In this document: positions 1 to 64,000 of the stretch, one piece after another
Layout: every line of letters starts with the position of its first letter
Numbering within the stretch: position 1 is the stretch's first letter
Assembly (NCBI GenBank): GCA_000002445.1
Contig: CM000208.1
Span: 2,144,001-2,208,000 of the forward strand
Length of the DNA: 64,000 nucleotides
DNA from: Trypanosoma brucei
Taxonomy: Eukaryota
Direction: 5' to 3'
The notes under the pieces: model-generated
The model's database searches: none
What the model was told of the DNA's origin: nothing
The model's input: only the letters and a program-made list of their open reading frames with translations
Translations under genes and position numbers: made by a program

Positions 1-1429
1 ATAGGTACATATACACATATATGTGACTGAGTGAATGAGGAAATGAGGTCATGTGAGTTGCGTGCGCGAACATATGCAAAGCTTTGTACTTTCTTTTGGA
101 CGTGTGATGTTTTCTCGTTGTCTTTCTTTTCGCGTTTGTCTCCGTGACCTCTCTTTTTGTTCCCTCTTGTCCTAATTGGCGAGAAGATCCATTATCCCTC
201 CCGCTAGCTGTGCGTAGTCTTCGCTCCTTCCATTAGTTGGTCAGTGAGCTACTACGCGGTGCCCTTTTTTTTTTATTCACTCCCGTTTTCCTTTTTTTTT
301 CTTTTTTTTGGTTTCATCTCTCAGTTTCATTTCTCAGCCAGCACGTGGGCTATTTGTACCTCTACCGCTACCGCCACTGCACACACGGGCGTATCCGTAT
401 ATACAAATTTATCTATGGACATGGGCTGGTTTGCCTTTCTGTACCACGTGCTTGAAGATGACATGAAGTTTGGCGGAGGGTCCTTTTTTTGTTTTTGTTT
501 GATTTATTCTATTGTTGCCCCTTCCGGGGCATATCCGTGCGTGTTGTTGAGCGTGCAGTGCGTTTATCTATCTCCCTTTATCTTTTTTTTTTTGTAATGG
601 GAGTGAAGTGCCACGATATTTGTGCCTCTACTTTATTTACCTTCTAACCAACGTTCTCACCTCAGTGGTGCCAGCTGCCGAGTGGCGAGCCGTGCGTGCC
701 CTTAGGCTTGTTTCTTTTTAACTGTTACCACTAGTCTTTCCCTTCAACTCTATTGTTATTATTATTATTCTTGCATATCTTTTGCGTTTTTGTTTTATTG
801 TTATTACAGCTGCCTGTATAAGTATTGTAGGGTCACACAACAAGAAAATAGAACTTTAAAAAAAAAGAAGAGAGGCGAGTGAAGGAACATATTTAGACGA
901 CATTTCAGGGGGTGAAAAAATAGAACAGATCGGAGATAAGAGAAGAAACAATTTTCACGAAAAGAAGGACATAAGTAGATAAGGCAAAGAGAGGAGTTCA
1001 ACTGAAGGCGAACAATTAAAAGAGAGGGAGAGACAAGGAAGAAAAGTTGTACGATCAAAGTAACCTCGTACAAATAAAAAGATTTCAAGTGCTAGAGAAA
1101 GGGGGAACAAGGGGTCAAAGCTGCAGATTATATATTTACATATATTTTATATAGTCACTCCTCACTGTACTTGTTGGTTATTTCTTCACACTTCACCAAA
1201 AGTACAATTCACCCATCGTTAAGGAAAAGAGTAAAGGAAGGGTCGCAAGTGATTCAGTGATTCAATTGGTTGAATACAGCGTCACACCATCACATCTGAG
1301 CGAGATAGACAAAAAGAAAGAGAATCATAGGAGGGGGAGAAAAGGGTAAAGTGCAAGAAGAAATACGGAAGTTCACGAGAAGAAGACAGGAGAGGGGGAA
1401 ACAACACTTGAAGGACAAGGGAACACACA

Positions 1430-3187
1430 ATGGTATTCGACAAAGAGTTGAGGAATGCTGATAACTGGCGCCTTTACCACCTTTTAGAGTTGGAGCCACC
1501 AGTGACAGCAAAGCAGGTGCAATGGCTCTTCCGCAAGGTGACGTTACGCCACCACTTCTACCAGGCATATAATATACTGCGTGATGAGGAGCGGAAGAGC
1601 CTTTATGATTCACTGGGTGAAAACTTTGTTGGCTACCTTAACAGTGGCAGCTGGGGACCACTTATTCAACTACTCGGCGCTAAGGCAACAGTAGCCGTCT
1701 GCTGCGGCGTATGGGTTCTGATGATTCTGCTCATGTTGTTCTTTTTCTTGGCTGTTGGCGCCCGTGCGGATCGTCTTATCACGTGGACGTGGATGCAGGT
1801 GGCTGCTCCCGGTTTGACAGTAACTCTCATTGTGCTTATCGCGACGGCAGTGGCCATGGCGGTTAGCTTTTTCCTACGGCAGCCGAAAGAGGAAGGCATG
1901 CGATTCGTGGACCGTATTCCTGCGATCGGTAATTTTGTCGCTGCCTTCTTCTACTGCATCTTTGCCTTCATTGGGGCGTCAACGGTGGACAGTTATGCAC
2001 CTCAGCGGCATAACAACTACGCGCCATACTTTGCTTTGCCTATCCTGGCTGATGTCATATATTATCTTTCTACCATGGTGTGGCGGTGGCCCCGCAACCG
2101 GCGTCTGGACCTGGAGGTTGGCATGCAGGAGTCTAAACCCATCTTGTGGTATGCTCCGTGCGTGTTCGCCGGTCTTCACATCATTTTGTCAATCGTCCAA
2201 TGGGTCCTCCTTGCGCAGCGTGTTGACCGTATAATTAAAATCAGTTGGTACGCTGCCGCAAGCCCTATTGCCGTCCGTGCTGTGGTACGTGTTGCTGAAT
2301 CATGTATGACCAGTTTGGCGCGGCGTGCCATTGGTATTAAGAGCGTATTGGGCGTTGTCTTTGACACCTTAGGCTCTTTGTTCTTCAATGGTTTATTGCT
2401 TTGCTCCGTGTTCTTTACAGCAGCCCGCTTTGTTCGCGGGAGGAGGGTGGTTCCCCTGATTCTCGTCTTTTTACCGGTATACTTGGTGCTATTTTATCTG
2501 CTTTTCTGCACTATATACACGCTTTTTTACCTCCTGAGGAGAATCACGGAGAATGCGCGTGAGGAGCGGATGAATAACCTCAAGTGGACTCCTGTGGAGC
2601 CTCAGGCCGGCGACAAGGTGGTTCCGACGTTGCTGCGTGACTTTGATGCCTCTGAACGCATCATTTGGGATGACATTGATGATGAGAGCACTATGCAATA
2701 TTCCACCGGGTATGATGAAGTTACATTTGAAACTGAGGGTTATGATGACTATGAAACTGGTGAGGAGGAGGAGGAAGAGGAGGAAGAGGAATTATTTGCA
2801 CGAGGCGCTATGGTTTCTGGTTCCTCCGCACCTCAAACTGCACCTGCGCATCAGCGCAACGTTCCTTTATCACGTCAAGAAAGCGAATTGGTAATTGATG
2901 ATGATCACTCTGTGGTTACAATTGAGAGCAGTGAAGAGCAGCCCGTGAGGCGTCATCATGCATACCACGATCCCTATGAGTCAAGAACTGGCACAGGATT
3001 AGTAGGCCCACAAAGTGAAACGGAGTACACTCAATATGATACTAATAACGACGCTTATGAAGTGGGTGATACAAATTTAGAATCTGAATGCGCCTCCTCC
3101 GATACTTCCAGTAGTTTTGAAGCCTCCGGGACGGCTCATTCTGAAAGGCATCAGGACCCACCTTCTGAAAATGTGCGACGAAATTAG
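1430..3187 (+). CDS. Multi-pass membrane protein with an N-terminal degenerate (HPD-less) J-domain-like region and an acidic poly-Glu C-terminal tail
   Basis: ATG-initiated 585-aa ORF. The N-terminus 'LYHLLELEPPVTAKQVQWLFRKVTLRHH...FYQAYNILRDEERKSLYDSLG' aligns to the J-domain consensus (YxxLgv...eIkkaYrkla.kyHPD...F..i..AyevLsD...R..YD), but HPD is replaced by RHH. About 8 hydrophobic TM-like segments follow. The C-terminus is acidic, with an EEEEEEEEEE run. Confidence 0.5.
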   Translation: MVFDKELRNADNWRLYHLLELEPPVTAKQVQWLFRKVTLRHHFYQAYNILRDEERKSLYDSLGENFVGYLNSGSWGPLIQLLGAKATVAVCCGVWVLMILLMLFFFLAVGARADRLITWTWMQVAAPGLTVTLIVLIATAVAMAVSFFLRQPKEEGMRFVDRIPAIGNFVAAFFYCIFAFIGASTVDSYAPQRHNNYAPYFALPILADVIYYLSTMVWRWPRNRRLDLEVGMQESKPILWYAPCVFAGLHIILSIVQWVLLAQRVDRIIKISWYAAASPIAVRAVVRVAESCMTSLARRAIGIKSVLGVVFDTLGSLFFNGLLLCSVFFTAARFVRGRRVVPLILVFLPVYLVLFYLLFCTIYTLFYLLRRITENAREERMNNLKWTPVEPQAGDKVVPTLLRDFDASERIIWDDIDDESTMQYSTGYDEVTFETEGYDDYETGEEEEEEEEEELFARGAMVSGSSAPQTAPAHQRNVPLSRQESELVIDDDHSVVTIESSEEQPVRRHHAYHDPYESRTGTGLVGPQSETEYTQYDTNNDAYEVGDTNLESECASSDTSSSFEASGTAHSERHQDPPSENVRRN

Positions 3188-4010
3188 GAGTGACGCATCG
3201 TTTTCCCCTTTCTTTCCTTACAAAAGTGATAGAGAAGAGGAGGGAAAGGGTTGTTAAAAAATGAGTGTTGCGAAGTTATATCACATTCCATCAAAGGAGT
3301 GAGGGATCATTAGAATCATGCTTTAGTGATGGATCCCTTTCTACTTATTCAGCGAATATCTATATGTATATGAATACGTTTTTGTGTGTGCTTTCGTCGC
3401 TTATTATTGCGCAGTATTGCAACTTTCCTTCTTTTTTTTTTTCCATTGGTTTGTGTTGCTTCAGTGCTGCGTTAAGATGTGAAGCGATGAATGCTCAGAT
3501 GGCGGATAAGTTGTTGAGAAGTGTGAAAGCAAAGGCAAACTAAAAAAAAAAACAATAACAATAATATGAAATGCGTTGGTCTGGAGGTTACGCTTTATGT
3601 TCTGTCGGTTCTTCATCATTAGCATGAGGAGAAGTGAAGTAGCGGAAGAGGAAAAATAAAGAAATATTTGAGAGACGCGCATGCACTTGCAGGTATGTTA
3701 TTAATATGTGTTTGAAGGGATGATGTGGGGAGGGGAGATACGAGTGTCTATGTACAGTTAGTGCGAAAACAACGTCAGATGGTATTTATTTTTCTTTTTT
3801 TCCTCTCTTTTTTATCGCTCTTCTTTTGGAGGGAGAACATACGGCGATGGTGTATTTGTTCGTCTCTCTCTCTTTTTTTTTTTTTAAATCCCCTTCTTCT
3901 CTTCATCTTTTATGCAAGGACGCCTCAGCGATGTGTTAGTTTGTGTTGTCTTTTGTGCATTATTGTTGGGGCGAATTCATTTTCATACGTTTTTAGAGGG
4001 ACTAGAGGAA

Positions 4011-4040
4011 TCATCATCGTTATCATCATCATCATCATCA
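4011..4040. repeat. (TCA)10 microsatellite
   Basis: tcatcatcgttatcatcatcatcatcatca, seen directly. Confidence 0.85.
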
Positions 4041-5352
4041 TTTGTTTACATATATAAATACAAATACAAATATATTTGTCGAGATGCCTACGAGTGATGT
4101 GAAGTGATGAAAGGCTAAGAAAAGGAAAATAAAGAAAGGAAGAGAAGGAAAGAAGGAATGAATGAATGCGTTGCAAAGGCAAACAAAAGGAAGAATGGGA
4201 CGAAGGAAGTGACATTGATTTAGCTCCACAGCGAGTGTTTGTACGTTTGTGGCTTTTTCTTGGTGTTTCTCCATTCTTCTCTATTTTTCTTTTTTATGCT
4301 CATTTTCTTCTTTTTGTTATGCTTTGTTACGTTATTTTGCGTTACTTATATTTTTGTTGTTGTTGTTCGAAAAAAGATAAGAAAATCAACTTCACGGGTT
4401 AAGTTTCATTTTTATTTTCTTTCTGCGAATCTCCGTGCATGGCGTGAGGAGCTACCGAGTGGTGAGTAATTTACCTCCGGATTTGTTTTTACCGCGCCAG
4501 AGGGAGAATTGAGGCGGGGGGAAAATATTCGAATCGTCAGAATGAGAGGAGGGAAGTTAAGAGGGAGGCGATGAAAAATAAGAAGGGCAGCATCAAAACA
4601 AAAAAAAAGAGAAGAGAAATAAAATAAACAAAAATAATTAAAAGGAGAAAGGGGGAAAAAAATGAAAAGCAAAGGATTTGGGAGGAGGCTTGCTTATTTT
4701 TATATTTTTTCAGCTAGACTTCGACGGATGATAATATTGGTGCCATCATTGCCATATATGTGGTAGTGGTGCCTCTGTTCCATTTTGCGTGTAGATGATT
4801 GTGAATTTGAAAAGAAAAAAAGACGATGCGATGCAACACGTTTAGAGGTCTTTTTCTTTTCTTTCTTTTTTTTTTTGTGGCGTCATGCTATTTTCCATTT
4901 TCTTTCCAAGTTGATGCAATGGAAAGCGGATGCGGTGGAGAATTTCTCCCCTGTTTTTTTTGTTTTTTTATATCGCAGGGTGTGGTGTGTTGCTCGTCTT
5001 CCCCTTTAGTATTGTTTTGTTTCCAGTGAACGAAGCAGTAGCGGGGGGGGGGAGAGAAGCGAAAAAAAAGACATTGAAAAAAAACAATAATTGGTCTAAT
5101 CTGCTTTATTGTTTTTTTTATTTTGTTGTGAAATCATCATTTAACCGCTGCATTCAAATTCCTTGCACTTTTGTTTTCTTCATTCCGTCTTTTCTTCTCC
5201 ATTCCTTTGGGCTTACATCCCATCCTGTTTTTTTTTAACTCGTTTAATTGTGTCAGAGGGTACTTGTGGAGGATATGATGGGAATGTAAACATGCAGATG
5301 GCAAGAAAAGGGAGTACTACAGATTTCTGACAAATAAATATATATAAGTATA

Positions 5353-5357
<5 letters not shown>

Positions 5358-5398
<41 letters not shown>

Positions 5399-5425
5399 TT
5401 ATTTATTTATTTATTTGCGTAAATA
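5358..5425. repeat. Compound microsatellite (TA)n followed by (ATTT)n
   Basis: About 18 TA units run directly into tttatttatttatttatttattt. Confidence 0.9.
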
Positions 5426-5838
5426 TCAATGATGTAAAATCATTTAATAAATGTGGTGAAAATAATTCCAGTCCTGTGGAGGAAAAGAAAAAAAAAGAGA
5501 TGAATTTAGGTGATGTAGAAGTTCTGAGGGAAGGAAAGAAGGGAAGGTTTGGAATGATGGAAAAGGAAGAGAGAAAGAAAGGAAATTGAACGAGAGAAAG
5601 AGGAACAGTTAGAGTTTTTTTTTTTTTCAGAAGAAAAAGGAGAAGAGGATGTTGAAGCGATTGTTAAAAGTGTATATATATATATATTTATGTATTACAC
5701 CCCAGTCACTTTGGACTTTCAATACTGTTGCATTGTGCTTATTCATTCGCTGCCATTACGTAGTGGTTTCATACTTGCTTTAATATACTGCCATCCCCCT
5801 CTGTTTTTCTTTTCTCTCACCCCCCTTTCTGGTTGCTC

Positions 5839-5873
<35 letters not shown>

Positions 5874-6094
5874 CAAACATTTCTATTTCTATGTGCGATT
5901 CCATCGTGACGTTCAGCGCAATCAGTTCACGAGTGGTAGCTGACTACCGCAACCCCTTTTTTTGTTGCACGACTCATTTAGTGTTTGAATTGCATTTCCC
6001 CCCCTTTGTGTGTGTATGTGTCATGTCATTTACCCATTTGTATCCTTTTCTTTTTGTTTTTAATGCTTCCCTCCCCCCGGTCTCATAAGTGAAA

Positions 6095-6943
6095 ATGGGC
6101 ATGCATGAAGGGGCTACGGAGGTTTTCCAGGCCCTTGCAGTTGCGCCGCAAGAGCGCCTGGAATCATTCCTTTCCCTATTCACGGAATTGTGTCCCGCGG
6201 AATGCGCGCTCCTCGCGCTTCGTGAGCAACAACAACAACAAAGTAGCAGCAAGGCGGCCACTGATATGGCGGGGGCGTCATTTACAGCTGAAGACGGCGA
6301 TTTCGCAGAAAATGTTTGGCGACGCTTTAGAGAGCGGCAGGATCATAATGATGCCAATGGGACGAACTCTCACATATCAGAAGCAATGGAAGGTGAGTTG
6401 GAGGTTGTAGAGCTCGATGAAAGCACGGCTTGCAGGACGAGCTCCATGACTGCATTTCTCGAGCATGGTATGACGGATGTGGTGCCAACCGTTGGCGTAT
6501 TCGTTGAAGGTTTGCAAGAGGAATTGGAAAAAAATCGTGAAGGTAAGGAGATGGAGGGAGACCCCGCGGAACCTGCTGAAGAAAGTGGAACAAATATTCT
6601 GCAGGAGGTCAATGGCGAGGGGTCCGTGGGGTATGGCGGTGTTGCGTTTGAAGGGGGTCCATCAAGTGACTCGGCGTCTGATGCAGTTTCTGTTGAATCT
6701 CAGGAGAGTTCTCGCTCTGACATTAGTTTTGGAGACATCAACTTACCTGGCATCTCCGCAAGTGGTGAATCCAAGGGTGAAGTGCCAACGCCATGCCCTC
6801 ATGTGTTTCTGAAAGCTGATGAAGTCAAGGGGTTGGAGGTGGATGAAGATTACGTGCAACCATTCGCGTTGGATCCATATTTTGATTACGAAGCGACTAT
6901 CGTTGGAAAGTCCGTTAGGCTTCACCCCCGTGAATTTGTGTGA
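6095..6943 (+). CDS. Acidic hypothetical protein with a short poly-Gln run
   Basis: The ORF-track start at 6089 is GTG; the first ATG is at 6095. A polypyrimidine tract plus AG lies just upstream (6040-6088). Composition is acidic (D/E-rich) with a QQQQQ run. No recognisable domain, so the coding status rests on ORF length and upstream splice-signal context. Confidence 0.4.
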   Translation: MGMHEGATEVFQALAVAPQERLESFLSLFTELCPAECALLALREQQQQQSSSKAATDMAGASFTAEDGDFAENVWRRFRERQDHNDANGTNSHISEAMEGELEVVELDESTACRTSSMTAFLEHGMTDVVPTVGVFVEGLQEELEKNREGKEMEGDPAEPAEESGTNILQEVNGEGSVGYGGVAFEGGPSSDSASDAVSVESQESSRSDISFGDINLPGISASGESKGEVPTPCPHVFLKADEVKGLEVDEDYVQPFALDPYFDYEATIVGKSVRLHPREFV

Positions 6944-7789
6944 GCATGATGTCGGGTTGTGCGTTGAAAGGGCCGTTAGAACTTGATGACCTTCACTCTC
7001 CTGCCTTTCCCTCGTTCATGCAATTCGTCGGCACTGGCCCCTCTGATACAGAGTGACTTTACGTGAAAATGGCGGCAAGGTCCATGAGAGACTCCAGTTT
7101 TTGTTGCTTCAGTTGGATGTTCGTCTTTCTTGAGGGGGTTTTCTTTTCTATAAAATTGCACTCCTTTGGTTGTTTCTCCTCTTGGAATGGCCGTTCCGCA
7201 TTCTTTTTTTTTTTTTACCAGGGGTGTGGCTATATATCATTCATCGTGTAGGTCAACTAATGTGTGGGCTGCGGTGCTTTCGCGTCTTATGCGCATATAT
7301 TCGTGTGTGCACAGACGATGGAATGCAACAGCATGGTGCCACTTTTAGTTTGAATTTCGTTTTGGCTAACTGGGATCATGACATCGTTATTTTCTTTGTG
7401 CTCTTTATATCATTTATGTTGCTCTTTTTTCCACTCACCCATTTCCTGGAAACGCTTCGTATGATTAGTATCAAAACCACCGTCACCGCCAAAACGAACG
7501 TGGTGCGTGAAGGAAAGGGTTGAAGAAGAACAACAACAATAAAACAAAACCGAAGGAGAAGGAACGAAGTGCATCCCTTGCCTGTGCAAGAACTGCACCC
7601 TCCAGAGTCTAAAAACTAGCTAACAGAAGTGCAGGCGTGAGAAATAGGTTGCACACCGCGGCGCAGTCCACAAAAGAGAAGGAAGCGGAGAGGTAAATAC
7701 ACACATATATATATATATATATCTAGATAGATATTCTTCTCTCCATATATCTACTTAGTTGCATAGCTGATTGCTTATATTTTAATTGT

Positions 7790-7855
7790 TTTCCCCCCTC
7801 TACTCTCCTTATTTTTCCCCATCCCCACTCCCTTTGACGGCGCTTATTATTACTC
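7790..7855 (+). promoter_or_regulatory. Polypyrimidine tract plus AG upstream of the CCCH-CDA gene (putative trans-splice acceptor region)
   Basis: An almost pure C/T run, ttttcccccctctactctccttatttttccccatccccactccctttgacggcgcttattattactc, immediately 5' of the ATG at 7856. Confidence 0.5.
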
Positions 7856-9613
7856 ATGCCCGTCCATGCCCATGCCATGTGGAATTCTCTTTGCTTCTAC
7901 AAGGCGTATTTACCACCAGAGGACACCGTAAGGGCAACTGGCTACGTGGTATTGGCTCTGGAGGAACCGGAAGAGGAGGTTTCGCCGGTACCGCGTGAGA
8001 ACTCAAACGAGAGGGGCGTATCGCCATCGCTGTCGCATTTGGATTGGCCAGATGATGGCGCTTTATTTCCAGGGGACCGATTGACCGCCGGCGCAGCGAC
8101 GAACAGCTCCCAGCTAAGCGATTTACCACCATCCCATGAGAGGTCAGTGATGGATAGGGACACCAAACTTCAGTTTTTTCTTTTCCGAAAGGAAGACGTC
8201 TCGCCGCCGTATATGAAGGGGATGCTCGGTAAAATACGTCATTGTTTTTTGCTCTGTTTGCAAGGCGATCGTGGGAACCCATGCCACTGCCACAGGGCAC
8301 ACCTTTTGAACGAAGATGCCTGGCGTTTGAAGCTCAGTTCATTTGATTTTTCAACTCTGTGTGTGTCATCCAACTTTTCGTTACGGTACATAGACGTCAC
8401 TCACGTCCGTCCGACCGCGGGGTTTTTGTTCACCTGTGGTCTGCTTCACGAGCGAATCATTGTCGCGGCGCAACCTATTCTCTGCCGCTACAATGACAAG
8501 TGCCGCTACGGTTCGCAGTGCCTTTTCGTTCATGCTGACATTGGTGGTGACAATCTCACAAAAACGACAGCCGCCACCCCCCTGAGAAATTTGTTGCCCC
8601 CACAGGAGGGTCTCGACACTTTTTTGGCTCAGTTGGAGGAGGTGGAGCTCCAAACTGTAGGGGATGTGCAACGGCTGAGCACAAAGGCATTTGACGCTTT
8701 TGTCGGCGGATGTGAACCACAATGGACCCCATTATGGCTAAACATATCTATTTTCCGTGAAATTCAACCCAAGGCATCGCTGGAAAGTGTGCTAATTTCT
8801 TTTCCTGGTGTTACTGCGCCGGTAGTTCTGCCGCCAAATCTGACAAACGTACTTTCGTTGTTGGACATGTCTCAGAAAGATTTCTACAAACTGAAACTCA
8901 CCATCAATGTACAGGCAGCGTGCGAAAAGATACGGGCCCGCTTTTGGTCTAGCAGAGATTACAGGACGTTAGACCTCAAAAGGGAAGGTGCGAAATCCTT
9001 TTTCACGAACATCACTTTAGAAATTTTACAGTTTCGATCAACAATGGCGGACTGTAGTTGGCGCAAGAAGGATCCAATGCGGCAGGTGGTGACCTCGCTG
9101 ATGACGTACGTGGATCACAAGAAGTGTCACTGCAATGTCACTTGCGGGAGCCGAAGGCACTGGTCGATGCATAAGCCAGCACTATCTTCCAACGGAAATG
9201 GGATGAGTAATGCCACATTTCCCGACCATTCCTGGTGTACATGTCCGCGTTCTACTGTGATGGCTGTCAACTATGAGCTCAGCACACCCAGCGGCTCTCG
9301 ATGCTCGGAGCAAAATGCACTGGGTAAATTGGCATCCATGGGCCTCCCCACATGTGCTGTACGGGAAGTATTTGTGCATGGGGAACATCAGGGATCAAAA
9401 AAGGACCCTAATCCGTTGTTTCCATGCGGTGTCTGTGAGAATATGTTGCGGAAGGTTGCCCACGATGTATTGGAAATTCATGGTGGAGACGTTATGTTGT
9501 ACATGTACGACTCCACTCACAACCCCAAGAGACTTGTTTATCTTCCCATAACCGAAATTTCTTATAGAGACGACATGGGGTTTAGGGAGTTTGTGGCGGA
9601 TCTTCATGAGTAG
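7856..9613 (+). CDS. CCCH zinc-finger protein with a C-terminal cytidine deaminase-like (CDA-fold) domain
   Basis: Read from the translation: a CCCH-type finger 'CRYNDKCRYGSQCLFVH' (C-x5-C-x5-C-x3-H) at about nt 8480-8535. The C-terminal 'AVNYELSTPSGSRCSEQNALGKLASMG...(37 aa)...PCGVCENMLRKV' matches the cytidine-deaminase signatures NxEN / CAE(R)xAI / PCGxCRQ (compare human CDA '[25 protein letters not shown]...SPCGACRQVMREF'). The catalytic Glu and all three Zn ligands (C, C, C) are retained. A strong polypyrimidine tract sits immediately upstream of the ATG (7790-7855). Confidence 0.6.
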   Translation: MPVHAHAMWNSLCFYKAYLPPEDTVRATGYVVLALEEPEEEVSPVPRENSNERGVSPSLSHLDWPDDGALFPGDRLTAGAATNSSQLSDLPPSHERSVMDRDTKLQFFLFRKEDVSPPYMKGMLGKIRHCFLLCLQGDRGNPCHCHRAHLLNEDAWRLKLSSFDFSTLCVSSNFSLRYIDVTHVRPTAGFLFTCGLLHERIIVAAQPILCRYNDKCRYGSQCLFVHADIGGDNLTKTTAATPLRNLLPPQEGLDTFLAQLEEVELQTVGDVQRLSTKAFDAFVGGCEPQWTPLWLNISIFREIQPKASLESVLISFPGVTAPVVLPPNLTNVLSLLDMSQKDFYKLKLTINVQAACEKIRARFWSSRDYRTLDLKREGAKSFFTNITLEILQFRSTMADCSWRKKDPMRQVVTSLMTYVDHKKCHCNVTCGSRRHWSMHKPALSSNGNGMSNATFPDHSWCTCPRSTVMAVNYELSTPSGSRCSEQNALGKLASMGLPTCAVREVFVHGEHQGSKKDPNPLFPCGVCENMLRKVAHDVLEIHGGDVMLYMYDSTHNPKRLVYLPITEISYRDDMGFREFVADLHE

Positions 9614-10241
9614 TGGTACCTTATTGTTACTCTCGGTATTTTCACGCACACCTCCCCCCTTGTCAACTCCTCTACCTTCCTTTCGTTTGGAGCGGTAGAT
9701 GTTTTGCGGGTGGATATCCATTCGATGTCTGTTTGTAGTTTTTTTTCTTTCTTTTTATCGCGGTTATTTGGTTGTCTCTTCACAGCGTTCGTCAAATGCC
9801 ACGCGGAAGCTATGTGAATATGCAAGCATTTGTTCCTCTTGATGTTGTCTTGGTCTTTTTCTATTTTGTTTGCGCTGGTGTGTACGTTTTTGTGAGACAT
9901 CAATTCAATCTTACGTTTGTTTTGTCTATGCGGCTGAGCGACGCAGCGGACGTAGTCGTAATCACTTTCGTGCAATCAATTCCCACTTTTAATATCTGTT
10001 TGGAGACTCGCCATTGTTCATTCTGTTTTGTTTCTCCAGCCAAATTCCCCGTCGACTGATTCGCTAACCGCATGCGGTGGGTTAACGGATGAAGCGTATC
10101 TGAGGGCGTGTCCACTTTTTTTTTTGCTTTCTTTTAACTACTAATACTAATTCTGTTAGTAAATATATTTTCATCTTGTTTTTCACCTCCCTTGTCTCGC
10201 CTCTGCCCCTCTCAAAAGCAAAAAAAAACAAGTGAAGAATT

Positions 10242-11882
10242 ATGACCACAATTTTAGAAAATGACAGAGCCTTCCGCATCGAATCAAATAGGGCAATGAC
10301 GGTTTCCATCCATCTTATTGCCGTGGTATTGGCTTTTTTGACTCTAATTCTTGCGCCAACAGAAGTGGAGGGCGTCCCGGCTATACAGTACAAAACAAGT
10401 ACGCGAAGGACAATGAACTGCGATAGGTTCACCAAGAACATCGATGAATGCGATACCGATAAGTACCATACGCTTTTACTTCTTCAAGCACTTCCATACA
10501 TTTTGGTGGCCGTGTCTCTGTTATTTTTCATACCCATTTACTTTGTTTGCAAATATGTGTTTGACTGCTGTGGTGGGCGGAGGCAAAGCGTTAATTTCTG
10601 CCACCCCGACAAACGCAGCGCAACCGTCTACAACCGAATGGACCTTTTGCGACCGCGTATATTTGCAGTAGTCGCCGCAGTCGTATGTCTCGCAGCAGCA
10701 ATTTTGGGTTGCTTGGCCATGTTGGTTATTCAGCAGTGCATGAGGGATGTTCGTAGCAGGGTACGCAACATCGTGGATATGGCGGTCGGATATGAGAAAT
10801 TACATATGAGTGCAATGAAAGTCGCGCTTTACAATAGCGAAACTGATTCTGAATATCCATTTTTGCTTTCGAGTTTAGAGTCGAATGGACCGCAGTTAAA
10901 CACCTTATTTCGCAGTCGTGTGGAAACAGTCAAGGGCATTTATGACCGAACGGTTTTAAGCGCTGTTAACGCCGGGAGAAGAGCGGGGTTTTGGATGCTC
11001 GGTCTCTTTTTGGCTCCTACAGTCCTTACGCTGGTGGGGCTACCGGTAGCATTTTGTAACTACAGGCGGTACGTCTCCATGTTCCTCTTTTTGTTTATTG
11101 GTGTTTTTGGCATTATTGTGTGGACCACCGCAGGGGCTTTTGCTGCACTCAATTTCTTTATTACGGACAGTTGCTTTGAGGTTGAGGAGTTTGCAGAGGG
11201 ACGCTCCAACATTCTCACCGCCTTATCGGAGTGTGACGAGACAAGTTTAACTAGACCTACGGCTATCATTGAGTCACTCTTTAAATCACAGGCGGGCAAA
11301 ACGTGTGAAATATTGAAACCATATTGCTACAATGACGGACAGGACTCCACATCTAGTGCCACCAGCGGTTCCGTTTTTTCCTGCCCTAAAGACATGTCGT
11401 GTGACAATGTGACGGACCTACAGATGGCTGCATGGGTTGATTCGACAATTGTTATCGCACAGGGAATTGTTAATAACAGTGGCGCTCTCCAAGAGGCGAA
11501 GAATAAAGGACATTTTTGTTCGTCTGTTCGTGACGGGGGAATGTGTGACTTGCGGAAATGCGCCAGTGACTGTAAGTTGGGAAATTCGTTAAGTAATGTT
11601 GGCCGTGTTGCCAAAAGTGTACTGGTGGGAGTAACAGCGGTTTCGAGGGCGCGCGCGATGCACGAGACGGTCGGCAGTGCGCTAGGCAGTTGTGAGTCGG
11701 TTTTAACGACTTTAGCGAGTGCAATGCTCTCCCCATGTAAAACCGCAACCAAAAGTTTGTTCGTCGTGGAGGAGTGCCTTGGCCTTCTTGGCTTAGGCTG
11801 TATTTTAGCTATGTTTGTGTACGCCATAGGGGCGAAACGCTTCATTTCTCTGAAAAAGGCGTACGTCCCACAGAACGACTAA
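10242..11882 (+). CDS. Polytopic membrane protein with a Cys-rich extracytoplasmic domain (hypothetical)
   Basis: ATG-initiated 546-aa ORF. It has at least 6 hydrophobic helices (e.g. IHLIAVVLAFLTLILAP, LLLLQALPYILVAVSLLFFIPIYFV, IFAVVAAVVCLAAAILGCLAMLVI, LLGLGCILAMFVYAIGA) and a cysteine-rich loop region (CFEVEE...CDET...CEILKPYCYND...CPKDMSCDN...CSSVRDGGMCDLRKCASDC). No family assignment is possible by eye. Confidence 0.5.
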   Translation: MTTILENDRAFRIESNRAMTVSIHLIAVVLAFLTLILAPTEVEGVPAIQYKTSTRRTMNCDRFTKNIDECDTDKYHTLLLLQALPYILVAVSLLFFIPIYFVCKYVFDCCGGRRQSVNFCHPDKRSATVYNRMDLLRPRIFAVVAAVVCLAAAILGCLAMLVIQQCMRDVRSRVRNIVDMAVGYEKLHMSAMKVALYNSETDSEYPFLLSSLESNGPQLNTLFRSRVETVKGIYDRTVLSAVNAGRRAGFWMLGLFLAPTVLTLVGLPVAFCNYRRYVSMFLFLFIGVFGIIVWTTAGAFAALNFFITDSCFEVEEFAEGRSNILTALSECDETSLTRPTAIIESLFKSQAGKTCEILKPYCYNDGQDSTSSATSGSVFSCPKDMSCDNVTDLQMAAWVDSTIVIAQGIVNNSGALQEAKNKGHFCSSVRDGGMCDLRKCASDCKLGNSLSNVGRVAKSVLVGVTAVSRARAMHETVGSALGSCESVLTTLASAMLSPCKTATKSLFVVEECLGLLGLGCILAMFVYAIGAKRFISLKKAYVPQND

Positions 11883-12482
11883 TAACATTTTCTTTTTACG
11901 TTGTGCTCTCTTTTCGCTCCTTCCCATCGTTCCTTTGCCTCTCCATCTCTCCATCTTCCTCACTTTATTTTTTTTTCTTCCCCCCTCCAGTTCTTTCTAT
12001 TCGTGCTGACAATTACACCATTTTTTATGCTCTTTGAATTGTATGGCTTTACTCGCCATCCATCAATAGTGACACAAGCAGAATGAGCGTGAGGTTTTTA
12101 AGTTGACACGAAATGAATGGAATGGAGGCGAAGAAGAATATGAGCGAGACCCGAGAGATGTTGATTTTGATGAAGCTTTGCGCAGGGAGTAGAAGGGGTG
12201 AGGAAAAAAAAATTCCAAAACTAATAATCACATCTATCTATGAGAAGTACGTATTTTGTTTTCATTCTTACTTTATTTAAATAAATAAATATATATAATT
12301 TTTGCTCATTGGGTGGTTTGGGACCGGAATGACATTATCCGTATCTTTCCTACTGATTTGTTGTTTGCGTTGCGGTGTGGGGCACTTCAGGTAGTAGTGA
12401 CTCTCTTACTTTTTTTTTTACATTTTTGTTTATAGAAGTGGAGGGGAAGTTTGGCACGGCGGGGCGGGCGAGGCGTGAGGGG

Positions 12483-12502
12483 AGGGGGGGGGGGGGCGGG
12501 GG
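12483..12502. repeat. G14-C-G6 homopolymer run (potential G-quadruplex / polymerase-slippage site)
   Basis: gggggggggggggg c gggggg in an intergenic spacer. A similar G14 run lies at 22563-22576. Confidence 0.8.
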
Positions 12503-13373
12503 GAAACACACGACGCCGTGTGCATTTTTGTTTGCCTTTTTTTTCTTTTTTGTCATGTGTTGTGTTGGTGATGAGGGACGGTGAGGAAAAAGGCCAGTTG
12601 TGAGATTTATGTGTGCTTTGGGACCTAAATGGACTTGGACTGGTATGGAGGTAAGGGAATTTTAATACGATACTCAGTTTGCATGTAGCGCCACTGTGTT
12701 GTACACTGAACCTTGATTTGTGTGTAAGTTAGAGACGAAAAAAGGAGAAAAAAAATTACGTGAGGATTAAAAAAAAAATAATAATAATAAATGCCTTGAG
12801 AAAATGTTGGAATTTACTTTACCACTCGTTTGTGTGCCTTTGCGGTCCCTCTACGGTTTTCCCTTCTTCACTTCACTCCCATTCCGTCTTCTCTTTTTTT
12901 TCTCCCTCCCCATTTTCCTCTGTTTCCTTGCCCCTAGTTACCAATTCTTTCGTTTTCATTTATCCGAATTTGTAAAATGAAACAGAAAATGGAAAGAAAA
13001 GACAAGAAGTGCGGGGGGGGGCGGGAGAAAATGTCACGTGTTAGTATTGCTTTAGTGTTTTTTCGTTTTCACTCTCTCTCTCTCTCCAATATGTTTTGCA
13101 TGCCATATTTCCGCTCCGTCAGTAGTAGAGTGACTTTGTCGGTCTCTGTTGTAACGTTATTGTTTATTATTACTATTATTGTTGATCTCCCCACCATCAT
13201 CTTATTGCTTCTTCTTTTCCCCTTCCCCTTGTTGTTTCTTCCGTTGCGTTATTTTATTTGTACCGTACGCGTTTCCACACATACACACAATATATATATA
13301 TATATGTACTCAATATATACTGTAAGGACACATCCCGCATCTGGAGGGGAAAATAGTTTAGCGAATCACGCAG

Positions 13374-14240
13374 ATGTCATCGCTTGCCGAGAGACTCGTG
13401 CAACAGTTGCTGAAATTTCATCAACGTGGAGCTGAGCTCGAACAGGAGCAGAAGACGCTTGCGGAGGAGGAGAAATGCAACCAAACTCTCCAGGAACGCC
13501 TCAAACAAATGCAAGAACAAGTGCAGAAGGTGCGGGAAATTCGTGCGGTACTTAACGAACACAACCGTGCGGCGGAGGAAAAGTATGAGCAGGCAATAAA
13601 AGATGATGAGGCAAAGCGGGCGCTGATGTCAGAGGAATTGCAGGCAACTTTATCAGAGGTGAATTCATATGCAGAGGAAATTGCGCACATGGAAGCAAAA
13701 GCAGCGCAAGAGAATAAGCTACTGAAGGAACAACTTGAGATATACACCAGATTTCACTTGGATGGGCAGGACAAATACAATGAAATCATGCGTTCCAGGG
13801 AGCAGGAATACGCCAAGTTGGAGGCGAAGAAGGAAGCGGACGCCGCCCGGAAACCGCAGCTTCTGGCCGAATTATCGGAAGAGAATGAGCGTTTCCTTCA
13901 AACTCGCAAGGAGGAAAAGGAACTTGAAGTTCTAATGGATGGTTGGGTGGCACGTGTAACGGAGCTTCAAGAAAGGTTTTTAAAAGCAAGAAGGTTCTTT
14001 GAAAGTTTTAAGGAAGAAAAGGAAAGACATGTGAAGCGGATTCGATCACTTGAAAGTGAAAAAACCGTGTTGTTGGCGCGGGTGGAAAGATGTAGAGCAG
14101 AGCGTGACAAGGAGCAAGCAAAGGCGAAGGCATTCGAGGAAAAGGTCATCACACAAAAGAAACAGATAGAGAAACTTAGTGCCGTTGCACACATGCTCGA
14201 GTCCGGAAGCTTAGCAGAGAGTACGGATGCGGCAACATAG
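13374..14240 (+). CDS. Coiled-coil protein (hypothetical)
   Basis: ATG-initiated 288-aa ORF. It is strongly heptad-like, rich in E/K/Q/L/R throughout (e.g. LEQEQKTLAEEEKCNQTLQERLKQMQEQVQKVREIRAVL), which is typical of cytoskeletal or flagellar coiled-coil proteins. Confidence 0.5.
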   Translation: MSSLAERLVQQLLKFHQRGAELEQEQKTLAEEEKCNQTLQERLKQMQEQVQKVREIRAVLNEHNRAAEEKYEQAIKDDEAKRALMSEELQATLSEVNSYAEEIAHMEAKAAQENKLLKEQLEIYTRFHLDGQDKYNEIMRSREQEYAKLEAKKEADAARKPQLLAELSEENERFLQTRKEEKELEVLMDGWVARVTELQERFLKARRFFESFKEEKERHVKRIRSLESEKTVLLARVERCRAERDKEQAKAKAFEEKVITQKKQIEKLSAVAHMLESGSLAESTDAAT

Positions 14241-14309
14241 AGAGTTTTCCTGTTTCCCTTTCTCTTTTTTATATTTTTATTTCTGCCTTTTTTTGTTTTG
14301 TCCTGCCCG

Positions 14310-14330
14310 CGTGTGTGTGTGTGTGTGTGT
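14310..14330. repeat. (GT)10 microsatellite
   Basis: gtgtgtgtgtgtgtgtgtgt, seen directly. Confidence 0.9.
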
Positions 14331-14747
14331 TTTTGTTTTTTTGTTCTTCCATGTTTCGGACGTCTATCGGTGTGTATGGTAAAAAGATATGTTGTAACCG
14401 CACATCGTAATGACCTTGACATATTCACCAGGTGCATTCGCCCGTGCCGTTTGTGTTTTGAGTTTCCACAGCTAATTGTGAAGAAATAGGGTTTAATAAC
14501 GGTTATGGTGTCCACCACCTGTCTGGTGGGCCCCACGTGGGTGGCCCCTCAATTAGTTATTACTATTACTATTATTAATATTGTTGATGTCATTTCTTCT
14601 CATTTTGTTGTCTGGGTTTCGTCCCTGTGTTCCGTTTTACCTTGTCGCTGTGGTTGTATACACGCTTTGCATTGCGGCCTTCTTTTTGTTTTTTTTTGTC
14701 TTCACGTGACTCCTCACCTCAAAAAAAAAAATACAAGGCAATTTAAA

Positions 14748-16217
14748 ATGTACTCGGATAGCGAGAGCATTATTAGTGAGTTTGACGACTTTACTTCTGA
14801 TGAGGACCCAGAAATGGATGACTTTGATCGTTTGCTCGATGAACAGGTAGAGCATCAGGAGGATTCTCTTTACACGTTGCGTCTCTCCTATTTGCGGCTT
14901 TTTGAGGATGAAGATGGCCCACTTCGATCAGCATTCCCCGACTTATATGTTCCATCTAAGGAGATTCTTCTTGACTTGAGTAACGTGTTAAGTTGTGAGG
15001 GGGATTGTGAGGAGGATGGGGAAAATGTGGAATATGAAGGAGAAGATATTGACTGGGAGGCTGCAGCGAAAGATCATGAGGCATTTGATAAACACGGGGA
15101 AGAGGGGGGTGATGATGGAGATGCGGAGGAAAATCATGACGTGCGACTACAACCGGAAAACGGGTGTGCGGAAACCACTTTGAGAACTGTTGGGAAACCA
15201 AGCCCTGCCACAAAATTCATGGACAAGCACCGAGGAAATTCTTTACTTGTTGAGGTGGGGTTAACAGTGAGTCGCAGCGAACTCAGGGAGCGTCATGTGG
15301 CGCAGTACCCAGATATTGACTTTGTTGTGGGTTACATTCAAAGGGAACCCACAGGTTGGGCACTACTAATGACCGAAGATCCCAACACGGTAGAAGGGAT
15401 CAAGTCATATTACCCTTCTCACCGTTTGGCAACCGAAAGTGATTACGTTATGTTTTTCAGGTCTACACACCCCAAAAAGACAGGTTTTGTGACTATCCCT
15501 AATCCTCCGCAGAGGCAACAAAAGAAGGGACGGAGGCAATATATCAGGCAGATGCAAAGTTCTGCCGCTCTATCTGCTCACATCGAGGCGATGGGAGGAA
15601 TGCAAAATGCTATTTTTGTGTTCCTTGACGTGGAGGCAGCTGTGGTTCAAAAGAATTCTGTCCCCCTTCCGCTGGAGATTGCGCTGGTTCCGAGTGGAGG
15701 TGATCATTCCTTCCAACCTTTCCATTGTTTCCTTCATCCAGGCGTGATAGAAAATTCCCAAGTAGCATTAGGACTAAGTTGCGGTGCAATTCCCTCAAGT
15801 CACCACGTACCACTAAACAATGTCACGTTTCTTCGCCGTGACTACACGAAAGTTGCTGAGGAGATTTCCCAGTTTTTGTCTTGCGAGCGGGTAGTGCTTA
15901 TCAACAAGGGTTCTCTTATGGATGTTCAGGCTCTGCGGTGGGTATTTGGAGCTGCTCGGATTGCAGAAAGCAGTAACATGCCCATACCCAAACTGGAGGA
16001 TATTGCTTGTTTTGATATCCAAGCCTTAAAGAAACTACTCGCACAGGGTGAATGGCGGGAAACTAAAGGTGATGCGGCGGAGACTCATGGTGAATTCTGT
16101 TGGTACCATGCCGGTATGCAAGAAGGGTTGAGGAGAGAAATTGTTGGATATACGGAGTCGCACTGTGCATTAAAAGATGCTCAGGTAATTCATGGCGTGG
16201 TGCAGAGGTATCTTTAA
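14748..16217 (+). CDS. DEDDh-type 3'-5' exonuclease-fold protein (RNase T/Maelstrom-like) with an acidic N-terminus
   Basis: The ORF track runs 14505-16217, but its first 81 codons are hydrophobic/low-complexity and contain the upstream polypyrimidine tract, so the start is placed at the internal Met (MYSDSESI). Ordered motifs read from the translation: I 'FVFLDVEAAV' (D-x-E); II 'LINKGSLMDVQAL' (D); III 'HCALKDAQ' (H-x4-D), at DEDDh-compatible spacings. A His/Cys cluster (HCFLHPG...CGAIPSSHH) is reminiscent of protist Maelstrom domains. Confidence 0.45.
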   Translation: MYSDSESIISEFDDFTSDEDPEMDDFDRLLDEQVEHQEDSLYTLRLSYLRLFEDEDGPLRSAFPDLYVPSKEILLDLSNVLSCEGDCEEDGENVEYEGEDIDWEAAAKDHEAFDKHGEEGGDDGDAEENHDVRLQPENGCAETTLRTVGKPSPATKFMDKHRGNSLLVEVGLTVSRSELRERHVAQYPDIDFVVGYIQREPTGWALLMTEDPNTVEGIKSYYPSHRLATESDYVMFFRSTHPKKTGFVTIPNPPQRQQKKGRRQYIRQMQSSAALSAHIEAMGGMQNAIFVFLDVEAAVVQKNSVPLPLEIALVPSGGDHSFQPFHCFLHPGVIENSQVALGLSCGAIPSSHHVPLNNVTFLRRDYTKVAEEISQFLSCERVVLINKGSLMDVQALRWVFGAARIAESSNMPIPKLEDIACFDIQALKKLLAQGEWRETKGDAAETHGEFCWYHAGMQEGLRREIVGYTESHCALKDAQVIHGVVQRYL

Positions 16218-16820
16218 CCTTCACATAGTTACGTTCCCTGTGGTCGCGCTGTGACCGCATTTATTATTATAATTTTGTTCGCTTTCACACACCTCTTTTA
16301 TTTCTCCCCGCGTTTTTACTAACCGTGAGGTGGAGCAAAGGCATGTATTCGGCGAGACATTGATTACTTAAACTCGAGAAGAGCATAAATTAAACTTGAT
16401 TTCACTTGTGTGCTTTTCCGTACGGGACTTCGCTTTTTTTTTTTTAAAGTCGCTTCAACCTGTCTGTTATTTGCTGATTGACTAAATTCTTTTATTTTTT
16501 TTCCCCCTTTTCATCCTCTTCTTCTTAGAGACCCCAAGCACTGAAGGCTTGCGGTTACTCACGCAAAACATTTTTTTTTGTTTTGTATCATTTGGGTCAG
16601 AGGCAGTAAAACACCAAGAGGGGGGAAAAAAAAAGAAGAGCAGTTAAAAACAAAACAAAGCAACGACAGAAATAATAATAGTAATAATAGAAAAGAAGTA
16701 GAGCGGAAACGATACCAGAAAAAATAGAAGTGATAAGTAACTGTGTCAACAGTGAACATCGACAGAAGGAGGAAGTAACAGCGACGGCGAGTGGAGAGAG
16801 GGAAAGTTATTAATATAGAT

Positions 16821-17450
16821 ATGTTCCGCGCTTGTTTGCGTTTTCTAGCTGTGAGTCCCTTCACACTTTTTATGATGGATCAAAAAAACAATCCCGCACT
16901 GAAGGGATGTGCTATCTCTAAGAGAGGGAAATTACTCTCTAAGATGTATAAGGAACTCTCGCAAAACCAACGGCGTGAACTTAATATGCGTGCCGCCCGC
17001 CATCCGAACCTTGGGAAGCGGTCGAAGACAGAAATAACTGATGAAAAGCGCTCGTCGCGTCGCAAGAGCAAAGGAACTTTCGCAACGTTTGTGAAGAATA
17101 ACTACGCATCAGTGCGTGGATTGAATTATCGCAAGCGGTTTGCAGCACTTTCCAAGTTATATAACTTATCCCGGCCTATACAAATGGAGGAAGTAATTAA
17201 AAGTATGCCAAAAGGGCATTCCCTTGCTGCGTTGCCTGGAGGAAAGGGTTCCGCTAGTGTTAAGGCAAAAGAGAAGGAAGTAGTAATAGCGAAGGCAGTT
17301 CAGGACGCTAGTGAAATGTTGCGAGCGGCGCAAAAAGAAGGGGGAAAATCCGATACAAGTGAAAAGAAACCAACACGGAAGGGACGGGGAGCACCGAAAA
17401 AGGAAGAGAAACCAACTCAAAAAGAAAAGAAGGTAACGAAAAAAAAGTGA
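16821..17450 (+). CDS. Basic HMG-box-like DNA-binding protein with a mitochondrial-type presequence (KAP-like kinetoplast-associated protein; paralogue of the 40.5-43.9 kb genes)
   Basis: The ORF-track start at 16791 is GTG; the first ATG gives 'MFRACLRFLAVS', a typical kinetoplastid MLR-type presequence. The box 'LFMMDQKNNPALKGCAISKRGKLLSKMYKELSQNQRRELNMRAA' is paralogous to 'LFMKEQKNNPALKGLPVAKRGQATAKLYRELSVTEREELAKRAK' at 40.6 kb. The C-terminus is K-rich. Confidence 0.55.
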   Translation: MFRACLRFLAVSPFTLFMMDQKNNPALKGCAISKRGKLLSKMYKELSQNQRRELNMRAARHPNLGKRSKTEITDEKRSSRRKSKGTFATFVKNNYASVRGLNYRKRFAALSKLYNLSRPIQMEEVIKSMPKGHSLAALPGGKGSASVKAKEKEVVIAKAVQDASEMLRAAQKEGGKSDTSEKKPTRKGRGAPKKEEKPTQKEKKVTKKK

Positions 17451-20400
17451 AGGAAATGTGGCTGAGTGGGAGGGTTAAATCAGTTGTTGTAATTGCGAAG
17501 AATGGATGCATGGGCGTGGGCGTGTGTAAGTGGAGGGAGAGAGAGGGAGGGAGAGAGAGAGTCGCAGAAGCAGACAAGAAGACAAAACAAAGCAAAAAAA
17601 AATACTGAGATAAAATAAAATAAAATCAAAGTCTCGGAGGGAGAGAAGGAAAGACAAACACGAAAGACGGATAACTGATATGGAGAAGGATTGCCCTTGG
17701 TGTCTTATACTCTCATTTTTTTTGTTTTTACCGTGATTAGTGTATTCATGCTGCATATCTTGCGTCTGCTCCTTTCGCTTTTCGTTAGTTCCGTGACGTC
17801 ATGTCGTTATCTTTTGGTGGGGATGTGCGCCTTCTCAGGGGCGGTTATTGAGGGAAGAAAAAGAAAAAAAACACGCACAAGAAGAAAAGAAATGTGTATT
17901 TGTAGTTTTCGAACTTTTAGTTGTATTGTTTGTCTTTCTTTTTTCTTTTTCTTTCTTTGTTTTGCCTCTTGCTTGGGTAGGTGACAGTAGCGATTGCGTA
18001 TGGAACTGATGCATTTGGAGGTGAGGGAAGGAGTCGAAGAGAGAAGGAAGGAGAAAAAGAATGGAAGGAAAGAAAAGATGGAAATGCGGCTCCTGAAGTG
18101 TTTAAAAGACGTATACTTTCTTTCATTGCATTTCTTTCTTTCTTTCCTCCCGTGTCTTTTAATTATTTATCATTATTATTATCATTATAAACTGTATTGT
18201 AGTTGTTTTGGAAGGTATGCACCGCGTCGGTCTTAAGAAGACGGCCACCATGTGTAGGGGAGATAAAAGGAGGAGGTGGATGGAATGACATTATGTCTGT
18301 ACAGTTATAGTAGTGAGTAGAAGGAATGAAGTCTTCTTTCCCTCCTTTCTTGCCTCACTCATGTTTCTAATTGCATTTATGTCTCCAATCGTAGCAGTAA
18401 TGTTTGTGCTGAAGGGAATAAGTGGGCCCCCCCCTCCATTCCGCATTCATCCATCCATGCCTTTTTGTTAAACCTCTCCTTTTTAGTTGGTGTTTCTTGA
18501 CTCTTCTAATGTTTTTCTTTTTTGCCTTCGTTTCGTTAGTTCCCCCCTTCGCTGAATTTTTGAGTTGTTGATACATCCTTTTTGCAGTGCGTCCTCGAGT
18601 GTTTCGTTACCGTGTTGCACGTTTGGCTGAGCGTTCCGTCGCCTTGTTGATGTTCTGTTGTTGTCATTTAGAAACATTTTTTATTTTGTTTTTGCGTTCG
18701 CTCTGCTTTAACCTTTCCCTCCCTCCCTCCCTTTCGCTTCGCTTCTATTATCATTATTTTTATGCATTTTTCACTTTTCCCGTCAAAACACTCCACCATG
18801 CAAACTTATTGTTATTTTTCGGTATTCCCTTTCCATTTCATTGTGAGCTGCAAACCTCGATGTTTTTGCTTTTGTTTTGTTTTCTTTTTTTTCTTTTCTC
18901 CTTCTTTCTTTTGTCGGGCATATGATTTCAGTTTCCTCCTCCCCCACACTCCTCATCTTCCGCATTCTCTTTTTTTTTTTTCTCCCTCTCTTCTTTTGAT
19001 TGCTCCCATGGCTCTTATTTGTATATTTTAAGAATTGCGGTTCAGATGAATATTGAGGGTTGAGGCACTGACTTTCAATGCAAAAGGCAAAAGGCAGAAA
19101 CAACACTAACAATAAAAAAAACAATAACGAAAAAGAGAAAACGCAAAATAGGTGGTCGGACTATATTTTCTGTCATGTACGCGTGCCCCTTTTATTTATC
19201 TGTTTCGGTTCTTCTAACTTCTTTCAAGCACACATATGTAGATAGATATACATTTATTTTTATGTATGAGTGCTTGTAAATCATAGAACTTTTTTTTTTC
19301 TCTTTTTTAAATAATCAAATATATATATATATTTATATAAACATATTTATTAGAGGGTAATGGGTGCTGAGGATTTAATAAGAGGGATGCAAAAAGAGAG
19401 GAGTGACAGAAGGGGAATACATGTACAAATATGCATGAATAGATATATGTGAGGTTCGGGAGGGAAGCAAAATAACTTTCGGAAAAGTTGACACACACAC
19501 ACAAAAAAAAAGAGAAAAGAAGAATGCAAAAGAAAAATAATAATAATAAAATAGAAGCAGCACGCAGTAAAGGAAAAGAAAGAAATAAAAAGATGTGTTT
19601 CCTCAGTAAAGTGATTGGTGTGCTAAAGCTGTGGTGCATGTGCGTTCTTGATGCGCCGTCTTTATTTATTTATTCTTCTTCTTTTGCTCAATTTTTTTTT
19701 TTTTGTGTGTGTGTGTGGTTGAGTAGATTCAGCAGTGGAAAAGGAGAAAAGGAGGAGAGGAGTCGCTGTCGTATTTTTATTGTTGGGTGCGTGAGCGCGT
19801 TGGCACATAACAAAAACCAAAACAAAAACAAAAACCGCTTTGGGACCATTATATTTTGTCCATACAAATGGTCCCGCGCATAAAAAGGTTGCTCCCCTTC
19901 AAGCAGTGGCGAGACGTTGTACTTCTTCTTACATTTGACTCCTCCTTTTCTTTTTCTTTTTCTTTTTTTTTCTTTTCCCCTTGTGTTACTTCTATGGTTT
20001 CTGTCACATATCTATTTCCCCTTTCCCCTATTTTTTCTTGTTTTCTTTTATATTTTTCATCCACTTCCTCTTTAGTCAAAACCAAAGGAATAATCAAAGG
20101 AAATACATTTTTAAAGCAATAGGGGGAATTCACATTATTTTATGTTGGATTTTTGTTTTGTTTTGGCGAAGCTGCTGCGATGTTGCCATGAACGCGAGCC
20201 GACGTGACGTTTGTGGTGGTGCTCCTCAACAAATGCGGTTAAAAACTTTGCGGCTCGGCATTTTTCTTTTTCTTTTTTTTTTTTGTAGAAATTTGCCTGC
20301 GTTTCCGCACCATGAAGGGATAAGAGTGCGTTGGGTTGTGTCATAATGCTGAAGTCAAAGAAATTACAACTTGGTTCGTTTTCGATCCGTTTAAACGTGC

Positions 20401-20484
20401 ATTTAAGGATGGAAGTTTGGAATGAAATTTTGTGCGAATATTTGAGATCGTTTCGCTGCTCGTGTGGATTTTGCTTTCCACAAA

Positions 20485-20485
<1 letters not shown>

Positions 20486-20517
<32 letters not shown>

Positions 20518-20518
20518 G
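20486..20518. repeat. (TTA)11 microsatellite
   Basis: attattattattattattattattattattatt, seen directly. Confidence 0.9.
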
Positions 20519-20949
20519 TCATCATTATTTTCGTTTCTTCAAGCTACCCTATTCATGAGCTCTTGTTACTCTGCTTTTTTTTTTTTGAAAGAAGCAAAAG
20601 TGAAGAACAACGCGTTTGCCAAAAAAGCAACAACAGATAAACAAACATAAATAACAAACGTTGTAGAGGCAAAACGGACAAAATAAAGGACGGCCGAATA
20701 AAGGGGGAGGATCCAACAAAATATAGAACAAACAGACGGGCAAAAGCTGTCGAGCGGGTAGATAAATAAGTTCACCCCTTTTCAAAGGGGGAAAAGGAAA
20801 GAAGAAACCAAACAGCCAACCAGGCAATCAAAAGGGCGTGAGTCACCCTGTGGTTATTGAAAGGAAACAAAAAAAAAAGAAAAAAAATTAGAGGCTGAAG
20901 AGGTGCGTTGGTGGCACGGGTTCGGGTGAGGAAGTGAATAGAACTGCAT

Positions 20950-20985
20950 CATCATTTTTTTTTTTTTGGTTGTGTGTAGGCCGCA
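20950..20985 (+). promoter_or_regulatory. Poly-T tract plus AG upstream of the phosphotransferase gene (putative trans-splice acceptor region)
   Basis: tcattttttttttttttggttgtgtgtag followed by gccgcaATG. Confidence 0.5.
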
Positions 20986-22284
20986 ATGAACGCGCCTCAC
21001 AGAACTCCCGGCAGCAATTCCGCTGGGAATACCGGCCCCGGGTCACACCGGTCCCGCTGCATTAGTTTAGATCCACGGGTTCATGAACACATTCCACCGC
21101 ATTTCCTACCGAATTTGGCCAAATACAAATATAGCGGTAGTGACTCTGGCATAATTTCGAACTATGTCATGCAGCCATACTGGAACTTTATCGTAAGTCT
21201 TGTTCCCATGACTGTCGCGCCCAACGCCATTACCGTCACGGGGTTTGTGATGTGCCTCTCTTCTGCGCTTTTGGTTATGTTCTTTTACTACTTCGGAAAT
21301 GCCGAGTATCCTTGTTGGGTGTGGCTGTATGCCGTCATATGCCTTTTTGCGTACCAGACACTTGATGCAATAGATGGAAAACAGGCCCGTCGTACTAATA
21401 CGGGGTCACCACTTGGTGAATTGTTTGACCATGGGTGTGACGTCATATTAACACCTTTTGTACAAATGATGATATGCTGTGCTCTAAATACGCCTCCCTG
21501 TGTTACCTTTGTGTACATCACACTCTCATCATGCGCAGTCTTTGGTGCCATCTGGGAGCAGTTTGTCACCGGTACACTTGACTTCGGTTACGTCAATGGT
21601 CCCACTGACGGCATATTGCTCGCGTGCGGTATTTTTCTCATCACAGCCATCATGTCACCAGCCGTGTGGGATACTCAAGTGGCTGGACCTTACGAGGTGC
21701 CGTTGCCGTCATGGTTAGGCAGTTGCGGTGGCTCGTTCGTGATTGGATCAGTGCGGAGTATGTTATTTACCTTTTATGTGGTATCTGGGACTCTGACACT
21801 GCTAACAAACATATTGCATGTTTTAAAAAGGCCAAACATTCAGAAACCTGGTATGGCCGTGACAACTGCCCTACCGGTTGTCTGCTTGCTGGTACTTCAC
21901 GTCTGGATGTATCTGGTTTACCGCCCCATCCATGAGAAGTATCCATATGCACTGGAGTTGAGTTTTCACGTTTTGATATCTTACACTGCCACACGCATGA
22001 CTGTTTCCAGGTTGTGCGCAATGCCGTTTAACCTTTTCAGTGGGTTGTTTATCATTACACTACTCTTCACTGTTGCTCCGCTCTTCATCCACACCTACTT
22101 GCCTCTTGCTGAGGAAAAATATGTATTGCCATCACTTGGCTCCGCCACAGTGGCGCTTGCAGTACTGGGGTTCTGGCAGTACTTCCATATGATTCTTTCC
22201 GTTATCACACAGATGGCGTACTTTCTTCGCATTTCGGTTTTTTCTATTACATCGCGTCATGACTCCAACACGAAGTGGGAGTAG
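20986..22284 (+). CDS. Choline/ethanolamine phosphotransferase (CDP-alcohol phosphatidyltransferase family)
   Basis: The motif 'DAIDGKQARRTNTGSPLGELFDHGCD' matches D-G-x2-A-R-x8-G-x3-D-x3-D exactly. The 432-aa ORF has about 8-10 TM helices, the size and topology of eukaryotic CPT/EPT/CEPT enzymes. A long T-run polypyrimidine tract precedes the ATG. Confidence 0.85.
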   Translation: MNAPHRTPGSNSAGNTGPGSHRSRCISLDPRVHEHIPPHFLPNLAKYKYSGSDSGIISNYVMQPYWNFIVSLVPMTVAPNAITVTGFVMCLSSALLVMFFYYFGNAEYPCWVWLYAVICLFAYQTLDAIDGKQARRTNTGSPLGELFDHGCDVILTPFVQMMICCALNTPPCVTFVYITLSSCAVFGAIWEQFVTGTLDFGYVNGPTDGILLACGIFLITAIMSPAVWDTQVAGPYEVPLPSWLGSCGGSFVIGSVRSMLFTFYVVSGTLTLLTNILHVLKRPNIQKPGMAVTTALPVVCLLVLHVWMYLVYRPIHEKYPYALELSFHVLISYTATRMTVSRLCAMPFNLFSGLFIITLLFTVAPLFIHTYLPLAEEKYVLPSLGSATVALAVLGFWQYFHMILSVITQMAYFLRISVFSITSRHDSNTKWE

Positions 22285-25200
22285 GAGTTGCATTGATTTT
22301 GCTGACTTTGCAATGTGGTGTTGAAATTATTGGTGAAAGGGATGTGGGGAAGTTGAGACCCTAGGCACTATCATCACTAGATCACAAAAAGAGAAAGTAG
22401 CTGTTGATTGGTGAATCAATTAAGAGGAACCATCAACTGTATGTGCGTCTGTGAGTAGTGGGAACGGTAGTGAAGTGGTCTTAACATATGATGTAAACCA
22501 AAGATGGTTTTTCCATCTTCTTTTTTCTTTTTTTCCCCCGTTGGAGTCAAGGGAGGGAGGGAGGGGGGGGGGGGGAATAGGAAACAGGGAGAGAATAGAA
22601 GAAAGGAGTGGAAAGGTGGGAAGGTTTAGAGAAGCGGTGAGTTGAAGGAGAGGCATGCTAAGAAGATGGAGGGAAAAGTTGAGTGTCTTGTTTGTGCCTC
22701 TTATCGATTGTTCCGTTTTCTGCTTTTGCTTTTTTATCATTGATGGTACAATTTTATCTTTTCGTAAAATATGCGTCGCTTGGTTAGTTGTTGCTGTTTT
22801 TTTTTTCCTTCCTTCACTTCGCGGAGATTGCACCGTAGCAGTGGTGAGCAGTTGGGAAAAGGGGAAAAACAAAGAGGAAAAAAAGGAACGAAGGTGTAGT
22901 CGAGGAAGTAACGCGGAGGAAAGGAATATGAAGCAAATACAAGCACAACAAGAACAGGAGATGTGTTGTATATCTAAATAATAATACTAATAATAAGGAA
23001 AAAGGCATTGAAGGAAAGAGTTCGAGATAAATCTATTTCTCACTATTTGTCCAATCTCACCTTTTGCGTGTTACTACGGGAGGGCGCCGTTGCGGGAAGG
23101 GAATTCCGAACTACTTTTGAATGACCGGATTTTTTCTTTTTTTTTAAAAAAAACTTTCCTCAGCTGGTATTATAGCTGCATAACTTACTGTTTTGTTTCG
23201 TTGTGTCTTTTTTTTTTTTTTAAATGACCATCGCCTTATATCACCCTCTTTTCTCAGCATGTGCTTTTATGGAGGGTTTGAGTGGAGAGAGGGCGGTTGT
23301 GTTTCGGTTTCGGTTCCACAAACTAGTCGTACGTTTATATACGCGTATGTATATATATATATATATATATATCAGTATGCAATTATGTGTATGTATTTCC
23401 ACGTGTATATTTGTAAGTGAATCGGGTCTAATTACTTCCTCTCCAATCAAAATGGGCTTATGCTGTTGTCAGGTTGCGGTTTCTTCGTCTGCTTTAACGC
23501 TGATTTTTCACATATTTACTCTGATTGCTTCTCTGTTCGGTTTGTTTGTGTTACTTTTCTTCTTTCTTTCTTTTCTTTTCCTTTTTTCATCTTTATCTTT
23601 TTTTTTTCGCATTATTTGTTGTTCATGTTGTGGCTGATGTTGGTTATTTTTCCGCCTGGGTTGTGGGAGGACCACCGAACTTTTCCCTCATCTCCCGCTC
23701 TAGGCGCATGTTCTGTACTTTATTTCCTGTTTTTTTTTTTTTTGGTCTTCGTCTTCATTCCTCTTTTCTTTTCCACGTGCTTATTTCACTTTGTTGTTGA
23801 ACAACACTGTCCTTGTTGTACTGCGGTTATGCACACGCCAACAGCTCGCCTTCAGGTATAAATTTTATGCGGCCTGTCAATATGGTGTGGTGGATGTTGT
23901 GTTAACTTCGACCTTTACTTTTATAATTTTATAATTATAAAATTCTCTACTTTTCTACTGTTTTGTTTTGTTTAGTTTTGTTTTTTTTTTTTTTTCACCA
24001 CGCGTGCCGTTGTTTGTGTTTTGCAGAGGGTTCTGACGTCTCTCACGATATGCATCCGTTTGCATTCTTACTGTTCTTATACATTTGTTGTTAGTTTGTT
24101 TTTGTCGACGAATGCGACTCGATTTTTTTTTCCCCCTTTTTCCCTTTATTTCCTCTTCTTTTTTTCCTTTTCCTTTTCCCCTTTCATCAATCCTCTTTTC
24201 GTTTTTTATGATCAATTCAAATAAAACATGGCTTTGGTTTTGGGAGGATGGGGGGAGGAGAAGTGTAGACATGTTGGGGAAGTGAATTAAAATGAAATTG
24301 AGGAGTGGATGGTGGTGATGTTGAAATGGAAATGAGAAATGAGAAAAGCGTCCACTTGTGCCACACACACACACATATGCATAAGGGTGGGAGGGGGGTG
24401 CAATTTTTTTTTTTTTTTCGTGGCATGCTCATGGGGAAAGACGTTTCTTGAGAACATGTTGTTGTTTATTGTTGCCATTGTTGTGTTTAACACCGTTTAA
24501 ATTTTTGTTTCCTCCTGTTTTCTTTACCTTTTCACTCAGCACAGTAAAATTGGAGCGTTGGGCAAATAAGTGTGACAAGGGAGAGAGGAAGAAGAAGAAG
24601 AAAAAAAAAAGGGAGTTCCGTAAGACAAACATTAATATGAGTGAATCAACATTTGTTGGTGTGACTGTTTACATGCACATGTTCTTTGAGGAGTTCTTTC
24701 CGTTTGACACACTTTCAGTTCGATGCTTTTTTTTTTCCTTTCTCTCATGTTGGTGCTGTTAAAACACAGGCGGTGTGGTTCTATTTTCATACGGATAAGG
24801 GGTGTAATTTAAAGAAGTAATATGTGGGGATATGAAGGGAGAAAGAACGAGGGATAGGATTCAAACAACATATTGTTGTGAAAATAAAAATAAGTGTGAT
24901 AAGCAATTGAGCACTCCAGTGCCTTGCCTGGCGCTGTTACCCCTAAGTTTGAATTGAGATAGAGTGTCAAAAACGGTAAGTGGCCACCAGAAAACGAAAC
25001 AAAGGGGAAAAGATGGGTTAAACTAACGGAAAATGCAAAAAAAAAATGAATGGGGAACCTCTTGTGTGTTGTTATGTCTCTTGTCATGCCCGCACGGGAT
25101 GTGACCAACTGGTTGACACCCAGAATTGATGGTTAAAGAGAGATTCTGTAACTTTCTGTTCAAACTAAAGCCCTGGTGACTGACCGATATCGCGTATGCC

Positions 25201-25865
25201 ATGTAATGTGTGCGTGTGTGCGTTTGTGTCTGTTGTTTAATGATAGATAGGTGACCCCAATCGGTAAATATTTGGTATCAAGGACACTTCCGTCTTTTTT
25301 TTTTTTGGCTAATTTTTAAGTGTATCCGAAAATGTTGCTCTGTATGTGTAATGTTAGCATGACTTCTTTCCCCCACCCTCTGTATTAAATAAACGTAGTA
25401 GGTTGTTTATGTACTTTCTGGTTTACTTTTTTGCGACAAATTCTCCTTCTTCGCTTCTTTTTTTTTTTTGAATGTTATCCAGAGCTACGGGACGGAAGAG
25501 TGTAGCGTGGTCAAACGTCCTTCGGTGTATTTAACCAGACAGCGCTGAGGAGGAAGTGGCTGCTACCCTCTAAAGGACAACGTGGCTACTGTTTTTCCAC
25601 CGGGCCGGTCCGTCGCTTGACAACATTAGAGGAGATAGCTACGACAGCACCAATAAAAGAAGAAGAGTTTGGAGACCAAACACGAGCACACACACACATA
25701 CACGGATATATATATATATATATATATAAGCTATAAAGACTATAATTTACACAATATAAGTGTGTAAAAACAGAAGGTTGAGGAATACATAACGAAGAAG
25801 GTGTGGGAAAGGGGCACACCGGTACACAAAGTTGACTGAACCCGTCCATTTAAGAGCTGGAAAGA

Positions 25866-28800
25866 ATGAACAGCAACAGTCTTCTGGGGGAACTGGCGAA
25901 GGAGTGCGCTCCTTTGCTGCTCGCTCCTCGCGCTGACGATCCCGACGCTGTTGTGCGCCGTCTGCGGATTCTTCCAGCTGATGGTATTTATCGCTGTTCC
26001 AGCCGTGATAGCATAATAACTCCCTACGTGTTTTCGGGCGACGCAGAACACTCGGCACCACCTAATCACTCACTGACGCCGGAACAATCGGGTAGCGTGG
26101 TCACTTCCGACATTCTAGGAATTTCGACTGAAGTGTGTCCACTTCAAACAGCCCTCTCACTCGCTTCGGTTGAATGTGTAGCCGCAAATCAGAAGCATTT
26201 ATTCGAACTGAATGTCTTTCTTCAGCTGCTGCGCCAGGCACCGGCGAGTTACACTAGTTCTTTATTTTGGAGTGTGCTTATTCGGCGGCTTGGGGAGCTA
26301 GGCTTCTACGAAATAATGAAAGGAAATATAAACACCCTGTGGGCGAGAATTGGCCGACAGTTGCTTCGCAGTGGAGAGATGTTCAACGCTTTACGCCTTC
26401 TTCAAACTTCCTGTGATGTTGTTCTACACTACAGTGAGCACGCTGTGCAGTATCCTCCGGACGCAACGTTGCTTGGTGAGTTCGCTGTGCTCGCTCGTCA
26501 GATGTGGGCGGAGAGTTCGTCGCCCGTGGTGAGGCGCTGCGCCCTTGTAGTTTCTGCTTTTCTGACAAAGTTTGCCGACTTGGTACCACTCGACCTGTTG
26601 AGCGACGCCAGCGAAACAAAACGTGATGCTCCCCACTTACTCGCGGTCGTTGCGAAGGCACCTACACTTTTCAAGGAGGAGGAGGAAACCGCTGCCGCGG
26701 GGGAAAATCTTCGTGTAGTATTAACAGTCGCGTTCACAACTACAGCTTACTCAATTCCCACCACGATGTACTTTCGTGGTGAGGGCCCTCAGTCCGCCTC
26801 GTTGTCACTTGTTCAACACCGCTTTGCTTCGGCACTCCACCAGCTGCTGGTATTAGCTTCATATGGGTTCTGGGATCATTTTTCTGCCGAATCACTGCTC
26901 TCTTTGACTGAGGCGTCGGCTGTTTACTCGCGTTTGTGGAACTCTTTTCCCCCCAAGATGTTCACGCTCTGGGGTCGTATATGCCAAAATAATCTTGTGA
27001 CCTCCTGCAAAATGTACACATCGTCCCTCTTCAATTATTGTATTTCCGCCGCTGCTTATCATTACAGTCTCGGGGAGTTGGAGGGCATTACTCGTCGTTA
27101 TGCCGTAGGGGACGTCTCGCACGGTGGGGAGCCGTCAAGTACGGAGCCACTTCAGGCAGCAGACGAAGGGCAAAAACGTGGAAGGCAGCAAGAACAGCAT
27201 GAGGATGTAAGTGAAAGAATCCTTGGGAGTGGTGCTGACGCCTGTGAGAAGCTTGACATTACTCCACACTTGAGGGAAACATTTCGATTAATGGTTACCG
27301 GATGGGGCTCGTTCCAGCCCGGTGACAGGAATTTTCTACGCAGTGGTCTCGTTGTGTTGCACGTGTTGTTGCTTAACTACCCGTATCAACTGGAGGAGTT
27401 GGGGAAAGCAATTGGATTTGATGTAGGCCAACTGCTTCATGGCATTGTAATGGGTCTTTTAGCAAGCGACGTTGATAGTGCACAAATAATGGAGACGGTT
27501 TACTCCATCATTTTCCGTTTTTACGAGATGTTCGACATTTTCGATGTCGTTTCCAACCTCTTGCCGCCACAGGTGATGGCCGATGTGGGCCTAAAGTGTG
27601 AAACAACAGAAAAGGCGCTTATGCAAGCACAGCTTTATGGGGCGCTGCTTGAAACGCATGGAGAGGACATATCGCCTCTTCCTTTACTGGAAGCAGCAAC
27701 ACACATAAGCCGTGGCGCCATTTTGCGCTTCTCCTCCGCCACTTCATTTTTTGTTAAGTGGTTCACTGTTACTGAAAGGTCACTTTTGTTGCAACCGCGA
27801 GACGCCCTGGTCGACCTGTTCTCCCTTAAGGGCGCCGGTGACAAGTTGGTTCAATGCCTCTGTGAAGGTGCTCTTGCCCTTGTCCGTGAACTTCAGTCGG
27901 GTAACGTAATTATCGACGGGTTTCCTGTGGCACCGGTGTTGGAGAGCGTTATCAGTTGCATTTCTTCCGCTGTCTTGTATGGAGGTCAACAAAACGCATT
28001 GGTTGCATGTGCCATTGCCGTTCACGGTGAGGGCGACGTCCCCGCCTCTCTCATGTTGTTCTGTTTAGTATTTGCCGCCAACGCAAATATTACCTTACTA
28101 GAGTCCTCTGCCAGGCTACTGGCGTACGTTGTAGAGCATTCGGATGAGGGGCTCTTTACCACCCTGAGACTTCATACCTCGATTGAGATGAAAAAACGAC
28201 TGCTTGCAGGGTTGCATCAACAACTGGGGTCGGCCGCCTCTGCCGATTCTACAGGCGCAAGGATGGTGCGTCTTGCGACTCTCCACCACCTGCTACGCTT
28301 TGACCCAGCCGCATTCTATTACCTCATGGCTGCTGAGGACCACGGAAAGGAATCCGCGGAGCTACGAATTACGCCCTTCTTGCGTGATGTTGTTAAGTCT
28401 TCGGACACTACGGCACTTGAGAAATCGGAAGCCCTCGCTTGTCTCAAAGCACTTGACGATGTGGGTGTTTCTACAACCGAGGTTGCAACCCTGTTATCAA
28501 ATATGCGGGTCGATTCTCCGATCACCGGGGGTGTTTTAACTGCTGCGGCAGTTTATTATGCCTGCGGCGTATACTTTCATAAGTACAAGTTGGACGGTGG
28601 GGAAAGCAGTGTGGCCCCAACAGGGAAGGGAGTAACTCAGCGGTTGAGGTTGTCGGATTCTTTTACGGTAAACATGATGCAAGGAAAGGTATTGATAGGC
28701 CCCTCAGATGAGGCGTGTAAGATGCTGAAGTTCAGCTGTGAGGCGCTAAAGCAGTGTATTAGTTTTTACGAGCAGACCGCAAAGCATCTTCGCTATGGTG

Positions 28801-30860
28801 ATGCCAATAATGCCACAGTACTACCCTCCATTGACTCCTACCCGGCTGCACATTCTCCTCTGGTTCTTTCGGTTGCAGGAACCGCTGGCCGCTCCGCAGG
28901 TTGCACCGATCGTCGGTGTCGGTCTCTGGTGGATCCAAGACAAATGTGTAATGGACAGGCAACGTTTAGCTCGTGCCTTCTTGCTGCCGAGGGAATTTCC
29001 ATGTGGGAAGGGGTGGCCAATGTCGATTTGGACCGCCTGGCATCGGCGCTGGTGGCAATTACTCGCCTCACTACATCGATTGAAGCTGCGTTGTGGATTT
29101 TGTACGGAGAAAAGGAAGTAGACTCAGTAACCGCACAGCTGCTTGAGGCTGCACTTTGTGCTGTGCAGATGTTAGGATCACCAGTTCCGCAGCTTCGAGA
29201 TCAGGTGTCGGCGTGCCTAGATGGTGCACTGACGTTGGCGCAAACTGCAGCAGTCATACTCACTCGAATGCCTAGTGACGGGAACTCGCTTTTGCGCACT
29301 GGAGAGTTCATCGGTCTTTTTTCCGTTTTCGTAAAGACTTTATCTCTTTACCGTGACGACGACGATGTTATTTCGAGGGGTCTCAAGATCGTTGGAGTGT
29401 TTAAACCTGTAGAGGTAGCTGACGAGGAGGTGGTGATACACATTTTTGACACAATCGCATCCGTTGTGGAAAGGCATGCTTCGTCAAGTCCGACCGATTT
29501 CCTTGTGCCTATAGTTGCTCAGGTGACTGTGATTTTTACCAGCATTGGTGAGTTCTGTCCAACCAAGTGCGCGCTCGGCATTGTGAATAACCTATGGTCT
29601 TGCGCGATGAACGTCTCGCAAATGATTGTTATCGCTGATCCGTGTTCGCCGCTGTCCAACAAGTTCGACGTTATTGTAGAAGCTGTGAGGGCCATTTTGT
29701 TGCAGTGCGACGGAATACTGGGGTATCTTTCATATGATCGAATAATGCCTATGGCCACTGCTCTCGGGCAGCTTAGTAACGCAAGCTGCTATGATGCGTT
29801 GGATCATCTTTATAAACCACAGGCCTGGCATGGGGCATGGTTATCATTGCTTCGGTTATTTCACGCCGTTTTGATCGGTTGTGGCGGGGGCAGTGAAAAT
29901 ACGTTGGGGTGGCTCTCGATCATCTCGAGCTGGGCGACGACCAGCCCACGGTTTCGGGAGGCCGTTTCTGGCTTCACTTATTGCCGCGGTGGGGTTTCAA
30001 GAAGCTCCGGGCCTCATTCATGGGAGTGGCAGGAAATGCACATTGCAACATTGATCATCAGTTTGTTGTCTAGCCTGGGTACCTCCACCGCACCACTGAC
30101 ACCACATGTTCAGCGCTGCTTTTGTCGTATTCGCCATTTTACCTGTCAGACAACGGGTACACCGTGCGCCGCATCTTTAAACGAACTCTTTTTAGCCACT
30201 GTGCGCCACCAGCTCTCATATCTCATTTTCCACTCCCCGCCATCGGGTTATATGGAGGGTGAGCCGCCCATTGTGACCATTTCCCGGTATCGCTACCCTT
30301 CAAATGGTGAGGCATCGACATCTGATGGTTTACTTCTGCAGAAGGCTGCCAAAGTGAACGAAGGGGACCAGAAGGAGGAGCAACTTTCTTTCTACACCCT
30401 GCGGTGTTTCATATTTCGAGAGTTAAGTATTCTTCGAAAGAGCTGCCGTGACGACTCGAGTGCCACAGGTGCCCTTACCTCTCCCGACAATACTCCTGTA
30501 ATGCGATCCAGTTCCCTGAACACAAGCACGGACGGTTTCTCTGATATTGATGTTCGTGATGGGGGTTTGCAGGTGGTTGCACCGCACCTTCTCAACGTTC
30601 AGCTCGCTCTCATTCTTTTTGTGCGTAACGGCCATTTTCAGGTTTTCCAACGTTGTTTGGATCTGTGGGAGCAGCAGGAGCTTGTCGAAGGGTTGGATGA
30701 GCTTCATCGCTTTCTCAATCTGCTGTCGCACTACGCACGTCGCCTTGAGAGTACAAAGTTGATATCGGTGGTGGAAACGGTACAGGAAGAGTTGCAGGGA
30801 CTTGCCGAAAGACTCCGCAGTGGAGCGACTTCATGGCGGACGACAGGAGCCACGTTGTGA
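25866..30860 (+). CDS. Very large (1664 aa) Leu/Ala-rich, predominantly alpha-helical protein of unknown function
   Basis: A single uninterrupted ATG-initiated ORF of 4995 nt on the transcribed strand. Its codon usage is like that of the neighbouring genes. No motif recognised. Only short, low-complexity antisense ORFs overlap it. Confidence 0.6.
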   Translation: MNSNSLLGELAKECAPLLLAPRADDPDAVVRRLRILPADGIYRCSSRDSIITPYVFSGDAEHSAPPNHSLTPEQSGSVVTSDILGISTEVCPLQTALSLASVECVAANQKHLFELNVFLQLLRQAPASYTSSLFWSVLIRRLGELGFYEIMKGNINTLWARIGRQLLRSGEMFNALRLLQTSCDVVLHYSEHAVQYPPDATLLGEFAVLARQMWAESSSPVVRRCALVVSAFLTKFADLVPLDLLSDASETKRDAPHLLAVVAKAPTLFKEEEETAAAGENLRVVLTVAFTTTAYSIPTTMYFRGEGPQSASLSLVQHRFASALHQLLVLASYGFWDHFSAESLLSLTEASAVYSRLWNSFPPKMFTLWGRICQNNLVTSCKMYTSSLFNYCISAAAYHYSLGELEGITRRYAVGDVSHGGEPSSTEPLQAADEGQKRGRQQEQHEDVSERILGSGADACEKLDITPHLRETFRLMVTGWGSFQPGDRNFLRSGLVVLHVLLLNYPYQLEELGKAIGFDVGQLLHGIVMGLLASDVDSAQIMETVYSIIFRFYEMFDIFDVVSNLLPPQVMADVGLKCETTEKALMQAQLYGALLETHGEDISPLPLLEAATHISRGAILRFSSATSFFVKWFTVTERSLLLQPRDALVDLFSLKGAGDKLVQCLCEGALALVRELQSGNVIIDGFPVAPVLESVISCISSAVLYGGQQNALVACAIAVHGEGDVPASLMLFCLVFAANANITLLESSARLLAYVVEHSDEGLFTTLRLHTSIEMKKRLLAGLHQQLGSAASADSTGARMVRLATLHHLLRFDPAAFYYLMAAEDHGKESAELRITPFLRDVVKSSDTTALEKSEALACLKALDDVGVSTTEVATLLSNMRVDSPITGGVLTAAAVYYACGVYFHKYKLDGGESSVAPTGKGVTQRLRLSDSFTVNMMQGKVLIGPSDEACKMLKFSCEALKQCISFYEQTAKHLRYGDANNATVLPSIDSYPAAHSPLVLSVAGTAGRSAGCTDRRCRSLVDPRQMCNGQATFSSCLLAAEGISMWEGVANVDLDRLASALVAITRLTTSIEAALWILYGEKEVDSVTAQLLEAALCAVQMLGSPVPQLRDQVSACLDGALTLAQTAAVILTRMPSDGNSLLRTGEFIGLFSVFVKTLSLYRDDDDVISRGLKIVGVFKPVEVADEEVVIHIFDTIASVVERHASSSPTDFLVPIVAQVTVIFTSIGEFCPTKCALGIVNNLWSCAMNVSQMIVIADPCSPLSNKFDVIVEAVRAILLQCDGILGYLSYDRIMPMATALGQLSNASCYDALDHLYKPQAWHGAWLSLLRLFHAVLIGCGGGSENTLGWLSIISSWATTSPRFREAVSGFTYCRGGVSRSSGPHSWEWQEMHIATLIISLLSSLGTSTAPLTPHVQRCFCRIRHFTCQTTGTPCAASLNELFLATVRHQLSYLIFHSPPSGYMEGEPPIVTISRYRYPSNGEASTSDGLLLQKAAKVNEGDQKEEQLSFYTLRCFIFRELSILRKSCRDDSSATGALTSPDNTPVMRSSSLNTSTDGFSDIDVRDGGLQVVAPHLLNVQLALILFVRNGHFQVFQRCLDLWEQQELVEGLDELHRFLNLLSHYARRLESTKLISVVETVQEELQGLAERLRSGATSWRTTGATL

Positions 30861-31266
30861 TTATTGTTGTGGATGAAACTTTTTGGTTTTGAATGTGGGA
30901 GGAGAAACGGTGAAAGCAAAAAAAAAAAAGAGGTCCGATGTCGCTACTCGTTGTACTGAAAGTAATGCTTAATAGAGCCGCTGGGTAAGTTCGAAGAGAT
31001 GTCCGTTTAAAGAAAAAAAATACCCGGTCGTTGTGCACTACCGCCTTTCGTAGGGTTGTCGAAGCGTAGCAGACTTTTGTGTGAGTTGTTGTTTTTAAAT
31101 TTGTTTTTCAAAAAATAATGTCCATCATCGTTCGTTCAAAAACTGATATTTTCTCCAATGCTCACCTTTTTTTCACACTTCATTTTTTAAAAAAATCATT
31201 GCGTGCCTAACACGGATAATACAAACACTTTGCCTAGCAGGTAGGGCCTTTTGTGTTTGTGCTGCA

Positions 31267-32286
31267 ATGACATCCAGTTTTCTCGCACATCCCAAAGTCC
31301 TTTTGATGGGACTGCGCAAGTCTGGAAAGACCAGCATACAAAAGGTTGTATTTGAGGGTATGCAGCCGCACCACTGTGTGGACCTTACAACCACCGTACA
31401 ACCGGAGAAGAGTACCGTTTGCTCCTATGACTTTGTGAACTTTGAGGTGTGGGACTTTCCGGGGCAAACTGACCCATTCGACTTAAACAACACGGTTCAC
31501 TACGACGTGGGTGTCCTCTTGGAGAACTGCGGTGCTATCGTTTTTGTGATGGATTGTGGTGAGTTGATCGACGATTCCCATGCTCGTCTCGTGGAAACCG
31601 TATGTGCTGCTTATGACCGTGATCCAGAGCTCTCAGTGGAGGTGTTTATACATAAAGTGGATAAATTAAGCGAAGATCATCAGGCTGATCTGCTCACGAG
31701 TCTTCAGCGACGTGTAGAGGCTGAGGCAAGACAGCGCCTAAACGCCACCGCGCAGTTGCGCTTGAACTTCAACCTAACGTCAATCTATGACCACTCTGTT
31801 TTCCAAGCCTTCTCGTCGGTGGTGCAGAAGCTCATGAAACTGCAGATCCCTTATATCACAGAGCTTCTGCAGATTCTAAATAGTAATAGCAACTTGGATC
31901 TCTCTTATTTGTTCTTGAGTAGGTCCAAAATTTTCTTGTCTGTGGACGAGCGAAATCGTGTCAAGACTCGCACATATGAAATTTGTAGTGATGCTATCGA
32001 GGTAATGATGGGAATGAATCGTATTTATAGCAAGGGGAAGGAACAGGGGGAAGGTGATGAAGAAGAGGTAAGCAGTGGTGCCCGGGGGACGGAAGCTGAG
32101 GTTTATGCCGGAGCAAACATTGTAATCAAACTTAGTAGCGATGACTGCATTTACGTTAAGGAGTTGCCAAACTCTCTTACACTCGTGTCAATGGTAAAAA
32201 ATGAGTCCTTTCGTAACCGAATTCTCATTGATCATAACATCTCAGCATTCTATAACGCTGCTTATAGTATTTTCCGACGCAACTAG
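31267..32286 (+). CDS. Ras-related GTP-binding protein, RagC/D (Gtr2) subfamily
   Basis: '[20 protein letters not shown]' (P-loop) and 'FEVWDFPGQ' (switch II), then '[15 protein letters not shown]' and '[20 protein letters not shown]', align closely with human RagC ('[20 protein letters not shown]...FQIWDFPGQ...[15 protein letters not shown]...[20 protein letters not shown]'). Length is 339 aa, including the roadblock-type C-terminal domain. Confidence 0.85.
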   Translation: [339 protein letters not shown]

Positions 32287-33392
32287 GGGTATTGAGTATG
32301 ACCACACTCCTCCTTTTTTTTTTCTGTTCTTTTTTTTTTTCCCCGCGTGTGCGCGGTTTTGACCTGCGCATCCCCAGCGACTTGTTTGTCGTTTCTGCAA
32401 CCCAGTACTCTCCCTCGTCCTTCACTTATTGGATTGTTTCGTGATATCCAAGTCACGGGAAGAGCGCTGTGTTTCGCCCTCCTGTTGATTTTTTAATTTG
32501 TGTTTATGGTCACGGATGGAGTTACACAGTTATCATTTCAATTTCTTCCTCCCTCTTCCAGTTCTCCTTTCTACTGTTTTTTTTTGTTCTTGTTTTGGAC
32601 AACCGCTTGTGCGCCACCAGTTGCGTCATGCAGTTTGCGTTTCAGTTGGGTGTTGGCAAGCCGGGGAAGGGAGCACACAAGTGAGGACGAAGGGTAGAAG
32701 AGACGAATGTCTTTGCAGTGCCTCTTTTTCTTTTTTTTTTATTTGTTTCTTCTTCTAACTTTTTGAAACATTTTTTTTTTCGGGTGAATCCGCACGAGGC
32801 CTCTGTCGGCGTATCTGTGTTCCCCTTTGTTTTTGCTTTCCCTTAACCTCCCGCATCATTCAGTGTTAACACCAACTACACTATTTTTCCCATGTTGCTT
32901 TGTTTACCTTATACACATACATATATATACATATATATATTAGGAGTAGGGGAAACACGGAGGGTAAAGGACAAAGAGAGTCTGACCAAAAAAAAACAAC
33001 AACAACAAAAACAACAAAAAACAGGTGCAAAATAACCAACACCGCACTTGTGAGAGGACTATCATCGGGACTGTCGAATAAAAGTGTGTGATTTTTGAAA
33101 ACATTATTGCCGGGAAACGTAGAGACTCGATCCAAACCAAACAAACAAATAGGGGAAGAATTATCTGGATCAACAGAGCCATCTGAACCCGAAGGGAATA
33201 TATCTCGAGGTTCTGCACCACAACTTGGAAAGAAGGAAGGAACAAAAGAGAAGGAATAACGGAAGGTGGAGAGGAAAAAAAATAATAAAAGAAAAAAAGA
33301 GGGAGAGAGAGACCAGTTGGACAACTGCTATCGGAGGGAAATATAGCGCCACTAATTTGAAAAAAAAAAAGAAAAGGGTCCAGTTTAAACGA

Positions 33393-35525
33393 ATGGACTG
33401 TGTGTATAACTCAGTGGGCCCCCTGTCGCCCTTCTTATGGCCTGCGCCACATGCCAACTTGGTGCCACCTGGTTATTCACCAGGAACCGTGGCTGATACA
33501 ATGCTTCACATCAGTGACCTCACACTCAGTCTCGATGTGCTCGCAAAAGCATTGGATCACTCATATCATCCCGTTCTTTACGCGATGGAGACTCATCAGC
33601 TTCACACACGGGTACTTTACAAGCGTCAGTTTGATTTGATGCAGTATGGAATGGTGCTGGACGAGGTGGAACGGCTCGTTATTGTCAGGATGCCTGCGCT
33701 CTGTGGAGACTCCGGTAAGAAAGTTTCACAGGAATATGCCGCACTTTGTGAGGATGATCTCAACAGCGCTCCATGTGCCCGCCATCCCATTCTTCCTGAG
33801 CATTGTCTCATAGTTTATCAACTTCCTGCCAAAGGTGATGGCAACGATGCCGTGCCTACGCCGTTGTTCCGACTTGTGTTTCGAAACGAGTCCTTTAACG
33901 AGAGTATGAAAAGAGAACTTGCAGATAAGTTTCCGCTCTACCGGCTTCGTTCAGTATACGTGTCACACAAGATGTATTACCCCCTCCGTCATCAGGTACA
34001 ATTGTATAATGAAGCCTCAGCTGAGAGTGTGGATTTACCCGACTTTGATTTGGAAGAATCCTTAGGGTTGAAACCACTCCGCCAACTTCTCACAGCATGG
34101 ATGATGGTTTTGGAAGGAATTGCACCTTCGTGGTTGGTGGACAAGGGTGTTGGACCCGATGTTGTTACTCTTTTTCTTGCCCACCACAGGCCAGAGGGAA
34201 AGTATGATGTAAAAGAGGTGTTACAGGCGTACGACCAACTTCCTGTAGAAAATCGCGTTCGATGTTCCTATTACTTAACAGCAAAGCGTATGGAACAGCG
34301 CATCAAAGTGATGCCGCGTTTCCCCAACATGATAAACACGTGGAGGAAAGGTTCCTACGATGTGGAGTACTTCAGCGAAGTTGCTTCCGGGACCGAGCCA
34401 ACGAAATGTTTGGCGCCCTGTTTCCGGATGTTGCTTTGTAACAGGAAACCGGGAAGAAACTATGTTGAGGATGATGAGGTTGCCGCATTCATACCAACAG
34501 ATGCAGAATGCGAACCACTGCAGGTCTACAACACACTGGCGGCGGAACGATTACGCTTATGGGTTCTCAAAGGTCTTCTCACGGCCGAGCTGCATGGTAT
34601 ACACAACCTTATGATTGAATTTGATGTCGCCATGGTGGTTTCCGAATGTGTGGGTCTCCTTTGGGGCGGGGATGAGGAACAACGCCGGCGGGAGGTTATA
34701 TTTCATGTATGTAAAATTATTGTAGAAACCGTAGAAGATTATGTGCAGCACAGCGGTGTTATCTGGTGTGCTACCATTGTCACGTCCGATGAAGAATCCA
34801 TCCGGTCTGCAGAACTCTGCAAGGATATTTTGGAGGTCACGCAGATAGCAAAGGCCCGTGTCGAGATTGAAGAGGGACTGCGGGTCGCTTCAAGTGGGAA
34901 GGAAGATACTGAAGAGGCCCCATCCGCATCCTCAGAAACAGGTGTTAGCACGCCAGGTGACGAAAAGGAGGCCCACGAACAAGTGGATGAAGTTGCGGCG
35001 GATCCGGTTGATAACCTGTTGTACATCCCAGGAACATTTCAGACTATAACTAATTGTCAGATAGGAGTTGTTCCTTGCAGGCAACCATTCATCACTGCTT
35101 CAAAGATTTCAGAAGATGTGAGAGATCGTGCAATGCGTTGTGGTGTGCGTCTCAGTGATGCCGAACTGTATCCTATCTTCCTTGCCCTTTCTGGTGGAGA
35201 AGAGACGGTTCCCATAAGTAAAGTGGTGGGCCTCATTTTGGAAAAGCAGGAGGAGGCAACCAATACTGGTGGCAGGAGGGCGAGAGGAAGTTGCAGTATG
35301 TTGTGGCCTCATGATCATCCGATATGTGCACTTGACTTCTGTGGTGTGCCATGGGATGTGGTGAGTGTTACAAACTTCGTAAAGGGGTTCCAGAGGCGCC
35401 CATACCGTGCATGGGGGACAAAAGATTACAGAGCGTCACTCATGATGTCTGGCCGATGTGAAGAGTCGGACACACTGAATTATGTGGAATTCTCAATCAT
35501 GATGCTTGCATTAGCTCGCCAGTAA
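33393..35525 (+). CDS. Hypothetical protein (710 aa) with a possible C-terminal EF-hand-like region
   Basis: The ORF track starts at 33225 with TTG through a purine-rich, low-complexity stretch; the first ATG (MDCVYNS) is at 33393. The C-terminal 'LSDAELYPIFLALSGGEETVPISKVVGLIL...LNYVEFSIMMLA' resembles an EF-hand pair. Otherwise no family assignment. Confidence 0.45.
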   Translation: MDCVYNSVGPLSPFLWPAPHANLVPPGYSPGTVADTMLHISDLTLSLDVLAKALDHSYHPVLYAMETHQLHTRVLYKRQFDLMQYGMVLDEVERLVIVRMPALCGDSGKKVSQEYAALCEDDLNSAPCARHPILPEHCLIVYQLPAKGDGNDAVPTPLFRLVFRNESFNESMKRELADKFPLYRLRSVYVSHKMYYPLRHQVQLYNEASAESVDLPDFDLEESLGLKPLRQLLTAWMMVLEGIAPSWLVDKGVGPDVVTLFLAHHRPEGKYDVKEVLQAYDQLPVENRVRCSYYLTAKRMEQRIKVMPRFPNMINTWRKGSYDVEYFSEVASGTEPTKCLAPCFRMLLCNRKPGRNYVEDDEVAAFIPTDAECEPLQVYNTLAAERLRLWVLKGLLTAELHGIHNLMIEFDVAMVVSECVGLLWGGDEEQRRREVIFHVCKIIVETVEDYVQHSGVIWCATIVTSDEESIRSAELCKDILEVTQIAKARVEIEEGLRVASSGKEDTEEAPSASSETGVSTPGDEKEAHEQVDEVAADPVDNLLYIPGTFQTITNCQIGVVPCRQPFITASKISEDVRDRAMRCGVRLSDAELYPIFLALSGGEETVPISKVVGLILEKQEEATNTGGRRARGSCSMLWPHDHPICALDFCGVPWDVVSVTNFVKGFQRRPYRAWGTKDYRASLMMSGRCEESDTLNYVEFSIMMLALARQ

Positions 35526-36788
35526 AAGGTGGAATGTGTTGATGCCGATCATTTCTTCAGTATTTGTTTCCCTGTATTTACCACCCTCTCAATTCACTTG
35601 TTGTTTCATGTTTTCTTTATGTCACCTCAACTGTTGTGCGCGTGGCTTCGTCGCCATTTTGGTTGTCAAGTGCAGATGGTAGAGGGAGGAAAAAGGCGCA
35701 CACTTCAGTTGAGCGCTCGTTTCACTATGTATTCTATCACCTTCTTCTGTTTTGTTTTTCATTTTTCGCTACTTCAATGTGTACATGTCGTCGATGATTA
35801 ATTCTTCCCGATGTGTGCTCCTATGTATGTCTGTGAGCAGGAGGGAAAGGGCGGGTGTGATGCTTGGAGGTAACAAAAAAAAAAAAGAATCGGTAGCTTG
35901 CCTTCTTCTTTCCCTCCTTCGAAGAACAACGAGCGCCTGCTGCAAAAACAATTTTTTCTCTGTTTTGCATTTAGAAGGTTGTTTCTTCAGTTATGTCGCA
36001 GAAATGTAGGTCCGACAATCTTCTTTTCTTTTTCTTTTATCTCGTTTTGTAGATCTCTACCACATGTGCGTATGCCAAAGGTGTAATTAAAGCAGGTAGG
36101 AGGAACGAGAGGAAGGAGAAAAAAAAAAGAACATAGATTTATATTGTTCCCCTACATCGGAGCAGACTACGTCTGTAATATGCGGAACCAACCTTCTCTG
36201 CACTTTACTGTAAATGTCTGCGAGATCACGTGATGTACACAAATTGGCTGCGTTCCTCTCACCACGTTGGATGCTGGAAAGGACACACAAACGAGGACAG
36301 AGAAACAATAACAACAACAAAAAAAAGAAAAGAAGCAACAACTTATGATGACAATATTATTTCTTACTTTCTGATCCGTGATTTGATTGACACAAGCACT
36401 GTCTGTGCGAACGTATCGAGAACCTGATTATATTGTCTTTAAAAATCCCCTCCTTTACATTATTTCCCTCCTTTACCTTATTTTCCTATCTCTTATACAT
36501 GACGAGACCGAACGGTAACTCTCTGGAAACTCATCCCCTCTTTTCTGTAGATGTGTTTCCTCATCGGTTCCCGGAGAAACCCTTTACGAGTTTCCTTCAG
36601 CGCAACTCAAACTGTCTGTTGGATTGTTGTTTAGTTTTAGGACCAACCTTGTGGGTTTATGTGGAAGAATGAGATTGAGAAAAAAGGTATGACGATTGTT
36701 TTATCGATATGTTTTGTGTCTATTTCTCCCCTCTTTTACTGCACTTGCCTTCATTCGTGTTTTCTTCACGTTGGTTTTTTTCCCACCG

Positions 36789-36815
36789 GTGTGTGTGTGT
36801 GTGTGTGTGTGTGTC
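36789..36815. repeat. (GT)13 microsatellite
   Basis: gtgtgtgtgtgtgtgtgtgtgtgtgt, seen directly, 130 nt upstream of the Pro-rich CDS. Confidence 0.9.
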
Positions 36816-36943
36816 TTTGTTTCTCGTGCCGCCTCCAAGAAGTCAAAGCTATTAGAGTAAAGCCGCAAGAAAAAAATAAATAAATATATATACGTATATT
36901 ACAACGAAAGGAAAGTAAAAGGAAAAAAAAAGGATTATTATCA

Positions 36944-38179
36944 ATGTCTGCAACCGTCGCACAGCGCCCTTCTACGGCGCAGGAACGTATTCTTGCTTCC
37001 AACTGCCCTCCGCCGCCACCACCGCCCCCGGGATCCCCGTCGCACCGCCAGCGCGCCGCATACAACAACTTCGGCAGTGGCGTCTCCGCAATGTTTGGAT
37101 TTCAACCAACGGGCCTCGTCACCGCCATTGAAAATGAGACACAGGGACCAGTTGTCACTCGCAGGACAAAGTACCGTGACACCTCTGAGATCATTCTCGG
37201 ACCCAGCAAACCTTCTCAAATAAAGCACGGTGTCCGCCGCTATGATGGTCATGACGACTGCTCTGTGGGTTTGGCTCTTACCGACACTTGGATTCGCGGT
37301 TACGCCGATGATGAGGAGCCTCCCGCCCATGTCGTGAGGCAAAGGGGCCCGAAGGATAACCTTGAGGGAAATTGCTGCCGTGTCAAGACTGAGGAAACGA
37401 AACCACGCAAAATGCTTGCTCCAGGAAACCCACCTCCAAGGACGACAAGGCCTCCATACAGCGTTCCAGAGTATGATGGGAACAATGCTGAGGAAACCTG
37501 CCCCAAGCGCCTCTACAGGCACAAAGACAGCGGTAACATCATCTGCCCCGAGCCTTTGCCAAAGGGCACAGTTATCGATGACCGACCACGCGGAACGGTG
37601 CGCTCGCACCGCAACCGGTCGAACGAGTCTGTTGATGTACTCAACCTTGGCCAGTACAGCAGTGAGCAGCTCAATGAAGTGGAACGGAAACTCGTTGCAG
37701 GGCCTCGTGAATTCATTCCCCCTCCACTGCCTCCTCGCCAACGCCCAATCATCGCCCGTGTGCACACTCCTGCAAACGCAACCCACGACATTTTCGGTAC
37801 TGGCCAAGGTGTTGAAGATATTGAGCCAGTCCACTGCAAGAAACGCGGTGAGAGCGCCCCGAAACGCTCTGGTGAGTTTGACATCTTCGATCCCACTCCA
37901 CTACCGCAGCAACCCACGAAGGGGTACAACCCAAGCGATTTGTTGGTGTACGATGAGCCGTATGTTTCTGTGCAGGAGAAGCGTGAGAAGGCGGCTCGTG
38001 AGGCCCGTCGCAACCCTGAAAAGTATTGCCCAGGAAATGTTGTTACGTCTTCGCACAAGATAGAAAAGAAGACGGAAAGTGGCGTGGTCTTTCACTCCAA
38101 ATCTCAGGAAATCACTGCCCATGGTGGCCGTGCGCGTGGCTTGTACGCCCCAAGGGGAAGTTCAATCTCACTGTGTTAA
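36944..38179 (+). CDS. Proline-rich hypothetical protein
   Basis: ATG-initiated 411-aa ORF with Pro runs (PPPPPPPP, IPPPLPPRQRP). It is oriented with the transcription unit. The overlapping 297-aa minus-strand ORF (36941-37834) is interpreted as an antisense shadow. Confidence 0.45.
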   Translation: MSATVAQRPSTAQERILASNCPPPPPPPPGSPSHRQRAAYNNFGSGVSAMFGFQPTGLVTAIENETQGPVVTRRTKYRDTSEIILGPSKPSQIKHGVRRYDGHDDCSVGLALTDTWIRGYADDEEPPAHVVRQRGPKDNLEGNCCRVKTEETKPRKMLAPGNPPPRTTRPPYSVPEYDGNNAEETCPKRLYRHKDSGNIICPEPLPKGTVIDDRPRGTVRSHRNRSNESVDVLNLGQYSSEQLNEVERKLVAGPREFIPPPLPPRQRPIIARVHTPANATHDIFGTGQGVEDIEPVHCKKRGESAPKRSGEFDIFDPTPLPQQPTKGYNPSDLLVYDEPYVSVQEKREKAAREARRNPEKYCPGNVVTSSHKIEKKTESGVVFHSKSQEITAHGGRARGLYAPRGSSISLC

Positions 38180-40312
38180 TTGTTGCAAAAGCAACGAAGC
38201 GTGGACGAAGTAACGGCAAACAGAACTAAGAGAGGATTTGTTTCGTTTTTTCGTTGTTTTTTTTTCGCTCTTTTTTTTTCTGTTTTGTCCGGCCCTACTC
38301 TTGGACACATGCATATGTATTTATAAATATGCGCGTGTGTCCAAAGTATCTTTGGTTGTATCTATTTTATGTAACAAGAAGTGTTCGTCTGACTGTGGGT
38401 ATATTCGGAAAGTGTGGATGCCAAGTGAAGGTGATACGCCTCCAATTTGAAAAGACAGAGATGTGAAGGGGGAAAAATAAGGAGTGAAGGGAAAAAGTGA
38501 ATAAACAAATGTCAAAAATCACGAAGAACGATGAGAAGTGAAGATGGGAGGTAAGGCTGGGGAAATAAAATAATGTTGAAGGTACGGAAGCTTTTCCCTT
38601 TTATCTATTTATATAAATAAATAAAAGGGGGGAAAAATGGCAAGTTTGGAATATTTCCCCGCGCTCCCACCGTTATCTTTTCTCCGTTTCTCCTTCCCCT
38701 TTGTTTCTCCACCTTTTCCTTTTTTTTTTCTTTTTTTGGTGTTTGAATCCGCCATGTTCCCCCTTCGGTACCGATCTCTGCATTTATGTGCAGAAAATAA
38801 AGGAGAGCTCAGGGAAGAATAGGCGATTTTGATGAATAAGCTTACCAACACAAGCTGAGACAAAACAACAACAACAACAAAAAGGAAAAGGAAAAGGAAA
38901 AGAAATATTGCAGGTAAAATAAATTCAAAGCAAAAAATAAAAAAAAAACAATGCAAATATGCGAAACCAACCCAGAATGAAAGAGAATATGAAGAAGGTT
39001 ATATGCTCATATTAATGAAGGTTGGGGGGATGGGGGGGAAAAAAAAGGAAGGGAACATGATGAACTGATGATATAAATTGTTAATGTATTTATTAGGTTC
39101 CACTCGTTTTCTTTATGTTGTTAAGTTTGAAGGTTGTGCACAAAAGAGCCACTTGAAAGGCATTCAACCATGGCTGAGCAGGACGGAATTGAAGGAAAGT
39201 GAGAGGGAACATGTTTTTGTATTTGTTTTTTCTTCTTTTTGTTTTACTAAAACTGAGGACCCCCCCCCCTCCCCTTGCCAGAAAAAAAAATGAAAAAAAA
39301 AGCAAGGAAGAGCTTGAAAGTGTTGCAAATACCCATATGCCAGAAAGTACTACCGCAGCAAAGAAAAAAAAATGAATGCAACATGACAGAATAAATTTGA
39401 AAAACAAAGGAAGAAGGATGAAATTTGTTTAAAAAGAAGCCGATAACTGTACGAATGAATGATTAAGTTAGTTTGTGCATGTAAGGAGGCAGAAAACGTT
39501 ATGACAGGGGGAAAAAAAGGAGAAGGGGACAAAAAAGGGGGCGGAAACGTGGAGGAATCACGCATTATAGTGACAACAACTCTTCTCCTGTCAAAAAAAA
39601 AAAAAACAAAGCAAAAAAAAAGGAAAAAGGGAAAGGAAAGAAGTAGTAGGGGATTAAAAAAAAAAAAGAAAGAGAAGAAAAAAAATATTGAGTTGGTTAA
39701 GGAGAAGCGTCCCGCTTTTGGGATATTGTACCAGGGACAAATAGCGACGCGGGGTTTGAACAAAATCAAACTAAAGAAGGGGGAAGGATCAGAAATGTAT
39801 GGGGGGTGGGGGACGAGGAGGATGGGAACAGGAAGGGAATATTATTTTAAAGAGGGGCCAGCAGAGAGAGAGAGAGAGAGAGGGTGAAAAAAAAAAAAGG
39901 AAAATGAAGTAAAAAAGACAGAGTAAACAAAGAAATGTTTACAAATATAATATATATATATATTTTATGTAATTAGTAAGGGACCTGCGGAGTCGGTGGG
40001 GTACCGTGTGACCGGGACTTTGCTGCCTTCTTCGTTACGCAAGCTAATACGAAAATACACATTAGGGACGAGTATGTGCGAGTGTGTATACGCACGTGCA
40101 GCTTTGTGTTTCGTCTCTGTTTCTATGAAGTCCGTTAAGCAGGGGAAGTAATTCGCTCATTACTCGCGACATATCCGAGGGGAAGGGCGAAAAGAAAAAA
40201 AAAGAAAAGCAGAAACAAACCCCCGAGAGATGTTAGGAACTTCCCTTTCGCCTTTCGCTCCACACCCCTGCCCCGTTATTTGTTATTTTCCTCTTTTCTC
40301 CATCCACTCATA

Positions 40313-40346
<34 letters not shown>

Positions 40347-40397
40347 TATACTGTACCTCCTGCATTTGTCTTACGCGATGCTTGCAGGCCGCTACTG

Positions 40398-40933
40398 CTT
40401 GACGACCCATGATGCTCCCACAAGGCATATAGAGTGGTTGCCCTTATATTTCCATTCCCGTCACTATCTTCTCTCTTTTTTTCTTTTTTCTTTCCTTTTT
40501 TTCTTTCCCTGTGTTGTGTGTGTGTGTCAAACAGAAAAAGGAAACAAAGCTCCGGCAATGCTTCGTGTTTCTCGATTATCCCTTGCCATTGGCACGTACA
40601 GCCTGTTCATGAAGGAGCAAAAGAATAATCCCGCATTGAAGGGACTCCCCGTAGCAAAGCGGGGTCAGGCAACGGCTAAGTTATATCGAGAGCTTTCTGT
40701 CACTGAGCGTGAGGAATTGGCAAAGCGTGCCAAAGCTGCTCCGTCTGCAACGAGGAAAAAATCGGTACCGAAAACAAAAGGTAAAGAAAAGGTTACAGGA
40801 GGGGGAGGCAAACGTAAGGCATCGGAGTACACCGAATTTGTGAAGTCCAACATATCCAAATACAGTAATCTTCCACAACGGGAGCGCATGACTGCCGTAG
40901 CAAAGCTGTGGAAACAGCAGAAACAGATGCGAA
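40398..40933 (+). repeat. 536-bp direct repeat, copy 1 (identical to 43393-43928)
   Basis: By eye the two copies are identical from 'cttgacgacccatgatgctccc' to 'gaaacagcagaaacagatgcgaa'. Each covers a polypyrimidine tract, the (GT)6 run, the AG acceptor region and the whole KAP-like CDS up to its last codon. The offset between copies is 2995 bp. Confidence 0.8.
40430..40556 (+). promoter_or_regulatory. Polypyrimidine tract, (GT)n and AG upstream of KAP-like copy 1, duplicated at 43425-43551
   Basis: ccattcccgtcactatcttctctctttttttcttttttctttcctttttttctttccctgtgttgtgtgtgtgtgtc aaacag. It lies inside the 536-bp repeat, so both copies share identical processing signals. Confidence 0.5.
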
Positions 40934-40938
40934 AGTAG
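40558..40938 (+). CDS. Small basic HMG-box-like protein with a mitochondrial presequence (KAP-like kinetoplast-associated protein), copy 1 of an identical pair
   Basis: The ORF-track start at 40366 is TTG; the first ATG gives 'MLRVSRLSLAIGTYSLFMKEQKNNPALKGLPVAKRGQATAKLYRELSVTEREELAKRAK...SEYTEFVKSNISKYSNLPQRERMTAVAKLWKQQKQMRK'. It has an MLR-type presequence, an HMG-box-like helix pattern, and is K/R-rich. The CDS and 160 nt of 5' flank are duplicated exactly at 43393-43928. Confidence 0.6.
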   Translation: MLRVSRLSLAIGTYSLFMKEQKNNPALKGLPVAKRGQATAKLYRELSVTEREELAKRAKAAPSATRKKSVPKTKGKEKVTGGGGKRKASEYTEFVKSNISKYSNLPQRERMTAVAKLWKQQKQMRK

Positions 40939-42316
40939 ATCGAATCGCTTCATTATGCCGTGGAAAGCGGGAGTATTTTCATCTTTTTTTGTTTTTTTTT
41001 ACGTGTTGTTCACCTGGCCCGCTGTTGGAGCCAAGACATGAGTGTCTTTTTTGTTGTGGAAAGCGAGACAGAAATATGCTTTTCAAGGAAACTCACGTTC
41101 GCATAGTAGAGTCAATTTTTCAATGTCGAACTGAAAGAGGATACAAAAGATAGAGAAAAGTAGAGAAAGAGAGAGGTAGAGATAAAAAGAAACTCTTGTT
41201 TTGAAGTTTCGAATGGATATATAAGTTTCTATTTATATATCTGCTTATATCTGTCTGATAGAATTATTCATTTTCCCTTTTTTTTTATGTTGGTTGGAAG
41301 TGAGCGGATGAAGCAATATTCTTTTTTCTGTTTGTTTTACACTTCTTCGCTGACCCCTTCTATTTTTGATTCTGTTGCTAATTATAGAGGGTTTCTGTTG
41401 TGGATACTTGTGGGTGAGTGAGTGGGTTTGTATAAGTTTTTACCCTACACCTTTCACTCTACTTAGCGTGTCTTGTCGATTGCATTCTGTTCGGCAGAAT
41501 TCCCCCAACAAAAATATATTCACACCTTTTTTAAAAAAAAAAAATTGGTTCCACATCACACACATGCTGCGCACGGGATGTCAACTTTCCCAACCGACTA
41601 ACTAACTCCTCTCTATTTTTGAGCCTTTTTCCGTACCTTTGCCGTTGCTCTTCTTCTTCTTCATGTTTCTGTTGATTGTGTGCAAGATAGCTTTCACTGG
41701 TGGATTTAGGCAATTTTCAAAGGAATTGCGGTAACGGAAACATCTAACGAAGGCAGTGTGTACAGTCTCATTACTAGCATTGGCGTCTGTTTAAATCAAT
41801 AAATCAATATATATATATATTAAATTGCTTTAGTTTTGGCTCGTGTCTGTGCAGATCAGCCTTGTAGTAAAGGTGGTTACAGCACAGGGTAGGGGTCACT
41901 GAGAGAAGCATTGGAAAAAATTTACAACTGTAGTCATAACTACTTATCCATACAAGCATATACGAACATAGAGCTTTTTGTTTACTTTTTGCGTACCTCC
42001 ATAAGACGCAACCGCAGGGATCAAGTCCAACAAGGAGCGTTGAACGAAGCAACGGGAACTCGTCGGCACCGCCTTGTCGTCGGGTCTTTCTTGCGCTCGT
42101 CAGTGGTGGGAGAAAAAGGAAACATATCTTCACCACCACTTCCACGAGTTCCACTGACAGTTTGGTCACTTGCAACCGGTCGCACTATAGAATTTTTACT
42201 ATCACAGAAATATAGCTGTGGAGCATCGTAGTTGCATAACTGTTTATTTCTTTTTCGTCGTCGCACAAGAACAGCAATTAGGAGGGTGAAGAACACGTGC
42301 TACATTATCTTCTCGC

Positions 42317-43030
42317 ATGTTGCGTTTTACGGTTGCGCTGTGCAGCATTCGCAAAATGGCTTTAAAGCTCTTCCGCGATGAGCAATTACATAGTGCTAAC
42401 CTGCAGGGTCTCTCGATGGCTCAGAAGCGAAAAGTTATTGAAAAGAAGTTTAATCATCTTGGACGGAATGAGATGAGAGTTCTGAGACAGCGGGCTCGTG
42501 AAATGCATGACAATGTGGTGTTAGCGGCGGGTGCGGGTGCGGGTGCGGGTAAGGGTGATTTTCAACCAAGACACCCAAAGATAACCGCATATGAACTGTT
42601 CTTTAAGGAACAGTCATCAAACCCATCCATATCTTCCATTACATCCCCCAGACTGCGCGAGAAGCGAGTTTTTGCCATATTTCAAACATTACCCGAGAAG
42701 ACACGAAAACAATTGGAAGAGAGGGCTGAGCAACTCTCACAAAGCGGTGGGCAACGGAAAATTTCCCCCGCTGTAAAGGTACCAAAACCAAAGAAGGAAA
42801 TACAGACAAAGGCATCGAAGAAGGCGCCCACCAAACGAACTGCAGCTAAGAAAAAGCAGAAACCTTCTACTTACAGGGCGTTTGTAAAGGAACAAATGCC
42901 TCTCTTAAAGCACCTTCCGCCGGCTGAACGCATTAAAACCATCGCAAAGAAGTGGAAGGCACAAAAGGGTGAGAAGAAACCTACCAAACGGACTGGACCA
43001 TCTGAGAACAAGGCAGCAGGCAAAAAATAA
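42317..43030 (+). CDS. Two-HMG-box-like basic protein with a mitochondrial-type presequence (KAP-like), divergent paralogue lying between the duplicated genes
   Basis: 'MLRFTVALCSIRK' presequence. Box 1 is 'YELFFKEQSSNP...RVFAIFQTLPEKTRKQLEERAEQ'; box 2 is 'YRAFVKEQMPLLKHLPPAERIKTIAKKWKAQK'. K-rich linker and tail, 237 aa. Confidence 0.6.
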   Translation: MLRFTVALCSIRKMALKLFRDEQLHSANLQGLSMAQKRKVIEKKFNHLGRNEMRVLRQRAREMHDNVVLAAGAGAGAGKGDFQPRHPKITAYELFFKEQSSNPSISSITSPRLREKRVFAIFQTLPEKTRKQLEERAEQLSQSGGQRKISPAVKVPKPKKEIQTKASKKAPTKRTAAKKKQKPSTYRAFVKEQMPLLKHLPPAERIKTIAKKWKAQKGEKKPTKRTGPSENKAAGKK

Positions 43031-43392
43031 CCCAAATGGGTTTTGTCCAGCCTCGGACTTTTTGTTTGTTTTGAACGGCCATTGAAGGCTCATGGGAAAG
43101 AGAGAGTGGAATATCGAAGAATAGCTGCAGCAGTTGGCACAACAAACTCCCGTGTAACTTTATGCACGCTGTTAGAGGGGTGACTCATAGGTAATGCGCA
43201 GAGCATATGCGAATATGTACGGTGGTGCTAGCATGGCTTGTCAAGAAGGAAAATAGGACCACCGCCACTGTACATTTGTCACATTCAAAATATGTTGCCA
43301 TTCTCATTAAATCGAAGTTGTTAAAACTTTTGTGCTGGTGGAAGAATTTCAGCAGTATGACTTCTTTCTGCTGCGTGGTTTAGTGTATTTTA

Positions 43393-43928
43393 CTTGACGA
43401 CCCATGATGCTCCCACAAGGCATATAGAGTGGTTGCCCTTATATTTCCATTCCCGTCACTATCTTCTCTCTTTTTTTCTTTTTTCTTTCCTTTTTTTCTT
43501 TCCCTGTGTTGTGTGTGTGTGTCAAACAGAAAAAGGAAACAAAGCTCCGGCAATGCTTCGTGTTTCTCGATTATCCCTTGCCATTGGCACGTACAGCCTG
43601 TTCATGAAGGAGCAAAAGAATAATCCCGCATTGAAGGGACTCCCCGTAGCAAAGCGGGGTCAGGCAACGGCTAAGTTATATCGAGAGCTTTCTGTCACTG
43701 AGCGTGAGGAATTGGCAAAGCGTGCCAAAGCTGCTCCGTCTGCAACGAGGAAAAAATCGGTACCGAAAACAAAAGGTAAAGAAAAGGTTACAGGAGGGGG
43801 AGGCAAACGTAAGGCATCGGAGTACACCGAATTTGTGAAGTCCAACATATCCAAATACAGTAATCTTCCACAACGGGAGCGCATGACTGCCGTAGCAAAG
43901 CTGTGGAAACAGCAGAAACAGATGCGAA
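43393..43928 (+). repeat. 536-bp direct repeat, copy 2
   Basis: See copy 1. The sequence diverges 1 nt after 'gatgcgaa' (a in copy 1, g in copy 2), which changes the C-terminal residue(s) and the whole 3' flank. Confidence 0.8.
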
Positions 43929-43936
43929 GTAAGTGA
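43553..43936 (+). CDS. Small basic HMG-box-like KAP-like protein, copy 2 (identical to 40558-40938 except the last codons)
   Basis: The ORF-track start at 43394 is TTG; the first ATG is MLRVSRLS. The translation is identical to copy 1 through ...KQQKQMR, then ends SK* where copy 1 ends K*. The duplication ends at the stop codon, so the 3' flank differs. Confidence 0.6.
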   Translation: MLRVSRLSLAIGTYSLFMKEQKNNPALKGLPVAKRGQATAKLYRELSVTEREELAKRAKAAPSATRKKSVPKTKGKEKVTGGGGKRKASEYTEFVKSNISKYSNLPQRERMTAVAKLWKQQKQMRSK

Positions 43937-44610
43937 TATTCTTCACCTACTGTCACTATGGTGTTGGTCGTTTCCCTAACAATAGAAACTGAGCTTGTCA
44001 CAGCACTTGATACGAAGCGTGTTACAGGTAACTGAGTGTAGTTTCGAACACGTTTACTCGAGTCGGTACGTGGAAGTCGTAAAGTTAGACATTACGTGAA
44101 ATGTTGCAATCCGGCGGTAGCGCTGCCGCAACAGTTTGTTTAATCACCCACAAGCCGAAGGGGTACAGGAACGTGTGAGGGCAAAGAAAATAAAAATAAA
44201 AAAGAGATACATAGAACAAAAAAAACAGATATTCCGGAAGCACGAGCAAAAGCCGAGAGTGGGGCGTACTTAGAACGAAATAGATAGAAACGTGGGTCGC
44301 CACCCCCTTCGCTCCTACTGCATCACTCATATACCTGAAAATACAATCGAAAATGACATGATGCAGCTGTAGCTGCGGTGCATACTATGTTTATTGTTAT
44401 TTTGTACCGCCTTATATATTTGATTCACTTTGTATCACTACTTTTGCCTCATTTGCTTTTCTTCCCCCAACTGTGTAATGGAGGTGCCCACCACCTACAC
44501 ATCCAACCAAGTTAGCAGCAAGGTTATTTGAAGCTATACTCTCCGTTACAAAGTTGATTAAGTAACGCATATTTTTGTTCAGGAAATCCTTTAATAATCG
44601 ATAGGAAGTG

Positions 44611-45120
44611 ATGTTGCGCTTTACACGTTTTGTTGCTGCTGCTGTGAAGAGCGGCGTTGGCAAAAAAGCCGCTAAGACACCACTGCCTGTGGGGAATGCT
44701 GCGAGTGCCAGACGTGGCGCCCGTGTTGATGCCATTCCGTTTAATGACAATGTGTCTGTACCTAAGGTAAATGCCAAAAAGATGGTACCACCTCCAAGTG
44801 TAAGCAACATTGGCAAAGAAAAGGCTGTTTCTTCCATGAAGGCGAGGGGAGGTGCCAAAGTTAATGCGAAACCACTGGCATCCTTAGGAAAGGTTACGAG
44901 TGAGAAGCCAAGTGGCAAGGTAAAGAAGACGCCGTCACCTACGAGGAAACCAACAGAACCTATTACTGTGGTGGAGACATCCTCCGGTAGGAAGGGTGGT
45001 AACAAGGCTGCGTCTTTGGCACCGAAGTTGAAGAAAACTGTGAAGCAAATCCACCGTAAGGTCATGCAAAAAAATGCTGGCCGTAAGCCCAAGAAGGCGA
45101 TGGGTAAGGCGAGTGCTTAA
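44611..45120 (+). CDS. Lysine/alanine-rich basic protein with a mitochondrial-type presequence (histone H1-like KAP candidate)
   Basis: The ORF-track start at 44608 is GTG; ATG at 44611 gives 'MLRFTRFVAAAVKSGVGKKAAKTPLPVGNAASARRGARV...'. About 25% K/R, no hydrophobic core. A 226-aa minus-strand ORF (44412-45092) overlaps it but is Leu/Ala/Phe low-complexity and against the transcription direction. Confidence 0.5.
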   Translation: MLRFTRFVAAAVKSGVGKKAAKTPLPVGNAASARRGARVDAIPFNDNVSVPKVNAKKMVPPPSVSNIGKEKAVSSMKARGGAKVNAKPLASLGKVTSEKPSGKVKKTPSPTRKPTEPITVVETSSGRKGGNKAASLAPKLKKTVKQIHRKVMQKNAGRKPKKAMGKASA

Positions 45121-45844
45121 TGCCACATAACAAATAGAATTATGTGAGTGTGAATGAACATATCACATCTGCGTGTGGAAGTAAAGTGGGGTGGGTGATG
45201 ATAGAGGTGCGGAGGGTAGGCGGGAGTATGCAGGTTCCGGGGACTACTGACTAGCGCACTCATGTGTTAGTGGTGTATTACCTTAATACTTGTTGCTTCT
45301 TTTTTCATCCTGTCCTTACCACCACCCAACTCTATTGTTTTCTTTTTCCTTTTCATCGGGTTATCCCGTTGACGCTAGGCGTCACTCAATAGATGCATTT
45401 CCCTGTTGTCGTCGTTTCTTATTTTGTGATATATTTTGTGTAGTCATAGAGTGTTTGAGCATATCACAATGACTTGTGTGCGCGTCTTTTCTTTTCACGT
45501 TTTCGATTATGAGGGAACACACCGTCATTTTGATCACTCAAGAGGGTATCCGCTCACTCGCAGCGTTTCAAGTAACTGCATGAATATGTTATCTTTTTAA
45601 TTTTCTTACCGCTCCTGTTCAGAAATCGACAAATTTTTATTTGTCGATTACACTGTTCTCTTTGTCACAGAAGCATTAATAGATATTTAAATTTTTTTGA
45701 TATTATGTTGCTCTGTTTTTATTGAGGTATTTTCACAATTGATATTTATTCCTTTATTTTCTATTTATCACTTTTTCTTTTTTTGTCCTTTCTGATGTTT
45801 TGTATTTCAGCCAAGGGTTTTCCTTCGTCGGCAAAGGTTTGACG

Positions 45845-47101
45845 ATGCCAATAAAGGGTTCGAGGAAGAGTCCTACGAAGGGCCCAAAAGAGGTGTGTAA
45901 AAATGGGAGCCCTCATGTGGGTCCTGATTCCGTGAGGCGTAAGGAAAACCCAAGCGAATCACTGATATCGCGTCTTCAGTTCATACTTTCTGGTGCAGTG
46001 GGCGGTAGGCCGGGCGGTTGTGCTGATCGAGTTGGTGTCACTGGGCCCCCAAAAGGTGGCGGCGAACTTGTCCGACTTGCTACTATCCTTCACGGTTGCT
46101 TTCTAATTACGATGGCGGGAAAGGCGCAATTAGGTGTTGGTAAGATTGACCATTGCGTCATCGCCACCGTTGACGAACGTTGGCTTGAGGCGATTACTAG
46201 GTACTGTGGTTTTACGGTTGTACCGCGCGATATCATCGAGTGTGGGGCCGCCTTCCCTGAATGGCTCTCTGCTTTCGAATCGGTTGTTGAGCATGGTGTG
46301 TCTAATGGTGGAACAAACTGTGCACATTCAACGCCGGTTGTCAAGGTGAAGTTGGTTCGTAACTTAGTGCCTTCCGTTGCGGAGGCGGAGCAATTCTTGC
46401 GGGAGCGATGGGGTGGGGAAAACTCTTGGCGCCACGGGCGAGTGGAAGAGGTTTTGAACTCCTCCAGCACTGCAGCCGTGAGTTCGAACAGTGCTGGAGA
46501 GGTTTTGCGATTCAACGAAGGTGCTGGCGCTGCTGCGACTTCAGTTGTGGGGAGTGTTAGCGATGAGGAGTTGCTGAGACAACTTTCTGCAGAACTGAGG
46601 GCGACACTAACCGGTGAAAGGCTTAAAGGGGTATTGGCACAGATGCGGAGAGAAGCACTTGGCCTTGAAGCGAGAGAGGAGGAGCTCATTAACAGGCGAC
46701 AGCGGCAGGAACGCCTTCTCTCTACATATGATCTGGCGCGTGTTCTTTTAGGTGAGAAGAGATCAGCCTGCAACGTGGCGGAGCTGGTCGAACAAATGGT
46801 TCGGCAGAATCGTTTTGGGGACGGGAAGGAGGGTATCATTGAACAGCTCGTGTGTCTTACCAAGGTTAAAGAAAGCGGTATGACAATAATTAGGGTGGAT
46901 GAAGGAAAGGGCACCAATGAGTCTAAGCGTAAGAGACGTGCGAAGGCAACTTCTGACACTGCTTCACTTACTTCGAGAAGGGTAGAGCTTAGCGCTAGTT
47001 CCACACTGAAGGAGCTGGAGATTTCCGTTCTTCGGTTAGATCGTACGCTGGCCTCCAGGGCTGGATTGCACCAGGTCTTACAGCGGGAGCAACCCCAGTG
47101 A
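45845..47101 (+). CDS. Hypothetical protein with a C-terminal coiled-coil segment
   Basis: The ORF-track start at 45800 is TTG and overlaps the polypyrimidine tract and AG acceptor (tttcag at ~45809); the first ATG (MPIKGSRKSP) is at 45845. The C-terminal half is heptad-like (LRATLTGERLKGVLAQMRREALGLEAREEELINRRQRQERLL). The 361-aa antisense ORF 46090-47175 is Ser/Leu/Thr low-complexity and is rejected. Confidence 0.45.
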   Translation: MPIKGSRKSPTKGPKEVCKNGSPHVGPDSVRRKENPSESLISRLQFILSGAVGGRPGGCADRVGVTGPPKGGGELVRLATILHGCFLITMAGKAQLGVGKIDHCVIATVDERWLEAITRYCGFTVVPRDIIECGAAFPEWLSAFESVVEHGVSNGGTNCAHSTPVVKVKLVRNLVPSVAEAEQFLRERWGGENSWRHGRVEEVLNSSSTAAVSSNSAGEVLRFNEGAGAAATSVVGSVSDEELLRQLSAELRATLTGERLKGVLAQMRREALGLEAREEELINRRQRQERLLSTYDLARVLLGEKRSACNVAELVEQMVRQNRFGDGKEGIIEQLVCLTKVKESGMTIIRVDEGKGTNESKRKRRAKATSDTASLTSRRVELSASSTLKELEISVLRLDRTLASRAGLHQVLQREQPQ

Positions 47102-47398
47102 AAAATGTGTGTTCCGTTCGTTACAGTATGTTTAGTATTTTGATCATTGAGTAGTGTACATTGGAAAGCTGCCACGACTCACCAGTGGTTTGCATAAAAC
47201 TCTAAGGGTGCATGTGTTTTTTATGTTTTCTTCTTTCTTTTTCCGTTTCTTTGTCCTTACGTGGTGTTACCTTTTTAATTCCTTATTTGTTCTTCCCATT
47301 ATCCGATGCCATTGTGGGTCAGAGGACCCCAGTCATTAGCAGTTAGGAAGCACAAGTGGGGCAACGTCAGGTGGAGAAAGTGAGTGATTTGCTGCAGG

Positions 47399-50300
47399 AT
47401 GGGCTTACCCTTCCTTTGCCATACTCGCGTTTGTTTGTTCTCCAACAAAATACCTTTCGTTTTGTGTGGTTCCCGCTTCGCCCCAGCAACCCTGCACGCG
47501 CATCACACAGCTGCTGGTGGGGGGGAGACGCTAAACTTTCCTGAGCTGTCGTCACCCTCCACTTCTAAGGAGCCCTCCGTGGGCAGCGATTCACCACAGA
47601 AGAAAAATAAAAAGCAAGCGTTTGATGCCCTGGCACGTTGGTGCGGCGGTCACCAGCAGCTGCTAATGCGAATCCAACAATCGGCCGAAGATACTTCGGC
47701 GGGGGTTGTATTTGAAACCCCATTGACTGAGGTCGACAGCGCCGCGATTAGATGGCTGCAGGGGTCCACGGAACAGCTCACATGTGGGCAATCATTGCTG
47801 GTTTGTAGTTTTGTGTGCGAAGTACTTTATTGCCAGCTCAACAGTGCTTCAGGTGGTATCGGTGTGGAAGAGGCGCAACGACTGCAAATACATGCACTCA
47901 CAAACCGGATTGCGGCACTTCTTCAGAGGGCTGATGAGAGCAACAAACTTGAATCACAACCTCTCTCAGTTCTTATGAGCTGCGCTTACGTAGTACAGCG
48001 TCTCAAGTATGTGGATAACCCTTTGTTCGGGGAGACCCAACGGTCGCTGGTTAAAGTACCACCTTCAATTATGTTTGCACTTCTTCACAAACTGCGTGGT
48101 GATGGTTTGGGGAAGCTATTCCAACTGGACGAGCGCACGGCTACCGATGTTTGCCTTTCCTTTTTATTTATCGCCACTGAGGAGCATCGCCAGGCGTTCT
48201 TTTCCAGCGGGGATGCCGCGCTTGTGAGCAACGTTCTTCGCCGCCTCGTACGGCACACCGCGTCGAAAACACGTAGGATGCGAATCCAGAAGGAGGGTGA
48301 CATCATTGATTTGCTGACTGTGGATTCACCCAGCGACGGAGATGCACGGCAAACCCCTGTGTGTACGAGCGGGACCGGTTTTACTTCACCTAGTATGCGA
48401 GAGTGCGCTATGATTATGCAGAATGTCAGTTTCAGTTCCCCAAGCAACCGATTGGAACTACTGTTGTATTTGTTGTGCGTACGCAGGAACCTTGCACAGT
48501 GCTCGTTAAAGGATATAGAGTTAGTTCCTACCGTTCTCAGTACAGTAGCGAACATCCGCTCAGCGGAGGCGTGCAGTATACGTAAAAAGATAATTTCACA
48601 GTTATGGCTACCGGAAAATAATCCTACACTCGTTGCACAGCTCCTCGTCCACTCGGGCGAATCGATACCGCGCTATGTGACGTACCTGCAAGGGGTACCA
48701 CCGAGCAAGCTTTCTCCTGGGGACGCCACACAAGTGATTCTGTGTGCTGGTACATACCTTTCATATGAATCTTTGCAACTTTACATAATGGCAGCGCTTC
48801 GTGACATTATGCCGAGCTCCTCTTTGATCACATTGGGCGCAGAAACTACGTCTGCGAGTGTGCCGGCAACGGCGTCAGTGCCTACAAGGGTTCCTGCTTG
48901 TGATTCCTTGGAGACTGTTTTGTCGGTGCTGCTTATGCGAGTAGAGGAGAAAGGTGGTAGCCTTAGCGAAGTTGAGAAAGATGCCTGTATGGAGTACATT
49001 CGTCGGTTGAACGAACTTATTGATTGGTGTGCGTCCGCTCCAACATCATCCCCAAAGCTGGCGTTGCAACGATTGATGTTGCTCACGAAACTTTTCAACA
49101 GGGGTCTAGTTGTGCACGCGCCCGAAACAGTTGTGGAGTTGGCTGTGCAGTCGCTTCAACTGGATCCTGGAAATACCATGATGAATACCCTGAAATGCGT
49201 CTCGGAGGCATTGCCGTTAGTTTCCGACGACAAGAAACGGTCCATCATCATTGAAAAGATGATTTCCTACAGTGGCACTCGTACAACTTCGTCGGTAATA
49301 CGCTTTTTGCTGCTTTTGGCTCCACTAGTTGATGCAGATAGTCCACACAGTTGTGAGTTGGTTGAGCAACTGCTAAAGTTTCATACGTTGAATCCCCACA
49401 AGCTGCGGCAAGCATCCGTGGAGGGTGTTGCTAAGGGAATCGATGTTTACACGCTTCTTCTTATTAACGGAATTGACTTCCTTTTGGCTAGTGGGGATTG
49501 GCGTTCATCACCTTCACAACTTCAGAATGTTATTACCACTTGGGTCCGCGATTATACTTTATATGTTATGGATCCAGCGCGAAAACAAAAGATAGATGAT
49601 GGGACCGCGGCGCATGTCGCTCCTGCTACAAAAGGTGAAAAGACCGATGTGGTGCAGCACCAACAACCGTCAAGGCTGAATGAGGGCGGCGAACTCCCCA
49701 CGCTATCCGGTCCCAATGACGATGAACTGGAGCAGGTCTTTACGTGCTTGCTTCGCGCCGGAGTAAAACTACCGCATGCCTTTTCAAGTGAACTTCTTTC
49801 CAGAATTCACCGCCTTCAAGCGAAGCAGAACCCTGCAGACGGTACGGATCAACAGGTTGTATTTCCCCTTCCCGCTCACTTTGTATTCTGCTGCAAACTG
49901 GATGTCCCCGTTGAAGTGTCTGTTACTCCGGAAATGATGAAGTACCATATCGACGCATGTGATTACCGAATAATTCATTGCGTGATCACTGCTTTCTTCT
50001 CAGCTGCCGGAACTTTTAAACACAACATTAACGATCTTTTATTATGCAACATGCGTTTGGCTTCTCGCTCCTTCGAGTTATTCATCCAACGGCTGGGGGA
50101 AGAGGCGAGCAGGTCATTTCGCCCAGCTACCGTTTCGTCTGTCGTGGCAAACACGTTGCGGTTTGTTGTGAACCACATCACGAAGCAGGAGCGGTGCCAA
50201 CGTGTTTTACGGAAGCTTAACGAGAAGGGAGGAATTGAAGCAGGGGAAGAACTAGAAGGTGATCGGTCTCTTATTGTTGAACATACACGGCTTGGTGAAT

Positions 50301-52324
50301 TGTTAACCCGGATGATTGCCTATCTATCGGGTGCGCACGTGAAAAATGTGGGGCTCTCAGTGCTTGATCGGTTGTCTTTGTTGTCCCCCGCCTGTGGAGA
50401 ATACCTCATGATGCGGCTTTCCACACAGCTCAGTGAATTTACGCAGGTGGAGTTGCTCTATCTGGTGCAGAAGTATCCGAAATCACAGGATTTAGTTGCC
50501 GAATTGCTAGGGAAAAGTGATCTTGTGAGTTCGATGGACTTCGGTGATTATATGCGTGTCATGCGAAATCTTCCCATGTCGATTAACGCACTGGTTATTG
50601 GTGCCCATCTACCAGGACTCAACTTTCAGTGGTGCACCCGGATTTTGTCGTCGTTATCAGTGCGACACGAGTCAGTGCCGTTGCATCTTCTGGCGTCGGT
50701 GCTACGGCGTCTCAACGATGTGACAGAAAGCGCTACCCTGACGGACCGCAATATAGCGTTTGTTGTCCTGCAGAAATATCTGCAGTTTGATCAGACATCA
50801 GGCGATGGTGGTGACTTGGAAGAACGGCAGCGACTCATAAAATGCAGTTGCGACAAACTGTTGGTACTGAGCAGGATTAACTCACTTGATACGTTAAAGG
50901 AGTTTCTCGTAGAATTTCCGGAGGCCCTGAGCGGTGTCATTTGTGAAAGTCTGAGTAAGCACGTCGTGCAACATATTGTTGGCGGGTTACTGAAAGATCT
51001 TGACGGCCTCTTGACTCTCTGCCGCCTGTTGCATCGGCACAAACTTCTCACCAGTGATGTCAAGGTGGCAATTGTGGATGGTTTCTTCATGAAGACGCTT
51101 CAGAGCGAGGTAGAAGGTCGTGCTAACATCGAAGGCGAAAGCAGTCAGGGACTTCAGCCGTTGAATTCGCTGAGGGGTGCATCCTTGAAGACAACCCATC
51201 CAGTGTCTAATGTTCTAGCACTTGCTCTGTTACTCAGTGATGGTCCGTTGCATTTTCCCGGGGCCTCCAACAGTTCCAGTACTATTTGTGGTGATAATGA
51301 ACGTTGCGCTGTTAGTAGTATGTTTCAGGTTGTGAAAGAGTCGTATACTTCCCCACGGGACCGACTGCTTATCGCGAACACATTGGTGGGTCAGAAGGGC
51401 CCAAATGCTCTGACTGTTGTCGCAAAAGAAATTTGCACGGAACTGATTGAAAACTGTGAATCTGTGACCTCCAATGATTTTTCTAGACTTCTTCAATGCA
51501 TCAGCAGGCTAAAGTGTTGGTCTGAGCTGGACCTTGCCAACTCACGATTTGACGAAGTTTTTCAGCGGTCCTGCACCCAGGCCGATGCCCACAGCCGCTG
51601 CGTTGCGTTCAGGGCTGTTTCCTTTGAGGCTGACATATTCCGAAGGTACGAATCGTTTATGATTCCTCTTCTTCAAGAAACTGTGGACGTTATGTCGAAC
51701 GAGGATCTTGAAACAGTACTCTCATCAGTGCTTAGCCTGCCGTTTACCGAGGCTTTAGAGTCACTCATCGACGCTATCGGAACCCGACTTCTTCGTATGA
51801 TTGACCAATGCCGACGCAGCGCATTAATTCGACTGTTACAGTGTCATGCTGTCTTCGGCATACAAGACGACGCTCTCGTTAGTATTTGCGTTGCCACGCT
51901 GACGGACCAGTGTGGTCGCGACTTTCGACTGGACACTGCGCAGGTGTTGGCACTCCTTCAGGCTGCGGTCGATCTGGACTTTTTTTTGCCACCTAAGTTG
52001 GTCACCAGTTGCTTCACCTGGCTCGAGCATCACGTGGAAAACATGACCATAACGCAACTGGGCCACGCAGTACGTCTTGCAGTTGACGTGGAAGTGGGTT
52101 ATACTGCCGCCGTGCACACGCTGACACTCCGCGCGTTGGAACAGCGGGATGCCATACGCAGTAATGCGTCGTTTCGTGAGGCGGTGGAAATGCTGTGCGA
52201 TGAGTTCAGCGCCGAGATTCCTTGGCATTTGCGGGCCCCTGTTTTGCGTAGGCGGTACCAGTCGGAAAGACTGCTGGAGTACCTCGACAAGCGGAGACTG
52301 GCCGTTGACTCTACAGTTGCGTAG
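47399..52324 (+). CDS. Very large (~1640 aa) Leu-rich alpha-helical protein of unknown function
   Basis: An uninterrupted 4.9-kb ORF. The ORF-track start at 47384 is GTG and the first ATG is at 47399. A polypyrimidine tract followed by AG lies at ~47405-47490, so the true start could instead be the next in-frame ATG at 47666 (MRIQQSAEDTS). No motif recognised. Confidence 0.55.
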   Translation: MGLPFLCHTRVCLFSNKIPFVLCGSRFAPATLHAHHTAAGGGETLNFPELSSPSTSKEPSVGSDSPQKKNKKQAFDALARWCGGHQQLLMRIQQSAEDTSAGVVFETPLTEVDSAAIRWLQGSTEQLTCGQSLLVCSFVCEVLYCQLNSASGGIGVEEAQRLQIHALTNRIAALLQRADESNKLESQPLSVLMSCAYVVQRLKYVDNPLFGETQRSLVKVPPSIMFALLHKLRGDGLGKLFQLDERTATDVCLSFLFIATEEHRQAFFSSGDAALVSNVLRRLVRHTASKTRRMRIQKEGDIIDLLTVDSPSDGDARQTPVCTSGTGFTSPSMRECAMIMQNVSFSSPSNRLELLLYLLCVRRNLAQCSLKDIELVPTVLSTVANIRSAEACSIRKKIISQLWLPENNPTLVAQLLVHSGESIPRYVTYLQGVPPSKLSPGDATQVILCAGTYLSYESLQLYIMAALRDIMPSSSLITLGAETTSASVPATASVPTRVPACDSLETVLSVLLMRVEEKGGSLSEVEKDACMEYIRRLNELIDWCASAPTSSPKLALQRLMLLTKLFNRGLVVHAPETVVELAVQSLQLDPGNTMMNTLKCVSEALPLVSDDKKRSIIIEKMISYSGTRTTSSVIRFLLLLAPLVDADSPHSCELVEQLLKFHTLNPHKLRQASVEGVAKGIDVYTLLLINGIDFLLASGDWRSSPSQLQNVITTWVRDYTLYVMDPARKQKIDDGTAAHVAPATKGEKTDVVQHQQPSRLNEGGELPTLSGPNDDELEQVFTCLLRAGVKLPHAFSSELLSRIHRLQAKQNPADGTDQQVVFPLPAHFVFCCKLDVPVEVSVTPEMMKYHIDACDYRIIHCVITAFFSAAGTFKHNINDLLLCNMRLASRSFELFIQRLGEEASRSFRPATVSSVVANTLRFVVNHITKQERCQRVLRKLNEKGGIEAGEELEGDRSLIVEHTRLGELLTRMIAYLSGAHVKNVGLSVLDRLSLLSPACGEYLMMRLSTQLSEFTQVELLYLVQKYPKSQDLVAELLGKSDLVSSMDFGDYMRVMRNLPMSINALVIGAHLPGLNFQWCTRILSSLSVRHESVPLHLLASVLRRLNDVTESATLTDRNIAFVVLQKYLQFDQTSGDGGDLEERQRLIKCSCDKLLVLSRINSLDTLKEFLVEFPEALSGVICESLSKHVVQHIVGGLLKDLDGLLTLCRLLHRHKLLTSDVKVAIVDGFFMKTLQSEVEGRANIEGESSQGLQPLNSLRGASLKTTHPVSNVLALALLLSDGPLHFPGASNSSSTICGDNERCAVSSMFQVVKESYTSPRDRLLIANTLVGQKGPNALTVVAKEICTELIENCESVTSNDFSRLLQCISRLKCWSELDLANSRFDEVFQRSCTQADAHSRCVAFRAVSFEADIFRRYESFMIPLLQETVDVMSNEDLETVLSSVLSLPFTEALESLIDAIGTRLLRMIDQCRRSALIRLLQCHAVFGIQDDALVSICVATLTDQCGRDFRLDTAQVLALLQAAVDLDFFLPPKLVTSCFTWLEHHVENMTITQLGHAVRLAVDVEVGYTAAVHTLTLRALEQRDAIRSNASFREAVEMLCDEFSAEIPWHLRAPVLRRRYQSERLLEYLDKRRLAVDSTVA

Positions 52325-52599
52325 CTTGCTCGTGGATAGCCGGAGTGGCAGTGGGGAGTGCATCTTGTTGAAACTTGTATTATTTTTTCCCAACACTTTG
52401 TGTTGGTTCACTCGCGGCTTGGTCGCTACGTATCACTTTTTGTATCGTTGTGTACGTCGAAAGGATTGTTTGCCGAAATACTATATGTAATCACATTTTC
52501 CAAGCGAGTGATCCTCATGTGTTTGTACTAACTATATGCTAATTTCTCCCTGTTAAACTCCGCTTCTCCCTCTGATGTGCTTGACTTCTTGAAGCGCCT

Positions 52600-53280
52600 A
52601 TGATGCCTGCACCGAACGATGGCATATTAACGGAGGAGATAGTTCTCCGGTGTTCTCGGCAATATGACGTAGACGCCGTGCGGTTTGTTGTGCTGCACGG
52701 GTTGCGGTTGAGAAAATTGGGGGATGGTTTCGCTAAATGTAGTGCAATTGTGCGATTGGATATCTCAAGGAACAACCTCACTAGTCTCTCTGGCATTGAG
52801 CCGACCGCAGGTTCGCTGCAGTACCTCAACGCAGCGGAGAACCTCATCACGGATGTTTCCGCAGTAAAAGAGTGCAAATTACTGGAGGTGGTGATGTTGG
52901 AGGGGAACAGGATTGGTAGCGAAGCTGCTCTCCGACCCCTAGCACAACTGCCTGAACTCCGCCAGCTTGTGCTAAAAAGGGAGGTAGCCTTAGAGGATGC
53001 GGATGAAACGTTGGAGTTGGACAATCCCGTGTGCGAAAAGGGAGGGTACGAGGAGATCATACGCCGTTACTTTTCTTCGGTCATGTTTGTGGACGGTTGT
53101 TATATGCTAAATGAGGCGACTTCTGACGTTGTGACTAGCGTGTTCAAACCACTACCACCCCTTGATACACTAAAAGCACCGCAGGATAGCAATGCAAAAG
53201 CTGACGTGGAGGAACGATTGTTTGTAAACGTTGTCGCAGAGTGCGCTGAGGCTTGTCGGAAGGCGCTGGCATTACGGTGA
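52600..53280 (+). CDS. Leucine-rich repeat protein (LRR plus LRR-cap-like)
   Basis: Repeats of LxxLxLxxNxL type: 'IVRLDISRNNLTSLSGIEP', 'LQYLNAAENLITDVSAVKECKLLEVVMLEGNRIGS', 'LAQLPELRQLVLK'. These are followed by a cap-like 'YEEIIRRYFSSVMFVDG'. 226 aa. Confidence 0.6.
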   Translation: MMPAPNDGILTEEIVLRCSRQYDVDAVRFVVLHGLRLRKLGDGFAKCSAIVRLDISRNNLTSLSGIEPTAGSLQYLNAAENLITDVSAVKECKLLEVVMLEGNRIGSEAALRPLAQLPELRQLVLKREVALEDADETLELDNPVCEKGGYEEIIRRYFSSVMFVDGCYMLNEATSDVVTSVFKPLPPLDTLKAPQDSNAKADVEERLFVNVVAECAEACRKALALR

Positions 53281-53525
53281 GACATGTTCAGTACATTGGT
53301 TATCTATTAGGAGTGGGATAGGCATTCTGAACTGGAACTCTTTACCTGAATCAACTGGGAGAGTTGCTGCAGCTTCATCACACTGCTGTTCTTTGCTTAA
53401 CCCGTATCGTTTTTATTTTTATTCCGAAATAGGAGTGCGCTTTGGAACTACAAAGACAGCGTAATTCTCACTTTACTTCCCATATCTGTCTTGTTGTGAT
53501 ATATATTGTGTAGGTGTGGGTAATA

Positions 53526-54956
53526 ATGATGGGTGATGCTGGTAGTTTCTGCAAGCGTGGTCCCGAAGACTTTAAAGTTGGAGTACCGGACAACGCAGTC
53601 CGTTCCGAGGGCCGTATCACGTTGGGTGACTACGTCATGATCACTGGTGGTGGTATGAAGCGTATTGTGCATGTGCAGGCGGGTGGTAAACTTCGTCTTG
53701 GGAGCTCTGGGTCTGTGCAGCTTGACAAGCTTGCTGGTGTGCGGTTTGGTGAGGTGGTTTACTATGACCCGAGGAGTCGTGTTTTTGTCCCCACCAACGA
53801 TTACCCAGATCTCGACATTACAACCTTGGAGGAGCACATCGAAGACGGTAGGGACAACCGGCACTTAGTTGACGAAAATAAAAGTCAAGTTTTATCTAAC
53901 GAAGAGATTGCGGAGATGCGTCGAGAAAAGGGTGTGGATGTGTTTCTCAATACCCTTGTTGAAAAGAGTGCGACGTTCCACGCCAAAACCGCGTACTCGC
54001 AGGAGAAATACTTGCGTAAGAAGAAGAAGCGCTACGGTGTTCTTTACAAAATTGAGCGTGTTACGCCCGATGGGGTGGCGGAGACATATTTGCCCACAAT
54101 TAACCCGACAGACGTGGAACCCGAGTCGCGGGTGCTCAGGTTGCGTGCGGACACGCTGGCGCTGATTCTACATCACAGTGATGTACACAGTGGCAGCCGC
54201 GTTATCGTCTATGATAAAACTAATGGTCACCTCGAGGCGGCGTTGCTTACCCGCCTCGGTAGTGATGGTATAATATTCCAAATAATGGACCGAACGGCGC
54301 AACCTAACATGTTCCCTTCGCAAACGATGGGCATAGAGAACGTCCGGGAACTGTGGAAGGCGGTTCCCCGTAACGCTGCCTTCTTGCGCGGGGAAGAGGA
54401 CACAGAGAATGAAGAAAAGGCGACAGAGAAGGTTAATAAGAGGGGCAAGGAGGGGGGAAGCGAGGTTTCTCAGTGGTTGCGTGGGATCGACGCCCGCCGC
54501 ATGCTGCAGGAGCGGCCCGCCGATTCGCTTATTATTGTTGATGACGAAGATGACGCGCCGGCTGCACTCGACGATTTGTTGCCCTTTGTAGCATTGAATG
54601 GTCACATTGTTGTGCATAGCCCCTTTCTTGAAGATTTGACCGCGCTGTTTACGAAGCTTCGGGGAGAGTGTGTGAACATATGCATTTCCGAGGTATGGTG
54701 CCGCCATCATCAGGTACTTCCCAACCGCACTCACCCTACGGTTCGGATGAGCACAGCGAGCGGTTATCTGTTGACAGCGATTAAGGTAAACGAGAGTACC
54801 ATTAACTGTAGTGGTGCTGGTGCACCACAGTCACCAATCGAAGAGGTGACCCCATCAGTTCCTGCGGAGGTTCCCGCGGTCGATGGGAGACTATCGCGTA
54901 AGCATCCAAGAGCTCAAGAAAACGGTGAACAAGAAGGAAATCTTTCAGACTCGTAG
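53526..54956 (+). CDS. TRM6: tRNA (adenine58-N1)-methyltransferase non-catalytic subunit TRM6 (Gcd10 family)
   Basis: The ORF-track start at 53514 is GTG; the first ATG is at 53526. 'DNRHLVDENKSQVLSNEEIAEMRREKGVDVFLNTLVEKSATFHAKTAYSQEKYLRKKKKRYGVLYKIERVTP' aligns with human TRMT6 'DNRNIVDDGKSQKLTQDDIKALKDKGIKGEEIVQQLIENSTTFRDKTEFAQDKYIKKKKKKYEAIITVVKPST'. The C-terminal 'SEVWCRHHQVLPNRTHPTVRMSTASGYLLTAIKV' aligns with 'SETWLRNYQVLPDRSHPKLLMSGGGGYLLSGFTV'. Confidence 0.8.
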   Translation: MMGDAGSFCKRGPEDFKVGVPDNAVRSEGRITLGDYVMITGGGMKRIVHVQAGGKLRLGSSGSVQLDKLAGVRFGEVVYYDPRSRVFVPTNDYPDLDITTLEEHIEDGRDNRHLVDENKSQVLSNEEIAEMRREKGVDVFLNTLVEKSATFHAKTAYSQEKYLRKKKKRYGVLYKIERVTPDGVAETYLPTINPTDVEPESRVLRLRADTLALILHHSDVHSGSRVIVYDKTNGHLEAALLTRLGSDGIIFQIMDRTAQPNMFPSQTMGIENVRELWKAVPRNAAFLRGEEDTENEEKATEKVNKRGKEGGSEVSQWLRGIDARRMLQERPADSLIIVDDEDDAPAALDDLLPFVALNGHIVVHSPFLEDLTALFTKLRGECVNICISEVWCRHHQVLPNRTHPTVRMSTASGYLLTAIKVNESTINCSGAGAPQSPIEEVTPSVPAEVPAVDGRLSRKHPRAQENGEQEGNLSDS

Positions 54957-56085
54957 CAGCGTCAGCATTTCAGTGCCTTATCATCGTGGTTCTACAACAA
55001 ATCAGCGAATTCCACTCACCGCCTCCGCTGGAGAACAGAGGAGTGAGTGACCTAGCAGTAAAATGGGTTTGTTCATTAGTTGTTGTGTTCGTTTATTTCG
55101 TTTGTGGTGTACTGACGCCTTTTGAGCACTCTACCTTGCAGAAGTGCTCTTGGGTGTTATGATTAGCTTCGACTTCCCTCTTTTTCTATTTTTTCCACAC
55201 GCACGCACATGCACATACATACCTTGCATGTAAAAGAAAGGTACACGGCCTTACAAGCGTCTTCCATACGCCTGCAAGCCAAAACAAAATCACCTCGTGT
55301 AAGATTAACTGGCGGTTGACCGCTTAAAACAGCACAGCTTTCGACGCGTTCAGAGGAGGAAATTGAGAGTAATATCACCCAGGAAATGATTTACGACATT
55401 ACCACTCCGCAGTACCAGCAGTTCCTCCGCTCATGCGGCCGCCGCCGTGAGGATTACGTGAAGGGATCGTCCACAGGTTTCTCGGGTAACAAGCAGACCA
55501 CGAAGCCGGCGGGAGCTGCAAGTACTGGGCTGTAGCGTATAACCCACCATTCCGGAAAGAGGAAGAGAAGTACATATGGGATGAGGGCCGTTACTTCAGT
55601 ACGAAAGGGTTCTGCAGGAAGAATAAATAAAAGGAAGAGAAACGTATTTCCTTCCACTACTCTCGTTGGCCGGCTTAGTGCTAATAAAAGCAAAGCTATC
55701 TTCTTGTTCGACCTGGTTGGCGGATCGGCGAAGCAAAATGATGAAAAAAAATAATAAGAGAAGGAGAAATTCAGACACTGCTAAAAGAGGATGGGGTATT
55801 TTACGGAAGAGAGGGGAGAACTGAAGAGCAACAAAAGAGAAATATGATGATTTTTCTTTTCTTGAGGTTAGCCTCGTTTTTGTCAGTTAACTTAGTTCTC
55901 CCACGGCGCTGTACGTCGTTTCAATCGGAGATGCCTCCATCCTTTTCCATTGATGAGTGCTCGGTTCTTTTTCATTATTTTTAAATTTATTTTGAGGGTT
56001 CTCTTTCCGTGTTCTCAACATGGCTTTTGTAGCGTTAATAAAGAGTTGGGTAGAGGGGGCGTAAAGGAGAAAAAGGAAGGTAAAA

Positions 56086-56601
56086 ATGAAGCGATTTTTT
56101 GACAAGCTATACCACACCACTGGCTTTATCGTGGACCCAAGTCAGCGCAGCGTCGCTAGCCACGTAAGCTCTCTGTTGTTGCAGGGCTCCATAGCCTTTT
56201 CTTTATTAGGAACGATTGGCGTAGACACCTCACCGCTAGTTGCAGCTGCAGGGGTGATTGGTGCTACTGCTGGATTTGCCTGTAAAGATTTTGGTGCTAA
56301 CTTTATAGCGAGTATTGTTCTGAGCAGTCAACCTTCTTTACGTACTGGGAACAGAATTTCAATAGGAACCGGTGCTGGCGCTGTCAAGGGGGAGGTGGTC
56401 GACTGGGACACTCGGTACCTATATCTTCGCACTTCGGAGGGTCACCTCTTGCATGTGCCCAATAGTATGATTCTCACTTCAATCGTAACGTGGGAGAGTA
56501 GTGAGAGTAAGCAGAGGTTGGGGGGGAATGAACCACAAGGTTATTCGCCCACACCGCCCCACACAGTGCCATGTAATGATTCTGCTTCTGGAACGAAGTA
56601 A
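56086..56601 (+). CDS. MscS: Small MscS-like mechanosensitive ion channel
   Basis: 171-aa ATG-initiated ORF, bounded upstream by an in-frame TAA at 56062. It has two hydrophobic helices plus 'VAAAGVIGATAGFACKDFGANFIASIVLSSQPSLRTGNRISIG...GEVVDWDTRYLYLRTSEGHLLHVPNSMILTSIV'. This matches the MscS pore-helix/beta-domain core (lGvgfAlqdtlsNfaaGi.il..rPfkvGD.I.v.g..G.Ve.I.lr.T.lrt.dg..v.iPNs.l). The size is comparable to the ~165-aa trypanosomatid MscS channel. Confidence 0.7.
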   Translation: MKRFFDKLYHTTGFIVDPSQRSVASHVSSLLLQGSIAFSLLGTIGVDTSPLVAAAGVIGATAGFACKDFGANFIASIVLSSQPSLRTGNRISIGTGAGAVKGEVVDWDTRYLYLRTSEGHLLHVPNSMILTSIVTWESSESKQRLGGNEPQGYSPTPPHTVPCNDSASGTK

Positions 56602-56941
56602 AGTTAGGTAATATTCAGTTGTTTTTTACAACGCCCCTTGCGTGCATAGGTGAAGGTGTAAGAGCGATTGGGGAAATTGTAGAGGCGTATGTCCATTATC
56701 GGAAGAAACGCAAAGGGGGTTGATTTGTTTTTGGTGGGTGACTAACTTGACCGCGGCGTGGTCGTTAATAAAATACTTATAGCATGGCTATCATCCGTGA
56801 CAACGTGACGACTGACATACCTTTTTCACCCTTCTACTTGCTTGTTGTTTATAGCAGTTGAATACGAACACACCGTTCTACAGAAAGGTCTGGAAAAGTA
56901 AGGAGAGTGGTAAGAATTTGCTTCTTCTATGGTTGTTGAAT

Positions 56942-59900
56942 ATGGCGTCGCTCTGTTTCACTGACGTTGGTACGCTTTGCAGGGACGTTGAACCGACGCG
57001 ATCGTTTCCCGCGTCCCCAACTTGCATCGAGGTGCTGTCAGGGGTACATCTTATCGCATCCGTAAACGCCCGAGCGAACCAATGCATAGTAGAACTTTTG
57101 GTTGGCGATAAGGTTGCCGATACTTTTAGTCGTGCAGGGTCCGAGGAACCAGGTAACAGCGGCAGCCGTTTATCCACCCCTACGGGGGCCGGGAAAACAC
57201 CCAATTTCACCGTGCCAACAGTCGATACTGCAGTGAAGGAGTGGCTCGATGCACTTCGAGCCAGCTTCCGTACGGCCAAAGTGTTGGATGTGCTTAAGGA
57301 GGATGAAGGCGTCGTCACGGCCATTGAGTTCGTTCGTGACGTCACAAGAGCGTCAAGCGGCGGCGAGGCAGAGCAGGAGGGAGTAAATAGGTCAGTAAAG
57401 CGTCCATATGTGCATCTCTTTATTGGCACTTCTCGTGGAACTGTTGTGATATGTAACGCTCTGCGTGGGACAATTATGGCCATCGCGATGTTTCAGGACT
57501 GTAACAGATTTGTACGGCAGGGCAGTCGCCGAAGCTCCCTTGCCCAAGGAGCCTCCGTAACTAGCGCTCAGTGTACCGAGTCTGTTGTTCGATTTGCCGC
57601 TCACATGAGCACTCTGGACACCTTTCTCAATCCGAACGTTCCCCAGAACACATCTGCCGTACATAGTGGGCATCTAAACACAGTTTATATTGTAATGAGC
57701 AGCGGTAGAGTTGTTGCACTCGGTAGGGGGGCAATCGATGTGTTCTTGGAGACAGCAGAGGGGCACTTGGATGGAGCGCGACCGCACTTAGTACTGGAGT
57801 GGGTGGAAAACAGCACCTTCAGTTCGTTTCCTGTAGCCGGACCAGCCGCTCGATTTGCCTCGCATGTACGATGTATTCTTTCCATGTCTGAAGTCGACCC
57901 GAACACTGGTATTCGGCTTCGAGCACCAAGATCAACGGCGGCAACAACGGACCGCTCAATTAAGGATGCCGCATTTTATCTTAGTTGCAAGTGCGATACA
58001 ACGGATGTACTTACCGATGGGCCAGAGAATCGAGAATATCTCCTCCTATGCGGACGCGCCCCTGCTCTCGCCAGCTACGCATGTAAGAGAACTGAAAAGG
58101 GATTTTCAGCCCGCCAGGCAATTGGAGCTGTCGCTTCGATGCTTGGTGGCGTGAAACGTTTACTATGGGCGGGGGGCTCGGAGGGCGAAGGGGATGAATC
58201 GTCTTTCACCGCGAGGGGACTCTCTGTAAGTTCACAGTCCGCCAGAAATGTTTTCCCGGAAGGTGATATGACATTTGATGTTGTTCAAGTGGATCCCACT
58301 TTACAGTGGGTCGCTTGTTATAGTGAGAGCGCAGGACGTATTTACGTATACGACCTAATGGGTGATGCTGTTTGTCAGGTCGTGAAGGGCTGCCGTTCGG
58401 TGGAGTTTCAGTGGCACGTGGCAACGATAGGGGGAAAGCGCATGCTTCTTCTTGTTATCCATCGAATTCTTCGACATTCCGTGGAAATGTATTCTCTTCG
58501 CCTCGGGAGGCGTGTGGCTGCTCGGTATGTTCCTTCAGGGTCCATTTTGCTTCGTTCGGGCTCATCGGTGCTGATCCCGCGGGTTCTGATGCTCGTTCCC
58601 GATGGTGTGGTGACGGCGATAGAGGTGAAACTGGACCGGGCTCACGGTGCTCTGCCCTCCAGCTCGAGTTGCATTTCAGGTGTCACGCTGGGCCGTGGTC
58701 GCTCCGATACGGTCGTTACCGGTATTGACGTACATGGCGGTGTGACGTGTGTGCGAGGAGGGTTTCCAACACCGTATGATGTGTTGGTTGCCGCACTTAG
58801 CCTTCCGCTTCCCAACCCTGTGACGGAGGGTGACTCATTTGACGTATATTGTCTTCGAATCAGCAAGTTGGAGGACGTCATTAAGAGACAATTTTCTCCT
58901 GGAGTGTTTGACGATTGTTGTCTTCCAGTGGGTGCAGGTACAGAAGAGGCAGATATTCCACCGGACGTATCGGCTGCACAGTGCCTAAACTACGTTCAAC
59001 TTCGCTTGGTTTGCGTAGCCAGTTACCGTCGGGCACTGTTTAATGGTGTAAATACCAAAACAACCCAAACTTCCCTGAAGGAGTTCGCAATGCGCAGCGC
59101 TGCCGGGCCGGTTTTTACCGCGCAAGGGGAACTCCACCCAATTTTAAAAGGAATGGTGGGCGATGTTACGGCTGTCCTTCTGGCAAAAAAAGATGAGACC
59201 TGCTTCAGTCACGTCGCAAGCATAATTCCTTCTCTTGAAAAGTTGCTGATGAGGCGCAGCACTGCCTCAGTACCAGAGGGCGATCCTACTGGGCCGGTAG
59301 TGCCCATGTCCTTGGGAGATTTTCTAAAGTTGTTTTATTGTGGTGGCCACAAGCTAGCGTTTCTGCGAGAATCAGTGGGATATGCGAATGGTTGTGTCGA
59401 TTCCTTTGATGAGTGGGCAGAAATTGGGTCCGTTTTCTTTGGTGGTGGTGTTGGTTGTTTTCCGCAACAAGTGGACGTGTTCAACTCTCTTGGATTTCGA
59501 ACGGTTGATGTGGTGATGATGGCATTATGTTGGTTGTGTCGATCTTTTGCACGCACCTTGTCGCCGTCTTGTTTGGGTACAGTTGCGGAGCTCCTCTTCT
59601 TTTTGAGGAATTCGGGAGAGGAGGCGTTCCTTACTGGAGTGGAGGCTATTCCATGCTTGATAGGGAGAAAACATCTTGAAAGAAGACGGTCCGAAGCCCA
59701 CGTATCACTTCTCACTCTTCTTGTATTGCTTCGGCAGCGCGAGAAGCCGTTTGGTTCTGCTTACCGTGCCAGGTATGAGCTTTCATTGAAGCGTCTTTTA
59801 GGCTTGCATTTGATGATAATTCGATATGAGACTCCCCTAGAGGATGGTGATGGGTGGGACTCCCAAACTACGGAAGCTCCCTTGTATTTGAGTTTGTGCG

Positions 59901-61564
59901 ATTTACTCCCGCAGGAAGGTGGGGATGCGTTAAATATTCTCCTCCTAAGGCAATTTCCTCCACCTCTGACCCTAAAACTGTGTAGTGAGATGCCAGGGAG
60001 TAACGTTGTCAAGGAGGCATTAGCAGGCGTGGATCACTTACATTGGGTGAAACAGCTTTTTATGATGAATGCGGCACCTCCACCCTGGGCTGTGGACGCC
60101 CCATGGTACCGCGAGGGGACGTGGGATCACGTTGTATTTTTATCAGAAGTGATTCAGCCTACTATTAAGTTCTTTAAGCTTGTCACACAGGGCACACTGC
60201 CAACGCTCGTTTGGGTTTCCGCTGCCTCCTCCAAGCAGTTAGCCGGTCTCAGCGTATTACTCGTTGTGGGGCTGGCGGTGCTTGAGCGGGAGTTGACTCC
60301 TCTCCGTTGTGAGCGACTTGCATTCCTCACAGACGGCATGCTTCCGGACTCAAACCTGTTTGAGGGAAATGAAACCGAGTTCAGTGATTACTCGCGCCAT
60401 CCTCTGGGAAGTCGGTCTACTCGGGACTACTTCAACAGTTGCCGTGAATTTTTGCACCTGAATATCCAAATGGTGAGGCAATTACTAGGAGGTGATGACT
60501 ATATCCACGGCAAAAAAGTAGCTGATTCGGTGGTTGAATTTCTTTCGGTTGATGACGGGGCAATTTTCCCACTGGTACCAGTAGAGCTCCGTCGATTGCT
60601 TTATTTCTTTACGGTGCACATTTGCGGTAACCTTAGGGGGTTACTGCAGCGTTTAAGGGAGGCCTGTTGTTTCATGGACACAGTTGCGTTCTTTGCCTTT
60701 AAAACGGCAGGATCCCTGTGCTTACCCTCTCTCCAACTCCCTGCAATATCGTGGGTCACGATGTTTGAGGATCGATCGACGGTGTTGTGTTTTCTGAAGG
60801 GGACATGCGCCGATAACCAGGAAGGGAAGTCTTTGCCAACTATGGTAGAGAGGATGAAGGCGCGAAGTGAGCTCGTGAGGATGATAACATTTGCGGACGT
60901 GCTCGACACTCGATCTGCTCTCAGTAACAGTTTCGTTGAGGACCTTTCTGAGGCGCTCGGACTAAACCACGTGGCAGCCGACTTCCACCTCTTAGTGCTG
61001 CTTGATGTTTGCTCAAGGCTTCTCCTTCCAAGCGAAGAGGTGTGTCGATTTCTGAATAACGTGGCCAGTCGTCACTTGGCTGCACTAATTGCGGTTTTCA
61101 ATTGTAAGCTGCTCATTAAATGTTGCTTTGGGTATTATGCGGACGCGAAGAAAACTATTCCAAGTTGTAATCGTCAGGAGAAGCAGCGACTCGCTCTAAA
61201 GGTTCAAGGTCTTGACGATGCAATGTCCGAGGACTTTCGCTGCTGGGTACACTCGAACGAACTTGAGGGGGACGAGGCTATCGGTTCTTCAGAAACGGTT
61301 GACTCCAATAGCAATTCGCAGCTTGAGTACAGGCTGTTTTGGGGTTCAGCGTGGTGTGAAGTGCATTACGCTGGTGTTGTGAAGTGCAAAGTGATGTCGC
61401 GCCTGGACCAATCACAGGATTCAGAGAAGTTGCGAGATTTTCATCGACTTCTCTTTGTACTGGCCCGAACTGCTGCTGAAGGAGCATCGACGCTACCATT
61501 GGGCTTGCGTCGTATCGCATGTGAACTTCCCTCTGTTGCGGCAAGGGTCACGGCGTTGATATGA
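56942..61564 (+). CDS. Very large (~1540 aa) hypothetical protein, possibly an N-terminal beta-rich region followed by a helical solenoid
   Basis: The ORF-track start at 56858 is TTG; the first ATG (MASLCFTDVG) is at 56942, immediately after a polypyrimidine tract and AG (56819-56857). The ORF is uninterrupted over 4.6 kb. No motif recognised. Confidence 0.55.
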   Translation: MASLCFTDVGTLCRDVEPTRSFPASPTCIEVLSGVHLIASVNARANQCIVELLVGDKVADTFSRAGSEEPGNSGSRLSTPTGAGKTPNFTVPTVDTAVKEWLDALRASFRTAKVLDVLKEDEGVVTAIEFVRDVTRASSGGEAEQEGVNRSVKRPYVHLFIGTSRGTVVICNALRGTIMAIAMFQDCNRFVRQGSRRSSLAQGASVTSAQCTESVVRFAAHMSTLDTFLNPNVPQNTSAVHSGHLNTVYIVMSSGRVVALGRGAIDVFLETAEGHLDGARPHLVLEWVENSTFSSFPVAGPAARFASHVRCILSMSEVDPNTGIRLRAPRSTAATTDRSIKDAAFYLSCKCDTTDVLTDGPENREYLLLCGRAPALASYACKRTEKGFSARQAIGAVASMLGGVKRLLWAGGSEGEGDESSFTARGLSVSSQSARNVFPEGDMTFDVVQVDPTLQWVACYSESAGRIYVYDLMGDAVCQVVKGCRSVEFQWHVATIGGKRMLLLVIHRILRHSVEMYSLRLGRRVAARYVPSGSILLRSGSSVLIPRVLMLVPDGVVTAIEVKLDRAHGALPSSSSCISGVTLGRGRSDTVVTGIDVHGGVTCVRGGFPTPYDVLVAALSLPLPNPVTEGDSFDVYCLRISKLEDVIKRQFSPGVFDDCCLPVGAGTEEADIPPDVSAAQCLNYVQLRLVCVASYRRALFNGVNTKTTQTSLKEFAMRSAAGPVFTAQGELHPILKGMVGDVTAVLLAKKDETCFSHVASIIPSLEKLLMRRSTASVPEGDPTGPVVPMSLGDFLKLFYCGGHKLAFLRESVGYANGCVDSFDEWAEIGSVFFGGGVGCFPQQVDVFNSLGFRTVDVVMMALCWLCRSFARTLSPSCLGTVAELLFFLRNSGEEAFLTGVEAIPCLIGRKHLERRRSEAHVSLLTLLVLLRQREKPFGSAYRARYELSLKRLLGLHLMIIRYETPLEDGDGWDSQTTEAPLYLSLCDLLPQEGGDALNILLLRQFPPPLTLKLCSEMPGSNVVKEALAGVDHLHWVKQLFMMNAAPPPWAVDAPWYREGTWDHVVFLSEVIQPTIKFFKLVTQGTLPTLVWVSAASSKQLAGLSVLLVVGLAVLERELTPLRCERLAFLTDGMLPDSNLFEGNETEFSDYSRHPLGSRSTRDYFNSCREFLHLNIQMVRQLLGGDDYIHGKKVADSVVEFLSVDDGAIFPLVPVELRRLLYFFTVHICGNLRGLLQRLREACCFMDTVAFFAFKTAGSLCLPSLQLPAISWVTMFEDRSTVLCFLKGTCADNQEGKSLPTMVERMKARSELVRMITFADVLDTRSALSNSFVEDLSEALGLNHVAADFHLLVLLDVCSRLLLPSEEVCRFLNNVASRHLAALIAVFNCKLLIKCCFGYYADAKKTIPSCNRQEKQRLALKVQGLDDAMSEDFRCWVHSNELEGDEAIGSSETVDSNSNSQLEYRLFWGSAWCEVHYAGVVKCKVMSRLDQSQDSEKLRDFHRLLFVLARTAAEGASTLPLGLRRIACELPSVAARVTALI

Positions 61565-61853
61565 TTAGGTGGTCATACAAGTTGATGTGTGGTGTCCTGT
61601 TGTAAATTTGGTACGTTCCTCGGTGGATCACACGTCTATGTGTTCTACTGATACATGAGAAGTTGATATCGTTTCCGATCCAGTGTTGAAACGTTTGTTT
61701 TTATTTTCTTTTACTTTTAGTTTTTCTCGTCGCACGTGGTATGCCATGTGCTCTAGTGATCAGTACGAAGGTTGTACGGGCTTCTCTTTACTGTTTGTGA
61801 TTTGCATGTTTTTACCCCATATTACCATTGTGTGACGCCTGTTTTCCATATTT

Positions 61854-63911
61854 ATGTTTCCACCTTGTCTGAAGCAAAGTAATCAGAAAAGAGGGTGTGT
61901 GTGGGGTGATATGACTGTAGTCGAGTCTCCTTTCACCATGCATGACCGCGAGCGGCTGGTCGGGATTCGTTTCTCTTTGCTTAACGCACACTTGGTGGGT
62001 CGCGAAGGGATCGGAGCGTTCAAGCGCCTAGTGGTGTCCATGAAGACACTCTACTCAGACTTTGTGGTGAGGGAGTTGTCACTTCTGTACAACGATGGTA
62101 AACCCCTCGTATTGGAGTCGTTGCAGCACACCGAGGCAGATGCCAAACCACACGATACGGTAGGAGCGAAGAGGCAACGGGATGCGGAGTCAGGCGGCCG
62201 TGATGGCGTGGCTGATATCGGGGAAGTGGCACTAGAAGGCATTCGCGCGAAACTTGAGGGAGTTGTTCCTGCCGAAGAACTGGACTCCGTGACGAAGTCG
62301 CTATGCGCCGGGGAGCCCTCAGTTACACTCCGATGTTCCCTCACGAAACCCCAACGTACCCGGATTCACGAGGTGGTGAGAGAGCTTCTTGGCGGGCGGT
62401 ACATTAGTCGAGCGGAGAGCGGAACCCTTGTGATCGAGAGGGCAACGCATGCAACGAGGCGAGCGGATGAACGGCGTCTGAATCCAGTGCGAAGTCAGAA
62501 GTTTCTACATTTCACTCTCTACAAGGAGAATATCGATAGCAACCATGCACTTCGGGAAGTGGCTTCGTACCTCCATGTGCCTACCCGGAGTCTTCTTTTC
62601 AGTGGAACAAAGGACAAACGTGCTGTGACTCTGCAACGTGTCGCAGTGCGTGGAGTGTCACCAGAAAAACTGATAGGAATCAACAGTCGATCTTTTGGAC
62701 AGGACCGCAAGGTGAAGGTGTGCAGTTTTAGAACGATGGACCACGGGTTGCGCCTTGGTGACGCTGTGGGCAACCATTTCCTTATTGCCCTTCGACTTTT
62801 ACCTGAAAGTCGGGACATCGATTCCGACACTCTGAACACTGTTGAAAGCACCATCAACCGCGAAGGTGTGGTGAACTACTTTGGTACCCAACGATTTGGG
62901 ACAACTGACGTGCTTACAGGTGATGTTGGTATTCAGCTTCTTTCGGGTCACTTCGAAAATGCTCTACGACTGGTATTTCGCTCAAAATCAATGGTCGAGC
63001 CGAGTATGCTTGCCGCAGTTGATGCCCTTGAAAAAGGGTCCTTTGAGGAAGCTGTGAAACTTGTACCGCACTATTGTCACCAGGAACGCGATATGCTGAA
63101 CCACTTGGTAGACTCCCCTAACGATTTCCTCGGTTCCTTTTCCAAAATTCCTCGAACAATGAGCATGATGTACTTCCACGCAGTACAGAGCCTAATATGG
63201 AATATTATGGCTTCCAAGAGGTTGGAAGTGGGTGTGGTGCCTCAGGTTGGCGACTTGGTACTCAAATCCCGTTACACAGCCCGGTTGAGGTGTAATCAGC
63301 AGTCCGATTGTCTTGAGGGGCTTGATTTAAGCGCAAACGAAATGGACGACACAACAGAGGAAAAGGAGAGGGGCCTTCCTGAAGTGGTTCATCTCACCAC
63401 TGAAGACGTGGCAACAGGCCTCTTTCAGATAGCGGATATTCTTCTTCCAGTACCAGGCCCTGACGAGAAACTGCAGTACCCCACTGTTAGCGCATGTGAT
63501 CGCAGTGCCTATATTGAAACCCTTGCTTTGAAGGGGGCTGAAAGCCTTGTGAGGGCTAGCAACCCCCTTGTGAAGTTGTTTCATTACCACGGAGCCTATC
63601 GACATCTTGTTGTGAAACCTAGGGGGTTCAGGATGCGTCTTTGTAATACAAAAAGCTTACGGGAGCCGATTATTCCCACGGACCTCGAGCTTCTAACGGG
63701 CAGCAAGGGATGTGTAGAAGAGGCCACTGGTGCGTCTGTCAGCAATGGAGATGGCACCAACTTGCCGTGTAAGGCGATTGTGGTGGAATTTTCCCTTCCT
63801 CCAGGAGCGTACGCCACGTGTGTGCTGCGTGAATTCTGTGACTGTCGTACGGAAGGGTACCATCGCGCATCGTCGAAAGCCGCTGGAAATAGTGAGCCAT
63901 CCGCTGGATGA
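61854..63911 (+). CDS. PUS7: tRNA pseudouridine synthase, Pus7/TruD family
   Basis: The hallmark TruD/Pus7 motif 'VVNYFGTQRFG' is present in the translation. The 685-aa length is typical of eukaryotic Pus7, and a conserved Asp-containing block lies upstream. ATG-initiated; an alternative internal start is at M20. Confidence 0.8.
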   Translation: MFPPCLKQSNQKRGCVWGDMTVVESPFTMHDRERLVGIRFSLLNAHLVGREGIGAFKRLVVSMKTLYSDFVVRELSLLYNDGKPLVLESLQHTEADAKPHDTVGAKRQRDAESGGRDGVADIGEVALEGIRAKLEGVVPAEELDSVTKSLCAGEPSVTLRCSLTKPQRTRIHEVVRELLGGRYISRAESGTLVIERATHATRRADERRLNPVRSQKFLHFTLYKENIDSNHALREVASYLHVPTRSLLFSGTKDKRAVTLQRVAVRGVSPEKLIGINSRSFGQDRKVKVCSFRTMDHGLRLGDAVGNHFLIALRLLPESRDIDSDTLNTVESTINREGVVNYFGTQRFGTTDVLTGDVGIQLLSGHFENALRLVFRSKSMVEPSMLAAVDALEKGSFEEAVKLVPHYCHQERDMLNHLVDSPNDFLGSFSKIPRTMSMMYFHAVQSLIWNIMASKRLEVGVVPQVGDLVLKSRYTARLRCNQQSDCLEGLDLSANEMDDTTEEKERGLPEVVHLTTEDVATGLFQIADILLPVPGPDEKLQYPTVSACDRSAYIETLALKGAESLVRASNPLVKLFHYHGAYRHLVVKPRGFRMRLCNTKSLREPIIPTDLELLTGSKGCVEEATGASVSNGDGTNLPCKAIVVEFSLPPGAYATCVLREFCDCRTEGYHRASSKAAGNSEPSAG

Positions 63912-64000
63912 TGACGCTGATGCGCATCGTATCCCTTTAGGGTAAAGCCTCTGGCTGCACCGCGGTTCTTTAGGAATAAGGTAGCCACCAGTTGTTTCGG

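What the first reader, a model, noticed from the sequence alone, without database searches (positions are those of the whole stretch)
7856..9613. CCCH zinc finger fused to an apparently catalytically intact cytidine deaminase domain: candidate RNA/tRNA C-to-U deaminase
The translation shows a CCCH-type RNA-binding finger (CRYNDKCRYGSQCLFVH). About 270 residues downstream lies a domain matching the tetrameric cytidine-deaminase fold block for block: NxE (AVNYE), C-S-E-Q-N-A-L (CAE(R)xAI zinc/catalytic motif with the Glu present) and PCGVCENM (PCGxCRQ zinc motif). Free-standing kinetoplastid cytidine deaminases for pyrimidine salvage are small (~180 aa) single-domain enzymes. A 585-aa protein joining an RNA-binding finger to a CDA domain is the architecture expected of a polynucleotide (RNA) deaminase. 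In trypanosomatids the enzyme that edits C to U in the mitochondrial tRNA-Trp anticodon has not been assigned, and this architecture would fit that activity. This is inference from motifs only.
Basis: partly seen in the sequence, partly recalled or inferred. Interest (0 to 1): 0.75.

Follow-up and report, generated by a model that had tools for sequence, protein, structure and literature searches.

The report
Known trypanosome CCCH-finger cytidine deaminase-like protein
This ORF is the already published Trypanosoma brucei gene Tb927.10.8850 ("TbCDA-like"), a cytosolic zinc-finger/cytidine-deaminase fusion that affects pyrimidine nucleotide pools; it is not the mitochondrial tRNA-Trp editing enzyme, which was assigned to another gene in 2021.

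Summary
ORF 7856..9613 (+) encodes 585 aa with a CCCH finger (C210–H226) and an apparently intact cytidine-deaminase domain (N472-Y-E474, C483-S-E485, P523-C-G-V-C527).

It is not new. The translation is identical to XP_823109.1 of T. brucei brucei TREU927, and its residue numbering matches published Tb927.10.8850, "TbCDA-like". Pfam has a dedicated family for it (PF14421, E = 7e-53).

The CCCH plus deaminase architecture was noted in 2010. It was dissected in 2011 as two CCCH fingers, a C2C2 insert and a CDA-derived core, with an mRNA-editing or DNA-mutator role proposed. The protein was studied experimentally in 2025.

My alignment of 30 orthologues shows all four zinc sites invariant. An AlphaFold model matches only homotetrameric cytidine and blasticidin-S deaminases, not APOBEC, ADAT or TadA.

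The tRNA-Trp proposal is out of date. Editing was assigned in 2021 to TbmCDAT (Tb927.3.4530), and TbCDA-like is cytosolic, in mRNP and stress granules. Overexpression lowers CTP and dCTP and raises UTP and dTTP. RNAi raises CMP.

The substrate is still unknown, so cytosolic RNA deamination remains a minority possibility.

The parts
7856..9613 (+). Complete ORF of 585 aa plus stop. It is Tb927.10.8850 / TbCDA-like (XP_823109.1).
   Evidence: ORF list. Exact-sequence look-up gives T. brucei brucei TREU927 XP_823109.1/EAN78281.1 on a 4.05-Mb contig. Landmark residue numbers are identical to those published for TbCDA-like.
7856..7999 (+). N-terminal folded segment (residues 1-48) containing the conserved W..FYKGYLP motif. 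It is not presequence-like.
   Evidence: pLDDT is 72-94 for residues 1-40, with helices 5-11 and 21-28 and strand 30-36. The motif is conserved in the alignment. The first 40 residues hold 2 R+K against 6 D+E.
8000..8155 (+). Disordered, poorly conserved linker (residues 49-100).
   Evidence: pLDDT is below 50 for residues 49-100. Mean identity to orthologues is 14% and the length is highly variable.
8255..8302 (+). First, non-conventional CCCH-like zinc site (C134, C143, C145, H149), embedded in a small beta-rich module.
   Evidence: All four ligands are invariant in 30 orthologues, with variable spacing. It was proposed as a second CCCH by Iyer 2011 and Moro-Bulnes 2025. No Pfam hit.
8483..8533 (+). 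Second CCCH zinc finger, CRYNDKCRYGSQCLFVH (C210, C216, C222, H226).
   Evidence: The ligands are invariant. Spacing is 5/5/3 in 19 orthologues and a conventional 7-8/5/3 in 10. Pfam zf-CCCH_2 scores 19.3 bits, below threshold. The family profile hits TTP-type fingers 9y10 and 1m9o at E = 0.005-0.01.
8573..8965 (+). All-helical middle region (residues 240-370) with the conserved G.xTVGDxQxLS..AF motif. It shows a weak resemblance to SAM-like / helix-hairpin-helix bundles.
8966..9610 (+). LmjF36.5940-type CDD/CDA-like deaminase domain (residues 371-585). Its elements are a1 382-397, b1 411-418, the insert, b2 466-471, a2 484-494, b3 502-510, a3 525-542, b4 547-551, b5 559-564 and C-terminal helices.
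   Evidence: Pfam PF14421, E = 7e-53. In the Foldseek search all of the top 50 hits are homotetrameric CDAs or blasticidin-S deaminase, E from 6.5e-5, target-normalised TM 0.6-0.7. The core 464-531 is 78% identical on average across orthologues, against about 33% for the rest.
9125..9244 (+). C2C2 zinc-chelating insert between strand 1 and strand 2 of the deaminase fold (C424, C426 ... C461, C463), with a variable disordered loop.
   Evidence: The four Cys are invariant, and the loop between the pairs ranges from 30 to 94 residues. pLDDT is below 50 for residues 430-451. Described by Iyer 2011.
9269..9277 (+). N472-Y473-E474, the counterpart of the ribose-binding Asn42-x-Glu44 of homotetrameric CDAs.
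   Evidence: Invariant. It aligns with N42/E44 of B. subtilis CDA 1ux0. In tetrameric CDA, Asn42 and Glu44 hydrogen-bond the ribose 3'/5' oxygens (PMC9897663).
9302..9310 (+). C483-S-E485: first zinc ligand and the catalytic proton-shuttle glutamate, at the N-terminus of helix 2.
   Evidence: Invariant. It aligns with C53/E55 of B. subtilis CDA. Same residues as published.
9422..9436 (+). P523-C524-G-V-C527: second and third zinc ligands, at the N-terminus of helix 3.
   Evidence: Invariant. It aligns with the PCGAC motif of B. subtilis and E. faecalis CDAs. Same residues as published.

Best explanation
The ORF is the single-copy T. brucei chromosome-10 gene Tb927.10.8850, published as TbCDA-like. 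It is the kinetoplastid representative of the LmjF36.5940-like branch of the CDD/CDA deaminase clade.

Shown: it has four conserved zinc sites, namely two N-terminal CCCH-type fingers, a C2C2 insert and the catalytic Cys3 site with its glutamate. Between the fingers and the catalytic domain lies a helical region that weakly resembles SAM/HhH bundles.

From the literature: it is cytosolic, sits in mRNP and stress granules, and is not essential. Its dosage shifts cytosine nucleotides towards uracil and thymine nucleotides.

Inferred mechanism: it is an active zinc-dependent hydrolytic cytosine deaminase. Its active site still holds the ribose through the Asn-x-Glu pair, as a nucleoside deaminase does. 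It therefore most likely acts on cytidine-type monomers (CMP, cytidine or deoxycytidine), or at most on a residue with a free 3'-OH. The fingers would tether it to mRNA granules where RNA turnover releases such monomers. It is not the mitochondrial tRNA-Trp C34-to-U editing enzyme.
For: Identity:
- Exact sequence match to XP_823109.1.
- Residue numbering identical to the published protein.
- Rfam finds the chromosome-10 snoRNAs TB10Cs5H2 and TB10Cs5H3 in the same window.

Family:
- PF14421, 180 bits.
- Distant clade members also pass PF00383, e.g. P0089 at 42.6 bits against a cutoff of 25.

Fold:
- Only tetrameric CDA and blasticidin-S deaminase appear among the top 50 solved-structure matches.

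Catalytic integrity:
- C483, E485, C524, C527, N472 and E474 are invariant in 30 orthologues.
- The core is 78% identical on average.

Ribose contacts:
- N472/E474 align with Asn42/Glu44 of B. subtilis CDA. Those residues hydrogen-bond the ribose oxygens in tetrameric CDAs (PMC9897663).

Function (PMC12064671):
- Overexpression lowers CTP and dCTP and raises UTP and dTTP.
- RNAi raises CMP 3.8-fold and lowers dTTP.
- The protein is cytosolic and granular, with Pearson about 0.8 against Dhh1, DRBD3 and Scd6.

One distant clade member (P0095) is fused to a HAD-type hydrolase, which fits small-molecule nucleotide chemistry in the clade.

The tRNA-Trp enzyme is assigned to Tb927.3.4530.
Against: - No enzymatic activity has been shown. 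The recombinant protein is insoluble and the substrate is unidentified.
- The RNAi line was leaky, and nucleoside or base supplementation did not rescue growth. Pool changes could therefore be indirect.
- Canonical CDAs do not accept CMP.
- Canonical CDAs complete the site with residues from neighbouring subunits (Ala46, Tyr48, Phe126). Here the corresponding stretch is a family-specific invariant S476-T-P-S-G-S-R482 of low model confidence, so the 5' side of the pocket may differ.
- Two or three conserved nucleic-acid-binding modules are an expensive addition for a monomer-metabolising enzyme.
Confidence: 0.6

Rival explanations
1. It is a cytosolic polynucleotide deaminase. The CCCH fingers and the SAM/HhH-like module would position the CDA-type domain on single-stranded RNA (mRNA in granules, or a cytosolic tRNA) to convert specific C residues to U. 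The changes in nucleotide pools would then be secondary.
For: - The architecture was already read this way by Iyer et al. 2011.
- Both fingers are invariant from trypanosomes to distant euglenozoans.
- The protein co-localises with Dhh1, DRBD3 and Scd6 and accumulates at the nuclear periphery like RNA-binding proteins.
- One of the fold matches, yeast CDD1 (1r5t), is titled by its depositors 'an orphan C to U editase'.
- The trans-subunit 5'-OH contacts of canonical CDAs are replaced by a family-specific invariant loop.
Against: - No cytosolic or nuclear mRNA C-to-U editing has been reported in T. brucei.
- The known cytosolic tRNA C-to-U event, tRNA-Thr C32, is attributed to ADAT2/3.
- No APOBEC, ADAT or TadA appears among the 50 best fold matches.
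- The Asn-x-Glu ribose clamp, which needs a free 3'-OH in nucleoside CDAs, is invariant.
- Direct effects on CTP/UTP and dCTP/dTTP pools are observed.
Confidence: 0.2
2. One reading: it is the enzyme that edits C34 to U in the anticodon of imported mitochondrial tRNA-Trp.
For: - It has an intact deaminase motif plus RNA-binding fingers.
- The protein appeared in one mitochondrial proteome and was therefore put on the 17-candidate list of Paris et al..
- The TbmCDAT assignment rests on partial RNAi without in vitro activity.
Against: - Editing fell from about 60% to 22% on knock-down of a different gene, Tb927.3.4530, whose product is mitochondrial.
- TbCDA-like is cytosolic by N- and C-terminal endogenous tags and TrypTag, and does not co-stain with MitoTracker.
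- The gene is not essential, whereas UGA decoding in the mitochondrion should be.
- The N-terminus is acidic and folded, not presequence-like.
- The held text does not show whether 8850 was among the nine RNAi lines actually assayed.
Confidence: 0.02
3. It is mainly an RNA-binding or regulatory granule protein. Its deaminase domain would serve as a nucleotide sensor or binding module without physiologically relevant catalysis.
For: - No activity has been demonstrated.
- It localises to granules.
- It is non-essential, and nucleoside supplementation does not rescue.
Against: - The catalytic Glu and all three zinc ligands are invariant, and the active-site block is the most conserved part of the protein at 78% against 33%. 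Inactive deaminase paralogues typically lose these residues; examples are listed in Iyer 2011.
- The direction of the pool shifts on overexpression (C down, U and T up) is what deamination predicts.
Confidence: 0.1
4. It is a DNA cytosine deaminase (mutator) acting on single-stranded DNA.
For: - Iyer 2011 listed DNA mutagenesis as an option.
- Overexpression causes gamma-H2A accumulation, sub-G1 cells and aberrant nuclei and kinetoplasts.
Against: - The protein is not nuclear.
- DNA damage is explained by dNTP imbalance.
- There is no structural similarity to APOBEC/AID among the best matches.
Confidence: 0.03

Closest known systems
TbCDA-like, Tb927.10.8850 (Moro-Bulnes et al., Sci Rep 2025, PMC12064671); prototype LmjF36.5940 (Iyer et al., NAR 2011, PMC3239186); Pfam PF14421
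   Same: It is the same protein. The sequence is identical to the TREU927 entry. It has the same length, chromosome and residue numbers, and the same domain composition of two CCCH, a C2C2 insert and a CDA-derived core.
   Different: Nothing differs. The only additions here are a confident AlphaFold model, a fold search, a 30-orthologue conservation map, and the weak SAM/HhH-like reading of residues 240-370.
Homotetrameric cytidine deaminases (B. subtilis Cdd 1jtk, human and mouse CDA 1mq0/2fr5, yeast CDD1 1r5t) and blasticidin-S deaminase
   Same: - Same fold (Foldseek E from 6.5e-5, target-normalised TM 0.6-0.7).
- Same Cys3 zinc site with a C-x-E and PCxxC arrangement.
- Same Asn-x-Glu ribose clamp.
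   Different: - Sequence similarity is marginal: TIGR01354 scores 17.8 bits against a cutoff of 113.65, and no canonical CDA is found at E <= 0.001 in 1.84 billion representatives.
- There is a 40-residue C2C2 insert between strands 1 and 2.
- About 370 extra N-terminal residues carry the fingers.
- Gln486 replaces the Arg56 position.
- The loop that supplies trans-subunit contacts in tetrameric CDAs is replaced by the invariant STPSGSR.
- The oligomeric state is unknown.
TbmCDAT, Tb927.3.4530 (Paris et al., RNA Biol 2021, PMC8677022)
   Same: It is kinetoplastid-specific, carries (C/H)xE and PCxxC motifs, and is insoluble when expressed in E. coli.
   Different: It is a different gene on chromosome 3. 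It is mitochondrial, and its depletion lowers tRNA-Trp C34 editing. TbCDA-like is cytosolic.
TbCDA, Tb927.9.3000 (canonical small cytidine deaminase of T. brucei)
   Same: It belongs to the CDA superfamily and deaminates cytidine and deoxycytidine for pyrimidine salvage.
   Different: It is a small single-domain enzyme, mitochondrial, and essential for dUrd supply. It was tested for tRNA-Trp editing and found negative. It has no fingers or insert.
Polynucleotide deaminases (APOBEC/AID, ADAT2/3 and TadA, plant DYW)
   Same: They share the general deaminase fold and zinc chemistry. In those systems accessory nucleic-acid-binding parts supply specificity, according to established knowledge of the families.
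   Different: None appears among the 50 best structural matches. The clade is CDD/CDA-derived rather than TadA-derived.

Membership tests
LmjF36.5940-like CDD/CDA deaminase clade (Pfam PF14421) | Match to the family HMM above the curated cutoff | tested here: met
   180 bits, E = 7.2e-53, against a cutoff of 27.1. All 60 homologues carry PF14421.
LmjF36.5940-like CDD/CDA deaminase clade (Pfam PF14421) | C[H]AE-type motif in helix 2 and PCxxC in helix 3 (as in CDD/CDA, Iyer 2011) | tested here: met
   C483-S-E485 lies at the start of helix 484-494 and P523-C-G-V-C527 at the start of helix 525-542. Both are invariant in 30 orthologues.
LmjF36.5940-like CDD/CDA deaminase clade (Pfam PF14421) | Kinetoplastid version: two N-terminal CCCH domains | tested here: met
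   C134/C143/C145/H149 and C210/C216/C222/H226 are all invariant. Only the second gets a Pfam CCCH hit, and that hit is below threshold.
LmjF36.5940-like CDD/CDA deaminase clade (Pfam PF14421) | Kinetoplastid version: C2C2 zinc-chelating insert between strand 1 and strand 2 | tested here: met
   The invariant C424, C426, C461 and C463 lie between strands 411-418 and 466-471 of the model.
Homotetrameric cytidine deaminase (TIGR01354 cyt_deam_tetra; PF00383) | Sequence match above curated cutoffs | tested here: not met
   TIGR01354 scores 17.8 bits against a cutoff of 113.65. This protein has no PF00383 hit even at E <= 10. PDB CDAs are reached only at E = 0.27-1.2. Distant clade members do pass PF00383, so superfamily membership holds transitively, but equivalog status does not.
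Homotetrameric cytidine deaminase (TIGR01354 cyt_deam_tetra; PF00383) | CDA fold with a Cys3 zinc site and catalytic Glu | tested here: met
   All of the top 50 Foldseek hits are tetrameric CDA or blasticidin-S deaminase, with target-normalised TM 0.6-0.7.
Homotetrameric cytidine deaminase (TIGR01354 cyt_deam_tetra; PF00383) | Ribose-binding Asn-x-Glu, plus trans-subunit contacts (Ala46, Tyr48, Phe126 in CDA_F14 / B. subtilis numbering) | tested here: inconclusive
   The Asn-x-Glu is present and invariant (N472, E474). The trans-subunit positions are replaced by the invariant S476/P478 loop, which has pLDDT below 50.
Homotetrameric cytidine deaminase (TIGR01354 cyt_deam_tetra; PF00383) | Homotetramer; deaminates free cytidine and deoxycytidine | not testable with these tools
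   The recombinant protein is insoluble and no substrate has been identified. No multimer prediction was available.
CCCH (C3H1) RNA-binding zinc finger | C-x7/8-C-x5-C-x3-H spacing and a match to CCCH HMMs | tested here: inconclusive
   The T. brucei finger has the non-conventional 5/5/3 spacing, while 10 of 30 orthologues have 7-8/5/3. zf-CCCH_2 scores 19.3 bits against a cutoff of 25.8. The family profile hits TTP-like fingers at E = 0.005-0.01. Kramer 2010 lists a CCCH protein with a cytidine deaminase domain.
CCCH (C3H1) RNA-binding zinc finger | Binds single-stranded RNA | not testable with these tools
   Only indirect evidence exists: co-localisation with the mRNP granule markers Dhh1, DRBD3 and Scd6.
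Polynucleotide-editing deaminases (APOBEC/AID, ADAT/TadA) | Structural similarity closest to these families | tested here: not met
   None appears among the 50 best solved-structure matches.
Mitochondrial tRNA-Trp C34 deaminase (TbmCDAT) | Mitochondrial localisation, and loss of tRNA-Trp editing on depletion | not testable with these tools
   According to the literature, TbCDA-like is cytosolic and the editing phenotype maps to Tb927.3.4530. Whether an 8850 RNAi line was itself assayed is not stated in the held text.

The most novel reading that the evidence does not exclude
TbCDA-like is a true cytosolic RNA cytidine deaminase, built independently of APOBEC and ADAT from a nucleoside-CDA core plus CCCH fingers. 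It would edit or mark C residues, possibly 3'-terminal ones, in mRNAs held in P-bodies or stress granules of kinetoplastids. The nucleotide-pool phenotypes would be downstream effects. No nuclear-encoded mRNA C-to-U editing is known in these organisms.
Probability: 0.15. Interest if true: 0.7.

Novelty: already known. Interest (0 to 1): 0.12.

Why it matters
As a discovery it does not matter.

What remains open is biochemical, namely the true substrate of a deaminase conserved across kinetoplastids and related euglenozoans and reported absent from mammals. If the substrate proved to be RNA, this would be an independent invention of an RNA-editing deaminase from a nucleoside-CDA scaffold. If it is CMP or cytidine, the protein fills the missing cytosolic (d)CMP/cytidine deaminase step of trypanosomatid pyrimidine metabolism, and it is a possible drug target.

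Tried and rejected
1. Paralogue check. The other 585-aa ORF at 1430..3187 is unrelated (BLASTP E = 0.1), so the equal length is a coincidence.

2. Direct sequence link to solved CDAs. The full-length query and the family profile found only CCCH fingers. The isolated core reached CDAs only at E = 0.27-1.2. The superfamily link therefore rests on Pfam PF14421, on distant members that pass PF00383, and on the fold search.

3. NCBIfam gave only a far sub-threshold TIGR01354 hit.

5. I tried to find out whether Paris et al. assayed the 8850 RNAi line. The text names only ADAT2, Tb927.9.3000 and Tb927.3.4530 among the nine lines tested, the figure labels are not held, and no supplementary files are held.

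6. No further literature on this gene was found beyond the 2010, 2011, 2021 and 2025 papers.

7. The zinc-site geometry could not be measured because model coordinates are not exposed to scripts.
Full report
**Observation.** The window carries an ATG-to-stop ORF at 7856..9613 on the + strand, encoding 585 aa.
- CRYNDKCRYGSQCLFVH at residues 210-226, spacing C-x5-C-x5-C-x3-H
- AVNYE, with N472 and E474
- CSEQNAL, with C483 and E485
- PCGVCENM, with P523, C524 and C527

**Identity.** The translation is, residue for residue, XP_823109.1/EAN78281.1 of Trypanosoma brucei brucei TREU927, on a 4.05-Mb contig. Rfam finds the chromosome-10 snoRNAs TB10Cs5H2 and TB10Cs5H3 at 36159-36579 in the same window. 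All long ORFs lie on one strand, as expected for a trypanosomatid polycistron. The published description of TbCDA-like (Tb927.10.8850) fits exactly. It gives 585 aa, a single copy on chromosome 10, and the residues Cys134, Cys143, Cys145, His149, Cys483, Glu485, Pro523, Cys524 and Cys527 (PMC12064671). I verified those positions.

**Family placement.** Pfam has a dedicated model, PF14421 "LmjF365940 subfamily CDD/CDA-like deaminase". The protein matches it at 180 bits, E = 7e-53. All 60 homologues recovered from 5.8 billion proteins carry this family. They span Trypanosoma, Leishmania and other trypanosomatids, Bodo, Neobodo and Diplonema.

An exhaustive HMMER scan of 1.84 billion cluster representatives with the domain alone finds only 59 relatives at E <= 0.001, and none is a canonical cytidine deaminase. 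By sequence the link to ordinary CDAs is marginal. TIGR01354 scores 17.8 bits against a cutoff of 113.65, and PDB CDAs are reached only at E = 0.27-1.2. Distant clade members do pass Pfam's general deaminase family PF00383, for example P0089 at 42.6 bits against 25.

**Fold.** An AlphaFold2 model built on a 30-orthologue alignment has mean pLDDT 80. It matches only homotetrameric cytidine deaminases and blasticidin-S deaminase among its 50 best solved-structure hits. These include mouse 2fr5, human 1mq0, B. subtilis 1jtk and yeast CDD1 1r5t, with E from 6.5e-5 and target-normalised TM of 0.6-0.7. No APOBEC, ADAT or TadA structure appears.

**Anatomy.** The alignment of 30 orthologues, which fall to 29% identity, shows four invariant metal sites:
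- C134/C143/C145/H149
- C210/C216/C222/H226
- C424/C426/C461/C463
- the catalytic C483/E485/C524/C527, together with N472-Y-E474

In the model, the last three secondary-structure blocks follow the CDA order:
- helix 382-397
- strand 411-418
- the insert at 424-463, disordered at 430-451
- strand 466-471
- helix 484-494, starting at CSE
- strand 502-510
- helix 525-542, starting at PCGVC
- strands 547-551 and 559-564

[quoted passage not shown]. The active-site core (464-531) averages 78% identity to the orthologues, against about 33% for the rest of the protein.

Its Pfam scores are below threshold. The family profile touches TTP-type fingers at E = 0.005-0.01.

**What was already known.** Four papers cover this protein.
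- Kramer et al. 2010 listed "a cytidine deaminase domain" among the extra domains of kinetoplastid CCCH proteins (PMC2873481).
- Iyer et al. 2011 defined the LmjF36.5940-like clade. [quoted passage not shown]
- Paris et al. 2021 put Tb927.10.8850 on their 17-candidate list for the mitochondrial tRNA-Trp deaminase. They found the phenotype with a different gene, Tb927.3.4530 (TbmCDAT), whose partial knock-down lowered editing from about 60% to 22% and impaired mitochondrial translation (PMC8677022).
- Moro-Bulnes et al. 2025 studied TbCDA-like directly (PMC12064671).

The 2025 findings were:
- The protein is cytosolic and granular by N- and C-terminal endogenous tagging, and is not mitochondrial, nuclear or glycosomal.
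- It co-localises with Dhh1, DRBD3 and Scd6 (Pearson about 0.8) and redistributes on starvation.
- It is not essential.
- Roughly 15-fold overexpression is toxic, lowers CTP and dCTP, raises UTP and dTTP, and induces gamma-H2A.
- RNAi raises CMP 3.8-fold and lowers dTTP.
- The recombinant protein is insoluble and no substrate was identified.

**Mechanism.** Shown: the protein has an intact, strongly constrained CDA-type active site in a cytosolic granule protein, and its dosage moves cytosine nucleotides towards uracil and thymine nucleotides.

Inferred: the invariant N472/E474 align with Asn42/Glu44 of B. subtilis CDA. In homotetrameric CDAs those residues hydrogen-bond the ribose 3' and 5' oxygens (PMC9897663). 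An enzyme that keeps this clamp is most simply one that handles a monomer, or at most a residue with a free 3'-OH, rather than an internal nucleotide of a polymer. One distant clade member is fused to a HAD-type hydrolase, which fits small-molecule nucleotide chemistry.

I therefore favour a deaminase of cytidine-type monomers (CMP, cytidine or dC), held by its fingers at sites of mRNA storage and decay. This is essentially the 2025 authors' own speculation.

The caveats are real:
- Canonical CDAs reject CMP.
- The loop that supplies trans-subunit 5'-OH contacts in canonical CDAs is replaced here by an invariant, low-confidence S476-T-P-S-G-S-R482.
- The RNAi line was leaky and supplementation did not rescue growth.
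- Three conserved accessory nucleic-acid-type modules call for an explanation.

I give the monomer model 0.6 and cytosolic RNA deamination 0.2. A non-catalytic role gets 0.1, DNA deamination 0.03 and mitochondrial tRNA-Trp editing 0.02.

**Verdict.** The feature is already known, so interest is low. The only residual value is the unsolved substrate question, for which decisive experiments are listed in the next-steps field.

Noticed in passing
window 36159-36225 (+) and 36510-36579 (+): Two H/ACA-type trypanosomatid snoRNAs, TB10Cs5H2 (74.3 bits) and TB10Cs5H3 (74.7 bits), lie in an intergenic stretch. They are known Rfam families and independently place the window on T. brucei chromosome 10.
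   Followed up: no
window 53514-54956 (+) and 61854-63911 (+): Two tRNA-modification genes lie downstream in the same polycistron. One is a Gcd10p/TRM6-like subunit of the tRNA m1A58 methyltransferase (E = 1e-50). The other is a TruD/Pus7-type pseudouridine synthase (E = 4.5e-65). Gene order in trypanosomatid polycistrons is not normally functional, so this is probably a coincidence.
   Followed up: no
window 1430-3187 (+): A second ORF of exactly 585 aa lies upstream. It is unrelated to the deaminase (BLASTP E = 0.1) and has no Pfam hit.
   Followed up: yes
[not shown]
   Followed up: partly
protein P0095 (418 aa, distant PF14421 member; not in the window): It has an N-terminal LmjF36.5940-type deaminase core (34.4 bits) fused to a C-terminal HAD-type hydrolase (E = 8.5e-17). 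This fusion hints at nucleotide or monomer chemistry in the wider clade. P0070 (1084 aa) carries the domain at the C-terminus of a much longer protein.
   Followed up: partly
window 25866-30860, 47384-52324, 56858-61564 (+): Three very long ORFs (1664, 1646 and 1568 aa) have no Pfam match or only a marginal one. The third has a sub-threshold RAB3GAP2_N hit at 24 bits. Other neighbours are RagA/Gtr1 (31267-32286), a CDP-alcohol phosphatidyltransferase (20986-22284) and a taxilin-like coiled coil (13374-14240).
   Followed up: no

What the first reader, a model, noticed from the sequence alone, without database searches (positions are those of the whole stretch)
14748..16217. DEDDh exonuclease-fold protein with Maelstrom-like His/Cys cluster and long acidic N-terminal tail
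Ordered D-x-E (LDVEA), D (LMDVQAL) and H-x4-D (HCALKDAQ) motifs, at spacings typical of DnaQ-H/RNase T 3'-5' exonucleases, occupy the C-terminal ~200 residues. Between motifs I and II there is a His/Cys-rich stretch (HCFLHPG...CGAIPSSHH), as in protist Maelstrom domains, which unlike animal Maelstrom retain the exonuclease catalytic residues. The N-terminal ~150 residues are extremely acidic (DDFTSDEDPEMDDFD...GEEGGDDGDAEEN). A catalytically competent Maelstrom-type nuclease would be relevant to small-RNA or retroposon control in an organism that has an RNAi pathway. The supplied ORF also over-extends the N-terminus through the splice signal, so database gene models could share that error.
Basis: partly seen in the sequence, partly recalled or inferred. 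Interest (0 to 1): 0.5.

Follow-up and report, generated by a model that had tools for sequence, protein, structure and literature searches.

The report
Trypanosome RNAi exonuclease gene RIF4

Summary
Window 14748-16217 (+) encodes 489 aa with ordered DEDDh motifs (D294/E296, D392, H472/D477), a conserved His/Cys set and an acidic N-terminus. These five residues, with the same numbering, are the ones mutated in Barnes et al. 2012 for TbRIF4 (Tb927.10.8880). That paper showed a Mg2+-dependent 3'-5' exonuclease that prefers duplex RNA, converts duplex siRNA to single strands, binds AGO1 and is essential for RNAi. Zhang et al. 2008 had already listed the T. brucei protein as a protist MAEL domain keeping the exonuclease residues.

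My tests agree:
- A RIF4-domain profile retrieves Pfam Maelstrom proteins.

GenBank XP_823112.1 is the over-extended 570-aa model. Orthologues, in-frame stops and a 181-nt AG-free zone ending 10 nt before ATG 14748 support the short form.

Small additions: residues ~150-237 fold as an RRM-like domain, and an RRM-then-MAEL order recurs in distant relatives. Verdict: already known, low interest.

The parts
14748..16217 (+). TbRIF4 coding sequence (489 codons + stop), Tb927.10.8880
   Evidence: 100% identical to T. equiperdum, T. b. gambiense and T. brucei models. D294, E296, D392, H472 and D477 match the numbering of the mutants in PMC3359990.
14505..14747 (+). Spurious 81-codon N-terminal extension used in GenBank XP_823112.1 (570 aa); most likely untranslated sequence and intergenic splice signal
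   Evidence: 570/570 identity. The extension translates a pyrimidine tract and an A-run. T. theileri and T. rangeli have in-frame stops 4 and 32 codons upstream of the conserved M(L)YS start.
14678..14737 (+). Polypyrimidine tract (14678-14703) and first downstream AG (14736-14737): predicted spliced-leader acceptor, giving a 10-nt 5' UTR
   Evidence: The AG-free zone 14555-14736 (181 nt) is the 4th longest of 3842 AG-to-AG gaps in the window. Inferred from sequence, not mapped with RNA data.
14748..14996 (+). N-terminal region, residues 1-83: conserved MYS start, acidic, long helix 21-53; function unknown
   Evidence: Y2 and F52 invariant; G57, R60 and F63 in at least 90%. (pLDDT 63-88 over residues 21-80).
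14997..15191 (+). Acidic, poorly conserved linker predicted to be disordered (residues 84-148)
   Evidence: pLDDT < 50 for 83-148; gappy and variable; acidic composition.
15195..15458 (+). RRM-like domain (residues ~150-237; strand-helix-strand-strand-helix-strand order; invariant G203, W204 in 90%, in an RNP1-like 'GWAL')
15525..16214 (+). MAEL-type DEDDh 3'-5' exonuclease domain (residues ~260-489)
15627..15635 (+). Exo I motif, D294-V-E296
   Evidence: The D294A mutant did not restore RNAi; E296A was poorly expressed (PMC3359990).
15675..15677 (+). E310, the Glu of the MAEL ECHC zinc motif (second strand)
   Evidence: Invariant. Aligns with the P-x-E Glu of Drosophila Mael (4ybg). Bombyx E137 role: PMC4408791.
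15723..15806 (+).
   Evidence: Pfam Maelstrom partial match over 322-381.
15921..15923 (+). Exo II catalytic D392
   Evidence: The D392A mutant did not restore RNAi (PMC3359990).
16098..16109 (+). C451-W-Y-H454, the Cys and His of the ECHC zinc motif
   Evidence: Invariant. Aligns with C-Q-Y-H of 4ybg.
16161..16178 (+). Exo III motif H472-C473-A-L-K-D477; C473 is the last ECHC zinc ligand, interleaved with the catalytic H and D
   Evidence: H472A drastically reduces exonuclease activity in vitro and does not restore RNAi in vivo (PMC3359990).

Best explanation
The ORF is TbRIF4 (RNA Interference Factor 4, Tb927.10.8880) of Trypanosoma brucei sensu lato.

Its C-terminal ~230 residues form a MAEL-type member of the DEDDh (DnaQ-H) exonuclease superfamily. 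It keeps both the two-metal catalytic set (D294, E296, D392, H472, D477) and the structural zinc motif ECHC (E310, C451, H454, C473).

Mechanism as published. After Dicer (DCL1 or DCL2) makes duplex siRNAs, RIF4 associates transiently with AGO1. It degrades one strand of the duplex from its free 3' end, in a distributive, Mg2+-dependent way. This leaves a single-stranded guide in AGO1. RIF4 thereby replaces the slicer-dependent passenger-strand removal used in other eukaryotes. It is also needed for normal AGO1 protein levels.

Inferred here, not shown. The RRM-like domain (residues ~150-237) and the conserved N-terminal helices supply RNA contacts, AGO1 contacts, or both. The acidic stretch 84-148 is a flexible linker. 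Translation starts at ATG 14748, downstream of a spliced-leader acceptor at AG 14736-14737.
For: Identity:
- 100% identical to T. brucei-group proteins.
- The five catalytic residues carry exactly the numbering of the published TbRIF4 mutants, and the published length is 490 aa.
- Synteny is conserved: Taxilin-domain gene, RIF4, then a ~180-aa gene. The next gene ID, Tb927.10.8890, is the HMG-box protein KAP6.

Function (literature, PMC3359990):
- rif4 knockout cells lose both cytoplasmic and nuclear RNAi.
- Duplex siRNAs accumulate and are not associated with AGO1.
- GST-RIF4 is a Mg2+-dependent 3'-5' exonuclease that needs a free 3' end and prefers dsRNA. H472A drastically reduces the activity.
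- D294A, D392A and H472A fail to complement the knockout.
- RIF4 co-purifies with AGO1. Human AGO2 bypasses the need for RIF4.

- Foldseek: RNase T and ExoI at E about 1e-4.
- The RIF4-domain profile finds 67 representative proteins. Of 27 distant ones taken from that list, 20 are Pfam Maelstrom.
- A second-round profile hits 4ybg at 1e-22, 9nhc_F at 7.5e-11 and 5af0 at 6e-10.
- DEDDh and ECHC columns are conserved.
- An amoeba MAEL protein with both DEDD and ECHC is an active exoribonuclease (PMC4408791).

Start codon.
Against: - Pfam does not call the window protein by itself: Maelstrom E 0.12 (12.5 bits against 22), and RNase_T is not listed.
- Sequence searches of PDB with the single protein or the RIF4-only profile find nothing relevant.
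- I could not read model coordinates, so convergence of the five residues on a two-metal site was not measured.
- Barnes et al. note that AGO1 levels do not track catalytic competence in a simple way. A non-catalytic chaperone-type role may coexist.
- Recombinant RIF4 shows no strand selectivity, so how the guide strand is spared is unknown.
- A second candidate splice acceptor exists at AG 14385-14386. The 5' end is inferred, not mapped.
Confidence: 0.95

Rival explanations
1. RIF4 is mainly an AGO1 loading or stabilising chaperone. On this view the nuclease activity is secondary, and the key function is a physical interaction that stabilises AGO1 and hands over siRNA.
For: AGO1 protein falls about 20-fold in rif4 knockout cells, while AGO1 mRNA is only marginally affected. 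Catalytically impaired RIF4 partly supports AGO1 accumulation. The authors themselves raise a chaperone-like role (PMC3359990). The conserved N-terminal helices and the RRM-like domain lie outside the nuclease.
Against: D294A, D392A and H472A do not restore RNAi although they are expressed near wild-type level. siRNAs stay duplex without RIF4. All catalytic residues are invariant across orthologues.
Confidence: 0.15
2. The protein works like animal Maelstrom: a catalytically inert RNA-binding module, or a metal-independent single-strand endonuclease, acting in transposon silencing without 3'-5' exonuclease chemistry.
For: The closest solved folds are animal MAEL domains. The ECHC motif is conserved.
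Against: Animal MAEL domains lack the DEDD residues, and Bombyx Mael is inactive as a nuclease (PMC4408791). RIF4 keeps all five residues. It shows Mg2+-dependent activity that needs a free 3' end, and H472A drastically reduces it.
Confidence: 0.03
3. It is a DNA-directed proofreading or repair exonuclease of the DnaQ/TREX type, unrelated to RNAi.
Against: Among the five trypanosomatid genomes compared by Barnes et al., the gene is found only in the RNAi-proficient ones. The knockout phenotype is loss of RNAi. The preferred substrate is duplex RNA. MAEL structures score higher than the DNA exonucleases.
Confidence: 0.02

Closest known systems
TbRIF4 (Tb927.10.8880), Barnes et al. 2012, PLoS Pathog 8:e1002678
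   Same: It is the same protein. The sequence is identical to T. brucei-group entries, the catalytic residue numbering is the same, and the length matches (489 aa here, 490 in the paper).
   Different: Nothing in the nuclease.
Protist MAEL-domain nucleases (e.g. Entamoeba histolytica EHI_192630; Zhang et al. 2008; Chen et al. 2015)
   Same: A MAEL fold that keeps both DEDD(h) and ECHC. The amoeba protein is an active Mg2+/Mn2+-dependent exoribonuclease. The T. brucei protein was already in Zhang's MAEL alignment.
   Different: EhMael was assayed on ssRNA, whereas RIF4 prefers duplex RNA and works with AGO1. RIF4 also carries an acidic N-terminus and an RRM-like domain.
Metazoan Maelstrom (Drosophila 4YBG, Bombyx 5AF0 and 9NHC)
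   Different: Animal proteins have lost the DEDD residues and are not exonucleases. They carry an N-terminal HMG box, where RIF4 has an RRM-like domain. Sequence identity is only 8-19%.
Neurospora crassa QIP (QDE-2-interacting protein, 4WBQ)
   Same: A DEDDh exonuclease that interacts with an Argonaute and is needed to obtain single-stranded siRNA.
E. coli DnaQ epsilon, RNase T and TREX1 (classical DEDDh enzymes)
   Different: They have no ECHC zinc site. Pfam RNase_T does not match RIF4. Substrates and partners differ.

Membership tests
TbRIF4 orthologous group (trypanosomatid RNAi factor 4) | Sequence identity with the published T. brucei protein, including positions D294, E296, D392, H472 and D477 | tested here: met
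   100% identity to T. brucei-group entries.
TbRIF4 orthologous group (trypanosomatid RNAi factor 4) | Conserved genomic position | tested here: met
   The order Taxilin-domain gene, RIF4, ~180-aa gene is the same in the window, T. theileri and T. rangeli. The next gene ID, Tb927.10.8890, is the HMG-box protein KAP6.
DEDDh (DnaQ-H / RNase T) 3'-5' exonuclease superfamily | Ordered Exo I (D-x-E), Exo II (D) and Exo III (H-x4-D) motifs | tested here: met
   Invariant in 10 orthologues.
DEDDh (DnaQ-H / RNase T) 3'-5' exonuclease superfamily | RNase H-like alpha/beta fold superposable on known DEDDh enzymes | tested here: met
DEDDh (DnaQ-H / RNase T) 3'-5' exonuclease superfamily | Match to Pfam RNase_T (PF00929) | tested here: not met
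   Not listed for the window protein even at E up to 10. Only 1 of 10 orthologues matches, at E 0.041.
DEDDh (DnaQ-H / RNase T) 3'-5' exonuclease superfamily | The five residues converge on a two-metal site in 3D | not testable with these tools
   Model coordinates are not exposed. Only the secondary-structure placement could be checked.
DEDDh (DnaQ-H / RNase T) 3'-5' exonuclease superfamily | Mg2+-dependent 3'-5' exonuclease activity | not testable with these tools
   Reported for GST-TbRIF4, drastically reduced by H472A (PMC3359990).
MAEL (Maelstrom) domain, Pfam PF13017 | Pfam gathering score | tested here: inconclusive
   The window protein scores 12.5 bits against a cut-off of 22 (E 0.12, partial match over 322-381). 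Three of 10 orthologues match, best E 9.3e-8. The T. theileri orthologue carries a PF13017 hit marked 'weak' in the precomputed annotation.
MAEL (Maelstrom) domain, Pfam PF13017 | Profile-level homology to accepted MAEL proteins | tested here: met
   The RIF4-only domain profile finds 67 proteins at E <= 1e-3. Of 27 distant ones taken from that list, 20 are Pfam Maelstrom (best E 1.1e-80) and 3 carry HMG boxes. A second-round profile hits 4ybg at 1e-22.
MAEL (Maelstrom) domain, Pfam PF13017 | MAEL fold | tested here: met
MAEL (Maelstrom) domain, Pfam PF13017 | ECHC zinc-binding motif (Glu on the second strand, C-x2-H, and a Cys four residues before the last DEDD position) | tested here: met
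   E310, C451, H454 and C473 are invariant in orthologues and at least 90% conserved in distant relatives. They align to the P-x-E, C-Q-Y-H and Y-C positions of 4ybg. The spacing matches the Bombyx description. Actual zinc binding was not tested.
Metazoan Maelstrom protein (HMG box + MAEL, piRNA pathway) | N-terminal HMG box and loss of the DEDD residues | tested here: not met
   No HMG-box match. An RRM-like fold sits there instead. The DEDDh residues are retained. RIF4 therefore shares the domain family but is not an orthologue in architecture.
RRM (RNA recognition motif) for residues ~150-237 | Four-stranded sheet with two helices in RRM order, similar to solved RRMs | tested here: met
RRM (RNA recognition motif) for residues ~150-237 | Pfam RRM_1 match and canonical RNP1/RNP2 aromatic residues | tested here: not met
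   No RRM_1 hit. Only an RNP1-like 'GWAL' is present (G203 invariant, W204 in 90%). The first strand lacks the RNP2 aromatic residue.
QIP-type siRNA passenger-strand exonuclease (Neurospora) | Homology beyond the shared DEDDh fold | tested here: not met

The most novel reading that the evidence does not exclude
RIF4 may preserve an ancestral arrangement in which a MAEL nuclease is fused to a single-strand RNA-binding module and docks on an Argonaute/PIWI protein.

The middle domain of RIF4 is an RRM-like fold. An RRM-then-MAEL order recurs in at least two distant relatives. Animal Maelstrom, with an HMG box in the equivalent position, has recently been seen bound to a PIWI-piRNA-target complex (PDB 9NHC).

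If the MAEL-Argonaute partnership predates the split of kinetoplastids and animals, then animal Maelstrom would be a catalytically dead descendant of an Argonaute-loading exonuclease. In that case the RRM-like domain or the N-terminal helices of RIF4 would be the undescribed AGO1-docking or strand-selecting element.
Probability: 0.25. Interest if true: 0.45.

Novelty: already known. Interest (0 to 1): 0.1.

Why it matters
RIF4 is one of only five core RNAi genes of trypanosomatids. It shows a slicer-independent way of maturing the Argonaute-siRNA complex. It also bears on attempts to rebuild RNAi in RNAi-negative parasites such as T. cruzi and L. major. All of this is already published.

The practical value of this second look is modest:
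1. It documents that the GenBank TREU927 entry XP_823112.1 still carries an 81-residue false N-terminus.
2. It pins the MAEL zinc ligands (E310, C451, H454, C473) on the T. brucei sequence. C473 lies directly between the catalytic H472 and D477.
3. It flags an RRM-like domain and conserved N-terminal helices as untested candidates for dsRNA preference, strand choice or AGO1 binding.

Tried and rejected
- A single-sequence phmmer search against PDB gave only chance hits: 2h6l and BCL9, E 0.39-1.1.
- The Pfam Thiaminase-1_dom hit (E 0.15) was dismissed as chance. It appears in one orthologue only.
- Literature searches for spliced-leader mapping or later functional work on Tb927.10.8880 found only the 2012 paper and genome surveys. 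The 2026 L. guyanensis preprint does not name RIF4 domains in its text.
- I considered that the two 585-aa ORFs in the window (1430-3187 and 7856-9613) might be tandem duplicates. Only one matches the LmjF365940 deaminase family, so they are probably unrelated. I did not align them directly.

Full report
**What is there**

Window 14748-16217 (+) is an open reading frame of 489 codons plus a stop. LDVEA carries D294 and E296. LMDVQAL carries D392. HCALKDAQ carries H472 and D477.

The first 150 residues are 32.7% Asp+Glu, against 10-11% in the rest. The larger mechanical ORF starts at ATG 14505 and gives 570 aa.

**Identity**

A search of about 5.8 billion proteins returned a 100% identical 489-aa protein from T. 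equiperdum. It also returned 26-43% identical proteins from T. congolense, T. rangeli, T. conorhini, T. grayi, T. theileri and T. vivax, plus three from unnamed assemblies. The 90% cluster holds the T. b. gambiense and T. b. equiperdum 489-aa models and the T. b. brucei TREU927 entry XP_823112.1 (Tb10.6k15.1610), which is 570 aa. That entry is 570/570 identical to the window's long ORF.

Barnes et al. 2012 (PMC3359990) describe TbRIF4, Tb927.10.8880, as '490 amino acids long' with a C-terminal DnaQ-type domain. They mutated D294, E296, D392, H472 and D477. Those numbers fall exactly on the motif residues of the window protein when counted from ATG 14748. The finding is therefore the TbRIF4 gene.

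Gene order agrees. A Taxilin-domain gene lies upstream and a ~180-aa gene downstream, in the window and in T. theileri and T. rangeli. The next gene ID, Tb927.10.8890, is the HMG-box kinetoplast protein KAP6. The downstream orthologues give sub-threshold HMG_box matches.

**What is already known about it**

Zhang et al. 2008 (PMC2628886) defined the MAEL domain. They listed T. brucei, T. congolense, T. vivax and L. braziliensis proteins among the protist members that keep the DnaQ-H residues DEDHD alongside the MAEL signature EHHCHC.

Barnes et al. showed the following:
- rif4 knockout cells lose both cytoplasmic and nuclear RNAi.
- siRNAs accumulate as duplexes that are not bound to AGO1.
- AGO1 protein drops about 20-fold.
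- GST-RIF4 is a distributive, Mg2+-dependent 3'-5' exonuclease. It needs a free 3' end and prefers duplex RNA, and H472A drastically reduces the activity.
- D294A, D392A and H472A fail to rescue RNAi.
- RIF4 co-purifies with AGO1, and the H472A mutant is recovered in that complex in greater amounts than the wild type.
- Human AGO2 makes RIF4 dispensable.

Chen et al. 2015 (PMC4408791) solved the Bombyx MAEL domain. They found a structural zinc held by ECHC (E137 on strand 2, C290, H293, C302). Bombyx Mael was inactive as a nuclease, and animal Maelstrom proteins lack the DEDD residues. An Entamoeba MAEL protein with both DEDD and ECHC is an active exoribonuclease.

Pfam on the window protein alone is weak. 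Maelstrom scores E 0.12 and 12.5 bits against a cut-off of 22, over residues 322-381 only. There is no RNase_T match. Three of the 10 orthologues match Maelstrom, best E 9.3e-8.

A profile of the C-terminal domain built from RIF4 orthologues only was searched against 1.84 billion representative proteins. It found 67 hits at E <= 1e-3. Of 27 distant ones taken from that list, 20 are Pfam Maelstrom proteins (best E 1.1e-80) and three carry HMG boxes. Most of the 27 keep D-E-[D/E]-H-D, and nearly all keep E, C, H, C.

A profile that includes these relatives hits 4ybg at 1e-22, 9nhc_F at 7.5e-11 and 5af0 at 6.2e-10. It also hits a PolC exonuclease domain at 0.003. The printed alignment puts the family's P-x-E, C-x-Y-H and H-C positions on the Drosophila P-A-E, C-Q-Y-H and Y-C positions.

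Combined with the Bombyx description, the zinc motif of TbRIF4 is E310, C451, H454 and C473. All four are invariant in RIF4 orthologues. C473 sits between the catalytic H472 and D477.

In the stretch HCFLHPG...SSHH (326-353), H326, H330 and H352 are invariant in RIF4 orthologues. H326 is conserved in at least 90% of the wider family, and H352 is His in most members. I read these as the two extra His of Zhang's EHHCHC signature. That reading is an inference. C327, C345 and H353 vary. The stretch is a genuine MAEL-family feature, but it is not the zinc site.

**The N-terminal half**

The 'acidic tail' has parts:
- Residues 1-19 and 83-148 are predicted disordered and are poorly conserved.
- Residues 21-83 form confident helices with conserved F52, G57, R60 and F63.
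- All ten sequences begin M(L/F)Y, nine of them with Ser next.

Two distant family members do carry Pfam RRM_1 on the N-terminal side of their MAEL domain. P0067 has it at 9-76, ahead of MAEL at 140-313. P0049 has a sub-threshold match at 241-298, ahead of MAEL from 377. I did not find this domain mentioned in the papers I read. Whether it binds RNA or AGO1 is not known.

**Start codon**

- The 81 extra codons translate a pyrimidine tract and an A-run.
- In T. theileri and T. rangeli the frame is closed 4 and 32 codons upstream of the conserved start, with no upstream ATG.
- A 26-nt pyrimidine tract (14678-14703) is followed by the first AG at 14736-14737.
- The AG-free interval 14555-14736 (181 nt) is the fourth longest of 3842 in the window. 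Several of the other long AG-free intervals also lie just upstream of ORFs.
- A second candidate acceptor at AG 14385-14386 cannot be excluded. With it, ATG 14505 would be only the third AUG of the transcript.

**Verdict**

The protein is a MAEL-type DEDDh exonuclease acting in small-RNA and retroposon control, and a database model with a false N-terminus exists. The His/Cys assignment needs correcting and an RRM-like domain was missed.

The gene, its family assignment, its enzymology and its role in RNAi were all published between 2008 and 2015. The finding is therefore already known and of low interest. The only loose ends worth a specialist's time are the function of the RRM-like and N-terminal regions, and whether the MAEL-Argonaute partnership is ancestral.

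Noticed in passing
window 16821-17450 (+): The gene just downstream of RIF4 begins MFRACLRF...SPFTLFMMDQKNNPALKG and ends in a Lys-rich tail. It is syntenic in T. theileri and T. rangeli. Those orthologues give sub-threshold Pfam HMG_box matches (E 0.08 and 0.24). The next gene ID, Tb927.10.8890, is TbKAP6, an HMG-box kinetoplast DNA protein (PMC10719067). The mechanical ORF (16791, GTG start) is probably 10 codons too long.
   Followed up: partly
L002 3001-4431 (T. rangeli AM80, MKGL01000132.1); protein P0003: The T. rangeli AM80 RIF4 orthologue is an intact 476-aa ORF with all DEDDh and ECHC residues. Stoco et al. 2014 (PMC4169256) report rif4 as a pseudogene in strains SC-58 and Choachi, and T. 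rangeli is regarded as RNAi-negative. This may be a strain difference or a recently disabled pathway.
   Followed up: partly
window 13129-13325, 14555-14736, 31084-31236, 36685-36838 and others: Several of the longest AG-free intervals in the window sit immediately upstream of + strand ORFs, as expected for AG-exclusion zones ahead of trans-splice acceptor sites. This gives a simple sequence-only guide to true start codons in this window.
   Followed up: partly
window 13374-14240 (+): The upstream neighbour is a 288-aa coiled-coil protein matching Pfam Taxilin (E 7e-13). It is conserved in the same position in T. theileri and T. rangeli.
   Followed up: no
window 7856-9613 (+): A 585-aa ORF matches the LmjF365940 subfamily of CDD/CDA-like deaminases (Pfam PF14421, E 7e-53). 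Another ORF of the same length at 1430-3187 has no Pfam match.
   Followed up: no
proteins P0067 (503 aa) and P0049 (608 aa), distant MAEL relatives from the representative library: Both combine a Pfam RRM_1 match (P0049's is below the Pfam cut-off) with a downstream MAEL domain that keeps D-E-E-H-D and ECHC. An RRM-then-MAEL nuclease architecture therefore exists outside kinetoplastid RIF4. Their organisms are unknown, because the library carries no names.
   Followed up: partly
window 1-64000: All 20 mechanical ORFs of 200 aa or more that are not overlapped by a longer + strand ORF lie on the + strand. The four - strand ORFs of that size all overlap + strand ORFs. Cumulative GC skew rises almost steadily (one negative 2-kb bin, 36001-38000). 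Both fit a single polycistronic transcription unit of a trypanosomatid chromosome.
   Followed up: no

What the first reader, a model, noticed from the sequence alone, without database searches (positions are those of the whole stretch)
40398..45120. Cluster of kinetoplast-associated-like basic DNA-binding protein genes, including an exact 536-bp tandem duplication with divergent 3' flanks
Within 4.7 kb there are three HMG-box-like genes with MLR-type mitochondrial presequences. The order is copy A at 40558-40938, a divergent two-box paralogue at 42317-43030, and copy A' at 43553-43936, followed by a lysine-rich H1-like gene with an 'MLRFTRF' presequence at 44611-45120. A fourth HMG-box paralogue sits at 16821-17450. 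Copies A and A' are identical over 536 bp, from 160 nt upstream (polypyrimidine tract and AG) through the penultimate codon. Identity stops exactly at the stop codon, so the two identical proteins carry different 3' flanks, presumably including their 3' UTRs. In trypanosomes 3' UTRs are the main determinants of mRNA abundance and stage regulation. The arrangement therefore looks like a dosage or differential-regulation device for a kDNA-packaging protein rather than a simple tandem array.
Basis: partly seen in the sequence, partly recalled or inferred. Interest (0 to 1): 0.6.

Follow-up and report, generated by a model that had tools for sequence, protein, structure and literature searches.

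The report
Known trypanosome KAP4–KAP7–KAP4 gene cluster
This is the already annotated Trypanosoma brucei chromosome 10 cluster of mitochondrial-DNA packaging genes (KAP4-1, KAP7, KAP4-2, Tb927.10.8980), in which the two KAP4 copies are kept near-identical by gene conversion but carry unrelated 3' UTRs and, in published data, are expressed in the same pattern.

Summary
Window 40398-40933 and 43393-43928 are an exact 536-bp direct repeat, 2,995 bp apart. It runs from 160 nt upstream of the ATG to the codon before the stop.

The window is T. brucei TREU927 chromosome 10. The genes are KAP4-1 (Tb927.10.8950), KAP7 (8960), KAP4-2 (8970), the kDNA-localised Tb927.10.8980, and KAP6 (8890) at 16821.

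Three corrections:
- The repeat flanks KAP7, so it is not tandem.
- The proteins differ at the C-terminus (…MRK versus …MRSK).

Cavalcanti et al. 2009 already described KAP4a-KAP7-KAP4b in T. brucei and T. cruzi and proposed one old duplication homogenised by gene conversion. My strain and species comparisons agree with that.

Kolev et al. 2010 mapped separate poly(A) sites, giving unrelated 3' UTRs of 593 and 412 nt.

Differential regulation is not supported. 3'-UTR-resolved single-cell data (Briggs 2021) place both copies in the same cell-cycle cluster and the same differentiation module, at near-equal detection. Doubled dosage with concerted evolution fits best.

Already known; low interest.

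The parts
40398..40933 (+). Repeat copy 1: 160 nt upstream region plus the KAP4-1 CDS up to the first base of the last sense codon
   Evidence: Exact 536-bp identity with 43393-43928. Same boundaries in T. b. equiperdum and T. b. gambiense.
43393..43928 (+). Repeat copy 2: 160 nt upstream region plus most of the KAP4-2 CDS
40467..40534 (+). Polypyrimidine tract, (TG)n run and AG trans-splice acceptor of KAP4-1; an identical element lies at 43462-43529 for KAP4-2
   Evidence: Sequence. Kolev 2010 Table S1 maps the spliced-leader acceptor site at chr10 2184535, which is window 40535.
40535..40557 (+). 23-nt 5' UTR of KAP4-1; the identical stretch 43530-43552 is inferred to be the 5' UTR of KAP4-2
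   Evidence: Mapped acceptor site lies inside the annotated 186-aa ORF, so the true ATG is 40558. Cavalcanti 2009 also flagged the start as wrong.
40558..40938 (+). KAP4-1 (Tb927.10.8950, TbKAP4.1, XP_823119), 126 aa, pI 10.8
40939..41531 (+). 3' UTR of KAP4-1: 593 nt, 38% T, no canonical cycling-sequence heptamer (only GATAGAA at 41257)
   Evidence: Major poly(A) site at 2185531, which is window 41531 (Kolev 2010 Table S13). Composition and motifs.
42317..43030 (+). KAP7 (Tb927.10.8960, XP_823120), 237 aa: an extra N-terminal box-like module (residues 1-61) followed by a complete KAP4-like unit (residues 89-217)
   Evidence: BLASTP against KAP4-2 gives E=7e-12 for residues 89-217 and E=4e-4 for residues 1-61.
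43553..43936 (+). KAP4-2 (Tb927.10.8970, TbKAP4.2, XP_823121), 127 aa
43937..44348 (+). 3' UTR of KAP4-2: 412 nt, A-rich, unrelated to the KAP4-1 3' UTR
   Evidence: Major poly(A) site at 2188348, which is window 44348. No similarity between the two UTRs.
43981..43987 (+). Cycling-sequence-like heptamer AATAGAA in the KAP4-2 3' UTR
   Evidence: Conserved in T. b. equiperdum and T. b. gambiense.
44210..44216 (+). Cycling-sequence-like heptamer CATAGAA in the KAP4-2 3' UTR
44611..45120 (+). Tb927.10.8980: 169-aa lysine/alanine-rich protein (pI 11.7) with MLRFTRFVA N-terminus; not a KAP4 paralogue
   Evidence: Reported as kDNA-localised when tagged; RNAi gave a growth defect without a kDNA defect. 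Depleted on TAC102, HMG44 and KAP68 RNAi.
45121..45688 (+). 3' UTR of Tb927.10.8980 (568 nt), with AATAGAA at 45133
   Evidence: Major poly(A) site at 2189688, which is window 45688. Motif.
16821..17450 (+). TbKAP6 (Tb927.10.8890), 209 aa, a KAP4 paralogue with a C-terminal extension; two cycling-sequence-like heptamers lie upstream at 16686 and 16723
   Evidence: BLASTP against KAP4-2 gives E=1e-22. Motifs.

Best explanation
The region is the T. brucei KAP4-1 / KAP7 / KAP4-2 / Tb927.10.8980 cluster on chromosome 10. KAP6 lies 23 kb upstream in the same Pol II polycistron.

KAP4 is a 14-kDa basic protein with pI 10.8. It has a nine-residue MLR presequence, one complete HMG-box-like three-helix module (residues about 13-60), a disordered basic linker, and a truncated second box (two helices, residues 90-126). 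The inferred function is import into the mitochondrion and binding and compaction of kinetoplast DNA, as shown for orthologues in Crithidia, T. cruzi and Angomonas.

The two KAP4 genes descend from an old duplication around KAP7. Recurrent gene conversion keeps them near-identical. In T. brucei the converted tract covers the 5' processing signals, the 5' UTR and the CDS, and it stops at the last one or two codons, where homology ends. Each copy therefore keeps its own unrelated 3' UTR and its own poly(A) site.

Both mRNAs are made. Both peak around late G1/early S, when kDNA replicates, and both fall together on differentiation to stumpy forms. The most likely functional outcome is a doubled dose of one protein from two co-regulated genes, not two differently regulated genes.

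Shown here or in cited data: the repeat and its limits, gene identity, the mapped splice and poly(A) sites, co-expression, conserved gene order, and site patterns typical of concerted evolution.

Inferred: DNA binding by the HMG-like fold, cleavage of the presequence, dosage as the selected benefit, and any role for the cycling-sequence heptamers.
For: Identity of the genes. Exact protein look-up gives EAN78291-78294 and EAN78285 of T. brucei TREU927, named kinetoplast DNA-associated proteins. Cavalcanti 2009, additional file 1, lists XP_823119 as TbKap4.1, XP_823121 as TbKap4.2, XP_823120 as TbKap7 and XP_823113 as TbKap6. Current names are 'KAP4 isoform 1' and 'KAP4 isoform 2'. TbKAP6 is Tb927.10.8890.

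Fold.
- The AlphaFold2 model has helices at 13-20, 32-44, 48-60, 90-102 and 107-126.
- Nearly all of the top 50 Foldseek hits are HMG boxes, although the best E-value is only 0.074.
- Orthologues give weak Pfam hits to YABBY (3e-6), HMG_box_2 (3e-3) and HMG_box (0.02).

Concerted evolution.
- Gene order is KAP4-KAP7-KAP4(-KAP4) in T. cruzi and T. melophagium.
- Paralogues are closer within a species (99% in T. brucei, 82-88% in T. cruzi and T. melophagium) than between species (57-75%).
- The three T. melophagium copies show a block-wise mosaic.
- The T. brucei copies are 98.7% identical in T. b. equiperdum, 98.2% in T. b. gambiense and 100% in TREU927, always with the same boundaries.
- Variants at 40788 and in the polypyrimidine tract are strain-specific but shared by both copies. 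TREU927 copy 1 carries copy-2-type bases at 40401, 40459, 40761 and 40926.

Transcripts. The acceptor site maps to window 40535. Poly(A) sites map to 41531 and 44348. The two 3' UTRs share no similarity.

Co-regulation.
- Briggs 2021 counted uniquely mapped reads against extended 3' UTRs.
- Both copies are unique markers of cluster LS A.1, with logFC 0.51 and 0.56 and detection of 0.331/0.068 and 0.348/0.074.
- Both are in module B, and both are cell-cycle differentially expressed (p=1e-7 and 3e-11).
- Archer 2011 unique reads for 8950 peak in late G1, with amplitude 1.63 log2 on unique plus multi-mapping reads.
Against: - No direct test of DNA binding or localisation of T. brucei KAP4 was possible here.
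- The T. brucei sequences themselves fail Pfam HMG_box, and a profile search of PDB sequences found nothing significant.
- T. vivax has only one KAP4 next to KAP7. The duplication is therefore either not universal in Trypanosoma or was lost there.
- The 100% identity in TREU927, against 98.2-98.7% in other strains, could in principle reflect consensus-calling in the assembly and not a recent conversion.
- Co-regulation has been seen only in bloodstream slender/stumpy cells and, for one copy, in procyclic cell-cycle data. Tsetse stages and a direct bloodstream-versus-procyclic comparison of the two 3' UTRs were not found.
- The canonical cycling heptamer is present only in the KAP4-2 3' UTR. 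The two UTRs must therefore reach similar regulation by different elements, or the heptamers are irrelevant.
Confidence: 0.8

Rival explanations
1. Regulatory sub-functionalisation. Selection keeps one protein sequence under two different 3' UTRs so that the copies are expressed at different life-cycle stages or cell-cycle phases.
For: - The two 3' UTRs are unrelated, of different length and composition (593 nt with 38% T; 412 nt with 33% A).
- Canonical cycling-sequence heptamers occur only in the KAP4-2 UTR, and they are conserved in three T. brucei subspecies.
- Homology ends at the stop codon in every species examined.
- KAP4-2 is absent from the Archer 2011 table of transcripts with more than 300 reads, whereas KAP4-1 is listed.
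Against: - Single-cell 3'-end data that separate the copies show the same cluster, the same module, and near-equal detection and fold change.
- Unique reads for KAP4-1 also peak in late G1.
- Divergent flanks around converted coding regions are common in T. brucei duplicated genes and need no special selection (Jackson 2007).
- The position of cycling-sequence motifs relative to the KAP4 copies is not conserved in T. cruzi, T. melophagium or T. vivax.
Confidence: 0.15
2. Recent, lineage-specific duplication of KAP4 in the T. brucei group. High identity would then simply reflect youth, not gene conversion acting on an old duplicate.
For: - T. vivax has a single KAP4 followed by KAP7.
- Identity in T. 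brucei extends 160 nt upstream. In T. cruzi and T. melophagium the KAP4a/KAP4b homology starts only about 20 nt upstream of the ATG.
Against: - The same KAP4-KAP7-KAP4 order occurs in T. cruzi and T. melophagium.
- An orthologue table lists two genes with an intervening gene number in T. congolense, and three genes in Paratrypanosoma.
- Flanks outside the 536 bp are entirely unrelated. A young segmental duplication would not produce this.
- Strain-specific variants shared by both copies require exchange after the duplication.
Confidence: 0.08
3. Assembly artefact: one real gene was duplicated by mis-assembly, or two slightly different copies were given one consensus sequence.
For: - The closely related T. 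equiperdum OVI assembly shows a single hybrid copy, with copy 1's 5' flank and copy 2's 3' flank, and no KAP7 at the locus.
- TREU927 is the only assembly examined in which the copies are 100% identical.
Against: - Two copies are present in at least five other assemblies, including chromosome-scale ones.
- Distinct poly(A) sites and uniquely mapped reads exist for both copies.
- OVI does encode KAP7, under a non-adjacent locus tag (TEOVI_000552700 versus TEOVI_000287800 for the 169-aa gene). Its single-copy locus is therefore probably the collapsed one.
Confidence: 0.02

Closest known systems
KAP4 (kinetoplast-associated protein 4) of Crithidia fasciculata, T. cruzi (TcKAP4) and Angomonas deanei
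   Same: - Orthologous family. T. brucei XP_823119 and XP_823121 are listed as TbKap4.1 and TbKap4.2.
- Protein identity to other Trypanosoma KAP4s is 55-65%.
- Size is about 14 kDa and pI about 10.8.
- It has an MLR-type nine-residue presequence.
- It lies next to KAP7 in all genomes examined.
   Different: - T. brucei has two copies that are 98-100% identical at the DNA level. Leishmania has one, and T. cruzi has three copies at 90-95%.
- I found no functional study of T. brucei KAP4. Localisation and knockout data come from other species.
TbKAP6 (Tb927.10.8890), an HMG-box kDNA protein essential for kDNA replication and maintenance (Wang et al. 2014, as summarised in PMC10719067)
   Same: - It is a paralogue in the same window (16821-17450), 37% identical to KAP4 over 119 residues, E=1e-22.
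- It has the same box-plus-truncated-box layout.
- Its mRNA peaks in late G1, and it marks the same single-cell cluster.
   Different: - KAP6 is single-copy.
- It has an MFR N-terminus and an extra C-terminal tail of about 90 residues.
- It has a demonstrated RNAi phenotype.
Mitochondrial HMG-box DNA packaging proteins Abf2p (yeast) and TFAM (human)
   Same: - Foldseek aligns about 124 columns to the two-box Abf2p.
- All are basic proteins that package mitochondrial DNA.
   Different: - Sequence identity is only 8-18%.
- The second box of KAP4 is truncated to two helices.
- There is no significant sequence-profile match to any solved HMG protein.
- Common descent, as opposed to convergence on a small helical fold, is not established.
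Concerted evolution of duplicated genes in T. brucei with divergent flanks (Jackson 2007, BMC Evol Biol 7:54; the PGK array as the classic case of copy-specific 3' UTR control)
   Same: - The coding region is homogenised by gene conversion while the flanking non-coding sequence is unrelated.
- The duplicates are separated by another gene.
   Different: - For the KAP4 pair, the available data show co-regulation, not the stage-specific expression seen for PGKB and PGKC.
- I did not find this pair discussed in the main text of Jackson 2007.
Crithidia KAP2/KAP3 tandem pair and cycling-sequence (CAUAGAAG) control of S-phase mRNAs
   Same: - kDNA protein mRNAs peak just before or at S phase.
- [CA]AUAGAA heptamers are concentrated in the KAP6, KAP4-2 and 8980 UTRs: 5 of 11 plus-strand matches fall within 1.8 kb. 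The Poisson P of about 2e-5 is post hoc.
   Different: - KAP2 and KAP3 are a different KAP clade. T. brucei KAP3 is on chromosome 11.
- KAP4-1 cycles without a canonical heptamer.
- The function of the heptamers here is untested.

Membership tests
KAP4 family of kinetoplast-associated proteins | Sequence orthology to characterised KAP4 proteins (CfKAP4, TcKAP4) | tested here: met
   Homologue search returns Trypanosoma 'kinetoplast DNA-associated protein' and 'Kinetoplast-associated protein 4' at 55-65% identity, E 1e-31 to 1e-41. Cavalcanti 2009 lists the two accessions as TbKap4.1 and TbKap4.2.
KAP4 family of kinetoplast-associated proteins | Small, strongly basic, lysine/alanine-rich protein | tested here: met
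   14.2-14.3 kDa, pI 10.77, K 16.6%, R 8.7%, A 10.2%.
KAP4 family of kinetoplast-associated proteins | N-terminal nine-residue cleavable presequence beginning M-L-R | tested here: inconclusive
   The N-terminus MLRVSRLSL fits the described pattern: MLR start, hydroxylated fifth residue, hydrophobic ninth residue. Cleavage and import cannot be tested with these tools.
KAP4 family of kinetoplast-associated proteins | Conserved position next to KAP7 | tested here: met
   KAP4 is adjacent to KAP7 in T. brucei subspecies, T. cruzi, T. melophagium and T. vivax.
KAP4 family of kinetoplast-associated proteins | Localisation to the kDNA disc and binding to kDNA | not testable with these tools
   Published for the Crithidia, T. 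cruzi and A. deanei orthologues. T. brucei KAP4 was detected by mass spectrometry among kDNA-associated proteins dependent on TAC102.
HMG-box domain superfamily | L-shaped three-helix fold | tested here: met
   [not shown]
HMG-box domain superfamily | Match to the Pfam HMG_box profile (PF00505 or PF09011) above the curated threshold | tested here: not met
   No HMG_box hit at E<=1 for any of the five T. brucei proteins. Orthologues give only sub-threshold hits: HMG_box 0.02, HMG_box_2 0.0031, and the HMG-like YABBY C-terminal domain 3e-6. A profile search against PDB sequences found nothing significant.
HMG-box domain superfamily | Minor-groove DNA binding and bending | not testable with these tools
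The literature calls KAP4 and KAP6 HMG-box-containing proteins.
Paralogues under concerted evolution by gene conversion | Paralogues more similar within a species than to positional counterparts in other species, despite shared gene order | tested here: met
   The protein identity matrix gives 99% and 82-88% within species against 57-75% between species. Gene order is shared.
Paralogues under concerted evolution by gene conversion | Strain-specific variants present in both copies, and mosaic tracts | tested here: met
   Position 40788 and the polypyrimidine-tract variants are shared by both copies within a strain but differ between strains. TREU927 copy 1 carries copy-2-type bases at four sites. 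The three T. melophagium copies show a block-wise mosaic. No formal recombination test was run.
Histone H1-like KAPs (for the 169-aa Tb927.10.8980 protein) | Sequence similarity to histone H1 or to the KAP1/2/3 proteins | tested here: not met
   No Pfam hit. No similarity to KAP4. Only the first 13-15 residues align with the genes at the same position in T. vivax and T. cruzi. 'H1-like' describes composition only: K 17.8%, A 13.6%, pI 11.7.

The most novel reading that the evidence does not exclude
Selection may hold the end of the gene-conversion tract at the stop codon so that one KAP4 protein is produced from two unrelated 3' UTRs that respond differently in conditions not yet sampled. Examples are tsetse stages, bloodstream versus procyclic forms, and kDNA stress. 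The cycling-sequence heptamers found only in the KAP4-2 UTR would then give the two copies mechanistically distinct cell-cycle control.
Probability: 0.15. Interest if true: 0.35.

Novelty: already known. Interest (0 to 1): 0.15.

Why it matters
KAP proteins package the kinetoplast DNA network, a structure found only in these parasites, so their gene dosage and timing of expression are relevant to kDNA replication. This locus, however, is already annotated (KAP4 isoforms 1 and 2, KAP7, KAP6). Its duplication and probable gene conversion were described in 2009. Its transcript ends were mapped in 2010. Existing single-cell data show that the two copies behave alike.

The second look adds precision:
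- the exact limits of the repeat;
- the one-residue difference between the products;
- cross-strain evidence for recent homogenisation in TREU927;
- fold-level support for the HMG-like assignment;
- the observation that two unrelated 3' UTRs give similar regulation.

The last point could make a small, clean test case for how different UTRs encode the same cell-cycle pattern.

Tried and rejected
- Pfam scan of the five T. brucei proteins: no HMG_box hit.
- Profile search of the KAP4 alignment against PDB sequences: nothing significant.
- PUF9 motif UUGUACC at 44402: rejected as a KAP4-2 element. It lies 54 nt beyond the mapped poly(A) site, and its count in the window is at chance level.
- RBP10-type UA(U)6 motif: absent from the T. 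brucei UTRs at this locus.
- Positional conservation of cycling-sequence heptamers relative to the KAP4 copies in T. cruzi, T. melophagium and T. vivax: not consistent.
- Comparison of UTR and intergenic conservation between subspecies. All non-coding parts are 96.5-98.4% identical, so this gives no information about constraint.
- Look-up of the T. congolense KAP4 protein to obtain its locus: not on record.
- Wang et al. 2014 (the TbKAP6 paper): not held in the library.
- Supplements of Briggs 2023: only an orthologue table mentioned the genes, and several files were truncated.
- The two 585-aa ORFs at 1430 and 7856 looked like another duplication but are unrelated.
- The 226-aa antisense ORF at 44412-45092 overlaps the Tb927.10.8980 CDS. 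I took it to be a chance ORF without testing it.

Full report
**Observation**

Window 40398-40933 and 43393-43928 are identical over 536 bp, 2,995 bp apart. This is the only long direct repeat in the 64-kb window. The listed ORFs are all present at the stated coordinates.

The repeat begins 160 nt upstream of each ATG. It includes a polypyrimidine tract, a (TG)n run and an AG.

Two details need correcting.
- Identity ends one base into the codon after Arg125. The products are therefore ...QMRK (126 aa) and ...QMRSK (127 aa), not identical.
- The repeat is not tandem. It brackets the 237-aa gene.

**What it is**

Exact protein look-up places the window on T. brucei brucei TREU927 chromosome 10. 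The genes are Tb927.10.8950.8960.8970 and .8980, with Tb927.10.8890 at 16821. The match of the annotated CDS of Tb10.6k15.1480 fixes the window origin at chromosome coordinate 2,144,001.

Cavalcanti et al. 2009 (PMC2700280, additional file 1) already named these TbKap4.1, TbKap7, TbKap4.2 and TbKap6. They noted that the two KAP4 copies are interspersed by KAP7 in both T. brucei and T. cruzi. They proposed a single duplication followed by homogenisation through gene conversion within each species. They also flagged the wrong start codon of TbKAP4a.

[quoted passage not shown] TbKAP6 is a characterised HMG-box kDNA protein. Tb927.10.8980 has been tagged and localises to the kDNA.

**Protein family**

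None of the T. brucei proteins reaches Pfam HMG_box at E<=1. A profile of ten Trypanosoma KAP4s finds no solved structure by sequence. Orthologues give only weak hits to members of the HMG clan.

Relationships among the proteins in the window:
- KAP7 is an extra box-like module fused to a complete KAP4-like unit.
- KAP6 is a KAP4-like unit with a C-terminal tail.
- The 169-aa protein is unrelated to KAP4 and is 'H1-like' only in composition.
- All four families start with MLR or MFR presequences of the kind described for KAPs.

**Evolution**

The order KAP4-KAP7-KAP4 recurs in T. cruzi and T. melophagium, each with a third KAP4. T. vivax has a single KAP4 before KAP7. An orthologue table lists two genes in the Lister 427 2018 assembly, T. 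congolense and T. evansi, three in T. cruzi and Paratrypanosoma, and one in Leishmania.

Paralogues are more alike within species than between species. The three T. melophagium copies form a block-wise mosaic.

Within the T. brucei group the repeat has the same limits in all assemblies. The copies are 98.7% identical in T. b. equiperdum, 98.2% in T. b. gambiense and 100% in TREU927. Site by site, TREU927 copy 1 carries copy-2-type bases at four positions. Some variants are strain-specific yet present in both copies. This is the signature of continuing gene conversion.

The T. equiperdum OVI assembly shows one hybrid copy. It encodes KAP7 under a non-adjacent locus tag, so this is probably an assembly collapse.

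**Transcripts and regulation**

Kolev et al. 2010 mapped the spliced-leader acceptor of KAP4-1 to window 40535. That lies inside the annotated 186-aa ORF, so the real ATG is 40558 and the 5' UTR is 23 nt. They mapped major poly(A) sites at window 41531 for KAP4-1 (3' UTR 593 nt), 44348 for KAP4-2 (412 nt) and 45688 for Tb927.10.8980 (568 nt).

The two KAP4 3' UTRs share no similarity and differ in composition.

The proposed consequence is not borne out.
- Archer et al. 2011: reads unique to Tb927.10.8950 peak in late G1, as do those for .8980 and KAP6.
- Briggs et al. 2021: only uniquely mapped reads were counted, against extended 3' UTRs.
- In that study both KAP4 genes are unique markers of the same slender cluster, with almost equal effect sizes and detection rates.
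- In that study both belong to co-expression module B, which declines towards stumpy forms, and both are cell-cycle regulated. KAP7 is only weakly regulated.

Cycling-sequence-like heptamers [CA]ATAGAA are concentrated in the UTRs of KAP6, KAP4-2 and .8980 but are absent from the KAP4-1 UTR. Their placement is not conserved in other species. I treat them as a lead only.

**Verdict**

The finding is real and was accurately located. It is an annotated locus that has already been described. The best-supported reading is two co-regulated copies of one kDNA-packaging gene, maintained by concerted evolution. The differential-regulation idea remains possible only for conditions not yet examined.

Noticed in passing
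window 36159-36225 and 36510-36579 (+): Two H/ACA snoRNA genes, TB10Cs5H2 (74.3 bits) and TB10Cs5H3 (74.7 bits). They lie between the 766-aa ORF and the 411-aa gene upstream of KAP4-1.
   Followed up: no
L004 7061-7570 and 8372-8881; L007 11294-16375: The gene downstream of KAP4-2 varies in copy number. Tb927.10.8980 is duplicated in T. b. gambiense DAL972 (1,161-bp repeat, 99.6% identical). The 179-aa gene at the same position in T. vivax forms a tandem array of at least four copies with a 1,485-bp period, 99.3-99.7% identical. Only the first 13-15 residues (M-L/M-R/C-FTRF...) are conserved between species.
   Followed up: partly
L003 (T. equiperdum OVI, GCA_001457755.2) 5841-6384: This assembly has a single hybrid KAP4, with copy 1's 5' flank and copy 2's 3' flank, and lacks KAP7 at the locus. 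OVI nevertheless encodes an identical KAP7 under a non-adjacent locus tag. This is most likely a repeat-induced assembly collapse.
   Followed up: partly
window 40378-40557: The deposited TREU927 annotation of Tb927.10.8950 (186 aa, XP_823119) starts at an upstream ATG and reads through the polypyrimidine tract. The mapped splice acceptor at 40535 shows that the true product is 126 aa. The same over-extension occurs in the T. b. gambiense entry, and probably in the T. congolense entry (186 and 181 aa).
   Followed up: yes
window 16686-16692, 16723-16729; 20937-20943, 22594-22600: Cycling-sequence-like heptamers sit just upstream of TbKAP6. They also flank the 432-aa CDP-alcohol phosphatidyltransferase gene (20986-22284) on both sides. 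Whether that gene is cell-cycle regulated was not checked.
   Followed up: no
window 40324-40351: A (TA)n microsatellite of about 13 units lies about 47 nt upstream of the left boundary of repeat copy 1. No equivalent precedes copy 2. A possible role in setting the conversion boundary was not examined.
   Followed up: no
L007 8001-10633; L008: T. vivax has only one KAP4 gene, upstream of KAP7, and none between KAP7 and the 179-aa array. The second copy was therefore either lost there or gained after T. vivax branched off.
   Followed up: partly
window 43553-43936 (protein residues 13-44 versus 90-122): The C-terminal two-helix module of KAP4 aligns with the first two helices of its own N-terminal box. 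Cross-matches appear in the KAP7 and KAP6 comparisons. This suggests that KAP4 arose by internal duplication of a box followed by truncation.
   Followed up: partly
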